From positions 1,984,136 through 2,048,135 of the forward strand of contig JBJBDC010000001.1 of assembly GCA_047285535.1 (NCBI GenBank): a stretch of 64,000 nt of DNA, read 5' to 3'. The DNA comes from Synechococcus sp. (GTDB lineage: Bacteria > Cyanobacteriota > Cyanobacteriia > PCC-6307 > Cyanobiaceae). Numbering within the stretch: the stretch's first letter is position 1; the number at the start of each line of letters is the position of its first letter. Made by a program: the position numbers and the translations under genes. This document shows, in pieces, positions 1 through 64,000 of this stretch. The notes under the pieces were generated by a model that had not been told where the DNA came from, ran no database searches, and saw only the letters and a list, made by a program, of their open reading frames with translations.

Positions 1-6
1 CATTAA

Positions 7-1494
7 TTATGGAAACGGGGTTTCTGTGGAATCCGTCATCACTGTTGCAAGCCATTCCCTAAAAGGCTCCCAGTCATCTTTCTGATCAATCGATTCCCAA
101 AGAGTTTCAATCAAGGACCGAGTCGGAGTCTGCCTTAAATTCCACTGTGTCATGCGCTCAAGAACTGAAGGTCTTGACGCAGATTCAGCCGACTCAAGAG
201 CATGCATCTGCATCCACCAGGCATCCCGCCAACGTTGCCATGTCTCCCTGGCTGGAGCCGGAGCGTCAGACAAAAAGACAGGCAAACTATCGGGTTCTTG
301 CGGCAAACCACCGCCTTGGATCGTCGAAGCCAGACCATCAAAAAAATCTCCATAACTCACTGGCCAGGTCGCCATTAAATCCACTGTGGCTCCAACCAAA
401 TTCTCATCACTCTCAACATCACAATTGGGGTTCAATCCCAACCGCCTCAAAAAGCAGAAACGATAATGATCTTGATAGATACTTTTGTAGCGTTCAAGTG
501 ACTGCTCCATCGGCGATCTAGGCACCAACATGGCTAGCGGATTCTGAAGAAGGCGAAGATTCTTATGACAAATCGCCGGCTGACGGCCATAGGCATAGAG
601 GCAGGTCTGATCGAAATAGGCTGCTGTGAAACTTGGATCCCAACGATCCAAAAAAGCAAATGGTCCGTAGTCAAAACTTTCACCAGCCAGCGACATGTTG
701 TCGGTGTTGAGCACTCCATGCACAAAGCCGGCAGCCATCCACTCAGCTGCCAAGCGAGCCACTCGTTCCACAAGCTCCCCGTAGAACGCCAGCAGCTGAC
801 ACTCCAACGCTGCACGGTCTCCATCAGGAGCAGGATGGGCTGCCGCCACTTCGGGGTAATACACGGCGATGACATGACGCAATAAACGCTCCAACCCTGG
901 AGGATCCCGCAAATACAACAGTCTTTCGCACGTACCGAAACGCAGATGGGTCCGCGCCATCCGAACCATGACCGCACTCCTCGTCGGCGATGGCTCATCC
1001 CCACGCCATAGCTCCTCGCCGGTTTCGATCAACGACAGTGTGCGACTGGTGGTCACGCCAAGACGATGCAACGCCTCGGAGGCGATCAGCTCTCGTACGC
1101 CTCCCTTCAATGTGAGGCGTCCATCCCCACCACGACTCCAAGGAGTGGTGCCACTCCCCTTGGTGCCAAGGTCTTGAAGCTGGCCCATCCGATCTCGGAG
1201 CTGGCCATAAAGGAAGCCGCGGCCATCCCCGAGCTGGGGGTTATAGGTACCGAACTGATAGCCGTGATAGCGGAGAGCCAGCAGGGGGAAGCGGTGTTCA
1301 AAACGGCCATAGGCCATCTCCACATCGTGATCACTCACGCCGCCAGGATCTACCCCTAGCTGAATCAACACTGTGTCGTTGCGAAAGCGCAGTTGGGTAC
1401 GAGGAAAGGATGCCGGCTCAACCACATCCCAATAAGCATCCCCCAAACCCTCAAGCGAGGATTCAAAAGGCAAAGACAGAAGCGGATTGCTCAA
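7..1494 (-). CDS. selO: Protein adenylyltransferase SelO (YdiU/UPF0061 family)
   Basis: Motifs YHGYQFG..QLGDGRG, KGSGTTPWSRGGDGR, GFVHGVLNTDN, FDYGPFAF; TTG start overlapping the spoT stop. Confidence 0.93.
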   Translation of the reverse strand: MSNPLLSLPFESSLEGLGDAYWDVVEPASFPRTQLRFRNDTVLIQLGVDPGGVSDHDVEMAYGRFEHRFPLLALRYHGYQFGTYNPQLGDGRGFLYGQLRDRMGQLQDLGTKGSGTTPWSRGGDGRLTLKGGVRELIASEALHRLGVTTSRTLSLIETGEELWRGDEPSPTRSAVMVRMARTHLRFGTCERLLYLRDPPGLERLLRHVIAVYYPEVAAAHPAPDGDRAALECQLLAFYGELVERVARLAAEWMAAGFVHGVLNTDNMSLAGESFDYGPFAFLDRWDPSFTAAYFDQTCLYAYGRQPAICHKNLRLLQNPLAMLVPRSPMEQSLERYKSIYQDHYRFCFLRRLGLNPNCDVESDENLVGATVDLMATWPVSYGDFFDGLASTIQGGGLPQEPDSLPVFLSDAPAPARETWQRWRDAWWMQMHALESAESASRPSVLERMTQWNLRQTPTRSLIETLWESIDQKDDWEPFREWLATVMTDSTETPFP

Positions 1495-3830
1495 CCCTGG
1501 CCGGTGCGTGCGATGTCGATGACATCGGCCATCGAACGGATCTGAGCCATGGTGCGCTGCAATTGTGCAGCACTCCCTAGTTCCACCATCAAATCGATCC
1601 GAGCAGGCTTGCCGTAAGACGTTTTCACTTGGGCATCACTGACGTTGATCGAGCCGTCAGATAAACGCATCAGGATGTCCTTCAAAATCCCAACACGATC
1701 AATCACTTCAATGCGCAAGTGGGCTGGATACCGAGGCCCCCCCCCCTCTTGCAGTGTGGGATTCCAACGCACTGGCAATCGACGTTCCATAGGAATCGAT
1801 TCCACATTGGGGCAGTCTTGGCGATGAATCGTGATGCCGTGATTGCCAAGGGCCACTGCGCCCAAAATTGGTTCTCCTGGCAGCGGACTGCAACATCCGC
1901 CGAGGCGGTGATCCAAACCCTCAATACCGAGAATCGGCTCCGCTCCTGCCGATGGAATCTCTCGATAGGTCGTCTGCTCAGACTGTTTGACGAGCTGCCT
2001 GGCGACATCTTCATTCGTGAGAGGCTCCTCCACAGCAGCCGTTTGCAGACGAATTTCCTCGCGCAAACGGTTGAGCACCTGCTGCAAGGTCAGAGCACCA
2101 AAACCAAGACCAGCGAGCAAGTCGTCGGTGGTTTGCAGATTGCAACGTTCGGCCACCCTGCTCATGGCTTCACTACCAAGCAAGGCATCAAAACCACTGC
2201 GCCCCAGTTCGCGTTCAAGCAGGGTCTTACCGCGATCGATCGTCTCATCACGATGGCTGCGTTTGTACCACTGACGGATCCGATTTCGTGCTGTTGGAGT
2301 GGCGACAAAATTGAGCCAATCCAAGCTTGGATGGGCATTTTTCGTGGTCAGAATATCTACAAAGTCACCATTTTGAAGCGGAGTTGACAAGGGTGAAAGC
2401 CGATCATTAATTCTCACTCCATGACAATGATTTCCCACTTCAGAATGAATTCGAAACGCGAAGTCAACGGCTGTTGAACCCTTACGAAGACCGACGACAT
2501 CTCCTTTCGGAGTAAAGACAAAGACTTCCTCGTCGAACAGGTCCTCCTTGATCGAGGCCAAGTAGTCGTTGTGATCATCAGCACCACCCTCCTGCTGCCA
2601 GTCCACGAGCTGACGCAACCAGTTAAAACGCTCCGTATCCCCACCAGCAGCAGGGGATCCCCCCTCCTTGTATTTCCAGTGAGCAGCAATGCCAAACTCC
2701 GCGACTTGATGCATGTCCAACGTGCGGATCTGCACCTCGATCGGACGATGACGGCCAATCACAGCGGTATGAAGTGATTGATAACCATTCGGCTTGGGAA
2801 GCCCGATGTAATCCTTAAAACGTCCAGGGATCGGCCTAAACGTGTCATGCACAACGGCCAGGGCGCGATAGCAGCCTTCTACATTCGGCGTGAGGATCCG
2901 CAGCGCGGCCACGTCATAAATCTCGTGAAACTCCTTCTGCTGGCGCTGCATCTTGGTCCAGATGCCATAGAGATGCTTCGGCCTGCCACTCACCTCACAG
3001 CTCTCGAGACCTGCGGCAGCCAAGCGATCACGAAGAAGCTGAACGGTCACCGAGAGACGTTCCTCCCGATCACTGCGCTTGGTGGATACCTCCTGCTGCA
3101 TCTCGCGGAAGGCATCAGGCTCCAGCAATTTGAATGAGAGATCTTCGAGTTCCCATTTGAAGCGGCCAATCCCAAGGCGATTCGCAAGCGGGGCATAGAT
3201 CTCCCGTGTTTCCCTGGCGATGCGCTGGCGTTTCTCCTCCTTGAGCGCCCCAAGCGTGCGCATGTTGTGCAAACGGTCCGCCAACTTCACCAAAACAACG
3301 CGGATATCGCTGGCCATCGCCAGGAACATCTTGCGCAGATTCTCAGCTTGAGCCTCCGTGCGATTGGTGAAGTGAAGACCTCCCAGCTTCGTGACCCCTT
3401 CAACCAGCTCACGAACCTCAGGTCCGAAGTGACTCTCCACCTGATGTGGTGTCACATCGGTGTCTTCAACCACATCGTGCAGGAAACCTGCGGCAATCAC
3501 GCTGGCGCTCGCCCCGATATCTCGAAGCAGATCTGCCACCGCAACCGGATGCACGATGTAGGGATCACCGCTGGCGCGAAACTGCCCTTCATGGAGTTGA
3601 AATGCAAAATCAAAGGCAGCCGCTAACAGTGCTTCAGGATCGGTCGGACAGCTGTGACCAATGCCTGGAGGAACGTGAAGCAAACACTCCCGCAACCAAT
3701 CGGGAAGAACGATGCCGTAATCATCAGGCGATCGAACCGGACGCTCACGCAATGCCGTTAAGGCACAGGCCCGAGAACTTGATCCAGGCTGAGTCTGAGT
3801 AGGATCCGGTGCAGAGGTTGCGATGAGCAT
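1491..3830 (-). CDS. spoT: Bifunctional (p)ppGpp synthetase/hydrolase RelA/SpoT
   Basis: HD domain (HDVVED), KLADRLHN, GRFKDYI/NGYQSLHT synthetase motifs, TGS and C-terminal ACT; start set at ATG 3830 (ORF open to 3887). Confidence 0.95.
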   Translation of the reverse strand: MLIATSAPDPTQTQPGSSSRACALTALRERPVRSPDDYGIVLPDWLRECLLHVPPGIGHSCPTDPEALLAAAFDFAFQLHEGQFRASGDPYIVHPVAVADLLRDIGASASVIAAGFLHDVVEDTDVTPHQVESHFGPEVRELVEGVTKLGGLHFTNRTEAQAENLRKMFLAMASDIRVVLVKLADRLHNMRTLGALKEEKRQRIARETREIYAPLANRLGIGRFKWELEDLSFKLLEPDAFREMQQEVSTKRSDREERLSVTVQLLRDRLAAAGLESCEVSGRPKHLYGIWTKMQRQQKEFHEIYDVAALRILTPNVEGCYRALAVVHDTFRPIPGRFKDYIGLPKPNGYQSLHTAVIGRHRPIEVQIRTLDMHQVAEFGIAAHWKYKEGGSPAAGGDTERFNWLRQLVDWQQEGGADDHNDYLASIKEDLFDEEVFVFTPKGDVVGLRKGSTAVDFAFRIHSEVGNHCHGVRINDRLSPLSTPLQNGDFVDILTTKNAHPSLDWLNFVATPTARNRIRQWYKRSHRDETIDRGKTLLERELGRSGFDALLGSEAMSRVAERCNLQTTDDLLAGLGFGALTLQQVLNRLREEIRLQTAAVEEPLTNEDVARQLVKQSEQTTYREIPSAGAEPILGIEGLDHRLGGCCSPLPGEPILGAVALGNHGITIHRQDCPNVESIPMERRLPVRWNPTLQEGGGPRYPAHLRIEVIDRVGILKDILMRLSDGSINVSDAQVKTSYGKPARIDLMVELGSAAQLQRTMAQIRSMADVIDIARTGQG

Positions 3831-3885
3831 CCGACCCGGCAGGTGCATCCATGGTATGTAGGCATGAGGCACTGTGCTTTCTTTC

Positions 3886-5499
3886 ATGCCCGATGCGCCT
3901 GGAACGGTTCTGACACTTAACCAATTGCGTCTGCGTTATCCAGGAAGTGAGACCTGGACACTGGATGGTTTGAATCTCAGCCTGAGCTCAGGAGACCGCT
4001 TAGCACTCGTTGGACCCTCAGGATGCGGGAAAAGCACAGTTGCTAGGGCTGCCTTGCAACTGTTACCTCCAGGCAGCCAATGTGAGGGAGAACTGCGTTT
4101 AAACGGTCAAGACCCCCGACACCTGAGTCGTCGCGACCTGCGAGACCTGCGCGGAGAAGCGGTTGGCCTGGTCTTCCAAGACCCGATGACTCGACTCAAT
4201 CCACTCATGACCGTGGGCGGTCACTTAATCGATACTCTTGCCGCCCATCGTTCAGCCATGGGGAAACAAGAGCGACGGGAACGTGCTGAAACGCTGCTGG
4301 AACAAGTGGGGATTGGAGCAGAGCGCTTTCGTGCCTATCCCCACGAATTCAGTGGTGGAATGCGACAACGACTCGCCATCGCTCTTGCGATTGCTCTGGC
4401 CCCACCCCTTGTCATCGCCGATGAACCAACCACCAGCCTTGACGTTGCCGTTGCCGGACAAGTGATGGCGGTACTGCGCAATCTCTGTGAAGAGCTGGGA
4501 AGCGCCCTGCTGCTGATCACCCATGACCTGGCCATGGCCCACCGCTGGTGCGACGACATGGCGGTACTGGACGGTGGACGACTCGTCGAGGAAAACAGCA
4601 GTGATCAACTGCTGACCCATCCCCAATCAGAGATCGGGAAGCGGCTGGTGACTGCCGCCAGGGCCCGAGAGGGAGGGCAAACACCGATCACCCCTGAAAG
4701 CACAGCAGTGCTGCAAGTCTCAGGCTTGCGCTGTTGGCACAATCTTGGAGGACCACCCTGGTCACCCACGTGGCTGAAAGCGGTGGATGGCGTGAGCTTC
4801 ACCCTGGAATCAGGCGAAACATTGGGGGTGGTGGGTGGCTCTGGCTGCGGAAAAAGCACCCTCTGCCGGGCTTTGATGGGACTCACCCCGATCCGGGGTG
4901 GACAGGTTTGGCTCCAAAAACAAAACCTGCTCCAGTTAAAGGGCAGCGCTGAACGACGAGCCAGACGCAGCATGCAGATGGTGTTTCAAGACCCACTGGC
5001 CTGCCTGAATCCTGCCCTCACCATCGCTGACGCGATCGCTGATCCCCTGTTAATTCATGGCCTCGCCTCGCGAGCAGCAGCTCGAGAACGGGCACGAGAA
5101 CTGCTTGAACTTGTGGGACTCGTACCAGCAGAACTTTTTCAGAACCGACTGCCCAAGCAACTCTCTGGAGGCCAACAACAGCGGGTTGCGATTGCACGCG
5201 CTTTGGCTCTTGGCCCAAACGTGCTGATCTGCGATGAAAGTGTGAGCATGCTTGATGCAGAAATCCAAGCTGAAGTGCTTGCACTGCTGCGACGTCTTCA
5301 GAGGGATCTAGGCCTGGCAATGATCTTCGTAACCCATGACCTCTCGGTGGCGAGTGGCTTCTGCCACCGCGTGATCGTGCTTGATCATGGCCGCGTTGTG
5401 GAGGAAGGCCCTGGAGATCAATTACTACGCGAGCCCGAAGCAGCAATTACGAAAATACTAGTAGAAGCCTGTCCAAGGCTGCCATCCCATGGCCAATGA
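3886..5499 (+). CDS. Peptide/nickel-type ABC transporter ATP-binding protein with two ATPase domains
   Basis: Two Walker A (GPSGCGKS, GGSGCGKS), two signatures (FSGGMRQR, LSGGQQQR), YPHEF and THD motifs. Confidence 0.9.
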   Translation: MPDAPGTVLTLNQLRLRYPGSETWTLDGLNLSLSSGDRLALVGPSGCGKSTVARAALQLLPPGSQCEGELRLNGQDPRHLSRRDLRDLRGEAVGLVFQDPMTRLNPLMTVGGHLIDTLAAHRSAMGKQERRERAETLLEQVGIGAERFRAYPHEFSGGMRQRLAIALAIALAPPLVIADEPTTSLDVAVAGQVMAVLRNLCEELGSALLLITHDLAMAHRWCDDMAVLDGGRLVEENSSDQLLTHPQSEIGKRLVTAARAREGGQTPITPESTAVLQVSGLRCWHNLGGPPWSPTWLKAVDGVSFTLESGETLGVVGGSGCGKSTLCRALMGLTPIRGGQVWLQKQNLLQLKGSAERRARRSMQMVFQDPLACLNPALTIADAIADPLLIHGLASRAAARERARELLELVGLVPAELFQNRLPKQLSGGQQQRVAIARALALGPNVLICDESVSMLDAEIQAEVLALLRRLQRDLGLAMIFVTHDLSVASGFCHRVIVLDHGRVVEEGPGDQLLREPEAAITKILVEACPRLPSHGQ

Positions 5500-6191
5500 G
5501 CCAGAGTCAACCGCCTGTTAACGACGCCAAACGGGTCTTACGCATCAAGACCTTACTTCGAGATATCGACGTGATCGTATGCATCTATCCCTACGCGTTC
5601 GCGTTTCAGCAACTCGCGACAGTCATTGGGATCAGCAGTCATAAAAATCGACACTTTTTCTCATCCAGACAAGAGTCACTGCGCGTTCTCAAGCAGGCCG
5701 AAACTTCCTTCCTGATTTTGATTTCCGAGAAGTTGAAAGATGGATCCGGCCTTGATCTGCTCCGAGAGATCAAGCGAGTGAATCCATGTCATCTCTGCAT
5801 TGTGGTGCTCAACCAAAACAGCTTGAGCGCTCAACGATTGGCACGCAAACTTCATGCGGATGCCTGCATTAATGAGCAAAGCATGCAAGAAAGCAGGGGA
5901 GTTTTAATCGAAGCACTTGAGGCAGTGCAAAGAGGGAAAAAATATATCGATCCAACACTTCCAGGCCTCAATCCGTCCTTACACCCAGTGGATGAACTGC
6001 CGCTCTCGGAGCGACAGCTTGAGATTTTGAGGCTGGTGGCTGATGGCTTCTGCAACCGTGAAATCGCCGCCCAACTCAACATCACCACGAACACTGTTCG
6101 CGATCACTTCAGCGAAGTGATGAGACGCCTTGAGGTCTCCAACCGCGCCAGCGCCGTATCCACTGCATTCCAACTGGGTTTGTTGCCCTAG
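5496..6191 (+). CDS. LuxR/NarL-family transcriptional regulator with atypical receiver domain
   Basis: C-terminal HTH LSERQLEILRLVADGFCNREIAAQLNITTNTVRDH; receiver-like LKDGSGLDLL segment. Confidence 0.85.
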   Translation: MSQSQPPVNDAKRVLRIKTLLRDIDVIVCIYPYAFAFQQLATVIGISSHKNRHFFSSRQESLRVLKQAETSFLILISEKLKDGSGLDLLREIKRVNPCHLCIVVLNQNSLSAQRLARKLHADACINEQSMQESRGVLIEALEAVQRGKKYIDPTLPGLNPSLHPVDELPLSERQLEILRLVADGFCNREIAAQLNITTNTVRDHFSEVMRRLEVSNRASAVSTAFQLGLLP

Positions 6192-6378
6192 GTCCATTGA
6201 TTCCCAAGACAACCATCCATTTGGAGGATGTTCATAGGCGTCGAATGGAGCGGGAATGGAGCAACAGCGCGATCCATCTCTGCGTTATTCACCCTCAGAC
6301 ACAGGTTCTGCTTTTGGAGTCAGACCTCAGTCATAAGTGAGAGCTGAGATGACATCGTCCCCCCCGATACCTAGGGCC

Positions 6379-9300
6379 ATGACAACAACTCACTCCTTGC
6401 AAATCTCCATCTCAGGGAATATTTGGTGGGATGGCTTCACGGCTGAAGTAACCCTCAAGAACAATTCCTCCCAAGATCTTGACAGCTGGAGCTACAGCTT
6501 TGACAGTCCGCATCTGATTAATACCACTCCTTGGGGTGCAGAAATCACCTCTGTTGTTCTTCCAGAAGGTCTCACGAGATACACACTGACCGGAAAAGAC
6601 TGGGGAGCAAGTATTCCAGCTGGGAAATCGATCACCGTTGGCTTTAACGGAACACAGGGAATCAGCCTTGGGACCGAAGGACAACTGACAGCTCAAGACC
6701 TGATGAAGCCAAGCGCATCATTCAGTGAACAATCTGATGCCAATGAGCAGGATCGTCCTGAAGTCTTCAGTGAAGCATTCAATACAGAGACTGACAGTGT
6801 TGAAGGGTCATCCGACGGGATGCCATCAGAAGTGATGCCATCAACGGAGATGTCATCCCACCAGAGCATGGATCAGGATATGCATGCACACGACATGCAT
6901 TCCAACGCAGACTCTGGCGACTATATCGACATCACCAGTTGGGGCACATTCCATGGCTCTAATCACAACTCTGAGCACAATGAATTAGTGGGTGGTCGCA
7001 CAGCGATCACTACAGAAGCCTTGGTGGCGTACAACGGCCTCAGAAACTTTGCCGGCCTGGAAGCAGTTGAGCTTGAAACTGTTGGCAAGTGGGCGTTTGC
7101 AAACCAATTAACGAATAACTCCCAGGGATGGGGGAATGACGAGACAGGAGTAGGGCTTTGGTATGCGATGCAAGGAGCCAAGGTGGCCTGGATCGCCGAT
7201 GCGTTATACAAACCACAGATTTTGGCTGACATTCAACGCACCGCTCGTTTGGGATCAGAAGCAGATGTCATGGCGATGGTAAGAGAATTCGGCCATGAAG
7301 GATTTGCCGATTACCTTGAAACTTCTGGGGTGCAAACTGCATTTATCAACACATTAAAAATGGAGCCCCATTATGGCGGCTGGATGCATGGAAGAACCCA
7401 TGGCTTTCTTAACATTGAAAATGTCGCTATTGCCCATGATATCAATCATTTAACAGTTCTAAGCTGGGACCAGGAACAGCCCTTCATGAATGACACCTTC
7501 GACTGGCCACAATGGCCTGCATTAGATGTAACCAATGCGACGGTGATTAACTATTACCAAGGGATTGTTGCACTCGGAGATCCTCTGAGTCAAAACCTTG
7601 AGGCTCTACCAAGCAGCAAGGGGGCGACAGCCAATACGAAGGTCATAGAGGAGAACTCCCAGGAGGGATCATCGCCAATAGCGGAGGGTTTGGTGATGGA
7701 GAACCCCATGGACATGTCATCAGAAATGATGTCATCCGATGAGGGCGTGGATCAGGGAATGCATGCACACGAAATGCATTCCGGCGCAGCCAATATCGCA
7801 CCATTAACTGAACAATCTGCAACTGATCAGCAAGCCCAGATTGAGGTGCTCAACGAAGCATCAAATGAAGAACTCAACAGCATGAACATGCCATCAGAAG
7901 TGATGCCATCAACGGAGATGTCATCCCACCAGAGCATGGATCACGACATGCATTCCAACGCAGACTCTGGCGACTATATCGACATCACCAGTTGGGGCAC
8001 ATTCCATGGCTCTAATCACAACTCTGAGCACAATGAATTAGTGGGTGGTCGCACAGCGATCACTACAGAAGCCTTGGTGGCGTACAACGGCCTCAGAAAC
8101 TTTGCCGGCCTGGAAGCAGTTGAGCTTGAAACTGTTGGCAAGTGGGCGTTTGCAAACCAATTAACGAATAACTCCCAGGGATGGGGGAATGACGAGACAG
8201 GAGTAGGGCTTTGGTATGCGATGCAAGGAGCCAAGGTGGCCTGGATCGCCGATGCGTTATACAAACCACAGATTTTGGCTGACATTCAACGCACCGCTCG
8301 TTTGGGATCAGAAGCAGATGTCATGGCGATGGTAAGAGAATTCGGCCATGAAGGATTTGCCGATTACCTTGAAACTTCTGGGGTGCAAACTGCATTTATC
8401 AACACATTAAAAATGGAGCCCCATTATGGCGGCTGGATGCATGGAAGAACCCATGGCTTTCTTAACATTGAAAATGTCGCTATTGCCCATGATATCAATC
8501 ATTTAACAGTTCTAAGCTGGGACCAGGAACAGCCCTTCATGAATGACACCTTCGACTGGCCACAATGGCCTGCATTAGATGTAACCAATGCGACGGTGAT
8601 TAACTATTACCAAGGGATTGTTGCACTCGGAGATCCTCTGAGTCAAAACCTTGAGGGCTTATCAAATAGTGGAGCCGTGACACCCGATCCGCTGGGATTC
8701 CAAGACCCCTTCATGCCGGATCCAGCTCCTCAGGAGTCAGCCCCAGACGAAGTCCAGGCGCCATACCCAGAATTGCTGGAGGCTGTTGTTGGCAATGGCA
8801 ATGAGCCGGCGCCCGAAGCGTCCCAGCCCAACCAAGCCGCAACCACTGCAATCCCACCTGAGAACTCGCCTGAAATCAATGGTGGACTTGAAGTTGAGGT
8901 CAGCGGAAGTATCTGGTGGGAAGGGTTCACCGCTGAGCTGGCTGTGAAAAATACGGGCTCAGCAGACCTAGAGCATTGGAGCTTTAGTTTTGATAGCCCC
9001 CATGGCATTCAAGGGCAGCCTTGGGGAGCGGAAGTCACCTCCGTTGAGCTGGCCAACGGCCTGGTTCGACATACCATTTCCGGAGCGGAATGGGGCAGCT
9101 CGATTCGCGCCGGCGAGACAATCAAAGTTGGATTTAACGGCATTCAAGGCCATTCAATCGGCACCAGTGGAGATCTAACTGAGGGGTTGCTTTTTCACTC
9201 AGCCGTTGTGGACGGTTCGTCTGGCTCAGATCAGCAGGATGTGCCCAATGCACCTGCGATTCCAGAGCCGCAGGAAACGATCAGCGCGAATTCCGCCTCC

Positions 9301-10728
9301 GATCCTGTCCGCAGGCCAAGTGCTGATCAAGCCTCGTACCAGCAGGCCTTGGAGTTATCACTGCTCTTTTATGAAGCCAATCGCAGCGGTGATCTCGATG
9401 AAGCCTCCAATCGCATTCCCTGGCGTGGGGACTCTGGCCTGAATGATGGGCGTGATGGTATTTATTTTGGAGATTCTGCTCCTGCAAATTTACAGTCTGG
9501 TGTCAGCCTAGATCTCACTGGTGGTTATCACGATGCCGGCGATCATGTGAAATTTGGATTGCCATTGGCATCCACCTTAAGCACATTGGCTTGGGGCGGA
9601 ATTGAGTTTGCTGATGGCTATCAAATTGCGGATCAGACCGACGAGCTTTTAAGCACTGTGAAATGGGGTACTGATTATTTACTCAAGGCTCATCAAGTTG
9701 ATTCCAATGGCAAGACGGAGTTCTTTATTGCTCAGGTCGGAGATGGCCAGGCCGATCATGCACTCTGGAGTTCGCCTGAGAGCCAGTCGATTCCTCGCCC
9801 AGCTTTAGCGATCACCGCTGAGAAGCCAGGATCTGATGTCGCTGCTGCGAGTGCTGCTGCATTGGCATCAGCATCGGTGCTCTTTCGAGACAATGGTGAG
9901 ATTGCTTATGCCGATGAGTTGCTGAGCAATGCGCAGTCTTTGTTTGATTTTGCAGTTACTTATCAGGGCAAGTATTCCGATTCGATTCCCTCTGTTCAGC
10001 CTTTCTATAACTCCTGGAGTGGTTTCCAAGATGAGCTGGCTTACGGCGGTCTTTGGCTGGCTCGGGGCCTCGAGGCGGCTGGTCAAGATGGATCGGGTTA
10101 CCAATTGGAAGCTCAAGATCGCTATCACTCCTTGATTGGAGGCCTGAATAAGGCCTGGGCTCCAAATTGGGATGATGCGTCCTATGGGACTGCTGTAATG
10201 CTTGCCCAGGATCTCAATGATCAAAGAGCTCTGGGCGATGTCTCCTCATGGCTTGATAGTTGGGTCTCAGGAGAGCAAGGACCTCAAATCACTGAAGGCG
10301 GTTTGAGGTTTGTTGATCAGTGGGGATCTCTTCGCTATTCCGCGAACACCGCCATGCTTGCGGGGGTTGTTGCGGACTCCATTACAAATCCAGGAGGGGC
10401 ATACAGCGAACTTGCTGTCAATTCCATTGATTACATCCTTGGGGATAACCCAAGAGAATCGAGTTATATCGTTGGCTTCGGTGAGAATTCACCTCAACAG
10501 CCACATCACAGGGCTGCTTCTGGTGTGGGGTGGGACGAATTTAACTCTTCGGAAGCGAATGAGTACGTCTTGTATGGAGCTTTGGTGGGAGGTCCCAACA
10601 GTGCTGATGACTTTGCTTATAACGATCAACGTTGGGATTACATCTCGAATGAGGTGGCCATTGATTACAACTCTGGTTTGACGGGTGCCTTGGCTTTTGC
10701 AGCTCAAAACAGCTCGGAATTTGGCTAG
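6379..10728 (+). CDS. Multidomain glycoside hydrolase family 9 (endoglucanase-like): CBM2 - unknown domain x2 - CBM2 - GH9
   Basis: GH9 motifs DLTGGYHDAGDHVKFG, PHHR, NEVAIDYN; two CBM2-like segments (WWDGFTAEVTLKN...W...SIPAG..TVGFNG); ORF open from 6337. Confidence 0.88.
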   Translation: MTTTHSLQISISGNIWWDGFTAEVTLKNNSSQDLDSWSYSFDSPHLINTTPWGAEITSVVLPEGLTRYTLTGKDWGASIPAGKSITVGFNGTQGISLGTEGQLTAQDLMKPSASFSEQSDANEQDRPEVFSEAFNTETDSVEGSSDGMPSEVMPSTEMSSHQSMDQDMHAHDMHSNADSGDYIDITSWGTFHGSNHNSEHNELVGGRTAITTEALVAYNGLRNFAGLEAVELETVGKWAFANQLTNNSQGWGNDETGVGLWYAMQGAKVAWIADALYKPQILADIQRTARLGSEADVMAMVREFGHEGFADYLETSGVQTAFINTLKMEPHYGGWMHGRTHGFLNIENVAIAHDINHLTVLSWDQEQPFMNDTFDWPQWPALDVTNATVINYYQGIVALGDPLSQNLEALPSSKGATANTKVIEENSQEGSSPIAEGLVMENPMDMSSEMMSSDEGVDQGMHAHEMHSGAANIAPLTEQSATDQQAQIEVLNEASNEELNSMNMPSEVMPSTEMSSHQSMDHDMHSNADSGDYIDITSWGTFHGSNHNSEHNELVGGRTAITTEALVAYNGLRNFAGLEAVELETVGKWAFANQLTNNSQGWGNDETGVGLWYAMQGAKVAWIADALYKPQILADIQRTARLGSEADVMAMVREFGHEGFADYLETSGVQTAFINTLKMEPHYGGWMHGRTHGFLNIENVAIAHDINHLTVLSWDQEQPFMNDTFDWPQWPALDVTNATVINYYQGIVALGDPLSQNLEGLSNSGAVTPDPLGFQDPFMPDPAPQESAPDEVQAPYPELLEAVVGNGNEPAPEASQPNQAATTAIPPENSPEINGGLEVEVSGSIWWEGFTAELAVKNTGSADLEHWSFSFDSPHGIQGQPWGAEVTSVELANGLVRHTISGAEWGSSIRAGETIKVGFNGIQGHSIGTSGDLTEGLLFHSAVVDGSSGSDQQDVPNAPAIPEPQETISANSASDPVRRPSADQASYQQALELSLLFYEANRSGDLDEASNRIPWRGDSGLNDGRDGIYFGDSAPANLQSGVSLDLTGGYHDAGDHVKFGLPLASTLSTLAWGGIEFADGYQIADQTDELLSTVKWGTDYLLKAHQVDSNGKTEFFIAQVGDGQADHALWSSPESQSIPRPALAITAEKPGSDVAAASAAALASASVLFRDNGEIAYADELLSNAQSLFDFAVTYQGKYSDSIPSVQPFYNSWSGFQDELAYGGLWLARGLEAAGQDGSGYQLEAQDRYHSLIGGLNKAWAPNWDDASYGTAVMLAQDLNDQRALGDVSSWLDSWVSGEQGPQITEGGLRFVDQWGSLRYSANTAMLAGVVADSITNPGGAYSELAVNSIDYILGDNPRESSYIVGFGENSPQQPHHRAASGVGWDEFNSSEANEYVLYGALVGGPNSADDFAYNDQRWDYISNEVAIDYNSGLTGALAFAAQNSSEFG
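6889..8656 (+). repeat. 715-bp identical intragenic direct repeat (6889-7603 and 7942-8656, offset 1053)
   Basis: Direct reading; identical shadow ORFs 6963..7232 and 8016..8285; similarity extends upstream (6820/7888) across a 15-bp indel. Confidence 0.92.
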
Positions 10729-11726
10729 ATCCAAGTCCTAAGTTTGTTCAAAAGCCGCTCCATTACCTCCGGTAATGGAGCTTGAAACACCATTCGCTCT
10801 CCGCTGATCGGGTGGTCCAGGCCCAGCTGTATGGCATGGAGTGCCTGCCCCGCCAGCTCCACCGGCAATTTCCTGCAGCGACTATAGGTCGGGTCCCCAA
10901 CCACAGGGTGATGCATGTGCGCGCAATGCACCCGAATCTGGTGCGTTCGTCCTGTATCGAGCTTGAAACGTAACAAGGAATAATCACCCAGTCGCTCTTC
11001 CAGCTTCCAGTGCGTGCGCGCATAGCGGCCGTTTTCATCACTCACCACCGCATATTTTTTGCGATCCACAGGGTGACGACCAATCGCACCAACAATCGTG
11101 CCCACTTCACCCTGAGGCACTCCATGGACCACGGCTACATACTCACGGGACGCAATCCTTTTTTGGATCTGTACTTGCAGCCGAACCAAGGCCTCCTGAG
11201 ACTTGGCAATGACGATGCATCCCGTGGTGTCCTTATCCAGGCGATGGACAATTCCTGGCCGCAATTTTCCGCTAATCCCAGGTAAGTCCTGGCAGTGATG
11301 CAAGAGACCGTTCACCAAGGTTCCATCTTTATTCCCTGGTGCAGGGTGCACCGTGAGTCCAGCCGGCTTATTGATCACGATCAAGTCTTCGTCTTCAAAG
11401 AGCACATCGAGATCCATCGGCTCAGGCTTGAGATAAGGCAAAGGTTCTGGCGGCGGCATCCATAGCTGCACCTGATCTCCATTGCGAAGAGGGGTTTTGG
11501 CTTTTCCCGCCTGGCCATTCACCCGCACATATCCCGCATCAATGAACTTCTGAATCCGGGCCCGGCTTTGCTCAGATCTCTGACTCACCAACCAGCGATC
11601 CAACCGCATGGGCAGCGGTTTGGCATAGGTGAGCGTTACCAGATCCCCTTCTCCCTCTCCGAAGACATGCGTAAATTCCTCCTCAGGCAAAGGGGATCGT
11701 CTCCGTCCTTGGCCTTGAACGCTCAA
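10725..11726 (-). CDS. rluD: RluA/RluD-family 23S rRNA pseudouridine synthase
   Basis: N-terminal S4 domain (RLDRWL), NKPAGL, HRLDKDTTG, TGRTHQIRVH. Confidence 0.9.
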   Translation of the reverse strand: MSVQGQGRRRSPLPEEEFTHVFGEGEGDLVTLTYAKPLPMRLDRWLVSQRSEQSRARIQKFIDAGYVRVNGQAGKAKTPLRNGDQVQLWMPPPEPLPYLKPEPMDLDVLFEDEDLIVINKPAGLTVHPAPGNKDGTLVNGLLHHCQDLPGISGKLRPGIVHRLDKDTTGCIVIAKSQEALVRLQVQIQKRIASREYVAVVHGVPQGEVGTIVGAIGRHPVDRKKYAVVSDENGRYARTHWKLEERLGDYSLLRFKLDTGRTHQIRVHCAHMHHPVVGDPTYSRCRKLPVELAGQALHAIQLGLDHPISGERMVFQAPLPEVMERLLNKLRTWI

Positions 11727-12601
11727 GCGTCCCCCTGGTCCGGTAATTCCAGAGCAATCCTGCCCAAGGCGGACTTGCGAAAATCATCCAACAACCGCTG
11801 AGCCATCCGTGCCGTATCACCAGAGGTATGACGTTCGGCCGTTGCCTCCAGCCAAAACGCAGGATCAGCAGTAGGCCCGGCTACTGGGGTGCCATAACGC
11901 GCTTCGAGGATTGGCAAGATCACACCAGCAGCCTCCTGAGACTTCAAGCCAATGAGCAAATGCAGAAAAGCCTGCGCCACGAGTTCGCCGTCATAAGCCG
12001 CCTGACCAATGTCATCGCAGAGCGCCAGATTGAGAGCCGCCTGTTGGTTGTCCAGGCGCGGGGGGAGCACACCTGGAGCATCAAGCAGGTCGAGATCCTG
12101 ACCAAGTCGAACCCAGCGCAATGTGCGGGTCACACCAGCACGACGGGCACTAGCCACAACCTTTTGCTTCACCAGGCGATTGATCAAAGCTGACTTGCCA
12201 ACGTTGGGGAACCCCAAGGTGAGAGCTCGTACCGGCCGCGGCCGCATGCCCCGGCTACGGCGGCGTTCATTGAGTTGATCCCCAGCACGGATCGCCGCTT
12301 GCTGAACCTGCTTCACACCAGTGCCGGCCTTGGCGTCACACCAGACCGTGCGTTGCCCCCGAAGCTTGAACCAATGCTCCCAACCTTGACGGGCCTCTGT
12401 CGTGACCATGTCACGGCGATTGATCACCAAGAGATGGTGTTTTCCCTTAATCCAGCGATTGAGATGTGGATGTCCCGTGGATAGCGGAATGCGGGCATCA
12501 CGCACTTCGATGACGAGATCCACCTTGTCGAGGTGACGCTTGAGCTGCTGTTCCGCCTTGGCGATATGCCCGGGATACCACTGAATCGCTGGTGAACTCA
12601 C
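11723..12601 (-). CDS. rbgA: Ribosome biogenesis GTPase RbgA/YlqF
   Basis: IQWYPGH, DARIP, GFPNVGKS, LDAPG; GTG start overlapping the upstream TGA. Confidence 0.93.
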   Translation of the reverse strand: MSSPAIQWYPGHIAKAEQQLKRHLDKVDLVIEVRDARIPLSTGHPHLNRWIKGKHHLLVINRRDMVTTEARQGWEHWFKLRGQRTVWCDAKAGTGVKQVQQAAIRAGDQLNERRRSRGMRPRPVRALTLGFPNVGKSALINRLVKQKVVASARRAGVTRTLRWVRLGQDLDLLDAPGVLPPRLDNQQAALNLALCDDIGQAAYDGELVAQAFLHLLIGLKSQEAAGVILPILEARYGTPVAGPTADPAFWLEATAERHTSGDTARMAQRLLDDFRKSALGRIALELPDQGDA

Positions 12602-12981
12602 GGCACCACCAGAACCGGACAAGGGGCCAGCTGAATCACCCGCGCTGCCGTGCCGCCACTTTCAGCTTCTACATTCACGCCGCGGGTGCCCATCACAATC
12701 ACATCCACATTCAACTCGTCTGCCACGTCACAAATCACAAACGCCGGCAGCCCCTCACGCTCGACCACCTCACAGGACACCCCTACCTGCGCAAAGCGCT
12801 CCCTTGTCTCGGCCAATAAGGTTGCCACCGCTTGATGGTCATGCATCTCAGGACGCTCAGGTTGCACCACAGACAAGACGATCAGCCTGCTGTTGTGACT
12901 GCGTGCCAAGTCAAGAGCTTTTGTCGCTGTCTCAAAAGCTTCTCGACTCTGATCGAGTGGAAACAAAACGGTCTCAAACAT
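12598..12981 (-). CDS. Universal stress protein (UspA family)
   Basis: MFETVLFPLD...DVIVMGTRG...APCPVLVVP. Confidence 0.9.
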   Translation of the reverse strand: MFETVLFPLDQSREAFETATKALDLARSHNSRLIVLSVVQPERPEMHDHQAVATLLAETRERFAQVGVSCEVVEREGLPAFVICDVADELNVDVIVMGTRGVNVEAESGGTAARVIQLAPCPVLVVP

Positions 12982-13071
12982 TGGGCCACCTCCGTTAGTA
13001 CCCCTCTTTTTCAGTGCTAGCGCGTAATCGGGTTAATCTCACCGCGTTTTCACACCTCACGACATATCCAA

Positions 13072-14280
13072 ATGGCGAAGCGTTCTCTGGCCAAGCTGAA
13101 CACCGGTGACTTGAATGGCAAACGCGTTCTTGTGCGGGTTGATTTCAACGTGCCTCTGAACGACGCCGGTGAGATCACAGACGACACCCGCATTCGAGCA
13201 GCACTGCCCACGATTCAGGATCTGATCGGTAAGGGCGCCAAAGTGATTTTGGCGGCTCACTTCGGTCGCCCCAAGGGACAAGTGAATGAAACGATGCGCC
13301 TGACTCCTGTTGCCGGGCGTTTAAGTGAACTACTCAACAAGCCTGTCACTAAAACTGACAGCTGCATTGGCCCGGATGCAGAAGCAAAAGTCAACGCCAT
13401 GGCAACCGGCGATGTCGTGCTGCTCGAAAACGTGCGCTTTTTTGGTGAAGAAGAGAAAAACGACGCTGATTTCGCCCAGAAGCTTGCAGGGTTGGCAGAT
13501 GTCTACGTCAACGATGCCTTTGGTGCAGCGCACCGTGCCCACGCCTCAACTGAAGGCGTAACCAAATTCCTCAAGCCATCCGTGGCTGGCTTCTTGATGG
13601 AGAAAGAACTTCAGTACCTACAAGGTGCTGTGGATGATCCCAAGCGTCCTTTGGCCGCGATCGTTGGCGGTTCCAAAGTGAGCAGCAAGATCGGCGTCCT
13701 TGAAGCCTTGATCGACAAGTGCGACAAGGTACTCATCGGCGGCGGCATGATCTTCACCTTCTATAAAGCCCGTGGCCTCGCCGTCGGCAAAAGCCTCGTG
13801 GAAGAAGACAAGCTTGAGCTTGCGAAAGAACTAGAGGCCAAAGCCAAAGCCAAAGGCGTTGAGCTGCTTCTACCCACCGATGTTGTGCTAGCCGACAACT
13901 TCGCTCCCGATGCCAATAGTCAAGTGGCAGATGTAACGGCCATCCCAGACGGCTGGATGGGACTGGACATCGGTCCCGATGCCATCAAAGTGTTCCAAGC
14001 AGCCCTGGCCGATTGCAAGACCGTGATCTGGAACGGGCCGATGGGCGTGTTTGAGTTCGACAAATTCGCCGCAGGCACCAACGCCATTGCCACAAGCCTG
14101 GCCGAACTCAGCGGTAAGGGCTGCTGCACCATCATTGGTGGTGGTGATTCCGTAGCTGCCGTTGAGAAAGCAGGTCTGGCGGCCCAGATGTCACACATCT
14201 CCACCGGTGGTGGCGCCAGTCTTGAACTCCTGGAAGGCAAAGTGCTTCCAGGCGTTGCAGCACTCGATGACGCCGCCTGA
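13072..14280 (+). CDS. pgk: Phosphoglycerate kinase
   Basis: [43 protein letters not shown]. Confidence 0.98.
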
Positions 14281-14310
14281 TTCAGGCTTCAACATCCGGC
14301 TGAGCATGCA

Positions 14311-14742
14311 TCAGCTGAGCGGCAGGCCGTTTCGATTGAAACGGCCTTTTTTGCGCAATCCACCCTTCTCAGACCGTGGAGGAAGGCCCAGTCGTTGCCG
14401 TTCAACATTCATCGCGGCACGTGCCTCTTGATACAGCTTGCGACGACCCTGGCGTTGTTCTTGCTTGCACAGTCGGAAGGCATCCACCGTAGTGGCAGAT
14501 CGCACACATTGTTGCCGAGCTGCCAACAGTGCTTTTTGCTGATCAAAGGTATTGATCTCCCAACGCCGCCGAGCCTCAAACAATTGTTGCTTCTGAGCAT
14601 CCGTGAGATTGGATCGATCAGCACGCAACCGCATGGGAGAGTCAGCCCATCCTGAGCTTGGGTGAAGAGAGGCGGCTGCCAATGCAGCACAAGGAATGAC
14701 CAGATAACGCTTCCAATGTTTAAAGATGACCATGACAATCAT
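14311..14742 (-). CDS. Hypothetical exported helical protein (LTxxQ/Spy-like motif)
   Basis: Signal-peptide-like N-terminus, NLTDAQKQQL, two Cys; start uncertain (ORF open to 14868). Confidence 0.6.
   Translation of the reverse strand: MIVMVIFKHWKRYLVIPCAALAAASLHPSSGWADSPMRLRADRSNLTDAQKQQLFEARRRWEINTFDQQKALLAARQQCVRSATTVDAFRLCKQEQRQGRRKLYQEARAAMNVERQRLGLPPRSEKGGLRKKGRFNRNGLPLS
14324..14352 (+). terminator. Probable intrinsic terminator of pgk
   Basis: AGGCCGTTTC-gatt-GAAACGGCCT followed by a T run. Confidence 0.7.
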
Positions 14743-14828
14743 TAAATTGACGTCCTCATCCTGAAAGGGATCTGCGGGCAAGTTCTGACCGAAACGGTCA
14801 GGAAGCATGACCGGATCTAACCCGGCGG

Positions 14829-15842
14829 TTGACCCGAGCCACTGAACGGGACCTGTTCCTGAAACCATCCAAAAGATCTCTCACAATCTGGAGCGTCTCA
14901 ATCCTGAAACTCGCCTCTGACGCTCTCCCCGTCATCACCCCCCCTGCACCAGTGGCCATGGTGGGTCTAGGTGCGCTTGGATTACCGATCGCCGTCAATC
15001 TGCGCCGCGCTGGTTACCAACTCCAAGTGCACACCCGCAGCCGCGCAGCGGAAACAGCACCAGAACTTCAGAACGCTGAAGGGCTTGCATTGACCTCCCA
15101 TAGCTCTCCAGCCAAGGCCGTGAACGGTTGTCAAGCCCTGCTGCTTTGCGTCAGCGATGACGCCGCTGTGCGCACAGTTCTATGGGGCGAAAACGGAGCA
15201 GGTCCTTGCCTAACAGAAGGAACCGTGGTGATTGATTGCTCCACAATCGCCCCAGCCACAGCGGAAGCCATGGCCGAGCAACTGGAGGAACGTGGGGTTC
15301 ACTACATCGATGCTCCAGTCACTGGTGGCACAGAAGGAGCCAAGGCCGGGACTCTCACAGTGCTTTGCGGAGGCTTGAAGTCCACTGTCCATCGCGTGAG
15401 CCCCTTACTGGAGACGATTGGACGCTCGATCCATTACTTCGGGCCCGTTGGCAGTGGCCAAAAGGTTAAAGCGGTCAATCAGGTTCTCGTCGCTGGAAGC
15501 TATGCCGCTGTCGCAGAAGCCATGGCCTTGGGACAACATTTAAGACTTCCCATGGAACAGGTTGTGGCAGCCCTTCAGCACGGCGCTGCCGGCTCATGGG
15601 CTCTGCAACACCGCTCCGCAGCCATGCTTGAGGATCGTTACCCCCTTGGATTCAAGCTCAAGCTCCATCACAAAGATCTGGAGATTGCTGTGGCTGCCGC
15701 AAGCGAATTGCAATTAGAGCTCCCCATTACCCAACTGGTTCTTGAACAAGAAGCGAAACTGATGAAACAGGGGCTTGGAAACAAAGATGTGTCCGCCCTT
15801 CGACGTTGCTTGCCTTCGCAACCGAATCAGGGCTTGAGCTGA
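14829..15842 (+). CDS. NAD(P)-dependent oxidoreductase, 3-hydroxyisobutyrate dehydrogenase family
   Basis: VGLGALG Rossmann motif, DCSTI, DAPVTGG, KAVNQ; true start probably downstream of 14829. Confidence 0.88.
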   Translation: MTRATERDLFLKPSKRSLTIWSVSILKLASDALPVITPPAPVAMVGLGALGLPIAVNLRRAGYQLQVHTRSRAAETAPELQNAEGLALTSHSSPAKAVNGCQALLLCVSDDAAVRTVLWGENGAGPCLTEGTVVIDCSTIAPATAEAMAEQLEERGVHYIDAPVTGGTEGAKAGTLTVLCGGLKSTVHRVSPLLETIGRSIHYFGPVGSGQKVKAVNQVLVAGSYAAVAEAMALGQHLRLPMEQVVAALQHGAAGSWALQHRSAAMLEDRYPLGFKLKLHHKDLEIAVAAASELQLELPITQLVLEQEAKLMKQGLGNKDVSALRRCLPSQPNQGLS

Positions 15843-16579
15843 CTCTTGTCATCCACAACCCGAACCTGCTTGCTGACGCTCACCACCCCCTCGGGATGGA
15901 CCAATAAAGCAGCCCAATTTTGAACACCAGGTTTAAAAGGAGCTTGAACTGACTTGAATAATCCGCCACCGCCTAGGGGCTGAAGCTGAATCGTTGGACT
16001 CTCTTGGCCCATGACCTGCAGAGGGGTAAGAGCGATCAAGCCACCTGCCAATAATGCATCTCCCAAGGGCTCATCCACCACGACATCAAAGTCATAACGA
16101 CTTCCAGTAAGGACGCTATCTGGAATCATCAGACTGATGGGAAGCGAGTTCCTAGCACTGGTCATGATCGATTGAGCACTCAGAATTTCCTGATCACTAA
16201 TCAATCCACGCTCAGTCCTCACCGCTAAACGCTGATTGGCAGAGAAGGAATAACTCAAACCATCCTGCTGGCGGGTTCCACTAACGGCGATTTGGAAGGT
16301 TGATCGACCATCTGAAGTTGGAGTGCCTGGGCTGACCGACCAACGCAATTGAGGGAAACGACTGCGGAAAAGGCGATACCGCCCCTCGAGTTCACCCAGT
16401 TGATCAGGCGCAAAGAGAGACTTCAACGAAGCGACGTTACCCTCAGTCTCATTGAGAGCAAGTTCCAATTTCCGACTGAAATCAATTGATTCCTGGGTGA
16501 CAGCCCGAGTCAACAAGGGGAAAGAAAGGGCGGAGCCAAGTAATAACGAAACCAACGAGGCACGGAGAGCCCTAGACAT
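15827..16579 (-). CDS. Conserved cyanobacterial exported protein (NTF2-like)
   Basis: Signal peptide; DVVVDEPLG and GGGGLFKSVQAP motifs; typical neighbour of murG. Confidence 0.65.
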   Translation of the reverse strand: MSRALRASLVSLLLGSALSFPLLTRAVTQESIDFSRKLELALNETEGNVASLKSLFAPDQLGELEGRYRLFRSRFPQLRWSVSPGTPTSDGRSTFQIAVSGTRQQDGLSYSFSANQRLAVRTERGLISDQEILSAQSIMTSARNSLPISLMIPDSVLTGSRYDFDVVVDEPLGDALLAGGLIALTPLQVMGQESPTIQLQPLGGGGLFKSVQAPFKPGVQNWAALLVHPEGVVSVSKQVRVVDDKSQLKP

Positions 16580-16637
16580 GAAGTCGTCCCCTAAGTCCAT
16601 CTAAGTTAGGGCGCGCTCCCGTGCTCCGCACATCCTT

Positions 16638-17717
16638 ATGCCACGGCTTCTGATCGCTGCCAGCGGCACCGGCGGACACTTATTTCCAGCACTCTCGGTT
16701 GCCGACGCCTTACCGGAGCCATGGAGCGTTCGTTGGGTGGGTGTTCCCGATCGTCTGGAAAACAGCCTGATCCCCGGGCATTATCCACTCACCACAGTCA
16801 AAGCCGGTGGCTTGCAAGGTCGTGGGCTTCGCAAAATCATTCAAATGCTGCAGTTGCTGGCCGCCAGCGGCAGCATGCGCCGACTGATCCGACGAGAAGG
16901 CATCGACGCTGTCTTCACAACCGGCGGATATATCGCGGCACCAGCAATCCTGGCGGCACGTTGGTGTGGCATTCCAGTGGTGCTCCATGAATCGAATGCC
17001 ATTCCAGGCAGGGTCACACGGTTACTGGGTCGCTGTTGTACCCGTGTTGCGGTGGGGCTGGAGGCGGCCGCACTGCGCATCCCCGGCTGCCGAGCCATGG
17101 TGACCGGCACTCCGGTCAGGACGGCTTTCCTCGAGAAACACCCAATTCCAAAGTGGGTTCCTGAGGGCGATGGCCCACTTCTTGTGGTGATCGGTGGCAG
17201 CCAAGGGGCTTTAGGACTCAACCGAATGACACGAGTGCTGTTTCCCGCGCTGCTGAACAGCGGCTGTCGCATCGTGCATCTCACCGGCAGCAATGACCCC
17301 GACGTGGGTTGTATCGAGCACCCCCTCCTGGTGGAGCGTTCCTTCAGCGATGAGATTCCAGCCTTGCTGCAACATGCCGACCTCGCCATCAGCAGAGCCG
17401 GAGCAGGAAGTTTGAGTGAACTGGCTGTGAGCGGAACACCCAGCGTGCTGGTGCCCTTCCCCCAAGCGGCTGATCGTCATCAAGATGCCAATGCCGCCTG
17501 TGCTGCGGCCATCGCCGCTGCCGTCATCGTGCATCAGCACGATCCAGGCGAACATACCCTTCGCGACACGGTCTGGCGTCTGCTTGGGCCAAGGCTTCGT
17601 GGGGGATGCAAACCAGCCGATGACCCACTACTCAAGATGGGGCAAGCCATGCATGAACTCGGTGTTGAAGACGCGGATCAGAAGCTTGTGGAACTACTCA
17701 AAGACCTCGTGCCCTAA
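16638..17717 (+). CDS. murG: MurG glycosyltransferase
   Basis: [36 protein letters not shown]. Confidence 0.96.
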
Positions 17718-18831
17718 CGCGCTGGAAGGCACGCATGATCCGTCGATTGTCACGACGAGTTTGTAGGCCAATCCGCAACCATCGGTCACCCAAACCCTCG
17801 AAAGAACGACAATCCCTGAGCAAGACTCCCTGAGCAGCGATCTGCTCGCGAAGCTCCAATAAAGACTGCTCACCCTGAATCAGCAAATAATTGGCAGCCG
17901 AGGGGTAGGCCTTGAATCCAGGGATGGCATCAAGTTGTTCCCGCAACCAGGTGCCCTCCTCTTGCACCCACTGCTGAACACGCTTTTGCCACCGCTGCAA
18001 GCCAACAGGATCGTTCATCACAGCGATTCCAGCGGCCATCGCCAAGCCATTCACGGGCCACGGATCTCGCCACGAGCGCCATCGACGGAGACGATCTGGA
18101 GCCGCAATCGCATAACCAAGACGCAAACCTGCAATCGCAAAGAGCTTCGTGAGACTGCGAATCACCACAAGGTTGGGATGGTCTGCCACCAAAGCAAGCA
18201 AGGATTGGTCCTCTCCACCTGGCACTAAAGGCAGGAAGGCCTCATCACAGATCACAAGCGAATGGCTCTCCAGCAACGGTTCCAGCGAACAACGGCTCCA
18301 GAGCTGACCTGTGGGGTTATGGGGATTTGTAATCCACACAACATCAGTCGCATTCGGGGATGCAAACGGAAACGGCTGAGGCCAGCTGTCACCCCACTCA
18401 AGGGGCAGAGGCAACCCTTCGATCGCCCCACCCCAACACGCCAAAGCCCGGAAATAATCAGCAAATCCAGGCTGAGGAAGAGCGTTGGTGCCACAGACGG
18501 CCGCATCACGACCAACCCATGTGAACAACTCAGCTGCCCCATTCCCTCCAAGCACCTGCTCCGGATCCACGTCATGCCATGACGCGATTGCAGATCTCAA
18601 ATCAGCCTGATCACGATCTGGATAATCGCGCAAATCGCGACTCCTGATCGCAGCGGCGAGAGTCTTGCCAAGAACATCTGGTGGAGGAAATGGCACCAAA
18701 GAGGCGCTCGCATCCAGCAGCTGGGCAGGCTGCATCCCCAGCCGCCGGGCTTCTTGGCTGAGATTCCCTCCATGGGGAGGAAGGCCGTTGCTCACGCCGA
18801 CTGGTCTTGGATTCCCCCATCCTGCTCCCAT
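17698..18831 (-). CDS. cobD: Threonine-phosphate decarboxylase (PLP class I/II)
   Basis: [41 protein letters not shown]. Confidence 0.82.
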
Positions 18832-18915
18832 GCTCTGCCAAAAGGTTCTGCCCAGGCGCATGGTCGACGAGGAGAAGGAAGACCGATACAACGCAGTACA
18901 ACCAAGTCAGCTCCC

Positions 18916-19725
18916 GTGTTCAACCTCTATCGCTGGATGCCGCTACTGGGTTTATTGCTAGTCGCAGGCCCTGTCGAAGCCAACAGCACTGACGATCTCA
19001 TCAAAGTGCTCCAGAACGGTGAGTGCCGAAACTGCCGCTTGGCCGATGCGGACCTCGTCCATGCCGATCTACGCGATGCCGACTTAAGAGATGCGCAACT
19101 CCAGCGAGCCAATCTTGGGGAAGCCCAACTTGATGGGGCTGACTTAAGCGGGGCCAACCTCAGCTTCACCAGCTTGCGCGGGGCCTCGCTCCGCGGCGCC
19201 AATCTCCAAGGGAGCATCCTGCATGGCACCGACCTGCGGTTTGCCGATCTCAGTGGAGCTCAGCTGAACCCGAACGCTCTGGAGAGGGCCCACTGGCAGG
19301 GGGCCACTGGCATCAGCCCTGGCATTCAAAGTCATGCTGCGCTGCACAATGCCGGCGTCGAAGCCACACAGGCCGGTCGATTAGCGCAAGCTGAACAACT
19401 TTTTAGTGCAGCGATTCGTCGTGCTCCCAAAGAGCCTTTGAGCTGGGTTGCGAGAGGGATCACGCGCAGCGAACAGGCCAAGGATGAATTGGCCGCACAA
19501 GACTTCGGTTACGCCGCTGCATTGTTTGAGCAGCAAGGGGCATTGACTTGGGCCGAACAGCTCAATCAAGCAGCCAACTCAATCAGCAAACGACGCTTTA
19601 AGCCAACCCAACAACAATCTGGCAACGGTCTTGGCAATCAACTGCTCGAGGGCACGATCAGCGGACTTCGCATGCTTGCACCTCTGGCAGCGAAAGCACT
19701 GATTCCACTTGGACTTGGACTCTGA
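18916..19725 (+). CDS. Pentapeptide-repeat protein with C-terminal TPR-like region
   Basis: C..C.L then A(D/N)L pentapeptide repeats; signal peptide; TPR-like helices. Confidence 0.88.
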   Translation: MFNLYRWMPLLGLLLVAGPVEANSTDDLIKVLQNGECRNCRLADADLVHADLRDADLRDAQLQRANLGEAQLDGADLSGANLSFTSLRGASLRGANLQGSILHGTDLRFADLSGAQLNPNALERAHWQGATGISPGIQSHAALHNAGVEATQAGRLAQAEQLFSAAIRRAPKEPLSWVARGITRSEQAKDELAAQDFGYAAALFEQQGALTWAEQLNQAANSISKRRFKPTQQQSGNGLGNQLLEGTISGLRMLAPLAAKALIPLGLGL

Positions 19726-19748
19726 TGCAAAAGACCAAGAACGCTTGA

Positions 19749-22067
19749 TTAGAACCCACTCATCACCTGCCTGGCGGCTGGAAGACTGGGTTGATATCCA
19801 TAGCCATAGCTCCCTCCTTCTTGATCATTAATAATGCGAGGTGTTACGAGGATGACTAATTCATTTTTAGTCCTAGTGCCGCCGGAAGAACGGAAAAACT
19901 GACCAATTAGAGGCAAGTCACCAAGAATTGGCCACTTGGTCACTAGCTGTTTATCAGAATCTGAAATCACTCCGGTGAGAATGAGAGTTTGACCATCACG
20001 AACGCGGACACGGCCGGTGTCAAGCGTACGGCTATTAATCACATCTACCTTGCCACAAGTTCCCGCATCCACAGTTTTACTCGACACGGAAATCTCAGGA
20101 GACAAAGAGAAAGAGACAAAACCATTATCATCAATTTTCTCAATCCTTGCACCAAACGTGAGCCCCGCATTGCCAAAGGTAGGCTCACAAAATGCAATTC
20201 CATTCGTGTCTTGCTTGACCTTATAGCCTGTGATCAATCGCTCTCCAACCGACACCAACGCCTCATTACTCTTTTCCCTGCCAATCTTGCCATCGGCAGA
20301 AATTTTCTCAGAATCACTACCCGAAGATTTTTCGCTGCCCTCCTGCAGTATTAATGTTGGATTAGCGAGAATTTTTGTCGAAGACGAGACGATCTGCGCC
20401 CGCAAGAAATCAAAAAATTGATTCGTAGGATAACGAAAACGAGATGGTGCTTTATACGTGAGTTTCCCATCCTGATCAACCTCACTCACCCCTGGCTGCA
20501 AGGGGTTGTCATCTGTACCAAAATCAGGCCGAAGAGGCAGTCCTGCACTCCCAGAATCGAGCATGGTTGGTGAGCCAGGAAGCGGAAAAGGCACAGTCGG
20601 CTGATCAACGAATCCCTCACCTCCAACAAGAGCACCCGTTCCAGGAAGAAGGGTTGTTTTACCATCGGCCGTGTAACTCCCTGGCAATCCACCTTCACTG
20701 TTTCCGGGAGGCTTGTATGCACCAAAATTGGCCAGCAATTGTCCATCCTGACTCACAATAAATGCGTTACCAGAGCGAAAAGCGAAGCTGTTGGAGATTT
20801 GAGAATCATTGTCTAAATTAATATCAAGAATCTGAACTGTTAACGCCACTTGCCTCTGGCGCAGATCAATTTGCTTCAGATAGCTTTCTGCAACCGCGAC
20901 GAGTCTTGAATCACCAACAAGCGTAATCGTCTGTAATCGAGAATCTGTTGTACCGGCCAGACCTCGCAAAGGTCCAACTGTGGACCCATAGGTTTCAACA
21001 CTTGTCAGGGTGGATGTACTAGCCGTGACATTTGCTGCATTGTTGGCGGGAGTGCCAGTTGAGACTGTTTCCTGAGACGTCAGCTGAGTGGTGTTGACTT
21101 TGCTGATTGAGGCACCCAGGCTCGCAAGATAGTCCGCAGCAGAGTCAGCGCTGGCCTGATTGAGTCGATACACCTTTGAAACCTGTGGTCCAAACGTTTT
21201 CGCTGACACCGCAGAACCAACAAGCAAGGTCCGTCCATCGAGCTTCCCTTGAAGTCCAGATGCCAGCAACACTCCATTGAATGCTCTGGCATAACTCTCA
21301 TTTTGAAATGCCATTGAGACCAAACTCGCGTTCTGCGCGACAGCAGAGTCCCCATCAGCATCCGAACCATCCCCTACATACACAAAGCCATATCCACCCA
21401 GCCTTGCTAAGGCCATCAAGGCATCTTTCGCCGGCGCATTATTCAGTGTGAGTGTGACCGGCGGACCACTCACATTCACATAACTCCGGTTCTGCAGAAC
21501 CATTGTTCCCACCGCAATATCGCCTAGAGGTGGCGCCACAGCACGCGGGCGCAGGGGTGGGGCGTATTGCGTTTGAGGGACGCGCCCAGGGGTCGTCAGA
21601 TTCAAGCGCCCTGTCTCAAGCACCGGCATGGCAACCAACCCTGAAAACTCGAGGATCAGATCACGACCATCTGCACTCACAAGCGGTTCCTCCAGGGCCT
21701 GACCATTGCTGGGAACCACTTTCAACGCATACTCGCTACCGCTACCCACCAAAGATGCCGACTGAATTCCAGCGGCTGAATCCGTTAAACGCACCTGACC
21801 ATGACGGACCCCAGGAGCACCCTGGGTCTGCAAACGTCCCTCCCAAACTTGACCATTGAGACGCTGCTGAAGCTGGGGCTGGGCACCAACCCCTTCAATC
21901 ACCAGTTCCACGCCACCATTAACGCGACGCAGCCGCATGTTCATACTGCCAAGGTTCTGAGCCCTGATCGCCCGGGATCCTCCTAGACCAAAAATTACGT
22001 CGCACTCAGCGAAGGCAAGGCTGCCGAACAAAGCCAAAGGAATCAGGCGGGAGAGTCTCGAGGGCAT
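19749..22067 (-). CDS. pilQ: Type IV pilus / type II secretion secretin (PilQ-like)
   Basis: QVALTVQILD, KILANPTL, VRVRDGQTLILTG, PILGDLPLIGQFF, ELVILVTPRII. Confidence 0.9.
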   Translation of the reverse strand: MPSRLSRLIPLALFGSLAFAECDVIFGLGGSRAIRAQNLGSMNMRLRRVNGGVELVIEGVGAQPQLQQRLNGQVWEGRLQTQGAPGVRHGQVRLTDSAAGIQSASLVGSGSEYALKVVPSNGQALEEPLVSADGRDLILEFSGLVAMPVLETGRLNLTTPGRVPQTQYAPPLRPRAVAPPLGDIAVGTMVLQNRSYVNVSGPPVTLTLNNAPAKDALMALARLGGYGFVYVGDGSDADGDSAVAQNASLVSMAFQNESYARAFNGVLLASGLQGKLDGRTLLVGSAVSAKTFGPQVSKVYRLNQASADSAADYLASLGASISKVNTTQLTSQETVSTGTPANNAANVTASTSTLTSVETYGSTVGPLRGLAGTTDSRLQTITLVGDSRLVAVAESYLKQIDLRQRQVALTVQILDINLDNDSQISNSFAFRSGNAFIVSQDGQLLANFGAYKPPGNSEGGLPGSYTADGKTTLLPGTGALVGGEGFVDQPTVPFPLPGSPTMLDSGSAGLPLRPDFGTDDNPLQPGVSEVDQDGKLTYKAPSRFRYPTNQFFDFLRAQIVSSSTKILANPTLILQEGSEKSSGSDSEKISADGKIGREKSNEALVSVGERLITGYKVKQDTNGIAFCEPTFGNAGLTFGARIEKIDDNGFVSFSLSPEISVSSKTVDAGTCGKVDVINSRTLDTGRVRVRDGQTLILTGVISDSDKQLVTKWPILGDLPLIGQFFRSSGGTRTKNELVILVTPRIINDQEGGSYGYGYQPSLPAARQVMSGF

Positions 22068-22154
22068 GCCCAGGCCTGGATTTCAGAAGATATGGGCGGA
22101 TGGTATCGAGCCACACCCCGAAGAGCCAGCCTTGAAAGAACGCCCTGAGCCCTC

Positions 22155-22889
22155 TCAGAACGGGGGCTTGGCCTTTGCTGCTGGTGCTGCTTTGGGCTGA
22201 TCTGCCTCGGGCACTTTGTCAAAAAAACTAAGCCTGAGCTTGAGCTCAGTCAGCGCTGGCCCCACGGCCGCCGTCTCCTCCTCATCCCCCGGTGACGCAA
22301 CGGCTTTGAGTTCAAGATCACTGGGCTGCACGAGGAGTGCCAGTTGCTCCATTTCGCGTAAGAACTGAAGCAGCCCCTCATAGGGGCCATTCACTTGAAG
22401 CAACACCGCACTTTTTTCAAACCCCTTCCTCTCCAGGGGAGCTTGGACATGTTCTGCATCCCCTTTCTTCTTTTGATTGGTTGATTTTGCGGGATCATCG
22501 GTCACGGCAGGAGCAACGGAGACCGGTTCATAGCGTTCAATCACCACTCCGCTCTCAGCCGATGCACGACTCAACTGAGTGAGAAAGGTCTGGATCTGGC
22601 CACGACCCGCGATCAAGCGCAAGATCAGATCTTGCTGTTGCTGAGCCGCCAAAAGCTTTCCTTCCGCATCCTTGACTCGACCTCGCATCAACGGCAGCGA
22701 CTGCTTCTTCACTTGCAGCTCTGCGATCCGGCTCATTCGTTCCCCGGATTCCAACCAATGGGGCAGTCCGACAATCGCAAACAGCCCAATACCCATCAAG
22801 GCACCGACAACCAAGGGAGTGCCGACTAACACACGCTGACGGGTGAGAGATTTCAGCCAAGGACTACTTGTGCCGCTCAGATTCGTCAC
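22155..22889 (-). CDS. pilO: PilO-like type IV pilus assembly protein
   Basis: TM helix, coiled coil, GPYEGLLQFLREMEQL; position in pilMNOQ order; GTG start overlaps pilN stop. Confidence 0.72.
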   Translation of the reverse strand: MTNLSGTSSPWLKSLTRQRVLVGTPLVVGALMGIGLFAIVGLPHWLESGERMSRIAELQVKKQSLPLMRGRVKDAEGKLLAAQQQQDLILRLIAGRGQIQTFLTQLSRASAESGVVIERYEPVSVAPAVTDDPAKSTNQKKKGDAEHVQAPLERKGFEKSAVLLQVNGPYEGLLQFLREMEQLALLVQPSDLELKAVASPGDEEETAAVGPALTELKLRLSFFDKVPEADQPKAAPAAKAKPPF

Positions 22890-23578
22890 AAGTTCACTCC
22901 TTGCTGCTGGAGCAACCGAGACCGCTCCGCCAACCCATCTGCTCCCAACTCCTGAAGCTGAATCATGGATAAACGGGTCTTCGTATTGAGAGCCCACTCC
23001 ATGCTGAACGTCACAACTGGAGCATCACTATCTGCTCGAGTGACCTTCACCACCTTGACGCCTTGTTCTCCTGTGATCGGGAGTTGACTCAAAGAGAGTC
23101 CTAGGGCATTGATGCGTTCCAAGGGGCCTGGTGACTGTCCAATCTGAACTCTTCCCAACAGTTTGATCTGTGCGTCTCCGACCACTAACTCCTGCAATTG
23201 AATGCCTGCAGGAGTGACGCGTCTGAGCTGCTCTAACAAAGGAGAGCCTACGGGGAACGCCACGAGCTGTTTGGCGATCTTGAGGCTGTCTTGATTGAGT
23301 GTGGAAGTCTGAGTCCGCAGGCGCCGCAACTGGTTTTCCATCGAAGTCGTGCGTTGAGCAATCAATGCCAGCGACTCCAACTGCTGCTGTTGCTGGCTTC
23401 CCCGCCAGCTCACCCATGCGGTAACCGCTAAGCAGATCAAAAACACCGCCCCGCCAAGCCAAGCACCACGCCTCAGCAAGAGGCGAGTAGGGACAAAAGG
23501 GTCAGCCTGAGCGGGCAAACCCAACTCGATGCGCCGCTCACGGAGCAAATCAACTGAGGTTCTTGCCATTTCATTCAT
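22886..23578 (-). CDS. pilN: PilN-like type IV pilus assembly protein
   Basis: VDLLRER N-terminal motif, TM helix, LEQLRRVTPAGIQL. Confidence 0.75.
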   Translation of the reverse strand: MNEMARTSVDLLRERRIELGLPAQADPFVPTRLLLRRGAWLGGAVFLICLAVTAWVSWRGSQQQQQLESLALIAQRTTSMENQLRRLRTQTSTLNQDSLKIAKQLVAFPVGSPLLEQLRRVTPAGIQLQELVVGDAQIKLLGRVQIGQSPGPLERINALGLSLSQLPITGEQGVKVVKVTRADSDAPVVTFSMEWALNTKTRLSMIQLQELGADGLAERSRLLQQQGVNL

Positions 23579-24471
23579 CCTCTGTGGTCCGAGGGTGCCT
23601 TCAGGGCCAGCTGAAGCAGCGACATCTCACCATCTGAGACAAGCGGGCCATGGAGATCAGTGGCATGACCAGTCGCCCAACATCCCTGCCAACTTGGCCC
23701 CGCGGTAATCCACCAGCTGCGGCTTCCATCAACCTGTCGCCGCCTCCCATCCCACGCCTCAAGCAGAAGCAACACCTCCTCTCTCAACGACATGACCTGG
23801 GTCGATTGCAAGGCAACATCCAGTTCAGGCCAGCCATCGCACAACACCACGAGGCGCCACATACCGTTTTGCTCAATCACCCAAACCCACTCTCCCTGCC
23901 ATGGTTCGATGCAAACCTGAAGCGCTCTCCACGCGGCAACCAGAAGCCACTCCGCTTGATAAAGACTGATATCTGCCAAGGCCACCGTATCGATCCAGGC
24001 CTGGAGCATCAACCGATCAGCGCCTACCACCATGGCCATGCCCCTCTCATCCATCGGGGTCATAGCGAGATAGGAATCATGCCATTGCAGCGGCCAGTTC
24101 ATTTCAGGCGAAAGCTCACGCAGGTTGCTCGCGTCATCAAGACCTGAAGCCCCCTCGAGCAGACGCCAATGGCAACTCGGCAGAGGCAACAACAGTTCCA
24201 ATTCCACAGAGACAGGTGCAATGTTCTGTTCCAAGAGAAGATCCGCCACCGTTTCAGCAAGCGCCTGGCGTTGAAGCGGTACCCCTCTTCGGCAGAGATC
24301 AGGAGGAAGGTCGGCATGAACCAGCCGCTGCTCATCCCGATCCCTCCAAGACAAACTCAGGGCATGATCATCAGCAGCTAGCACCACCCGTCTTCGGCTG
24401 ATCAAGCTGTTGAGCTGAACCAGCAGCCCATCGAAGGCAGGGAAGCGATCGCGAATTACGGCCAGCTCCAA
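23575..24471 (-). CDS. Divergent PilM-like protein
   Basis: Position upstream of pilN; LPPDLCRRGVP...ALAETVADLL resembles the PilM N-terminus; overlapping stop/start. Confidence 0.55.
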   Translation of the reverse strand: MELAVIRDRFPAFDGLLVQLNSLISRRRVVLAADDHALSLSWRDRDEQRLVHADLPPDLCRRGVPLQRQALAETVADLLLEQNIAPVSVELELLLPLPSCHWRLLEGASGLDDASNLRELSPEMNWPLQWHDSYLAMTPMDERGMAMVVGADRLMLQAWIDTVALADISLYQAEWLLVAAWRALQVCIEPWQGEWVWVIEQNGMWRLVVLCDGWPELDVALQSTQVMSLREEVLLLLEAWDGRRRQVDGSRSWWITAGPSWQGCWATGHATDLHGPLVSDGEMSLLQLALKAPSDHRG

Positions 24472-24518
24472 GTTCTGCTCCTAAGGAAGACATGAACAAC
24501 TTCCTGGAAGCGTATCGA

Positions 24519-25697
24519 CTACTTCCAGGGCGCGCCGCTTCCTACGGCTTCACTCAGATGGCGAAAGCCATGGCGATCCAACTGGCAGATCAAACCATCC
24601 AAAATGCGCGGAACAAGATCGGGGCCTTCGAAAATCCAACCGGTGTACAACTGCACCAGAGATGCACCTGCAACAATCCGCTCCCAGGCGGATTCTGCCG
24701 ATGAAATCCCCCCTACACCAATCAACGGCAGGGCAGGACCAGCACTCGCGCGTAGCCTTCGAATAACCTCCACCGCTCGATAACGGAGTGGATCACCACT
24801 GAGCCCCCCAGCTTCTTCAGCAAGGGTTTTGCCGGTTTGCGCAATCCGACGCTGCTCCAAACCAAGCCGATTCAAGCTTGTATTCACCGCGATGACTCCC
24901 GCCAAGCCTTCCTCGTAAGCCAGCCGAGCGATGCCGTCAATGGCATCGTCTTCGAGATCAGGAGCAATCTTGACCAGAAGTGGAGGGCAGGCTCGAAGCC
25001 GGCGCAACCGCTCGACCAAACGGCGCAATTGGGTTGAATCCTGAAGGTCTCGCAATCCAGGAGTATTGGGAGAACTCACATTGATCACGGCGTAATCCGC
25101 CCATGGAGCAAGATGTTCCAGTGAAGCGGCGTAGTCATCAGGGGCCTGCTCCAGAGGAGTCACTTTTGATTTGCCGAAATTAATCCCGAGCACAGCAGGA
25201 CGATGTCCTGGCGCCGGCAAAGATTGACGCTCAAGAGTGCGCTGCATGGCCTCAGCACCGTTGTTGTTAAATCCCATGCGATTGATGGCAGCCCGTTCAG
25301 CGGCAAGCCGAAACAACCGCGGCCTTGGGTTTCCGGGTTGACCATGCCAAGTGACCGTCCCCACTTCGGCAAACCCAAAACCAAAGCAATCCCAAACACC
25401 TGCCGCAACGCCGTTTTTGTCGAACCCCGCAGCCAAGCCCACTGGATTACTGAATCGACAACCAAACAGGACTTGCTCTAAGCGAAGATTTCGCCGCCGA
25501 AGTTCAGTCGCCACTCCGTCTAGGACTGAGGAGATCCCAGGCCAATGACGACGAATGCTGACCTGGGCGAGGGCCTGCAAGGCCGCCTGACTGAGCTGTT
25601 CTGCATCCACGCCCTCATCCCTGGCCAACTGCGGGCCAATCCATCGCCGATAAAAACTGGCGGTGGATAACACTCCGAGGGATGACGCATCAGCCAT
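24519..25697 (-). CDS. pyrD: Quinone-dependent dihydroorotate dehydrogenase
   Basis: [47 protein letters not shown]. Confidence 0.97.
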
Positions 25698-25705
25698 CTG
25701 GCCTC

Positions 25706-26437
25706 CTAGGTCTCTAACGATCCTGCCGGGTCGCGTCGCAACCGCCAGAGATCATTCTCCATAGGCTCGACGATCCAGTCACGCCAACGCCAAGAAGCTT
25801 GACGTTCAGACAACCGACTGAATGGCTGCTCTACCAACTGAGCCAACTCCACCACAGTCAATGCATACCCTCCCGCAGCCAAGCGATCGGCGAGTTCGAG
25901 GCGATTGAGAAGTTTCTGCAAGGACTTCGGTGCCACATCCTCCGACGGCTGACGACTTGAGGCGAGTGTGGGAATGACCTCTTGCTGTCCCCTGGAATAA
26001 GCCACTGCAATCTGATCCACTCTGTCGTTATCGGGATCTCCGCTATGCCCTTTCACGTACCTGAGCGGAACATCCTCCAGCCGAGCTCGATCCAACGCCT
26101 GCCAAAGATCCTGATTGAGTACTGGCTTGCCCGCCGCCGTGCGCCAGCCCTTGCGCTTCCAACCAGACATCCAGCGACTGAGTCCATCGATCAGATATTT
26201 GCTGTCGGTTCGTAGCGTGAGATCAGGATGAAGCGGCAACTCGGCCAAGCGTTGCAAGATGGCAAGAGCAGCTTGCAACTCCATACGGTTGTTTGTGGTA
26301 GCCGGATCCGCACCACCAAATTCCTCCACACTGCCGTCTTCAAAACGAATCAACGCACCCCAGCCACCCGGTCCTGGATTACCGCTGCAGGCACCATCCG
26401 TCGCTGCTGCGACGACGCGACCACGTCCATCAGCCAT
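25706..26437 (-). CDS. rnhA: Ribonuclease HI with C-terminal extension
   Basis: [37 protein letters not shown]. Confidence 0.95.
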
Positions 26438-26499
26438 TGATTCCACCACCTAATTTTCGGTACAACAGGTTGTTGTTCTCCATCTTGGAGTCACCGTTT

Positions 26500-27198
26500 A
26501 TGCGGCGAACTTACCTCCGGCTGCTGCTTCTGACCGGAACGGCATTGATGCTGGGGGCCACTTCAGCGGCACTACCAGTGTGGGCCCGCTCCCTCTTTGA
26601 TAGCGAGCCACTTCAACAAGACCAATTCGCGATCCTTGCACGAGCAGTTGGGCAGGACCGCTGGAAGCTGCTGGTCCTGGAACAGATCAAGGCCAGGCCT
26701 CTCTGCTGGGAAAATCGTACCGATGGACTGGTTCTGCCATCCCTGAATGGCTTTGATTTCACTGGCATTTGCAGCCGTTACCTCGACAGCAACGGCTATT
26801 CCCTTCGCACTGGAGGCCAAGACACAAAGAAATCTGTTCGATTACGTCTGCATCAAGGACGCAGTGGTCTTGAGCTTCAAGCGATGGAGCCCAACAGCAG
26901 CACCGCAGTCGTCGTTGCCAGGGCAGGGCAAGTCAAACGGAACAAAGATGCCTTCGTCAAACTTGAATTGGAACCAGGCTGGGAACTCGAGCGACGGGCT
27001 TATAAGGGACGAAAACTGAGCCATCTGTATTTCGCCAACAGTGAGTCCCTCAATCAGTTAATGGCTAAGACCTCAAAACGCCCGAACCAAACAGTATTGA
27101 TGTCTACTGTGATGCAATCCCTAAAACCACCAAGCTCCTCCTCAGCCTTTGCGAGAAAGGGGCCCATTCGTCTTGAAGTGATTCCCTTCCGTCCCTAA
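26500..27198 (+). CDS. DUF3747-family exported protein
   Basis: Signal peptide; LEQIK..PLCW, FDFTGICSRYLDSNGYSLR, LEPGW...LSHLYF. Confidence 0.8.
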   Translation: MRRTYLRLLLLTGTALMLGATSAALPVWARSLFDSEPLQQDQFAILARAVGQDRWKLLVLEQIKARPLCWENRTDGLVLPSLNGFDFTGICSRYLDSNGYSLRTGGQDTKKSVRLRLHQGRSGLELQAMEPNSSTAVVVARAGQVKRNKDAFVKLELEPGWELERRAYKGRKLSHLYFANSESLNQLMAKTSKRPNQTVLMSTVMQSLKPPSSSSAFARKGPIRLEVIPFRP

Positions 27199-27270
27199 CC
27201 AGCCGCTAAGGACAGTTGAAGGAGCGGAAACCTCAAGCCCGTGAATGAAGCGAATCTTCTTAAATTCAAG

Positions 27271-27365
27271 GTGTGAGGAGTGTAATCGCCTCTTCAGGGT
27301 CGAAACTAGGAAAGACTCCTGAACGCCTTGATGATCAGCCTTGCCTTTGGCAGGGCTCTTTTTTT
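27271..27365 (+). ncRNA. yfr2: Yfr2-family small RNA (probable)
   Basis: 5' GTGTGAGGAGTG (complement of the Yfr1 motif), hairpin TTCAGGGTC-GAAACTAGGAAA-GACTCCTGAA, terminator AGCCTTGCC-ttt-GGCAGGGCT-T7, TAAATT just upstream; family recognised from memory. Confidence 0.75.
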
Positions 27366-27389
27366 GCCTTAGACACCACATCAATTGAC

Positions 27390-27414
27390 AAAAAAGCCGG
27401 CTCTGAGAACCGGC
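27390..27414 (-). terminator. Intrinsic terminator of the rpl operon
   Basis: Minus strand GCCGGTTC-tca-GAGCCGGC-TTTTTT. Confidence 0.75.
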
Positions 27415-27469
27415 AGGAATCAATGTCAGGAATGAGTCCCAGTTGATGAACAACTTGAGCTCAAGGGGG

Positions 27470-27859
27470 TCACTTGACTGTGACCTTGCCCCCAACCTCT
27501 TCGATGGTCTTTTTCAAGGCTTCAGCATCATCCTTAGAGACGCCCTCCTTGATGGTCTTAGGAGCAGCTTCGACCATGGCCTTTGCATCGCCAAGGCCTA
27601 GACCAGTGGCTTCGCGAACAGCCTTGAGAACTTTGATCTTGGCGGAAGCATCAAAGCTTTCCAGAACAACATCAAATTCGGTCTTCTCTTCAGCCGCTTC
27701 GCCACCGCCACCAGCAGCGCCAGGTGCAGCCATCACCACACCCGCAGATGCAGCAGCAGAAACACCAAATGCATCCTCAATTTGCTTAACAAGCTCGGAA
27801 GCTTCTAGCAATGAGAGCTTTTTTAGTGATTCAAGAATTTCGTCAGTTTGTGCAGACAT
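27470..27859 (-). CDS. rplL: 50S ribosomal protein L7/L12
   Basis: [26 protein letters not shown]. Confidence 0.98.
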
Positions 27860-27907
27860 GATTGGGAATCAGCAACAGATCAGGAAAAAAAGTGAGGTCG
27901 AAGACGA

Positions 27908-28435
27908 TCAGCTTTCGCCGCTATCGGCGTGCTGCTTGAGCGCTCTTGCAAGACCGGAGGGAACCTCGTTGATACCCACAGCGACCTTGGTGGTCACTGC
28001 GTTGATAGCACCAGCGATCTGAGCAATGAGTACTTCCTTGGTGGGAAGTTCCCCAATCGCTTTGATCTCATCGTGAGAGAGAAGCTTGCCTTCGAAAAGG
28101 CCGCCCTTGGTCTCAGATTTTTTGGTCTCTTTCTGAAAGGCCTGAACGGCCTTCACAGCACCACCGATATCGCCCTTAATCAGGACGAATGCATTGGTTC
28201 CGCTAAGAAGAGAGTCGAGGCTTGACCAAACACTGTCACCATCGATGGCACGACGCATCAAGGTGTTTTTTGTCACCTTGCAAACGCCATTGCTGGCCTG
28301 CAGACGCGTCCGCAGATCAGACATTTCCTTGATGGAGAGGCCCTGGTGATCCAGAACCAGTGTCATTTCGGCCTCGCCAAGAAGCTGTTTAAGCTCCTCG
28401 ACGATCTGTTGCTTGTTCTCCAGAGTGCGGCCCAT
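27908..28435 (-). CDS. rplJ: 50S ribosomal protein L10
   Basis: [22 protein letters not shown]; synteny. Confidence 0.97.
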
Positions 28436-28484
28436 AGGGATTAGATCGGAGGAACAAGCTGGACACGCGGCCGATTCAGTCCTC

Positions 28485-28605
28485 CAGAAGGAGACGAGGC
28501 CGCGTGTCGATCCAATCCATGGGACAAATCGTCGCGTTTACCTCGGCAGGACTTATGCAACATGCTCAACTGAGTCGAGCTGCTACAACCTGCTGTCTCA
28601 GGCCG
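28485..28605 (-). promoter_or_regulatory. Ribosomal protein L10 leader (autoregulatory RNA)
   Basis: Minus strand GAGACAGCAGG...TAA.TCCTGCCGAGG...CCTCG upstream of rplJ; boundaries approximate. Confidence 0.7.
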
Positions 28606-28658
28606 GGCGCGTGCCCGTGAGCTGGCAATAGCCAGCCCATAAATTTACATCACTGTCT

Positions 28659-29366
28659 TCAGCCTTCTTGGTCGATGTCCTGCAATAACGCAACGTCAAC
28701 TTCGACAGAAGGCCCCATGGTGGAAGTGACGTAAAGACTTTTCCAGTAACGACCTTTGGCACCACTGGGCTTATTGCGATCAATGGTTTCCTGCAGAGTT
28801 TTGAGGTTCGCCAACAAGGCCTCTGCGGTAAAACTCGCTTTGCCAAACCGAACGTGAACGATGCCAGTGCGGTCAGCACGAAATTCAAGCTTGCCCGCTT
28901 TAAATTCCTGGATCGCAGAAGCCAAGTCAGTTGTAACCGTTCCTGCCTTGGGATTCGGCATCAAGCCACGAGGACCAAGAACCCGGCCGAGTTTCGCGAC
29001 CTTGGGCATCATGTCCGGGGTCGCAATCAGCAAGTCGAAATTCATTTCACCCTTGGAGATGATCTCAACAAGGTCTTCATCGCCAGCAAGCTCAGCCCCT
29101 GCAGCTTTGGCCTCAGCCACTTTTTCACCTCGGGTAATGACCGCTATACGAACCGTTTGACCGGTGCCGTTGGGAAGCGCGACCGTGGTGCGTAGCTGTT
29201 GATCGGTGTATTTAGGGTCGATACCAAGGCGCACATGCGCCTCCATCGTCTCGTCGAATTTGGCTGTAGCGTTTTCCTTGACCAGCTGAATGGCTTCAAG
29301 AGGCTGGTAGGCACGATCCTCGATTTTGGTAACGAGGCTGGCCAGGCGTTTAGAGAGTTTGGGCAT
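28659..29366 (-). CDS. rplA: 50S ribosomal protein L1
   Basis: [25 protein letters not shown]. Confidence 0.98.
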
Positions 29367-29442
29367 GACAGGTATGGGGTTCAGGCGACCCTGAGGTCTC
29401 CCCCGAAATCAGTGAATGGAACAAACAACGAACGCAGAGCGT

Positions 29443-29868
29443 TCAGTCGCTAACGGAAACACCCATATTGCGGGCGGTCCCTTCGATGATGCGCATCGCC
29501 GACTCAACACTGGTGCAGTTGAGGTCGGGAAGCTTCGTTTTGGCGATCTCCTCAAGCTGGGAGCGGTTGATGGAGCCAACACTGCCCTTGGCTGACTCAC
29601 CGGAACCTTTTTGAATTCCAGCAGCCTTGGTGATCAGCACCGAAGCGGGAGGCGTTTTGGTGATGAAGGTGAAACTACGGTCTTCAAAAACCGAAATTTC
29701 CACCGGAATCACAAATCCGGCCTTGTCCTGGGTGCGAGCGTTGTACTCCTTGCAGAACGCCATGATGTTGACCCCGTGCTGACCGAGGGCAGGACCCACC
29801 GGTGGTGCGGGGTTGGCTTTGCCGGCCTGCAGGGCCAGCTTGATCACAGCTACGACTTTCTTGGCCAT
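29443..29868 (-). CDS. rplK: 50S ribosomal protein L11
   Basis: [22 protein letters not shown]. Confidence 0.98.
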
Positions 29869-29977
29869 CGGCAAGCGGAGTTGAACATCTGCGGATCATC
29901 GAACCCTTGGGTCCGATGCGGCGAAATGGAAAACCACCTCGAGGGCCGCCCTCCGCAGGGAGACGGCCGCCGCTTCA

Positions 29978-30646
29978 TTAATTCTGTTTGCTGATCTGAG
30001 AAAACTCAAGTTCTACTGGTGTTTCACGGCCAAAGATCGACAACAACGCTTTGAGTTTGCTTCGTTCCCCAGACACCTCGATGACCTCGCCTTGGAAATC
30101 TTTAAAAGGACCTGCTGTGACGAGAATTTGATCCCCCTCGGCAAGATCCACTTTCACGACAGTCTTCTTCTCGGCCGCCCGCTTAAAGATCCGGTCCACC
30201 TCAGAGCGACTCAGCGGTCTGGGCTTGATGTGGCCTCTTGCCTTACCAGTGGCTCGTCGATCTTCGGCACCAACAAAATTGATGACATTTGGAGTACTTC
30301 TCACGGCCATCATCGTGTCCTCATCCAGGACCATCCTGACAAGCACATAACCAGGGAACACCTTCTCCTCTGTGGATTGACGACTTCCGTCTTTCTTGAC
30401 TTTCACGGCCGGAGTCTCTGGAATCTCAATCTCAAGGATGCGATTGCTCACCCCAAGCGTGACGGCACGCTGTTCAAGCGTGGCTTTGACTTTTTTCTCG
30501 CAGCTTGAGGCCACCTGCACCGCATACCAACGAGCGATGGATGTGCGAGCTGGGATCGACTCGAGCGTGCCCTCCTCTCCCTCATTAGGAGCTGGAAGAT
30601 CCAGCACCTCTTGACTCTCCTGCTGGGTTATATCGAGGTCAGACAC
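29978..30646 (-). CDS. nusG: Transcription termination/antitermination factor NusG
   Basis: WYAVQV, FPGYVLV, KOW GPFKDFQG, IFGRETPVEL. Confidence 0.97.
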   Translation of the reverse strand: MSDLDITQQESQEVLDLPAPNEGEEGTLESIPARTSIARWYAVQVASSCEKKVKATLEQRAVTLGVSNRILEIEIPETPAVKVKKDGSRQSTEEKVFPGYVLVRMVLDEDTMMAVRSTPNVINFVGAEDRRATGKARGHIKPRPLSRSEVDRIFKRAAEKKTVVKVDLAEGDQILVTAGPFKDFQGEVIEVSGERSKLKALLSIFGRETPVELEFSQISKQN

Positions 30647-30697
30647 GGATGCGGACGAAAAATGGGGACGAATGTGAGCTGCTGAGGGAACAACAGA

Positions 30698-30937
30698 TCA
30701 ACGGAACACCTGTGAGGCAGCCCAGCCATAAAAACGACTGAGAGCAGAAATGGCTGCTGCCGAGAGGCTCACCATCAAGATCACAGCCACTGATTCACTG
30801 AAGAGCTGCTGCCGGCTAGGCCAGACCACCAGTTTGAGCTCTTCAAAGGTGGCCACTAAAAAACCACCCCTCCGGCCTGTTGCAGCCGGTTGTTGTGGGG
30901 AAGCTGTTTCGGTGTCCTCAGAAGTGGGGCTGGTCAC
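30698..30937 (-). CDS. secE: Preprotein translocase subunit SecE
   Basis: EELKLVVWPSR plus one TM helix, upstream of nusG. Confidence 0.92.
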   Translation of the reverse strand: MTSPTSEDTETASPQQPAATGRRGGFLVATFEELKLVVWPSRQQLFSESVAVILMVSLSAAAISALSRFYGWAASQVFR

Positions 30938-31016
30938 GAATGTTGCGATGCCGGAACTGACGCCGGTGCCAAAAGCACATGACGACAATGAATCATCCTA
31001 CTTGACGCTTATCAGC

Positions 31017-33863
31017 TCAGCTCTCCGCTTCAAATCGAAAGGGTTCATTCGAACTCTCACCGGAGTGCACACGAATCGCCTGAGCCCCCTTGAACCGTTC
31101 TTCCAGCATTTCTGTCGCCAGCGGGTTCTCTACGTGGCGACGCAAGACCCGTCGCAAGGGTCTGGCGCCATATTCCGGCTCAAAACCAAGAGTCGCCAGG
31201 TCATGAGCCACCTCATCATCGATACGCAGCTCGAGACCCTGTTCCGCCAGGAGACGGGTCAGATCGGCGAGCTGCAAACGCACAATCCGCTCCAAATCAT
31301 GCACTCCAAGCGGACGGAAGCGAATGACTTCATCAATGCGGTTCAAGAATTCAGGCCTGAAATGATGGGCAAGCGCATCGTCAACGACGGAATCGAGCGC
31401 CTGCGCGACCTCCGCGTCATCCCCCGATTGGGCTTGCCGTGACGAATCAAGAATGGCCCGACTAGCCAAGTTGCTGGTCATGACCACCACGGTGTGGCGA
31501 AAGTCCACGGTGCGACCTTGGGAATCCGTGAGCCGACCATCGTCGAGAACTTGCAGCAGCACGTTGAACACATCGGGATGTGCTTTCTCAACTTCATCAA
31601 GTAGCAACAACGCATAGGGACGACGCCGAACAGCCTCTGTGAGCTGTCCCCCTTCCTCGTAGCCCACATAACCGGGAGGAGCCCCAAGCAAACGCGCCAC
31701 CGCATTCCGCTCCATGAACTCACTCATATCGAGACGTACGAGTGCCTCTTCCTCATCAAACAAGAGGGCACCAAGCGCTTTAGCCAGCTCCGTCTTGCCC
31801 ACTCCTGTGGGTCCTAAAAACAAAAAGGAGCCCACTGGACGACGAGGATCTTTCATGCCGGCACGGGCACGACGAATCGCAGCCGCTACAGCCTGGACAG
31901 CCTCTGGCTGGCCTATGACCCGCTCTTCGAGACGCTGCTCAAGCTCCAGCAGCTTCTGACGCTCAGCCGCCAGGAGCCGCTGTATCGGAATCCCAGTCCA
32001 GCGAGCCACAACATCGGCGATATCAGCGGCTTCCACCTGTTCTCTCAACAAGGCAGAGCCGTCCTCCTGTGCCTCATTCAGCAACTGTTCGAGATCAGCT
32101 CGGCGTTGCTGAACACGATGCAACTGGTCGAATTGAAGCCGTGCAGCCTCCTCCAAATTTCCGTCGCGTTCTGCTTCGGCGATGGCATGACGAAGGTCTT
32201 CATCTTCCTGAAGCAGCTGACGCAACTCCTCCAGCTGTTCTCGTTCGGCCTGCCAACGCTCTCGAAGCTGACTTAATCGCGACGAGGCCTCGAGACGATT
32301 GCGCTGGAGCTGGACCCTTTCACCTTCAGGGGATTGCTCAGCGGCTAGAACCGCCAACTCCACCCGGCGCAGATCAGCTTCCGCATCCTCTACCACCTGG
32401 GGCTTGGAGGTCACATCCATTTTCAACTGGGCCGCTGCCTCATCGATCAAATCAATGGCCTTATCCGGCAAACAACGATCACTGATGTAGCGATCCGCCA
32501 GACGTGCCGCCGCCATCACCGCCTCATCGGTAATGGTCACCCCGTGATGCAACTCATAACGCTCCTTCAATCCACGCAGGATGTCCACACTGAGCTCAAT
32601 CGAAGGTTCCTGAATCGACACTTTCTGAAAGCGACGGTTCAAGGCCGGATCCTTCTCAACGGTACGGCGATAGTCCTCTGGCGTTGTCGCCGCAATGCAA
32701 CGCAACTCCCCACGCGCTAAGGCTGGTTTCAGCAGGCTGGCCGCATCAGCGCTGGAACGGTCACTATTCACCACGGTGTGCAGTTCATCAATAAACAGCA
32801 CAACAGCGGCCTCTGGATCACTCACCTCATCGAGCACCGCTCGAAGACGTTCCTCAAACTGACCTCGAAACTTCGCTCCAGCAATCAAGGCACCGCCATC
32901 AAGAGCGACTAGACGCAAGCCTTGAAGTGATTCCGGCACCTCGCCAGCAACGATCCTCTGAGCCAGCAGCTCTGCCAGAGCAGTCTTGCCCACGCCAGGG
33001 GCACCAATCAACACAGGATTGTTCTTTCCGCGCCTCGACAGCACCTTGATCAGGGTGCGAATTTCCCCATCCCTGCCGATCACTGGATCGAGAAGCCCGG
33101 CGGCGGCGGCGGCGGTTAGGTCTCGACCGTAACTCTCAAGTGCAGTCGGCTCGCTCAGCGGCTCGAGGGGCAGGTCACCAGCATGGATCGCCGGCTGGGT
33201 TGATGCAGTCGGCTGCGCAACAGTGGTTGTCTGCAATGGCGGCGGCGGCGGCTGAACAGAAGGTGACTGCACAGCAGGAACAGAGGCTGCAGATTGATGG
33301 TTGGCAGAACGTGAGGAGTTGTCTTGCCTTCCCTGGGATTGGGAGCGTGGCCTGGGAGAAAGAGACGGCACCCTTTCTGACGACGCTCGATCCGGCGCAC
33401 GGGTCAGTTCCGCTTCAAGGCGGTCGGCAGGCAATCCAAATTGCGCAAATAAATCAGCCCCAATCCGAGGATCTCGCCCCATCGCAATCAGCAGATGGGA
33501 GACATCGATCAATCTGGACCCCCAGAGAGAGCGCACCCGATCCGCCTCCTCAAGCAGGGATTCGAGGTCTTCCCCTACGAATAAGTCCTCACCTCGAGCC
33601 ATGGGCTGCTCAGCCAGAAAGCCCTCGAGCCGATCGAGCAGCTGGTCGATCGGCAGAGGCAAGGCCTGAATGAAGCGCCGATAGCGTTGATCGCTAAAGA
33701 GCACCTGAAGCAGATGCTCCACGTCAAGATCTGCATGACGCCAGCGACGGGCCACATCCTGCCCCGAAAGCACAAGCTCCCAAGCATCGTCACTGAAGCG
33801 ATCTGGCTCTGAAGTAAGACTGACTGGAAGCTCAGGACCGGGGCGAGAGGTGGAAGTCGTCAT
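31017..33863 (-). CDS. clpB: ClpB-family AAA+ chaperone
   Basis: Clp N domain, GAPGVGKT and GPTGVGKT, coiled-coil M domain, [18 protein letters not shown]. Confidence 0.93.
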
Positions 33864-34279
33864 TGTGTGGAAGCTTGTTGAACCGTGTCTGAGCTGAAAG
33901 AGCGCTGAATCAGTTCCACCTTGTAGCCATCTGGATCTTCGACGAAAGCAATCACGGTGTTGCCGTGTTTCATCGGACCAGGCTCACGAACAACCCGCCC
34001 ACCTTTGGCTGCAATCGCAGCACACGCCGCATGGATGTCGTCAAGACCAAGAGCGATGTGGCCATAGCCATCACCGAGAGTGTATTGGTGTGTATCCCAG
34101 TTGTGAGTTAATTCAAGAACCGTGTTCTCACGTTCATCTCCAAATCCCACAAAGGCAAGCGTGAAGCGACCGGATGGATAGTCCTTTCGTCGCAACAACT
34201 GCATTCCCAAGACCTCAGTGTAGAAGCGAATTGATCGCTCCAAATCACCCACTCTGAGCATGGTGTGAAGCATGCGCAT
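33860..34279 (-). CDS. gloA: Lactoylglutathione lyase (glyoxalase I)
   Basis: [32 protein letters not shown]. Confidence 0.95.
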
Positions 34280-34350
34280 GTTGCTGGTTCCGGCCGTTCT
34301 TTCAACATGGTGCCAAAACCGATGGAGTCGCGGCAGGGGGCGTTCCATAG

Positions 34351-35670
<1,320 letters not shown>

Positions 35671-35689
35671 ACTCAAAATTTGATTCATC

Positions 35690-36349
35690 ATGAGATCAAG
35701 ATTCCAAGGAATGGCGATCATGCAACCACTGCTGTGGCTGATCCCCTTGGCCCTGCCCTCAACCGCTTGGGCCTCCACCGTGGTGTCTGAAGAGGTCCAT
35801 GAAAAATGCCTCAAGGCAGCTGATTACCTAGGGTGTGTAGAAGCCCAAACAGATGGAATCTCTCCACTAACAAAACCAAATAACGTTGATCAATTCGGAC
35901 TGCCAACACCAGCAGGAGCCATAGCTCACACCCGAAGAGATGGAACAATCAGCTATTTCTTCCCTGATTCTGTAGTTGCAATCAAGAACAAAAATAAATA
36001 CGGTCGCTACCTGTCATGGAGATACATTTATCACTACAACGACCCCGGGACACCTGGCTTCTGGAAACCTGGAACGCAAATTTGTACAGGCTCGGGAACC
36101 CTGAGACGATGTTTCCAAACACCATCTGTGTTTGTCAGAGGGCGTCCAGCGGGGCCACGCAGCACAAGCTGGAGAGTTGATGGAGACTGCGTGGATTACA
36201 CAGCCAAATGGGAGAAAGATGGAAGGCCTTGGAAATCATTAAATGGAGGCCGCAGTTTCGAATCTGAAAAGCTGGAAGAAGCCAGAGAAATCCTGCAAAG
36301 CCATTGTCCAAAAATTGATCAGCTAGCTAAATCACCACGGGCAATCTAA
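35690..36349 (+). CDS. Hypothetical exported protein
   Basis: 219-aa ORF, signal peptide, CLKAADYLGCV motif, six Cys. Confidence 0.65.
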   Translation: MRSRFQGMAIMQPLLWLIPLALPSTAWASTVVSEEVHEKCLKAADYLGCVEAQTDGISPLTKPNNVDQFGLPTPAGAIAHTRRDGTISYFFPDSVVAIKNKNKYGRYLSWRYIYHYNDPGTPGFWKPGTQICTGSGTLRRCFQTPSVFVRGRPAGPRSTSWRVDGDCVDYTAKWEKDGRPWKSLNGGRSFESEKLEEAREILQSHCPKIDQLAKSPRAI

Positions 36350-36407
36350 TTTTTATCGCAGAACACCTGACCTGTAGCAATCAGGAATAGTCCCTAAAAA
36401 AGAAACG

Positions 36408-38093
36408 TCACTGACGATCTGTTCCCGACAAATTCTCAAGACGTCCATCCCGACGAAGTTTCCCTTGAAGCTTCAGCCAACCCATCCCTACGGGAACAGC
36501 AGCTCCTAGCGGAAGCAAGGCCCAAAGGGGCCTGGAGCTGGCACCCATCAAGGCTGCTGCAACTGCAAGCCCACCTAGCAACACCGACTGTCCGACTGAA
36601 TGCTGAGCCGTCACCATTCTGCGGAACTGCCGATCTGATTCACCCATACGGATCTGCAGTTGCAGATCGCCTTGCTCCAGTCGCTCCAGGCTTTCATCCA
36701 GCCTGCGAGGAATGCCCACGGCTCTTGAACTCAGGGCACCAACCTGACGACCCAATTCATTGAAAAGATCATTCGAGCCAGATCCACTGGAAGTCATGAG
36801 CGGTAGCAGATAGGGCTTTGCAATCGCCACAAGGCTAAAGCCAGGATCAAGGCTTTTGCCGACCCCTTCAAAAGTGGACAGCGCACGCATCACGAAGATC
36901 AGCTCAACTGGCAAGCGAAATGGCTGTCCATACACCAGCTCGTACAGATCAGCCGATAATTTGTCGATCACTGAGCTGCTGAACGGCGGAGTGAGCGCTT
37001 CGTTCAGCATCAAACGGACCAAGCGGCGCACCGGCCCAACATCAACCTCAGTAGCGATGACTCCAGCGGCTTGCATCTCTTCAACCAGAGCCGAAGCATC
37101 ACGCGCTGCAGCAGCTCTCACCATCCCTCCCAGCCGCCTGCGTAGACGCTCCGACAGCTGACCCATCATCCCGAAATCGTAATAAATGAGAGAACCATCA
37201 AGAGCAACCGCCAAATTTCCTGGGTGAGGATCCGCATGAAAAAAGCCAAAGCGCACAAGTTGCTGCAGATAGCTGGCAGAACCGATTTCTGCCACGGACG
37301 TTGGATCAATCCCTGCCTCTTCCAAAGCCGCGCGATCATTGATCTTGATCCCTGGCAAGTAGTCGAGACAGAGCACACGCCTAGTGCTCAGCTCCCAGAT
37401 CACACCAGGGACACGAATATTTGGATCATCCAAAAACTGCTGACGGAACCGGGCAGCGTGCTGAGCCTCAAGGCGAAAATCAAGCTCCCTCAGCAACACT
37501 CTTCTGCACTCCTGCGCCATGGCAACCCAGTCGCGCCCCCGCCCCCATTGAGGATGACGCTGAAGCACAGATGCCACCTGCTGCATCACTTCTAGATCCA
37601 GCCGGAACAGACTCTCCAACCCAGGACGCTGAATCTTCAACACCACTTGGCGTCCACTGCGAAGGCTCGCCCGATGCACCTGGGCCAGCGATGCGGCCGC
37701 CATGGGCTTCTCATCCAAATCAATAATCTCAGCGCAACGCGCTCCAAGTTCCTCTTCGAGGGCTAACTGAGCGCGATCAAATGAAAACGAAGGAACACGA
37801 TCCTGCAGTTCTGCTAGTTCAGAGACCCAACCAATAGGCAGAACATCAGGCCGAGCTGAAAGCAATTGGCCGAGCTTGATAAACGCAGGCCCGAGCTGCA
37901 GGAGCTCCTGCGTCAACCAACGGGCACGCACCTTTTGCCTGGCTTCGCGACGCTCCGTCGTTGGGCCTCCTGGATAGCTGAAGGCTCTGGCATCCCACCA
38001 CAACAATGCAAGCAAAGTCAGAACAGCACGCCAAATGCGAAGGCCCCGAAATGCTTTACGCACAAGGCCAATCATTCGCCTCAACAGCCTCAC
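36408..38093 (-). CDS. AarF/ABC1/UbiB-family atypical kinase
   Basis: LGPAFIKLGQLLS, AASLAQVH, FFHADPHPGN, YDFGM. Confidence 0.93.
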   Translation of the reverse strand: MRLLRRMIGLVRKAFRGLRIWRAVLTLLALLWWDARAFSYPGGPTTERREARQKVRARWLTQELLQLGPAFIKLGQLLSARPDVLPIGWVSELAELQDRVPSFSFDRAQLALEEELGARCAEIIDLDEKPMAAASLAQVHRASLRSGRQVVLKIQRPGLESLFRLDLEVMQQVASVLQRHPQWGRGRDWVAMAQECRRVLLRELDFRLEAQHAARFRQQFLDDPNIRVPGVIWELSTRRVLCLDYLPGIKINDRAALEEAGIDPTSVAEIGSASYLQQLVRFGFFHADPHPGNLAVALDGSLIYYDFGMMGQLSERLRRRLGGMVRAAAARDASALVEEMQAAGVIATEVDVGPVRRLVRLMLNEALTPPFSSSVIDKLSADLYELVYGQPFRLPVELIFVMRALSTFEGVGKSLDPGFSLVAIAKPYLLPLMTSSGSGSNDLFNELGRQVGALSSRAVGIPRRLDESLERLEQGDLQLQIRMGESDRQFRRMVTAQHSVGQSVLLGGLAVAAALMGASSRPLWALLPLGAAVPVGMGWLKLQGKLRRDGRLENLSGTDRQ

Positions 38094-38407
38094 GACCGCT
38101 CCTCCAAGCGCATGCCAAGGTCTGCAACCCTGGCTCGCAACTGATCAATTTTGGTCTGCAGGCTCTCATCATCGAAGGATGACTGGGGTGCAGCCTCTTC
38201 GTCATCACCACGTGTATCTCCTCCTCGCTCAAGCCTCTCTGCCTCAGCCTTCACTTCCTCCTGAAACAGATCCCATTCCTGGCGGACACGTTCAGGAGCA
38301 TCCTGGATTAACACGGCTATTCCGGCCGCGGCATCAGCCACGCCGTGACCCATCCGAGCAAGCACACGATGCATCGCCGCTCTAAGCAGAGCATCTCGGG
38401 AGGTCAT
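38090..38407 (-). CDS. Conserved cyanobacterial hypothetical coiled-coil protein
   Basis: QEWDLFQEEV...IDQLRARVA; translationally coupled to the kinase. Confidence 0.7.
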   Translation of the reverse strand: MTSRDALLRAAMHRVLARMGHGVADAAAGIAVLIQDAPERVRQEWDLFQEEVKAEAERLERGGDTRGDDEEAAPQSSFDDESLQTKIDQLRARVADLGMRLEERS

Positions 38408-38466
38408 GGCCAAACGTCTCAACCTTGGAACTGTGGCAGATTTAGCGCTCGATCAGCGACGTTCGA

Positions 38467-39162
38467 TCAGGGAGCGGGAGGCTCTTCAATCGGAGTGGTG
38501 AAGAACTCGGTCTGATCCAGCATGGGCTCAACGACTACAGGATCAATCAAGACGGGTTCAACGATCCCTGGTGCAGGATCCTGAGCCGCCGCCGTGGGCT
38601 GGGACTCCGGATCCTGGAAGGGAAATGGTGACGGTTCACTCAGGGTTGGCTGTGAATCAGGCAATTCAGAGGGGGCTGAGGGCTCGATCACCGGCGTTTC
38701 GTTCAGTGCTGGGATGTCTTCCGCGCGAGGAGGCGTACTCACCGCCGCCTGCTGACTGCGCTGACGCTCGATGGCCGCAGCAGCGATGCGCTCCGCCTGT
38801 TCCTTGGCTTTGCGTTGCTCAAGCTCTTTCGCAAGCTTGGCCTCTTTCACCTCATTGGCCTGTTTCAACTCTTTCGCATCTTTCAGTTCTTTCGCTGCCA
38901 CATCAGCCGCCAGAGCATGGGTCTCTCCATGCCGAAGCCGTAAAGCCTCAAGGCTGTCGCCTGGAAATGAACGGAAGGCAAAGACCTGACTCTCAGGTTG
39001 TTGCCAACCCGCTCGAATCAGAACAATGCGCTGGGTAATGCCGTAACCGAGCGCGAAGCCAGCACCAGCAACCAAGGGGCCAACCCAAAAGCGAGGACGA
39101 ACTCGCCGCTTTGAATTCAACGAAGAAGGGTTGGTCTCAGCGGGCACAGTCATGGCCTCCAT
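38467..39162 (-). CDS. Hypothetical membrane-anchored protein with Pro-rich C-terminus
   Basis: FWVGPLVAGAGFALGYGITQR TM segment, coiled coil, Pro/Glu tail. Confidence 0.7.
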   Translation of the reverse strand: MEAMTVPAETNPSSLNSKRRVRPRFWVGPLVAGAGFALGYGITQRIVLIRAGWQQPESQVFAFRSFPGDSLEALRLRHGETHALAADVAAKELKDAKELKQANEVKEAKLAKELEQRKAKEQAERIAAAAIERQRSQQAAVSTPPRAEDIPALNETPVIEPSAPSELPDSQPTLSEPSPFPFQDPESQPTAAAQDPAPGIVEPVLIDPVVVEPMLDQTEFFTTPIEEPPAP

Positions 39163-39194
39163 GGCTTCACCATCCTGGCAGCGATGTCCAGACC

Positions 39195-40448
39195 TCAAGT
39201 TGTGTAATCAGCGTTAATACGTACGTATTGATCTGAAAGGTCGCACCCCCAAGCGACGCCATGGCCTGGACCATCGCCAAGACAAAGACGAATGTGAACG
39301 GTGTCATCAACCAGATAACGACCGCAAGCACATTCGCTGAGGTACGCAGACACTGCAGCGCGATCAAATGGCACCGGCTCACCCAATGCCATCAACTGAT
39401 GAGGTCCAATCCAAAGAGCCACAGCATCCGAGGCAAAAGCCACCCCTGCTCGACCTGCAGCCGCCACAATTCTGCCCCAATTGGGATCGCGCCCATGCAC
39501 GGCTGTTTTCACCAGTGACGAACCAATAATTGTGCGAGCGATCTTGAGCGCCTCCATTTCTGAGCCTGTTCCCTCCACCTCCACCTCAATCAGGCAAGTG
39601 GCTCCCTCTCCATCCCTGGCGATAGCTCGGGCCAGGTGCTGTGCAACAAGGGTGACCCCTTGCTCGAGGAGCTCAAACTGATCGAGCGGCAAAGCCTTCC
39701 CCGCAGCGAAGGCCAGGAAGGTGTCATTCGTGCTGGTGTCGCCATCCACGGAGATGACATTGAAGGAACGCTGAACCACACGCTGGACCATGTCCTGCCA
39801 GGCCTCTGCTGGCATCCCTACATCACAGGTCAGGTAACCGAGCATGGTGGCCATATCGGGATGAATCATTCCCGACCCTTTGGCCATTCCGCCGATCCGC
39901 ACCCGGCGGCCTCCAAGGTGGGCCTCGAGAGCAATCTGCTTGTTGACGAGATCCGTGGTGAGGATGGCCTCTGCGGCCGCTCCGCCTCCCTGATCCGACA
40001 GTGAAGACACCAGAGGATCCACCGCTTCCAAGAGTTTGTCGATAACAATCGGCACTCCGATCACCCCGGTGGAACAGATCAATACCTGCTGCGCTGACAC
40101 GCCCAGGCGACTGGCCACAGCCTGCGTTACTTGAAGACTGTCGATCAGGCCCCGATCACCCGTGCAGGCATTGGCCTGGCCGGAATTCGTCACCACAGCC
40201 CGTGCATGGCCAGCACCAAGCTTCAACCGCTCGGCACAGAGATCAACACAGGCAGCTCGTACCACTGAAGTGGTGAAGGTCCCGGCACAGACCGAGCCCT
40301 CCGGCGCCAGCAGTAACGAAAGATCGGGCTTCCCGGAGGTCTTAAGCCCGACAGTGAGACCAGAGGCCTTAAATCCATCTGGTGCCGTGATTCCTCCCTG
40401 CACGGGAAGCCAGCTGGGGAAAGAGGATCCGCTGTTGGCCGCAATCAC
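39195..40448 (-). CDS. argJ: Bifunctional glutamate N-acetyltransferase ArgJ
   Basis: NSGQANACTG, KGSGMIHPDMATML, DGDTSTND, DGEGA, YVRINADYTT; start uncertain. Confidence 0.96.
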   Translation of the reverse strand: MIAANSGSSFPSWLPVQGGITAPDGFKASGLTVGLKTSGKPDLSLLLAPEGSVCAGTFTTSVVRAACVDLCAERLKLGAGHARAVVTNSGQANACTGDRGLIDSLQVTQAVASRLGVSAQQVLICSTGVIGVPIVIDKLLEAVDPLVSSLSDQGGGAAAEAILTTDLVNKQIALEAHLGGRRVRIGGMAKGSGMIHPDMATMLGYLTCDVGMPAEAWQDMVQRVVQRSFNVISVDGDTSTNDTFLAFAAGKALPLDQFELLEQGVTLVAQHLARAIARDGEGATCLIEVEVEGTGSEMEALKIARTIIGSSLVKTAVHGRDPNWGRIVAAAGRAGVAFASDAVALWIGPHQLMALGEPVPFDRAAVSAYLSECACGRYLVDDTVHIRLCLGDGPGHGVAWGCDLSDQYVRINADYTT

Positions 40449-40488
40449 GGGCGCACGGGAGACACTGGAACCATCCTGACGCCGTGCC

Positions 40489-41100
40489 ATGCCCCGCCAA
40501 CGCCGGATCGGCCTCACTGGCGGCATCGCCAGTGGCAAAAGCAGCGTGGGCGATTGGCTGGAGAAGAGGGGCCTTCCTGTGCTCGATGCCGATCAATTCG
40601 CCCGAGAAGCTCTAGCCCCAGGAAGTGAAGGCGCTCAGAGAGTTCTCAACCGTTACGGCGACAAGGTCCGGCTCCATGCATCCAAACCAGAAGACGCTTG
40701 CATCGACCGCGCTGTCCTGGGTCGGATCGTGTTCAGCGATGAGAGTGAGCGGCGATGGCTGGAACAGCTGGTGCACCCAATGGTCAGGAGAAGGTTCGAG
40801 CAGGAGCTGGCCTCCCTAGCTGAGGCACCGGTGGTAGTGCTGATGATCCCGCTGCTCTTTGAAGCGGGCCTGGAGGCGATTTGCAACGAGGTTTGGGTGG
40901 TGCACTGCTCATTGGCTCAACAGAAACGACGGCTCATGACCAGGAACCATCTAGGAGCCAAAGAAGCCGAGCAGCGGATTCATGCTCAATGGTGTCTCAA
41001 ACAAAAATGCCAACGTGCAGACCAGGTCATCAATAACACGGGCACTCCTGGCGCCTGGCAGCAACAGGTTGCATCACTGATTGACATCAGAAACCTCTAA
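40489..41100 (+). CDS. coaE: Dephospho-CoA kinase
   Basis: IGLTGGIASGKS, LDAD, HP.V, IPLLFE. Confidence 0.96.
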   Translation: MPRQRRIGLTGGIASGKSSVGDWLEKRGLPVLDADQFAREALAPGSEGAQRVLNRYGDKVRLHASKPEDACIDRAVLGRIVFSDESERRWLEQLVHPMVRRRFEQELASLAEAPVVVLMIPLLFEAGLEAICNEVWVVHCSLAQQKRRLMTRNHLGAKEAEQRIHAQWCLKQKCQRADQVINNTGTPGAWQQQVASLIDIRNL

Positions 41101-41232
41101 TCAACCACCAATTTCGACATCTCTGAACACACGCAATTATAGGCCTTTCGTCAATCAAGACGTCGGGAATTATCAATACTTGAACCAAATCCACCAGGAA
41201 ACGCTCGCATGGACAACCAATGATCAAAAGAC

Positions 41233-41262
41233 AAAATAAAAGCTGGCCGATATGGCCAGCTT
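41233..41262 (-). terminator. Intrinsic terminator of the tandem-repeat gene
   Basis: AAGCTGGCC-gatat-GGCCAGCTT with A-rich left flank (U tract on minus strand). Confidence 0.65.
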
Positions 41263-41284
41263 CAGCGAAATTCAATGATCGCTC

Positions 41285-42127
41285 TCACTTAGCCCAAACG
41301 CCATTAAACCGTACACCTTTTGAAGAATTAAACCCTTCAACATATGCCGGCTGAAGATTGTTAGCAATAATGCCATCAAAAACTTGCTGATACTGACCGC
41401 TTGGGACACCATGCCTGGCCTGCCAGCTTGAATTGACCCCAGGCCTTTTAGTGAAAATAGCAACATAGCGATCTTGCCCACCTTTACGATAACCACTCAC
41501 GACCTTCACTCGATAGCCCTTCTTTGAAGCCTTGTTGAATAGCTGTTGATACTTCACAGAAGTCATATCATGCCTCGTAAAAGATCCTGATACACCTTTC
41601 TGGAAAATCGCAGCAAAACGTGGCAAGCTTCCTACAGTGAAAGCACTTACATGCACAGGCCTAAATCCTTGCTTAGCATAAACTTTTTTTTGATTCAGAT
41701 ATTGAGACTCTGTTAATCCATGGCGAGCAATATAGGCAGGCCCCGAGGACTTTTCCCAAATTGCAGCGTAATATGGCTGATTTCCGACTGAATAACCATT
41801 CACGTAGGTGAGACGATAGCCCTTTTGAGTTAGATCATTGAATACGGATTGATACTGGTTAGGCGTTAACCCATGACGAGCCTGGAAGGGTTTGCAATTA
41901 TCTTTACTCCAAACACCTGTATAACGAGCCCTATTCCCTTGCTGGTAGCCAGAAACCGACTTCAGGCAGTATCCACTATTCACAAAGTCATCAAAAGACT
42001 GTTGATACTGCACACTTGACAAGCCATGCCTTGCAACCCATTGGCCCGCAGAAGATGGCAGAGCCGAAGAACAGAGAAGGCCCGTGGCAATGAAGAAACC
42101 CAGTGCGGTAGTTTTTTGAACAGTCAT
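41285..42127 (-). CDS. Secreted protein of five ~50-aa bacterial tandem repeats (BTRD1 / polyglycine-hydrolase-like repeat)
   Basis: Signal peptide then 5 x (W/F/Y)xARHG(L/M)xxxxYQxxF...GY.....GY......Y..(I/V)W. Confidence 0.78.
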   Translation of the reverse strand: MTVQKTTALGFFIATGLLCSSALPSSAGQWVARHGLSSVQYQQSFDDFVNSGYCLKSVSGYQQGNRARYTGVWSKDNCKPFQARHGLTPNQYQSVFNDLTQKGYRLTYVNGYSVGNQPYYAAIWEKSSGPAYIARHGLTESQYLNQKKVYAKQGFRPVHVSAFTVGSLPRFAAIFQKGVSGSFTRHDMTSVKYQQLFNKASKKGYRVKVVSGYRKGGQDRYVAIFTKRPGVNSSWQARHGVPSGQYQQVFDGIIANNLQPAYVEGFNSSKGVRFNGVWAK

Positions 42128-42275
42128 CTTGCTACCCCTAGATGAGCAATCGTTCAGATTCAAAGATGTAGAAGTCATCGTTTTTTGATGTGAAGAGCAC
42201 GTCAGAAAAAGATTCCTGACATCCACACCATTGCCTTTCTAAATGAAGGTCCTGGTGATTGAACTCAATGCGATC

Positions 42276-42291
42276 TGTGATCTTTCACACA
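42276..42291. promoter_or_regulatory. CRP-like box, 1 mismatch (TGTGA-tctttc-ACACA)
   Basis: Intergenic, upstream of the 41285..42127 gene. Confidence 0.45.
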
Positions 42292-42805
42292 AATTGCGAT
42301 CACTAAACGCTCAACAGGCCAGAGCTTCGAACAACCTAAGTGTCGCGTCAGCCATGTCTAATGCGGAGATCTGATTGAGATTTCGCAACCGTCCGGCATG
42401 CAATTGCGCTACCACCAAAGGGCACAAGACCTTTGCAATGAAAAAGAAAAGACAGAACACCAAGACATAAGTTGCTGCCCTTAGCCAAGCTAGTTGAGCA
42501 ATAATCAATCGAATCAACCAGCCCAATGGTTTAAACCAGCTTGAAAGATTCCTTACAGGATGGTCCACCCGCCGCAAAGAGAGAGATGACGGCCATCCAA
42601 ACCAAGGCATTGATTGATTCCTCTGTTGTGACTGCGAAACCAGAACGAAACGATTGACCATGACTAATCGGAATGCCATTTGATCGCATGATCAAAAAAC
42701 AATCAAAAAGGCATCACGTTTGATCAGGCCTGACCAAGCTTCACCACCCAAGGTGAGTTCAATCCTCCTCCTGGCAAAACTGTCAAGACTCCAGGACAAG
42801 GACTG

Positions 42806-43385
42806 CAACGGCGCATCGGACTAACCGGTGGGATCTCTAGTGGCAAAAACAGCGTGGGGCGCCACCTCTACGAACGAGGAATCGCAGTACTCGACGCCGA
42901 TCTCTATGCCCATCAAGCCCTAGCCCCCGGTACCAATGGAGCAGATTCTGTGATCTAGCGCTACTCAACACGGGATCAGAACACAGCCGACGCTCATAGC
43001 GATACAACAACCAGCCCAGGCTGCATCAACCAAAAGGCTCTGGGAAGTTTCGTGTTCAATGAACAGCGCGAGCGTCTTTGGCTCGAGAGACTTATCCATC
43101 CGCAAATGCGTGCAAACTTTGAGTAAGCACTCACAAAGCACGTCAATTCAGAAACTGTTGCCTTGACGATTCGCTTCTGTTCAAAGCCGGACTCAGGGAC
43201 CTTTGCACCGCGAACTGGGTGGTCTATGCAGCCCAGCTCCAGCAACGGGACAAACTGGATGAAGCTGCCACAAGGGCTCGCATCCAGTCCCAATGGCACT
43301 GAAGCAAAAATGTCAAATCACAGACTTCTTAGTTAACAACTGAGAAGGATCTGGCTGCTGGAACAAGCAACTTAAAACGTTGGCC
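42806..43385 (+). pseudogene. coaE: Degraded second copy of coaE
   Basis: Translates QRRIGLTGGISSGKNSVG...VLDAD...ALAPG; stops at 42956 and 43124; frameshifted LLFKAGL..LC..WVV, RIQSQW, LKQKCQ...VNN. Confidence 0.88.
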
Positions 43386-43683
43386 AAAACCAAAAAAGTA
43401 ATAAGTAAAGGCTTTTTTCAAAAGAACACATGCACAGATCAGACAAGTCGATCAAGACGAACCACGTGACTCTTCACTCCACAAACAACTCACAAACCCT
43501 CAAGAACACAAACAGAAACACCAACATTCCGCATGGCCTCTCCCAAGCCAGGGACAATCTCACAACCAAGATTAATCCAAGTCACAACATGGCAACGCAC
43601 CCAAGGGAAAACTAAGTGCACTGGACAAGCCACCTTGGCAAACCAGAGCTCAACCATTGAAATCCACTCACTCTGGAAACCTC

Positions 43684-45522
43684 ATGAACAACCAACAGAA
43701 CCTCAAAACCGCCCGCACACTGATCGCAGGCGGTCTTCTCGCCAGCAGCTTGATCGCTGGAGTCAACCCAGCACATGCTGACGTCTCACAAAGCAACATC
43801 CAATCACTGAATCCAAGACAACAGAAATACAACCGATGTCCAAAGGATGCTGATTGCTACATCCTCAGCACACGCATCATCTCAGGCCAAGTCGCTGATC
43901 CAAGCGAGCTAAGCGGTGACGAAAACTACATTCTTCCAATCTGGTCAATCATTGACGGCATGGGCGTTGATGTGCACCCCCTTGCCACTGACTCCGACGA
44001 CTTCTTCAGAGTCAATATCGCCAAAAAAACCATTGGCAACATGGGAAGGCGGTTTAACCAACGCAGAACAAGCAACACAATCAAGCTGAAAACTGGACAG
44101 CCAGGAGCTTACAAACTACACCTCAATAAAGACTTTGTAGTCCCAATGTCACGCGACAAGTGGACGACCGATGGACTCATTTTTTCCGTCAACATGATGG
44201 AGCATGACAACAGCAAACGCTCCGACATTGACAGGGAATACCTTAAAAGTGCTAGACGAGTTCAAAATGGGCTACTCCGCAACGCCCAAAACGTACGGGT
44301 TGGGATGAGATCACCAACGTATTATTCAGATGCCGCAAAAGCCACTTACAAGTTCACAAAAGAAGCGGCACCCATGGCAGCCAAGGCCTACGCCGCGTAT
44401 CAAACCGGTGGAGCCGCCTCTGCCGCAGGAACTGTTGACATCAGCTCCCTACCAGGTCTATTCAAAGGCTTATGGAACGGATTGAAAAGGCTCGACAGAG
44501 ATGATGTAGGCCATCAAAAAACTGTCTACATCCCCTTCAATTCACTCCGCAACGGCGTCGAGAAAGTAAAGAAAATCTGCGGCAAAACAGATCCAGGAGC
44601 GGCCAATACAGGGAAATTTTGCATTAAAATTGGTGTCAAATTAGATCTTCATTCTCGTAAAAGTACGGCCTCCGCATTCGACAAAAAGATTGATTCTGGC
44701 ACTGGTGGAAGCAACACGGGGACCAATCCCAATCAAAACACCAAATACAAACTTGCCGGAACTTGGAAAGCCAATGACGGCGGCACCTACAAAATTACGC
44801 AATCTGGAAACCGCATTTACTGGAAAGGGAAAGGTGGCAACTTCATCAACAAATTCTCAGGTGTCATCTCCGGTCGAACCATCACCGGCAAATGGCGAGA
44901 CACTGCTTCGAGCCAAACCCAAAATCGCGGGACGCTAAAGCTGCGCATCGATAACTCAAAAAAACTGACACGCATCGGCAGAACTGGGCCTTTCACTGGC
45001 TCTGTCTGGAAGCGAGTCACAGGCAGCACAGGCAGCACAGGCAGCACGAGTCAACTCAAAGAAGATTGCCTAGCCTTCAATCCCAGAGCACTTTCAATTC
45101 GTAACCAAGGCGGGTCAGGAGGATGGACCATCACTCAAGGCAGCCGTCTTCTCTTCGCATTTGGAGATAAAAAAGCTAACGCCAAAGAAGCGCTGAAACT
45201 AATCAAGGGTTACGGCTTCAACCAATCCTGCTTTGTTGGCCGTCCTGGCCCCTCCATGAGATATCTCAAAAAAGGGACATCAGTACCCAATATTTCCAAT
45301 TCAGCGATCAAGCCGCGAGATTGCATCAACATTAACAACCGAAACTTAAGTCTTAGAAAAAGAGGAGCGAATTGGGCACTCACTGACGGGCGCTCAATCC
45401 CGCTGTCTTCTCGAAGCAAAGCTGAAATGGTTCAAGCCAAGGGAATCATCAAAAAATACGGCCTCTCCAAGCAATGCTTTGTCGGCCGCCCAAACCCACC
45501 CTTCGCTTTTTGGCTCCGCTGA
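43684..45522 (+). CDS. Secreted multidomain basic protein of unknown function
   Basis: Signal peptide (AHA|DVS), central beta-rich domain, two C-terminal DC...KxYG...CFVGRP repeats; ORF open from 43657. Confidence 0.8.
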   Translation: MNNQQNLKTARTLIAGGLLASSLIAGVNPAHADVSQSNIQSLNPRQQKYNRCPKDADCYILSTRIISGQVADPSELSGDENYILPIWSIIDGMGVDVHPLATDSDDFFRVNIAKKTIGNMGRRFNQRRTSNTIKLKTGQPGAYKLHLNKDFVVPMSRDKWTTDGLIFSVNMMEHDNSKRSDIDREYLKSARRVQNGLLRNAQNVRVGMRSPTYYSDAAKATYKFTKEAAPMAAKAYAAYQTGGAASAAGTVDISSLPGLFKGLWNGLKRLDRDDVGHQKTVYIPFNSLRNGVEKVKKICGKTDPGAANTGKFCIKIGVKLDLHSRKSTASAFDKKIDSGTGGSNTGTNPNQNTKYKLAGTWKANDGGTYKITQSGNRIYWKGKGGNFINKFSGVISGRTITGKWRDTASSQTQNRGTLKLRIDNSKKLTRIGRTGPFTGSVWKRVTGSTGSTGSTSQLKEDCLAFNPRALSIRNQGGSGGWTITQGSRLLFAFGDKKANAKEALKLIKGYGFNQSCFVGRPGPSMRYLKKGTSVPNISNSAIKPRDCININNRNLSLRKRGANWALTDGRSIPLSSRSKAEMVQAKGIIKKYGLSKQCFVGRPNPPFAFWLR

Positions 45523-45556
45523 TCTGGCAGGCAACACAACACCACTCATCAACACT

Positions 45557-45581
45557 GCCTCCGTCACAACGGGGGCTTTTT
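45557..45581 (+). terminator. Intrinsic terminator (repeated at 46243 and 46929)
   Basis: GCCTCCGT-caca-ACGGGGGC-TTTTT. Confidence 0.75.
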
Positions 45582-45641
45582 CTTGTCTGATCCCCACGCT
45601 GCCTTGCTCAAAGCCATTGCACTGGAATCACTCTCAACACC

Positions 45642-45657
45642 TGTGACCAATCTCACA
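45642..45657. promoter_or_regulatory. Perfect CRP-consensus box TGTGA-ccaatc-TCACA (also 46328 and 47014)
   Basis: Exact TGTGA-N6-TCACA between terminator and gene in each repeat unit. Confidence 0.65.
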
Positions 45658-45755
45658 AACCCCTGAGACACACCTCATCAAGTCCACTGCCGATTGAGGC
45701 GATCTTGAGTTCATCGGCGGCGCTCACCGCCCTCCACTCCTCACACTCAAATACC

Positions 45756-46208
45756 ATGAATCGCTCTCTATCCCTTCTCTCCGCATTCGCCCTCTCGTCT
45801 GCTGCTCTGCTCTCTTTTCAACCTCAAGAGGCGAAGGCGATGAACATCGCCTTCGATTGCTTTGAACGGAGCAGCGAAAAACTCATCGCACGCAGTGCGG
45901 TCGATATGACCAGCACCGCCATCAGCTGCCTCCCCGTTCCAGGCACAACCCTCACCGATGCTTCCAGCATCGATTCAGGCGACGGAGTCATTCTCGCTAA
46001 TCACACCACCACAGAAGAAGATACCTACTTTGATGAGGACGTTGCCCACGAAAATACCTATGAAGACGATGGAGGTGCCTATGAAGACGATGGAGGTGCC
46101 TATGAAGACGATGGAGATGAACGCTCCACAGGCTCAAAACTGGGGTCAGCCGTCGGAGAACACCTCGGCAAACTCTTAGGACAGGGGATTAGTGATCTCT
46201 TCCGCTGA
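45756..46208 (+). CDS. Small secreted acidic protein, copy 1 of 3
   Basis: Signal peptide (MNRSLSLL...EAKA), two-Cys domain, YEDDGGA repeats, Gly-zipper-like C-terminus; ORF open from 45705. Confidence 0.78.
   Translation: MNRSLSLLSAFALSSAALLSFQPQEAKAMNIAFDCFERSSEKLIARSAVDMTSTAISCLPVPGTTLTDASSIDSGDGVILANHTTTEEDTYFDEDVAHENTYEDDGGAYEDDGGAYEDDGDERSTGSKLGSAVGEHLGKLLGQGISDLFR
46057..46116 (+). repeat. 21-bp in-frame tandem repeat CCTATGAAGACGATGGAGGTG, ~2.9 copies (YEDDGGA), in each unit
   Basis: Direct reading. Confidence 0.9.
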
Positions 46209-46441
46209 TCTGGCAGGCAACACAACACCACTCATCAACACTGCCTCCGTCACAACGGGGGCTTTTTCTTGTCTGATCCCCACGCTGCCTTGCTCAAAGC
46301 CATTGCACTGGAATCACTCTCAACACCTGTGACCAATCTCACAAACCCCTGAGACACACCTCATCAAGTCCACTGCCGATTGAGGCGATCTTGAGTTCAT
46401 CGGCGGCGCTCACCGCCCTCCACTCCTCACACTCAAATACC

Positions 46442-46894
46442 ATGAATCGCTCTCTATCCCTTCTCTCCGCATTCGCCCTCTCGTCTGCTGCTCTGCTCTC
46501 TTTTCAACCTCAAGAGGCGAAGGCGATGAACATCGCCTTCGATTGCTTTGAACGGAGCAGCGAAAAACTCATCGCACGCAGTGCGGTCGATATGACCAGC
46601 ACCGCCATCAGCTGCCTCCCCGTTCCAGGCACAACCCTCACCGATGCTTCCAGCATCGATTCAGGCGACGGAGTCATTCTCGCTAATCACACCACCACAG
46701 AAGAAGATACCTACTTTGATGAGGACGTTGCCCACGAAAATACCTATGAAGACGATGGAGGTGCCTATGAAGACGATGGAGGTGCCTATGAAGACGATGG
46801 AGATGAACGCTCCACAGGCTCAAAACTGGGGTCAGCCGTCGGAGAACACCTCGGCAAACTCTTAGGACAGGGGATTAGTGATCTCTTCCGCTGA
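46442..46894 (+). CDS. Small secreted acidic protein, copy 2 of 3
   Basis: Identical to copy 1. Confidence 0.78.
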   Translation: MNRSLSLLSAFALSSAALLSFQPQEAKAMNIAFDCFERSSEKLIARSAVDMTSTAISCLPVPGTTLTDASSIDSGDGVILANHTTTEEDTYFDEDVAHENTYEDDGGAYEDDGGAYEDDGDERSTGSKLGSAVGEHLGKLLGQGISDLFR

Positions 46895-47127
46895 TCTGGC
46901 AGGCAACACAACACCACTCATCAACACTGCCTCCGTCACAACGGGGGCTTTTTCTTGTCTGATCCCCACGCTGCCTTGCTCAAAGCCATTGCACTGGAAT
47001 CACTCTCAACACCTGTGACCAATCTCACAAACCCCTGAGACACACCTCATCAAGTCCACTGCCGATTGAGGCGATCTTGAGTTCATCGGCGGCGCTCACC
47101 GCCCTCCACTCCTCACACTCAAATACC

Positions 47128-47580
47128 ATGAATCGCTCTCTATCCCTTCTCTCCGCATTCGCCCTCTCGTCTGCTGCTCTGCTCTCTTTTCAACCTCAAG
47201 AGGCGAAGGCGATGAACATCGCCTTCGATTGCTTTGAACGGAGCAGCGAAAAACTCATCGCACGCAGTGCGGTCGATATGACCAGCACCGCCATCAGCTG
47301 CCTCCCCGTTCCAGGCACAACCCTCACCGATGCTTCCAGCATCGATTCAGGCGACGGAGTCATTCTCGCTAATCACACCACCACAGAAGAAGATACCTAC
47401 TTTGATGAGGACGTTGCCCACGAAAATACCTATGAAGACGATGGAGGTGCCTATGAAGACGATGGAGGTGCCTATGAAGACGATGGAGATGAACGCTCCA
47501 CAGGCTCAAAACTGGGGTCAGCCGTCGGAGAACACCTCGGCAAACTCTTAGGACAGGGGATTAGTGATCTCTTCCGCTGA
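47128..47580 (+). CDS. Small secreted acidic protein, copy 3 of 3
   Basis: Identical to copy 1. Confidence 0.78.
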   Translation: MNRSLSLLSAFALSSAALLSFQPQEAKAMNIAFDCFERSSEKLIARSAVDMTSTAISCLPVPGTTLTDASSIDSGDGVILANHTTTEEDTYFDEDVAHENTYEDDGGAYEDDGGAYEDDGDERSTGSKLGSAVGEHLGKLLGQGISDLFR

Positions 47581-47758
47581 TCCTCAAAACCCCGACACAC
47601 CCTCCGCGTAGAAGCAACACTTCCGCCCTTCTCTCCAAATCAACACAGAAAGCAGGGCCTCCACAGTGCTGAAAGAGCCAACCAACAACGGCCTCGTCGC
47701 ATAGCGACACAACACCCTTCCATCGTCTTAGGCCTTTTCAGAATAAAACTGAAGGTCG

Positions 47759-48373
47759 TTGATGATTCAAGGCATGCGCATAGTCCACCCAAGCGCTGCG
47801 GCACTAATCCTCCTAGCCAGCAGCACAGTCACATTCACGCCAAAAGTCGAAGCCAACGCCTTTCGATGCTTCGATCGCCAAACCGGCCAGCTGATCGCAG
47901 TCAGCGACAAAGACATCACCACTATCAGCGTGAGCTGTCTTCCCAACGGCGGAATCAAGACCCCTCCCCGTAGGGAAAGCGACTCAGATCCCGGAAAGTT
48001 ACCACCAAGCAGAGGTTCTACAGTCAGCGAAGACTGGGCCTATGAGGATGAGGATGATTCCGGCTCTGAGCAGTCTCTCCAGTCTCCATCGGACACAAAA
48101 GTTGATCCATTGGCTGCCCGACGGGCCATCAACTTGGCTCGCGGAACTGCCGTATCAATCAATGGTGGACTGAGTCAATACCGCCCTAGTACTTGCATGT
48201 TTGCCAGCGCCATGGGCAACCCCTGCATCACTCGCTCTGATTCACAAGGCATTGTTTTCACGATTCCCGGTGGTCCTCCAGGCTGGGAACAAAACGATGA
48301 AGAGCCAAGCGTGGTCACCGTGGTAGTTATTGCACTAGACGGCCGCTCTGTCCTGGAAGCAAGTAACAACTGA
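47759..48373 (+). CDS. Secreted hypothetical protein (two-Cys N-domain, acidic linker, conserved picocyanobacterial C-domain)
   Basis: Signal peptide; AFRCFDR...SCLP; AINLARG...NGGLSQYRP..CMF...GGPPGW...DGRSV. Confidence 0.75.
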   Translation: MMIQGMRIVHPSAAALILLASSTVTFTPKVEANAFRCFDRQTGQLIAVSDKDITTISVSCLPNGGIKTPPRRESDSDPGKLPPSRGSTVSEDWAYEDEDDSGSEQSLQSPSDTKVDPLAARRAINLARGTAVSINGGLSQYRPSTCMFASAMGNPCITRSDSQGIVFTIPGGPPGWEQNDEEPSVVTVVVIALDGRSVLEASNN

Positions 48374-48381
48374 ACGAGTTT

Positions 48382-48604
48382 TTACCCTTTCAACTTTTGT
48401 CACAGAATCTGATTGGCCAATTGGGATCAGCCTTTCCACCAGTTTTCTTCATCAGTTGATCCACAAACAAGCCCTGCTGTTTGTTTTTCCACCAGGAATG
48501 CCTCAACTTCATCAGGATGGGGAGCCAGAAGCTCTTCCAAGATCACCTTCGGGGAGCCCCCCTCTCAAGAAGTTCAGGAAGTATCCCCTGTACGATCTTG
48601 CCGC
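48382..48604 (-). pseudogene. gatB: Degraded remnant of the gatB 3' end
   Basis: Aligns by eye to ~50435-50715 (agaatctgattggccaatt, ttttcttcatcag, tcatcaggatggg, ggggagccccc, cgatcttgccgc) with frameshifts and an internal deletion. Confidence 0.85.
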
Positions 48605-48799
48605 CATGACAATCATATTTATCACAAGACCTTGAATTAGAGCACTTCAACTGGACAGGGCCTAGGCCAGGAGACGCAAACGAATGGCCCAAAAAGTTAA
48701 CATCAAGGAGAAAAACATTTAAACCCTAAAACCTAATAAGACACGTTCCATATCCAAGACAAAATTACAGTCTACGAACGATATATTCTTTCGTGACAC

Positions 48800-50335
48800 C
48801 TAATCATTGAGCCCCATCTCTGCACGAAACCATTTCGTAATCACCCATTTGCTGCCAGCTTCTACAGGCATCGATTCATGTAGCGTAAATGGATTAGGAG
48901 TCCCATCTGCCTGAAGATTGTTCCATGCCAAAGCCAGCCCTTTCACGGGTGTAAAACAACGACCCAAATCCTTAAAGCAGGTCTCTCCACCGCGTTCAAC
49001 GGCATTGAGATAGACCATCACGGTCCAAGTTCTCTGACCGCCCTTCGTACTGTGTTCTTCAAATTCCTTTGAGTGAGGTGCGAACCAATCCGTATGTTCC
49101 TTGAAATATTCACCAGGGTCATAACGCTGACCCTGAATCGGTTCAGAGAGTCGAGGATCCACACCTAGGAGCGCAGCAAAGCGTCGATCAAGCTCCTCTG
49201 CCAACGCAGCATGTCTTTGGCGCAAATGGCATGTCCGGCTCGTCCGGTAATCGCTGGACCCACGGGTCACGGTGGAAGGCTGCAGTCCCTGATCGATCGC
49301 CCCAATCACGCGCTGGCATTCCTCCCAGCCCAGAAAATCAGGGATCTCATAGATCTGCGCCAACGGTGTATCCAGCTTCCAGGCCCTCGGTCGATGCTGT
49401 GGGAAGGTGAGCGGAACCTGGAACCACTGCAACATTGATGGATGGTCCGTGTTTGCACTCTTTGCCTGCATGGGAACCAGCCGCATCTCGAGTCGAGCCT
49501 CCGCTGGTGGAAGCTCCGACACAGGACTAAACGCTTGAGCGGTTGACACTGAATTCAACACCGCTTCAAGGGAATCTCGCGCGAAACCATGGGCCATCGC
49601 CCGTTCAATAATGCCTTCGCGATCACATCCACGCTCACGATTCAGGATCAACCATTCACGCCACGTTTCCGGAATTAAAGCAATTTTTTTCAAGGCTTGA
49701 TTGCTCAAACAAGCCATTTCAACACTGGAGAACTTGCTCTCTAACTGTTGATATGGAGCTGGATCCCAATCCTTGGGACGCCAATGAAAGTACATATTGC
49801 GATAAAACTCGCCTTCAAATTCAGATGCACGACCATGGGGGCAAAGGCTTTCATAAAAAAGCATGGATCCCGGCTCGAATAACACCCGATGATGAACAGC
49901 TTCGTGATCAATGAAATCCAAGGGCCAGGGCTGATTGGACTGATCAGCCACATGAACAATGCAGCTCACCACGTGGGTATCCACCCGATCGCGATGCATA
50001 TGCAACCAAGACCCAGGTCCATAACTACGAACGCCATAGCCCCAGCTTCGCTCGAGCGGCTGCCCAACCCATTGCTCCATCAAGGGGGTCAACTGGTCAT
50101 AGGCCAGTGTCATTAACTCCGCAGACATCGGCGAATAGCGCAGATCCGGTGTTTTGGATCGCACGGATGAAATTCCCGAAATCACCTCGGCTTCGAAAGA
50201 CGGATCCAACCGGGCGTCTTCCTCCACCGGTTCAAATGACATCGCCTTGTACTCATCCTCCAGAGCGTTTTGCAGGCACTGTGGAGTTGCCAGCAACCGA
50301 AAGGGAGCTGATGCGAAGCGGGGGAGTAGAACCAT
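48800..50335 (-). CDS. Tandem-domain 2OG-Fe(II) oxygenase (prolyl 4-hydroxylase-like C-domain)
   Basis: N domain HRD...HGR; C domain RTS, EHTDWF, GGQRTWTVMVYLN, GGET, HESMPV..GSKW. Confidence 0.85.
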   Translation of the reverse strand: MVLLPRFASAPFRLLATPQCLQNALEDEYKAMSFEPVEEDARLDPSFEAEVISGISSVRSKTPDLRYSPMSAELMTLAYDQLTPLMEQWVGQPLERSWGYGVRSYGPGSWLHMHRDRVDTHVVSCIVHVADQSNQPWPLDFIDHEAVHHRVLFEPGSMLFYESLCPHGRASEFEGEFYRNMYFHWRPKDWDPAPYQQLESKFSSVEMACLSNQALKKIALIPETWREWLILNRERGCDREGIIERAMAHGFARDSLEAVLNSVSTAQAFSPVSELPPAEARLEMRLVPMQAKSANTDHPSMLQWFQVPLTFPQHRPRAWKLDTPLAQIYEIPDFLGWEECQRVIGAIDQGLQPSTVTRGSSDYRTSRTCHLRQRHAALAEELDRRFAALLGVDPRLSEPIQGQRYDPGEYFKEHTDWFAPHSKEFEEHSTKGGQRTWTVMVYLNAVERGGETCFKDLGRCFTPVKGLALAWNNLQADGTPNPFTLHESMPVEAGSKWVITKWFRAEMGLND

Positions 50336-50434
50336 TCAGGCTGAGGTAGGACTCAACAAAATCTCAAACTAGAGGAAGTTCAGATCTAAAACCCCCAAAA
50401 TAATTTGATTATCAACAACGCAGCCCAACAAGTC

Positions 50435-51919
50435 TCAGCCTTTGAGCTTCTGACTGAGAATCTGATTGGCCAATTTGGGGTCAGCCTTACCACCGGTTTT
50501 CTTCATCAGCTGACCCACAAAGAAGCCCTGCAATTTGTTTTTTCCGCCACGAAAAGCTTCGACCTCATCAGGATGGGCGGCAAGAAGCTCTTCAACGATC
50601 GCAGTGATCGCTGCCGGATCACTGATCATCCCGAGTCCACGTTCATCCACAATCGCCTTGGGGGAGCCCCCCTTCTCAAGGAGCTCGGGGAGGATCTCCT
50701 TCGCGATCTTGCCGCTGATCTTGCCCCCATCAATCAGCTTGATCATCTCTGCAAGCTGTTCAGGGCGAAAGGCCAATTCAGCAAAGTTCAGGCGATTGCT
50801 ATTCACATAAGCAGCAATATCACCCGTAATCCAATTGGCCGAAAGCTTGGGGTCTGCACCGGCTTCCACAACAGATTCAAAATATTGCGCCATGGAGCGC
50901 TCATCCGTGAGAACGCGAGCGTCGTACTGCGATAAACCAAACGAATCGGCATAGCGATGACGCTTGGCAGACGGCAGCTCTGGCAACTCACTTCGCCAGG
51001 CATCACGCTGATCAGCACTCACCTCAATCGGACCCAGATCCGGATCGGGGAAATAGCGGTAATCGCTGGCACCTTCCTTGCTACGCATGCTCTTGGTGAG
51101 CTGCTTGCCTTCGTCCCAAAGACGCGTTTCCTGAACGATCGGTTCACCGGTTTCGTAGGCCTTGATCTGACGCTGAATCTCGTATTCGCAAGCCTTTTGA
51201 ATGGCCGAAAACGAGTTCATATTCTTGATCTCCACCTTCGTACCAAAGGGAGCATCGGGGCCACGACGAACCGAGATGTTCACGTCACAGCGCAAGGATC
51301 CCTCTTGCATATTTCCATCGCTCACGCCCAGATAGCGCATGATCCTGCGAATTTCAGATGCATATTCGGCGGCTTCCCGTCCGGTACGTAAATCTGGCTT
51401 GCTGACAATTTCTGCCAAAGCCACACCAGCCCGGTTGTAGTCCACCAGCGAGTGAGTGGAACCTGCCAAGCGATCACTGCCGGCATGCACCAACTTGCCT
51501 GCATCTTCTTCCATATGCAGACGCTCGATTCCTATTTTTTTGAGATAAGAGTCTTTTCCTTTCTCCGCAACTTCAACCTCGATCCAGCCGTCTTCGGCAA
51601 TTGGCTCATCGAATTGAGAAATTTGATAGTTCTTGGGCAAATCTGGATAGAAGTACTGCTTGCGATCGAATTTGCTGTGCTCAGCAATGTTCAGATTCAG
51701 AGCCATCGCTGCTTTCACGGCGTACTCGAGCACTTTTTGATTCAGAACAGGAAGCGTTCCTGGAAGGCCGCACACCACAGGGTCGATATGGGTGTTGGGG
51801 TCATCCCCAAAAGCGGTGGAGGCAGCTGTAAAAATTTTGCTGTTGGTACCCAACTGAACATGGGTCTCCAAGCCAATCACGGCTTCCCAGGCCAGTTGCG
51901 TTGCTACAGGTGCTGCCAT
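50435..51919 (-). CDS. gatB: Asp/Glu-tRNA amidotransferase subunit B
   Basis: VIGLETHVQL, YFYPDLPK, HMEEDAGK, GSLRCDVN, YRYFPDPDL. Confidence 0.98.
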   Translation of the reverse strand: MAAPVATQLAWEAVIGLETHVQLGTNSKIFTAASTAFGDDPNTHIDPVVCGLPGTLPVLNQKVLEYAVKAAMALNLNIAEHSKFDRKQYFYPDLPKNYQISQFDEPIAEDGWIEVEVAEKGKDSYLKKIGIERLHMEEDAGKLVHAGSDRLAGSTHSLVDYNRAGVALAEIVSKPDLRTGREAAEYASEIRRIMRYLGVSDGNMQEGSLRCDVNISVRRGPDAPFGTKVEIKNMNSFSAIQKACEYEIQRQIKAYETGEPIVQETRLWDEGKQLTKSMRSKEGASDYRYFPDPDLGPIEVSADQRDAWRSELPELPSAKRHRYADSFGLSQYDARVLTDERSMAQYFESVVEAGADPKLSANWITGDIAAYVNSNRLNFAELAFRPEQLAEMIKLIDGGKISGKIAKEILPELLEKGGSPKAIVDERGLGMISDPAAITAIVEELLAAHPDEVEAFRGGKNKLQGFFVGQLMKKTGGKADPKLANQILSQKLKG

Positions 51920-52107
51920 CAGCTGTGAGCGTCGTCAAAGACAAACAATCCTAATGGCGTTGGCATCGACCTCTATGGCTAGAGGCTGAGGCAAGGTCGT
52001 CATCCCTGCCAATCAGCAACACTCCACAATTTCATTCGAGGCCGCATCACCATCCTTAAAAAGATCAGTGGCAGAAAAGATAAAATTAGTCATCTCATGG
52101 CCGAAAA

Positions 52108-53742
52108 ATGTATTTCGACTGCCCTGCACCAATCCCCATCGAAAGAACTGAAAGGGCAGACTATGACCGGAACAACATTAAAGGAATAACTGTATTTGGC
52201 GACAGTATGAGCGACTTTGGCTCAAGATCTGCCGCCATGTACAAACAGGTTCTCTATCCCAACTCCCATCCTGGTTGGAGCGGCACTACGTTCAACCATT
52301 CGAACAACAACTGGCAAACCTTTTTGCGTCAATCCTTGGACGAATCCGACCAAGATCATTCGCGTCAAGACATTACAAACAGCTTGATTGGTGGGCCCCC
52401 AAGCCCGATCAAAGCAAACGACCTCAACTCTTCATATGCCCTGGGTGGTGCCTTGACCGGCCGCAATACGATCTTTGATGTATTGCATTCTCTTGGACAA
52501 TTCCCTCCAGAACTCCTTAACCCTCCTTATGCAGTCGGCAAACTAGGAATACGCTCACAGATTGAGCACTTTGTTCAAAGTGATCCCCACGACCTCTCAG
52601 CTCAGCTCACGGTGATCTGGGGCGGAGGAAATGACATCTTGGCGACGGTCTTACAGCAACAGGAGCTCAGCACTGGTTTTGGGCAGATTCTGAACAACAG
52701 CAGAGCCAATCTGATCGCTTTACTGCGCAAAAGCAATGCAAAAACCGTCTTGATCTCCAGCGGTGCTCCGATCATCGGCACCGTCGACGGAGTGCGCTAT
52801 ACCCTGCCCTACCTAAGAGATCTTCCACAAAGTTGGCAGGAACAAATTCAATCTGGTGCCGCCTCCGTCCTACACGCTCAAACCGAAAAAATAGCAGATG
52901 CCGTGACAAAAATGTTCCCTTATGCAACGATCATTCCTTTCAATAATGAATACGAATACAACTGGGAGCGTTTTGGCGACAAACTTGGAAACTTCAAAAA
53001 ATACGGCATCATCAATACCAAAGATCCTGCGCAAGAAGAAGCTCAGCTAGATCAGAAAGACGGAATCCTGTACAACACGCCTCCCCTCACCAAAAGGAAT
53101 CACCCAATCCAGGGGAAGCGGAGCGAGGATGGTTTTCTCTATTTCGACTCACTGCACCCAACAGAGTCCGGACACAAAATGCTCGCCAAAGCCATCGAAC
53201 TAACACTCGAAGAGCATCAATCAGCAATCAAATCATCACTGACGCAAACAGTAATCACCACACAAAATTCATTCTGCATTGGAACATCAGGCCATGATTT
53301 CATCACTTCATCCACCCATGGCAGCATTCTTCAGGGTGTAGAAGGGAATGACATTCTTCAAGGCCAAGCTGGAGATGACTACCTTCAAGGTGGACTTGGC
53401 AATGACAAACTTGATGGAAAAGGAGGCAGCAATCGCCTGAAAGGGGGACCTGGTGCTGACGTCTTTGTCATTGGCCTCAAAGGGCTGATCGATGGCCCGC
53501 AAATCATTGAAGACTTCAACAGTGAGGAGGGAGACAGAATTTTGCTTTCAACTGCTCTAAGTGAACTGATGGGCGATCCTTTTCTTCTTCCCACCCCTGC
53601 AAAGTGGGACAACGCCATTCAAATCAGGCGCACCAAAGAAGGGAACCTTAAGCTTGAGATCGCGCTGAGTCCAATCAGCACAAGCCCAGGAGTTGTGATC
53701 CTGAACAACATCAAGACCTTGGATTTCAATGCTCTGTCCTGA
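52108..53742 (+). CDS. SGNH/GDSL hydrolase with C-terminal RTX calcium-binding repeats
   Basis: FGDSMSDFG, WGGGND, FDSLHPT; nonapeptides LQGGLGNDK etc.; IEDFN.EEGDRI. Confidence 0.85.
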   Translation: MYFDCPAPIPIERTERADYDRNNIKGITVFGDSMSDFGSRSAAMYKQVLYPNSHPGWSGTTFNHSNNNWQTFLRQSLDESDQDHSRQDITNSLIGGPPSPIKANDLNSSYALGGALTGRNTIFDVLHSLGQFPPELLNPPYAVGKLGIRSQIEHFVQSDPHDLSAQLTVIWGGGNDILATVLQQQELSTGFGQILNNSRANLIALLRKSNAKTVLISSGAPIIGTVDGVRYTLPYLRDLPQSWQEQIQSGAASVLHAQTEKIADAVTKMFPYATIIPFNNEYEYNWERFGDKLGNFKKYGIINTKDPAQEEAQLDQKDGILYNTPPLTKRNHPIQGKRSEDGFLYFDSLHPTESGHKMLAKAIELTLEEHQSAIKSSLTQTVITTQNSFCIGTSGHDFITSSTHGSILQGVEGNDILQGQAGDDYLQGGLGNDKLDGKGGSNRLKGGPGADVFVIGLKGLIDGPQIIEDFNSEEGDRILLSTALSELMGDPFLLPTPAKWDNAIQIRRTKEGNLKLEIALSPISTSPGVVILNNIKTLDFNALS

Positions 53743-53832
53743 CCGACATCTGAGGTCTAGGGATGATCAGAGGCAACGCATCCGACATCATCCTGGGGGA
53801 TAACACGGCGCAAAAGGGGTCCAGAACCTGAC

Positions 53833-54945
53833 ATGACGGCACAGAGCAGCGACTTCAGAGAGATTTTGATCCTCGGCGGCGGACTGATGGGCCTCGCATT
53901 AGCCCATCAGCTGGCTCGACGTGGCCGCACCGTGACCGTGCTGAGCCGGCGGCGCAACGAAGCAGCAGGCTTTGTCGCGGCAGGCATGTTGGCACCCCAT
54001 GCAGAAGGGCTCAGCGGAGACCAGCTCACCCTTGGTCAACTCAGCCTAGAGAGGGTTCCGAGCTGGGTGGCTCAAATTGAAGCGGATAGCGGCCTGCCCT
54101 GCGGCCTGCGTTCGACTGGAATCATCGTTCCCTTTCTGAATACAGAAGAACGAGACCTTTTCCCTACCCGCGATTTTGGTCAATCTCTCGATCGCAGCCA
54201 ACTCGAACAAGAGCTCCCTGGCCTCAGTTCGTCCTGGACCACAGGCCTGCTCTTTGAACAAGACGGCCAGATCGATAACCGCCGCCAGCTGATGCGCGCC
54301 CTAGAAAGCGCCTGCGTGGATCGCGGTGTGATGTTCCAAGAAGGCGTAGAGGTTCAGGAACTTCTCCACACCAGCGACTCCCTCACGGGAGCACGCATCC
54401 GTAACGCCGAAGGAACGATAGAGACCCTGTACTGCAACGAAGCCGTGCTTTGCTGCGGCGCCTGGAGCGCCAAGCTCCTGCCCCTGCTCCCCATCTTCCC
54501 CGTGAAAGGGCAAATGTTGTCACTCCAAGCACCAAGAGGAGCTCTCAAGCGTGTGATTTTCGGGCCTGGAACCTATTTAGTCCCAAGGGAAGACGGCCTG
54601 GTCGTCGTAGGCGCAACAAGTGAACGCGATGCAGGTTTTTACGAGGGCCTCACGCCGCAAGGGCAACAACAACTCAAGAGAGGCATTGCTTCATTACTGC
54701 CTACAGCAGCTGCCTGGCCGCCGATGGAGCGCTGGTGGGGATTTAGACCTTGCACACCAGACGAAGGCCCACTCCTGGGAGCAGGCCCAATCCCCGGGTT
54801 ATGGCTGGCCTGTGGTCATCACCGCAATGGCGTTTTGTTGGCAGCCATCACAACAGAATTGTTGACAGACGCCATCACAAATCAAACCACTGATTCCGAA
54901 AACAGAAGGCTGGTCAAAGCCTTCCGCTGGGACAGATTTCAGTGA
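53833..54945 (+). CDS. thiO: Glycine oxidase ThiO
   Basis: GGGLMG, AAGMLAP, PVKGQ, WWGFRP, GHHRNGVLLA. Confidence 0.9.
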   Translation: MTAQSSDFREILILGGGLMGLALAHQLARRGRTVTVLSRRRNEAAGFVAAGMLAPHAEGLSGDQLTLGQLSLERVPSWVAQIEADSGLPCGLRSTGIIVPFLNTEERDLFPTRDFGQSLDRSQLEQELPGLSSSWTTGLLFEQDGQIDNRRQLMRALESACVDRGVMFQEGVEVQELLHTSDSLTGARIRNAEGTIETLYCNEAVLCCGAWSAKLLPLLPIFPVKGQMLSLQAPRGALKRVIFGPGTYLVPREDGLVVVGATSERDAGFYEGLTPQGQQQLKRGIASLLPTAAAWPPMERWWGFRPCTPDEGPLLGAGPIPGLWLACGHHRNGVLLAAITTELLTDAITNQTTDSENRRLVKAFRWDRFQ

Positions 54946-55022
54946 GCTTCAGTGCTCCAAACCAAACCCCCGAGTGTCATCCCGAGGGCAGGCCGGACAG
55001 AAACACTCTCACAGGGGAGGGC

Positions 55023-55481
55023 TCAGCCCTCGGTTCTCCAGGTCTGATCAGAAGGGGTCCAATCGCTCAACTCAGAGGGCTGGAACCACAGGCCAATCTC
55101 AAACTGAGCTGTTTCCGGTGCATCGGAACCATGAATCACATTGCGACCGATATTGATGGCCAAATCGCCACGAATAGTTCCCGGTTCTGCCTCCAGAGGC
55201 TTAGTGGCACCAATCAATTTGCGCGCACTGGCGATCACTCCATCGCCTTCCCAAACCATGGCCACCACAGGACCTGAGGTAATGAAGTCCACCAGACCAG
55301 CAAAGAAGGGACGCTCTTTATGCACGCCGTAATGCTGTTCAGCAAGCGCACGACTTGGAGTGAGCTGTTTCAGCCCCACCAACTTGAATCCCTTGCGCTC
55401 AAAGCGCCCCAGGATCTCGCCTACAAGACCGCGTTGAACGCCGTCAGGCTTGATGGCAATAAAAGAGCGTTCGGCAGCCAT
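55023..55481 (-). CDS. ndk: Nucleoside diphosphate kinase
   Basis: [24 protein letters not shown]. Confidence 0.98.
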
Positions 55482-55728
55482 GACAAAGAAAAAAACCGAC
55501 ACCATGGTCAGTGGACGAAGGCCTAGTTGGCAAGCTTCAACAGCGGATTGCGTTCCAAACAAGGAAAAACGCCCAACCGGCAGCTGTATTCAGCAGGCAA
55601 GATCTCCAAAAATCCAAAGAAAAAACAATCATTACCGATCAAAATCACATCAGGGATGGTTCCTGCCTGCTGAGAAAGGATGTATTCAAAGCAGTCATAT
55701 CAAGCAATTTCATCACTCCTAAACCAAC

Positions 55729-55744
55729 TGTGACTCAGATCACT
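55729..55744. promoter_or_regulatory. CRP-like box, 1 mismatch (TGTGA-ctcaga-TCACT)
   Basis: Intergenic, upstream of the repeat-protein gene. Confidence 0.5.
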
Positions 55745-55812
55745 TGATGGTGTGAGCAACTGGTGTCTGAACGTTGATCGGAATCACCACATCAAACAGA
55801 TTCACAACGGAT

Positions 55813-55828
55813 TGTGAGCAAGGTCACA
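55813..55828. promoter_or_regulatory. Perfect CRP-consensus box TGTGA-gcaagg-TCACA
   Basis: 30 bp upstream of the GTG start at 55859. Confidence 0.65.
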
Positions 55829-55858
55829 TCATCTTCTCTCTAATCCCATTTCTTTATC

Positions 55859-58117
55859 GTGAATTACAACTTCAATGATTTCGACAACACAACGGGGACT
55901 GGCAGCAGTGCGCAGGCCAGTGCTTTCCGTGCACAGAACCTCAGCACCACGTCAAACAACGATCGAGTCTCCATTCAGGCGACTGCCGTCAACATGGATG
56001 GCTATGCCGAAGCGGTTGGTGCTGATGGCTCCAGAATCGCTACCCATGGAGGAAACGACAACATTCGAATCACTGCCCATGCCCGTGGCCTAGACACCAA
56101 TGCCTGGGCGATACGAAATAGCGAGATCGACTCTGGCATCGGCAACGATGATGTTGAGTTAATCGCTACCACCAGTGCCAACGGCTTTGATCCTGCCTAT
56201 GGCGCTGAAGACAGCACGATCAAGCTTGGGGCGGGGGATGACAGCTTCAAAGTTAGAGCACAGGCAACTGGAAATACCACCGGAACCATTGCGTCCTATG
56301 GAGTACTGAATTCGGACATCTCAACAGATAACGGCCGAGATCAAGTCCACATCCAAGCCCATGCCACCAACCGTGGAGGTTATGCCGAAGCCATCGGCCT
56401 TGGTGACGGCACCATCCTGGACACAGGTAACGATGACGACCGAATCCTGATTCGTGCCAGCGCGCGTGGTCAAGAGACCAATGCCTGGGCTGTTCTTGAC
56501 AGCACAGTGCTTACCGGCGACGGCAATGACATTTTGGATTTGCGCGCCTCCACGAACTCCAAAGCCTTCGATCCCTCCTATGGCCTTCAAAACAGCACGA
56601 TCGATCTTGGGGATGGGGGCGACCGGTTAAACATCAGCTCCATGGCCCTGGGCAACACCACGGGCTCCATCGCCGCTTATGGAGCACTCAATTCCACAAT
56701 CACGAGCGGAGATGGCGGTGACCATCTTTCAATCAAGGCCAATGCCCGCAACACAGGTGGCTACGCCGAAGCCATCGGTCTTGGTGACGGCTCGATCCTG
56801 GACACAGGTAACGACGACGACCGAATCCGCATCGAAGCGCGCTCCGCTGGAGACAGTACTAATGCATGGGCAGTACGCGACAGCACGGTGATCACCGGTA
56901 GTGGTAATGACGAAGTCATGCTGATCGCGACGACCAGCTCAGGAGATGTGGACCCTGCCTTCGGAGCCCAGAACAGCTCATTCGATCTGGGTGAGGGAAG
57001 AGACCGTTTTGACATTAATTCTGTCGCTCGGGGGAACACCAGCGAACTCATTGCAGCCTATGGAGCTCTGAACAGCAACATCGACAGCGGGGATGGCGAA
57101 GCCCATATCAACTTGCGCGCTCAGGCCGATAACGGGGGTGGAGAAGCCCTGGCAATGACCGTTGGTGAGAATTCTCGGCTCAGCACAGGCGCAGACAAGG
57201 CTCGCCTCCATCTCAGTGCCAATAGCAACGGCCAAAGCGCAAATGCTTACGCCATTCACAGCAGCCATGTCGAAACCGGCGAAGACCACGACGAGTTGTG
57301 GATTCAGGCCACCAAAACCGGCAATGGCGAAGCCGTCGCATTGGATGCTGGTGCCAGTGTTCAGACCGGAGGAGGCATGGACCGCGTTCATATCGCAGCC
57401 AGCAGCCGAGATGGTGATGGGCAGATCTGGGCCATGCGCGACAGCAGCTTGCACACCGGAGATGATGACGATCAGGTTGATGTGGTTGGCAATGCACTCC
57501 GCAGTGTGATCACAACAGACAAAGGCGATGACCATGTGAGACTTTCAGGCTCAGAAACACGCGAGTTGGTTGTGAACACCGGAACAGGAGACGATGACCT
57601 GATCGTGAATGGTGGTACAGCAATTCGCTACATCAGCGGCGATGGCGTCGATCGTTTCGAGCTCACCCGCAACTACTACGAGGACATGAGCAGGCAAGTT
57701 ACTGTCCACAGCCCCGACCTGAATGACGCCAAATCACAGGCATATCACTACAGCCTCCAGGATCACACGTTCAGAGTGGAGGACTTCCTCACGGGAGTTG
57801 GCGGCGACAGCTTCGAGATCGATGATGTCATCATCGGTCACGCCAATGGATTTGATCGCCGCAGCGCAACCGAGGACGGCTTCCTCAGATTCGTTGAGGT
57901 GGGAAATGACAGCGTCCTGCTCTTCGACGCCGATGGTTCAGCAGGAGATGAATCGCATTGGGTAGCTCTGGCAATCCTGGAAAACGTTTCAATGGAAACT
58001 TTTACAGCAGACAACATTGCAACCAACCTGTTCAATGCAAACAGCCTTGCTCATGATTACGACACATTTACCACAGGCATCGCCGATACAACTTCCTATT
58101 CCCAACTCGAGATTTAG
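55859..58117 (+). CDS. Acidic RTX-like repeat protein with type I secretion C-terminal target-like domain
   Basis: Many TG.G.D turns; ~127-aa super-repeats; C-terminal DF.TG..GD...FLRF...LFDADG...LA.LENV; no signal peptide. Confidence 0.8.
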   Translation: MNYNFNDFDNTTGTGSSAQASAFRAQNLSTTSNNDRVSIQATAVNMDGYAEAVGADGSRIATHGGNDNIRITAHARGLDTNAWAIRNSEIDSGIGNDDVELIATTSANGFDPAYGAEDSTIKLGAGDDSFKVRAQATGNTTGTIASYGVLNSDISTDNGRDQVHIQAHATNRGGYAEAIGLGDGTILDTGNDDDRILIRASARGQETNAWAVLDSTVLTGDGNDILDLRASTNSKAFDPSYGLQNSTIDLGDGGDRLNISSMALGNTTGSIAAYGALNSTITSGDGGDHLSIKANARNTGGYAEAIGLGDGSILDTGNDDDRIRIEARSAGDSTNAWAVRDSTVITGSGNDEVMLIATTSSGDVDPAFGAQNSSFDLGEGRDRFDINSVARGNTSELIAAYGALNSNIDSGDGEAHINLRAQADNGGGEALAMTVGENSRLSTGADKARLHLSANSNGQSANAYAIHSSHVETGEDHDELWIQATKTGNGEAVALDAGASVQTGGGMDRVHIAASSRDGDGQIWAMRDSSLHTGDDDDQVDVVGNALRSVITTDKGDDHVRLSGSETRELVVNTGTGDDDLIVNGGTAIRYISGDGVDRFELTRNYYEDMSRQVTVHSPDLNDAKSQAYHYSLQDHTFRVEDFLTGVGGDSFEIDDVIIGHANGFDRRSATEDGFLRFVEVGNDSVLLFDADGSAGDESHWVALAILENVSMETFTADNIATNLFNANSLAHDYDTFTTGIADTTSYSQLEI

Positions 58118-58171
58118 CCAGGGACAAGCCTAATTCCACAAGGCAATTGCTTCACCACAGCACTATTAATC

Positions 58172-58202
58172 AAGCCCGCTTTTAACAACAAAGCGGGCTT
58201 TC
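58172..58202 (+). terminator. Intrinsic terminator
   Basis: AAGCCCGCTTT-taacaac-AAAGCGGGCTT. Confidence 0.7.
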
Positions 58203-58428
58203 ATCTTGTTAAATCACAACTTTAAGCAGACACTTTCCTGCCCCTTGTGAGGGACAAAGATCAACACAAACAACTTCAATGCACAGCTAGCACGTTAGTT
58301 TCACGTAGATCGAACCATCAAGAGACCAGGCAAGATTCACCAGCATGGCACCCCCCGAAACACTCGACTGTGCTGGCCGGATGAGCGCCCTTCCTTAGAT
58401 TTTCAGCATTAACCCTCTCTCCCGCTCC

Positions 58429-60363
58429 ATGGTGCTGCCCGACCCCATTAATTGGACGGTGATCGATAGTGCCCAGCTCTACGGGCTAGAACGCTGGGGT
58501 GATCCCTACTTCTCCATCAATCCCCGCGGCCATGTGAGCGTTCAACCGCGCGGAGATCGGGGAGGAAGTCTTGATCTGATGGAGCTGGTCTCCGGCCTAC
58601 AAGACCGAAGTCTCGGCCTGCCCTTGCTCATCCGATTCGATGACATCCTTGAAGACAGGCTTGAACGCCTGCACGCTGCCTTTGAACGCGCAATAACGCG
58701 GTACGACTACGACGGTCGCTACCAGGGCGTGTTCCCCGTGAAATGCAATCAACAGCGGCATGTGGTGGAGGAGTTAGTCAGCTGCGGGAGACGTTGGCAT
58801 TTCGGTCTGGAGGCAGGCAGCAAAGCGGAACTCCTGATTGCTCTCTCCTTGATTGAAGATCCCGAAGCGCTTCTCATCTGCAACGGCTATAAAGACCAGC
58901 GCTACATCGAAACGGCCATCCTGGCGAGACGCCTAGGTCGTCGACCTGTGGTGGTCATCGAACAGCCGGACGAAGTACAGCGCATCATCGATGCAAGCCA
59001 GGAGCTTGGAGCAGCGCCACTGATCGGAATCAGGGCACGTCTTTCAAGCCGCAGCACTGGACGCTGGGGAAGCTCTATTGGAGATAAAGCAAAATTCGGT
59101 CTTCCCGCTCCTGAGATCATCTCCACCATTGATGCACTGCGTGAAGCCAACCTGCTGAGCGAATTGCGCCTCTTGCATTTCCATGTAGGCAGCCAAATCA
59201 ATGACATTGCCGTGGTCAAAGATGCCTTGCAAGAAGCCTCCCGCATGTATGTAGAACTTCATGCCTTGGGTGCACCAATGGGTTATTTGGATGTTGGAGG
59301 CGGTCTCGGCATCGACTACGACGGCAGTCGCACAGCGACATCAGCCTCTACCAACTATTCCCTGCAGAACTACGCCAACGATGTTGTGGCGACAGTGAAA
59401 GAAGGATGTGAACCAAAAGACGTTCCAGTACCCATACTTATCAGCGAAAGCGGTCGCGCAATCGCCAGCCATTTCTCAGTGCTGGTCTTTAACGTTCTCG
59501 GTAGCGGTGGCCTTCAGCAGCCGGCACCACCATTCGAACAGGATTGGCCTCTGATTGTGCGCAATCTGTGCGAGACCCTTGAAGGCATCAAAGCTTTACC
59601 CCAAGAGACGCCTACAGATCCCTCACGCCTGCAAGAAGCCTGGAACGATGCACTCAAATTCAAAGAAGACGCCTTAGCCGCGTTCCGTCTGGGGTATCTG
59701 AGCTTGAAAGAGCGCAGCGTGGCGGAACAACTGACATGGGCATGCGCTAGAGCATTGCTCGACCTCCTGCCCGACGATGAAAAACTTCCAGACGAGCTCA
59801 AAACACTTCCAGCTGTCTTGGCCGAAACCTATTACGCCAACCTTTCGATCTTCCGGTCTGCTCCGGACACCTGGGCCATTCAGCAACTCTTCCCGGTAAT
59901 GCCCCTGCATCGTCTGAACGAAAAGCCTGCACGTCTAGGACATTTCGCCGATTTAACCTGTGACTCCGACGGCAAGCTGAATCGATTCATCAACGACGGA
60001 CAAAACAAGCCCCTGCTTGAACTCCATCAACTGAAACCCAACGAGCCTTATCTGATCGGTATGTTTCTTGGTGGCGCCTACCAGGAGGTGATGGGGAATT
60101 TACACAACCTGTTCGGGAGCACAGATGCGGCGCATATCCGCCTGGCACCAGGTGGTGATTACCAAGTGGATCACGTTGTTCGTGGAGACACCAACGCCGA
60201 GGTCCTTGAGATGATGGAACATGATCCCAACCTCTTGCTCGAACGTCTTCGCGTAGCGAGTGAGCAAGCAATCAGCTGCGGGCAATTGCGCATCAGCGAA
60301 GCAAGACGACTGATGGACCACCTTGAAAGCAGCCTGCGTCAGAGCACATATCTACAAAACTGA
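58429..60363 (+). CDS. speA: Biosynthetic arginine decarboxylase
   Basis: FPVKCNQ, GLEAGSKAEL, HFHVGSQI, DVGGGLG.DYDG, DLTCDSDG, GAYQE. Confidence 0.96.
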   Translation: MVLPDPINWTVIDSAQLYGLERWGDPYFSINPRGHVSVQPRGDRGGSLDLMELVSGLQDRSLGLPLLIRFDDILEDRLERLHAAFERAITRYDYDGRYQGVFPVKCNQQRHVVEELVSCGRRWHFGLEAGSKAELLIALSLIEDPEALLICNGYKDQRYIETAILARRLGRRPVVVIEQPDEVQRIIDASQELGAAPLIGIRARLSSRSTGRWGSSIGDKAKFGLPAPEIISTIDALREANLLSELRLLHFHVGSQINDIAVVKDALQEASRMYVELHALGAPMGYLDVGGGLGIDYDGSRTATSASTNYSLQNYANDVVATVKEGCEPKDVPVPILISESGRAIASHFSVLVFNVLGSGGLQQPAPPFEQDWPLIVRNLCETLEGIKALPQETPTDPSRLQEAWNDALKFKEDALAAFRLGYLSLKERSVAEQLTWACARALLDLLPDDEKLPDELKTLPAVLAETYYANLSIFRSAPDTWAIQQLFPVMPLHRLNEKPARLGHFADLTCDSDGKLNRFINDGQNKPLLELHQLKPNEPYLIGMFLGGAYQEVMGNLHNLFGSTDAAHIRLAPGGDYQVDHVVRGDTNAEVLEMMEHDPNLLLERLRVASEQAISCGQLRISEARRLMDHLESSLRQSTYLQN

Positions 60364-60696
60364 GCCAAAACTGTCAGTTCGAAGATTACATCGCCTGCAT
60401 AAAATCAATCCACCAGTCTCGAGGGACAAGTGAATTGAGTGCTTAAGCGACGGATGATCGATCATCTGCCTTACGCGCAGTACACATCAAAGCACTCATG
60501 GAGATCCCTCAGGTGCAATTCCTTCAGGTTGGTCGAGGCAAGAAGACTGCATACCCCAATCTTGTACCAGCACAATCACCTGGTCAGCTGAATGGGAGGC
60601 TCACGATGGCTGTCCAGCAAATGCAAGAGATGAATGTTTTTAGAAACTTCAAAAATCTGCAGTTCAGTCAAAGAAGTCACAGCAAGCGGCGCCATC

Positions 60697-61035
60697 TCAG
60701 ATCCTGATCAAGAGCAAAACCCAAATCAACTTGCAGAGCACATGAAGGCTCTGATCCCAGGCAAGAGTGAAGCGATAACGGGCTTTCAACCAATCAAGAA
60801 TGGCGTGAATCAGTGTTTCCAGCGCTCCAAGCAAGGGAATCCCGGTCAGGAGAGCAACGGCAAGTCCATGGGTGGCAGCATGAGATCCCAGCCACCAACC
60901 CCAATGAAGCGTGCGGTCACGTCCTGGGATCTTTTCAACTGCCATCCGGTCGCTCTGCAGCACAAAATCGCAGACGAAATGAGCCAGCACCAACACGATC
61001 AGAAGATTGAATGATTCCAACGCCGATGCCGACAC
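60697..61035 (-). CDS. DUF3307-family membrane protein
   Basis: AHFVCDFVLQ, H...H, H...D..K, DQSLH. Confidence 0.8.
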   Translation of the reverse strand: MSASALESFNLLIVLVLAHFVCDFVLQSDRMAVEKIPGRDRTLHWGWWLGSHAATHGLAVALLTGIPLLGALETLIHAILDWLKARYRFTLAWDQSLHVLCKLIWVLLLIRI

Positions 61036-61082
61036 AAGGCTGCAAGCCGCTATAGCAGAAGAGGCCGTTCCAATAGTGCTGT

Positions 61083-61619
61083 ATGGAGGGCGTCCAACCC
61101 CGACTGAGCCAGCTGCTGGTCACTCACCTTAAAGAGCTGAAGGCCGAATCTCAGCTGTTCGACAGCGGGGATGTGGTCATCGAACAGCAGAAAAGTGCGG
61201 ATGAGATCCTCCTGGTGATGAGTGGAGAGCTCAGTGTGGAGATCGGTGTGAAACGGGAGCTAGCCCGCATCAAACCAGGGGAAATGCTCGGGGAAATGGG
61301 ACTTTCCGGCAATAACCGACACTGCGCAACGGTTCGAGTGCACCGTGGTCCCGCAGAGATCATTCGAGTCAACGCAGATGCCCTGCTTCGCTTAGCCCTC
61401 TTTGATGGCGATCTTGCGTTGGAAATGCTCGCCCTGACCAGCAACCGCTGCAAGCAAGGCAATCAGCTCACCACGTTGCTCCTGGACTCGATCCAGGCTC
61501 TCTCTGCAGGCAACGAAACTGAATTCCAAACATGCCTGAAACAATTAGCAACCGAAGCAGGCTGTTTCCGGACCGCTGCCAAACAATTGGCGGGAATCTA
61601 CGAGCGTTGTCACCAGTGA
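61083..61619 (+). CDS. Cyclic-nucleotide-binding domain protein
   Basis: F..GDVVIEQ...LVMSGEL...PGEMLGEMGL....H.ATV; no obvious HTH. Confidence 0.8.
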   Translation: MEGVQPRLSQLLVTHLKELKAESQLFDSGDVVIEQQKSADEILLVMSGELSVEIGVKRELARIKPGEMLGEMGLSGNNRHCATVRVHRGPAEIIRVNADALLRLALFDGDLALEMLALTSNRCKQGNQLTTLLLDSIQALSAGNETEFQTCLKQLATEAGCFRTAAKQLAGIYERCHQ

Positions 61620-61633
61620 GGCTCTAACGACCC

Positions 61634-63532
61634 ATGAAACCGGTGCGTGGGGTCAAAAATTGGCTCAAAAAAAATAGCGCCATCCTGATCCTCAGCGGAG
61701 GAATCGCGATTGCAGGCGGAGTGGGACAAGAAGAGCTGCGCCAGGGAGAACTCTGGTTGGCCGACTGGGCTTTGGAATTTGCCGGACCGAGAAGGGTGCC
61801 CAACAAATTGGTGATTGTCGCGATTGACGATTTCAGCCTGCAACAGGCAGCCAACGCGGATCTAAGCGATGACCCGGCACTTCAGAGATTGCGTGAATGG
61901 CCATGGCCTCGAAGTACCCATGCACTGGTGCTGGACCGCCTCATCGAAAGCGGAGCAAAAGCGATTGGATTCGATTTGTTGTTTGACACCCCAAGCAGTC
62001 ATGGCCGCGAAGACGATGCTGTCTTTGCTGCAAGCCTTCGTCGCCACGTTGACCACGTGGTTTTAGGTGTGCAGGCCCTAAGCAGCGAAGGACCTGTTGC
62101 CGCTCTTTCCTTGCTTGACCTGACCCCCACTCTTCAAGCCGCGCATCCTTTACTGAGGCGGGGGCTACTCAACGGCCGTCCAGATCCTGATGGTGTATTG
62201 CGCAGACCCCCTGGTAACACCAGCCTCGATCTGCGCCAACAACTTGGATCAGCGGTACCTCCAGGCATGGCATCAGCCCTCCTGAACACGCCACCAGCCA
62301 ATCCAAAAACGGGAATACCACTATTGGCTCCTTATGGGCCACCGCGCACGATCCCCACACTGTCGATCTGGGAACTGCTTGAGCCAAAAGCCTTCAGCGC
62401 ACTCAAGCAATCAGGAAAACTCCAAGACGCAGTGGTACTGATAGGCCCTACAGCAGCAGTGTTTCAGGACTTGCACCGCAGCGTGTTCTCTGGGGCCGTG
62501 GGAATGCCGGGGGTGGAAGTGCATGCCACTGAAGTTGCCAACCGTCTTGAAGGTCGCAGCCTCCAATTTGTTCAACCCATCCCGGGTTGGAACCTCGTTC
62601 TCGCGGCCCTCGCCTGTGGTTTGGGACTGGCCATCAGTGGCATGGAACGTCCCTTTCAAAGGCTGAGCCTTGCGGCAGTCGCCACAGTCGGCTCCGTGCT
62701 GATTGGAGTGCTGTTGGTCACCAAGGCCTGGGTGGTGCTTCCGTTGGGCAGTGTCGCTTTGACCATCCTTGCCACAGGCATCGTGTCCAGCGCTGATGCA
62801 ACTGTGAAACTGCAGTGGCAGCGCCGACGACTTCGCAACACACTGGGTCGCTACCTGTCTCCAGCAGTTGCTGCGGAAATCGCAGACCAACCAGACAACG
62901 CCGATGGCTTACTGCAAGGTCGGCTGGTCGATGTTGTTGTGCTGATGAGTGACATCCGTGGATTCACAGCTTTTACGCAAGCGATGACCGAGAAAGGTGA
63001 AGTCCACGGACTCGTGAACCGACTCAACGCCTATTTCAGCGAGATCGTCGATGCGGTTCACGCTCAGCAAGGCACCATTGATAAGTTCATCGGAGATGCA
63101 ACGCTTGCAGTGTTTGGCGCTCCACTCCAACGCAGCGGAGCTATGAATGCAGCGGCAGGAGTCAAGACCGCCATTGCCATTCAAGAACGTTTGGAACGTC
63201 TGAATGAAGGGTGGATTTCCCATGGCCAAGAGCCCTGGTCCCAAGTCATTGTTCTGAGTTATGGGTGGGTCGTGAGCGGCAATATCGGAAGCAGCAGTCG
63301 CATGGATTACACAGTGATCGGCGATGCGGTGAACACAGCCAGTCGACTCGAACAAATCGCAAAGCAATGCAACCGCACAATCGTGATGAGCGCAGCCGTA
63401 GCAAAGCTGCTCGAGAATCAATGGCCTCTGGACGATCTCGGTGAATTTCCGATCAGAGGACAAAAGCCTCAACGTGTGTTCGCCCTAAAAACCGTCACCA
63501 ATTGGTCGCAGAAGCCAGGCATTTACACCTAA
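61634..63532 (+). CDS. CHASE2-domain class III adenylate cyclase
   Basis: IVAIDD, WPWPR, GFDLLF, MPGVEVHA; three TM helices; SDIRGFT, DKFIGDA, YTVIGDAVNTASRLE. Confidence 0.9.
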   Translation: MKPVRGVKNWLKKNSAILILSGGIAIAGGVGQEELRQGELWLADWALEFAGPRRVPNKLVIVAIDDFSLQQAANADLSDDPALQRLREWPWPRSTHALVLDRLIESGAKAIGFDLLFDTPSSHGREDDAVFAASLRRHVDHVVLGVQALSSEGPVAALSLLDLTPTLQAAHPLLRRGLLNGRPDPDGVLRRPPGNTSLDLRQQLGSAVPPGMASALLNTPPANPKTGIPLLAPYGPPRTIPTLSIWELLEPKAFSALKQSGKLQDAVVLIGPTAAVFQDLHRSVFSGAVGMPGVEVHATEVANRLEGRSLQFVQPIPGWNLVLAALACGLGLAISGMERPFQRLSLAAVATVGSVLIGVLLVTKAWVVLPLGSVALTILATGIVSSADATVKLQWQRRRLRNTLGRYLSPAVAAEIADQPDNADGLLQGRLVDVVVLMSDIRGFTAFTQAMTEKGEVHGLVNRLNAYFSEIVDAVHAQQGTIDKFIGDATLAVFGAPLQRSGAMNAAAGVKTAIAIQERLERLNEGWISHGQEPWSQVIVLSYGWVVSGNIGSSSRMDYTVIGDAVNTASRLEQIAKQCNRTIVMSAAVAKLLENQWPLDDLGEFPIRGQKPQRVFALKTVTNWSQKPGIYT

Positions 63533-63555
63533 AGATCTGCATCGAATCAAAACTG

Positions 63556-64000
63556 ATGCATTTGCGCCAAAGCCTGCTTGGTCTGCTGGCAATTTCGTCG
63601 CTGACCGTGCCTGCTATGGCGGCACCGTTTCAAAACGCCACAGTCCGGCGGATCCTGGACGGGAAGGAAGTATTCATTGACAAAACACCAGCTCGGGTCG
63701 ATCAAACAGCAGGTAAGGGTCAGGAACTCAGTACCGGCCAAAGCCGCGCGGAGCTTCTGTTTGATCGCCGTGCCCTGGGCTTTCTGGGAAATAACAGTCT
63801 GATCAAACTCGGTGAAGAGTGCTTTCGTCTCGACAAAGGCCAGGTTCTCATTAATGGGCCGCAAAACAGTTGTCTTGGCACCAAGGTGCTGGGAATTCGT
63901 GGCACGACCTATGTCTTAAATGCCCTGAATGAGGGAGGCTATCGCCTGTCTGTTTTGAGTGGCGAAGCGATCATCTCAGATCAAGGAATAGCAGAAATCG
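63556..64000 (+). CDS. FecR-domain exported protein (partial, runs off window)
   Basis: Manual translation MHLRQSLLGLLAISSLTVPAMA...LSTGQSRAELLF...LGNNS...LGIRGTTY...VLSGE; open to the window end. Confidence 0.8.
   Translation, partial: MHLRQSLLGLLAISSLTVPAMAAPFQNATVRRILDGKEVFIDKTPARVDQTAGKGQELSTGQSRAELLFDRRALGFLGNNSLIKLGEECFRLDKGQVLINGPQNSCLGTKVLGIRGTTYVLNALNEGGYRLSVLSGEAIISDQGIAEI

Follow-up and report, generated by a model that had tools for sequence, protein, structure and literature searches.

Yfr1 and Yfr2 rank among the most abundant small RNAs (sRNAs) of cyanobacteria and among the best conserved. Yfr1 (Rfam RF01116) is a free-standing RNA of 54-69 nt in which the undecanucleotide ACUCCUCACAC stays unpaired between two stem-loops, the 3' one of which is a Rho-independent terminator. 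The main text of Lambrecht 2019 (PMC6778093) describes pairing of the Yfr2 5' motif with this same motif in Yfr1 and Yfr10, based on pull-down, an E. coli GFP reporter and RNase E protection; Yfr2 relieves repression by Yfr1 in the GFP assay, and RNase E cuts free Yfr2. Further carriers in that text are Yfr10, Syr5 and Yfr104, small non-coding RNAs that bind Yfr2, are often encoded next to yfr2 and hold the Yfr1 motif in a loop within an otherwise unconserved context. Messages are bound as well: in the CRAFD-Seq analysis of Prochlorococcus MED4 presented there, 17% of the Yfr2 pull-down peaks fall in 5' UTRs, and the action of Yfr1 and Yfr2 on messages is still described as enigmatic. In the full-text literature searched, and in the main text of PMC6778093, we found no protein-coding leader family that conserves the Yfr1 motif, the carriers given being small RNAs (Yfr1, Yfr10, Syr5, Yfr104); in the target description of that main text, no target is defined by a conserved copy of the motif and no homologue of the gene family considered here is named.

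We analyzed a stretch of 64,000 nt (hereafter, the window) from a Synechococcus genome, G000, which consists of one contig of 3.03 Mb with 50.6% G+C. A scan of the window places the Yfr1-type motif CACTCCTCACAC three times on the + strand, each copy stopping 9 nt ahead of the ATG of a small gene (Table 1). The spacing and the recurrence are as the first-pass annotation had described them, and so is the exact complementarity of the motif to the 5' end of a Yfr2-like sRNA gene 18 kb upstream of the array: the reverse complement of CACTCCTCACAC is GTGTGAGGAGTG, found at 27271-27282. Allowing one mismatch, the window holds 4 matches to CACTCCTCACAC against 0.41 expected, a number that none of 100 shuffles reached. 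The complete Yfr1 undecanucleotide is present in the first copy, at 45736-45746, where it is predicted to be unpaired. Since the leader keeps a complement of the Yfr2 5' end, the message is likely a docking site for Yfr2, and we put at slightly better than even the probability that the motif is a conserved Yfr2-pairing site laid over the ribosome landing zone. The pairing is a prediction.

Table 1. Features of the locus and of the putative partner gene (positions in the window)
Feature	Position	Strand	Remarks
Yfr2-family sRNA gene (Rfam Cyano-1, RF01701)	27267..27366	+	model match 27267-27334, 44.6 bits (gathering score 41)
Upstream 621-aa open frame	43657..45522	+	its stop region is one microhomology arm
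Perfect tandem array, 3 x 686 bp plus 10-bp microhomology TCCGCTGATC	45515..47582	+	period-686 self-identity; three units identical
Intrinsic-terminator-like hairpin with T tail, after the upstream gene	45557..45586 (hairpin 45557-45576); repeat 46243-46262	+	
CRP-like palindrome TGTGACCAATCTCACA, TGTGA-N6-TCACA	45642..45657; 46328-46343; 47014-47029	+	
Conserved box CTCATCAA, likely -10 region	45674..45681	+	kept in two leader alignments
Conserved leader box GATCTTGAGTTCAT	45701..45714	+	best-conserved part of the transcribed leader
Predicted stem-loop GGCGG-CGCTCA-CCGCC	45716..45731	+	directly upstream of the motif; minimum-free-energy folds from three assumed starts
Yfr1-type motif CACTCCTCACAC, copy 1	45735..45746	+	-21 to -10 from the ATG at 45756
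Yfr1-type motif CACTCCTCACAC, copy 2	46421..46432	+	ATG at 46442
Yfr1-type motif CACTCCTCACAC, copy 3	47107..47118	+	ATG at 47128
Coding sequence, 150-aa secreted acidic protein	45756..46208; copies 46442-46894, 47128-47580	+	translation; homologue alignments
Long-form paralogue	47774..48373	+	same N-terminal module, different C-terminal domain; leader without motif

The leader resembles Yfr1 in carrying the identical 11-mer, unpaired, directly 3' of a G/C-rich stem-loop and complementary to the 5' end of Yfr2. It differs in that only the 5' stem-loop is predicted, and the motif precedes an AUG and a 150-codon frame by 9 nt, whereas Yfr1 stands free and closes on a terminator hairpin. The likeness to Yfr10, Syr5 and Yfr104 lies in the motif itself; unlike these independent, terminated small transcripts with a looped motif, the window has the motif 3' of the stem and no terminator before the coding sequence, in an mRNA leader conserved together with a protein family. 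The predicted folds pair GGCGG (45716-45720) with CCGCC (45727-45731) and leave the motif largely open, at an opening cost of 1.5-1.9 kcal/mol. A different hairpin had been proposed in the first-pass annotation, between CTGCCGAT (45687-45694) and ATCGGCGG (45713-45720): both arms exist, but this is not the minimum-free-energy fold, and orthologues do not conserve the 5' arm, which falls at the predicted transcription start. When homologous leaders are folded one at a time, a hairpin of -2.3 kcal/mol or lower is predicted just before the motif in 36 of 41, with stems as different as GGCGG/CCGCC, GGGGA/UCCCC, GGGGGC/GCUCCC and CGGA/UCCG. RNAalifold applied to the leaders returned no consensus fold or weak ones, and no covariation statistic, because the stem shifts register between subfamilies; the conservation of the hairpin is therefore a matter of single-sequence folds.

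The decisive evidence comes from the comparison of homologues. Loci from genomes were pooled with 43 further loci from metagenome contigs, and one copy of each distinct 69-nt leader was kept; six long-form (paralogue-type) leaders, duplicates and truncated loci were left out, as were the leaders of two full-length homologues, in genomes G076 and G109, whose identity to the motif is limited to 4 and 6 nt, respectively. Of the resulting 41 leaders, 11 carry the 12-mer without mismatch, 10 with one mismatch, 5 with two, 10 with three and 5 with at least four (20 thus have two or more), while dinucleotide-shuffled leaders contained on average 0.005 perfect copies and 0.3 within one mismatch. Conservation upstream of homologues, a check proposed in the first-pass annotation, is thus borne out, and half of the set (21 of 41 leaders) lies within one mismatch, as would befit a canonical sRNA target site. 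Among the 35 leaders with no more than three mismatches, conservation is 77-100% in the block CTCCTCACAC and 34-82%, mostly 34-65%, in its flanks (six bases before and ten after the 12-mer); selecting leaders by mismatches biases the motif columns upward, and the flanks serve as internal control. The distance to the start codon is also kept, the motif ending 9-13 nt ahead of the ATG in 19 of the 21 leaders within one mismatch. To judge from these alignments, the motif is real, and a conserved 5'-UTR element with the 12-mer at its core accompanies a family of small, acidic secreted proteins of picocyanobacteria.

The element is found in varied contexts. Another genus, represented by genome G009, has three paralogues with the identical 12-mer 9 nt before the ATG and with different flanks; perfect copies are shared by two diverged protein subfamilies (AFDCFERSSEKL, AWDCFDRTSNAL) and stand behind different stems. 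Orthologues within the genus show the variants CACTCCTCACCC, CACTCCTCCACAC, CTCCTCGCACAC, CTCCCCACAC and ACTCCTCAC. Identity to the motif over at least 8 nt is seen in 10 of 15 leaders of the protein family, compared with 2 of the 26 leaders from other genes with the same promoter-leader module (described below), and both exceptions look like relatives of the family. The leader family as a whole is C/U-rich, and CCUCCAC recurs as a hairpin arm in paralogous modules, so composition and descent inflate the similarity.

The putative partner is a bona fide member of the Yfr2/Cyano-1 family, with a match to the Rfam model, the conserved 5' sequence GUGAGGAG and a GGAAACA-type loop. Its 5' end, GGTGTGAGGAGTG (27270-27282), forms the partner sequence; TTAAAT stands just upstream of the gene, whose transcription start is a prediction, and a terminator-like hairpin (27337-27357) with a T run follows. 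The gene adjoins rplL. Four other Cyano-1 copies exist in G000, and only the copy in the window reads GGUGUGAGGAGUG; the 5' ends of the others are GGGGUGAGGAGGG (two copies), AUGUGAGGAGGG and one weaker variant. The conserved leader block complements what is conserved in the 5' end of the Cyano-1 consensus, UGUGUGAGGAG. In G009, all three Yfr2 copies found carry GTGTGAGGAGTG, and one of them forms a 16-nt perfect complement of a leader.

The predicted duplex comprises 12 Watson-Crick pairs and one G-U pair over -21 to -10, within the translation initiation region in which sRNA targets lie (about -20 to +15). Duplex folding with 30 nt of Yfr2 gave inflated energies through long internal loops, shuffled leaders reaching -32.9 kcal/mol, and a scan with a 16-nt seed was used instead. 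The seed-leader duplex then has -23.8 kcal/mol and ranks about tenth among all genome positions on both strands; Yfr1, at -27.7 kcal/mol, and a few G/C-rich sites come ahead of it, so that several unrelated sites do as well or better. In the minimum-free-energy fold of Yfr2 itself, part of the 5' end is engaged in pairing, and opening it costs 6.4 kcal/mol. We also noted a second complementarity of 8 nt, between leader positions 45696-45703 (GAGGCGAT) and 27285-27292 of the Yfr2 gene in the window (ATCGCCTC); the same leader positions are predicted to pair with codons 3-5, and the feature is not kept in orthologues.

In four genomes belonging to two genera, motif-bearing genes have a Yfr2 copy at a distance of 15-19 kb (window 27267-45756; G009 C1:2341258-2361638; G374 C2:2458193-2476742; G404 C12:4513-21364), a spacing that probably reflects conserved synteny of the rplL-to-gatB region. 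Elsewhere in G000 there is a genuine Yfr1 (RF01116, 62.3 bits), and we identified three Yfr10-like genes, at C1:446549(+), 811034(-) and 1638901(-), each back to back with a Cyano-1/Yfr2 copy and each equipped with a terminator and two variants of the motif, AACUCCUCACAA in a loop and GGCUCCUCACACCC unpaired.

A family-wide pattern search at first suggested a large set of leaders and was set aside. ACTCCTCACAC-N6-12-ATG matches occur in 69 of 401 family genomes, and 28 of the 30 loci listed precede frames of 25 codons or fewer. Compared with Rfam, 14 of these loci comprise two Yfr1 genes, two reverse complements of a Cyano-1 5' end, eight sites with no sRNA hit and two at the position of Yfr10, 65-90 nt ahead of a Cyano-1 gene and on its strand.

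Leaders of homologues from 13 genomes (14 leaders) were aligned from the palindrome to the ATG. The palindrome site is present in all 14, with exact TGTGA-N6-TCACA in 8 and one to three half-site substitutions in the rest; G000 has 22 exact copies of the palindrome where 2.9 are expected. The site is thus conserved and over-represented, as would be expected of a CRP-dependent promoter, and G000 has four matches to the Crp-type helix-turn-helix (HTH) family PF13545 above cut-off. Sites of CRP-dependent promoters are centered near -41.5 or -61.5 from the transcription start, those of class II usually at -41.5. Because we assume this usual spacing, transcription is predicted to start near 45688-45692, giving a leader of roughly 66 nt. 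The resemblance to class II promoters thus consists of a near-consensus palindrome conserved upstream of the leader in a genome that encodes Crp-family HTH proteins; the difference is that the spacing to the start is here a deduction, and regulator and ligand are putative.

The motif is also present in an RNA library. A seawater metatranscriptome contig of 243 nt is 100% identical to the window over 45698-45940, motif included. Its end lies near the predicted start; the contig gives no strand or true 5' end, and DNA carry-over is possible. Coverage from a further RNA run, X2, is confined to 45380-45548, in the upstream gene, and carries no information on the leader.

Several other features of this region deserve mention. 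The best-conserved box of the transcribed leader (45701-45714) contains GUUCAU, which in many orthologues is complementary to the start codon and the next codon (AUGAAU/C) in folds of a subset of leaders; UUUAU preserves the pairing by wobble in one orthologue. GUUCAU may, on these models, be an anti-start element. Taken together, the palindrome, a TCATCA box, a GAGAT..TG.GT.CAT box, a hairpin of GGAGG/CCUCC type and the ATG form a promoter-leader module of about 120 nt (45642-45755). An nhmmer profile of this module gave 19 hits in G000, about 15 after collapsing identical duplicates, and found matches in 32 of 151 family genomes, most of them ahead of small secreted proteins or peptides with double-glycine leaders.

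The reading we favor may be stated as follows. A CRP-like promoter module (TGTGA-N6-TCACA) would produce an mRNA whose leader copies the seed and local architecture of Yfr1/Yfr10: a G/C-rich stem-loop, then single-stranded CUCCUCACAC, ending 9-13 nt before an AUG that lacks a Shine-Dalgarno sequence. The conserved 5' end of Yfr2-family RNAs (GUGUGAGGAG) would dock on this element, and the resulting helix of 12 bp (-21 to -10) would bar the 30S subunit from the start region; the predicted sign of the effect is repression. Yfr1 and Yfr10-like RNAs would compete for the same Yfr2 end, and expression would therefore track the balance of Yfr2 to Yfr1/10. Control of the gene would thus be twofold, by a CRP-like factor at the level of transcription and by this balance after it. 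The locus adds a protein-coding family that keeps the motif in its 5' UTR, with an unchanged structural context and a constant spacing to the start codon. The locus offers a compact candidate Yfr2-mRNA pair with evolutionary support, suited to the existing GFP-reporter and pull-down methods, and would connect small secreted proteins of marine picocyanobacteria, as a CRP-like regulon, with the Yfr network.

The block may also work without Yfr2, as a single-stranded landing site for an RNA-binding protein, such as ribosomal protein S1, that promotes initiation without a Shine-Dalgarno sequence, or as a binding site for a protein that may recognize the Yfr1 motif; the match to Yfr2 would then be a by-product. 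We give this about one chance in four. The leader is indeed pyrimidine-rich and has no Shine-Dalgarno sequence, related modules also have C/U-rich leaders with CCUCCAC, and in many lineages mismatched or indel-bearing variants survive. Moreover, leaders and Yfr2 copies of six genomes, each leader being compared with Yfr2 of its own and of other genomes, showed no significant co-variation (83 of 720 permutations). That the Yfr1 motif could be a protein-binding motif is a suggestion made in Voss 2007 (PMC2190773). Against this, the need for a pyrimidine tract would not fix ten bases at 77-100% while equally C/U-rich flanks drift, and other leaders of the same promoter-leader module do without the motif. 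The conserved leader block also ends where the conserved Yfr2 5' block ends, and the 16-nt complement in G009 exceeds the shared motif.

Two further explanations let the leader act in trans. Enterobacterial messages are known to serve as sRNA decoys, as when the chb transcript traps ChiX. The likeness here is a message sequence that pairs with an sRNA seed and is able to titrate it; organisms and sequences are unrelated, and a decoy role here is hypothetical. Transcripts induced from a CRP-like promoter, in a dose that tandem amplification can raise, might as a true message-borne Yfr1 mimic titrate the Yfr2 5' end and free Yfr1/Yfr10; if true, a regulon of secreted proteins would in this way be tied into the global carbon-nitrogen network of Yfr1/Yfr2 by a competing endogenous RNA in a cyanobacterium, an outcome that we consider improbable. 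A little less probable still is the general case of a leader that serves as a message-borne Yfr1/Yfr10 mimic, acting as a Yfr2 sponge or pairing with Yfr1 targets, with its dose raised by the triplication.

The architecture of the leader does match the 5' two-thirds of Yfr1, a G/C stem-loop and then the unpaired motif, and Yfr10-like carriers are, in the main text of PMC6778093, poorly conserved outside the motif. The three identical copies each have their own promoter, and relatives possess arrays of module-driven genes. On the other hand, with only 9 nt between motif and ATG no terminator fits, and no separate small transcript is evident. An Rfam search of the leader gave nothing relevant, and no Yfr1 hit, at E-values up to 10, and the genome already has Yfr1 and the three Yfr10-like genes. 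The motif is also kept in single-copy orthologues, so amplification is not part of the conserved design. A Yfr1-mimic leader, either translationally controlled by Yfr2 or acting as a Yfr2 sponge or Yfr1 mimic with its dose tripled by the amplification, had been the inference of the first-pass annotation. Its foundation holds, the motif being present, conserved upstream of homologues, predicted accessible and perfectly complementary to Yfr2; nothing favors the sponge or mimic role, or a functional triplication, over a plain cis target site.

That the motif is a functionless, neutral product of a C/U-rich leader, tripled by a recent duplication, is very improbable. Its mere occurrence is, admittedly, not beyond chance. 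The 11-mer ACTCCTCACAC has 8 sites in G000 against 3 for the reversed control: Yfr1 itself, the complement of the Yfr2 gene in the window, the three array copies, the EF-Tu reading frame, another open frame of 434 codons and one intergenic site. The latter (C1:456266-456276, + strand) is an A+T-rich stretch with no Rfam hit and no adjacent long frame. The three array copies, moreover, count as one evolutionary event, not three, because they belong to a perfect tandem array of identical units. A genome-wide count, called for in the first-pass annotation, thus does not make the motif special, and Voss 2007 (PMC2190773), where it treats the 11-mer, likewise reports it more than once per genome and not diagnostic alone; position and conservation set the motif apart and carry the case. 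Neither the excess of perfect and one-mismatch copies over shuffled leaders nor the constant spacing to the ATG is expected by chance, nor is the presence in two genera and two diverged protein subfamilies with different flanks, and such divergent flanks argue against recent transfer of one sequence among homologous leaders.

Finally, an open frame runs from TTG 45705, a start that would turn the motif into coding sequence and that the first-pass annotation had named as a threat to its reading, but this is extremely unlikely: every homologue begins at the ATG with M(N/T/S)RS and a signal peptide, and the stretches upstream show no conservation at the protein level and contain indels whose lengths are not divisible by three. 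Translation is, on these alignments, to be placed at ATG 45756.

The gene encodes a protein with a signal peptide, a conserved module FDCFxR...SAVD...SC, acidic YEDDGGA repeats and a glycine-rich tail. No Pfam family was found for it or for the long-form paralogue. Its 111 homologue clusters come mostly from marine metagenomes; where names are given, these are hypothetical proteins of marine Synechococcus, bar one labeled RanGAP. The islet sits among core genes, with argJ, coaE and a BTRD1-repeat protein on one side and a 2OG-Fe(II) oxygenase and gatB on the other.

Each 686-bp unit of the array consists of terminator, promoter, leader and coding sequence; the third terminator copy, at 46929-46948, follows from the identity of the units. 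The 10-bp microhomology is common to the stop regions of the upstream 621-aa gene and the small gene, and it stands at both borders of the array (45515-45524 and 47573-47582). This points to an origin of the first duplication in illegitimate recombination that joined the stop regions of adjacent genes. Tandem arrays of module-driven small genes are also found in relatives, with six copies at a spacing of about 870 bp in G135 (C1:2279387-2283975) and nine copies at about 500 bp in G032 (C1:463057-467178); amplification of such cassettes therefore seems common in the group.

Within the coding sequence, at the signal-peptide cleavage region, we observed a perfect 10-bp hairpin (45832-45855) followed by a U-rich stretch. 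Its arms change together in homologues, AAGGC/GCCUU going with K...F and CAGGC/GCCUG with Q...W in the protein. It may represent a conserved RNA structure or an attenuator.
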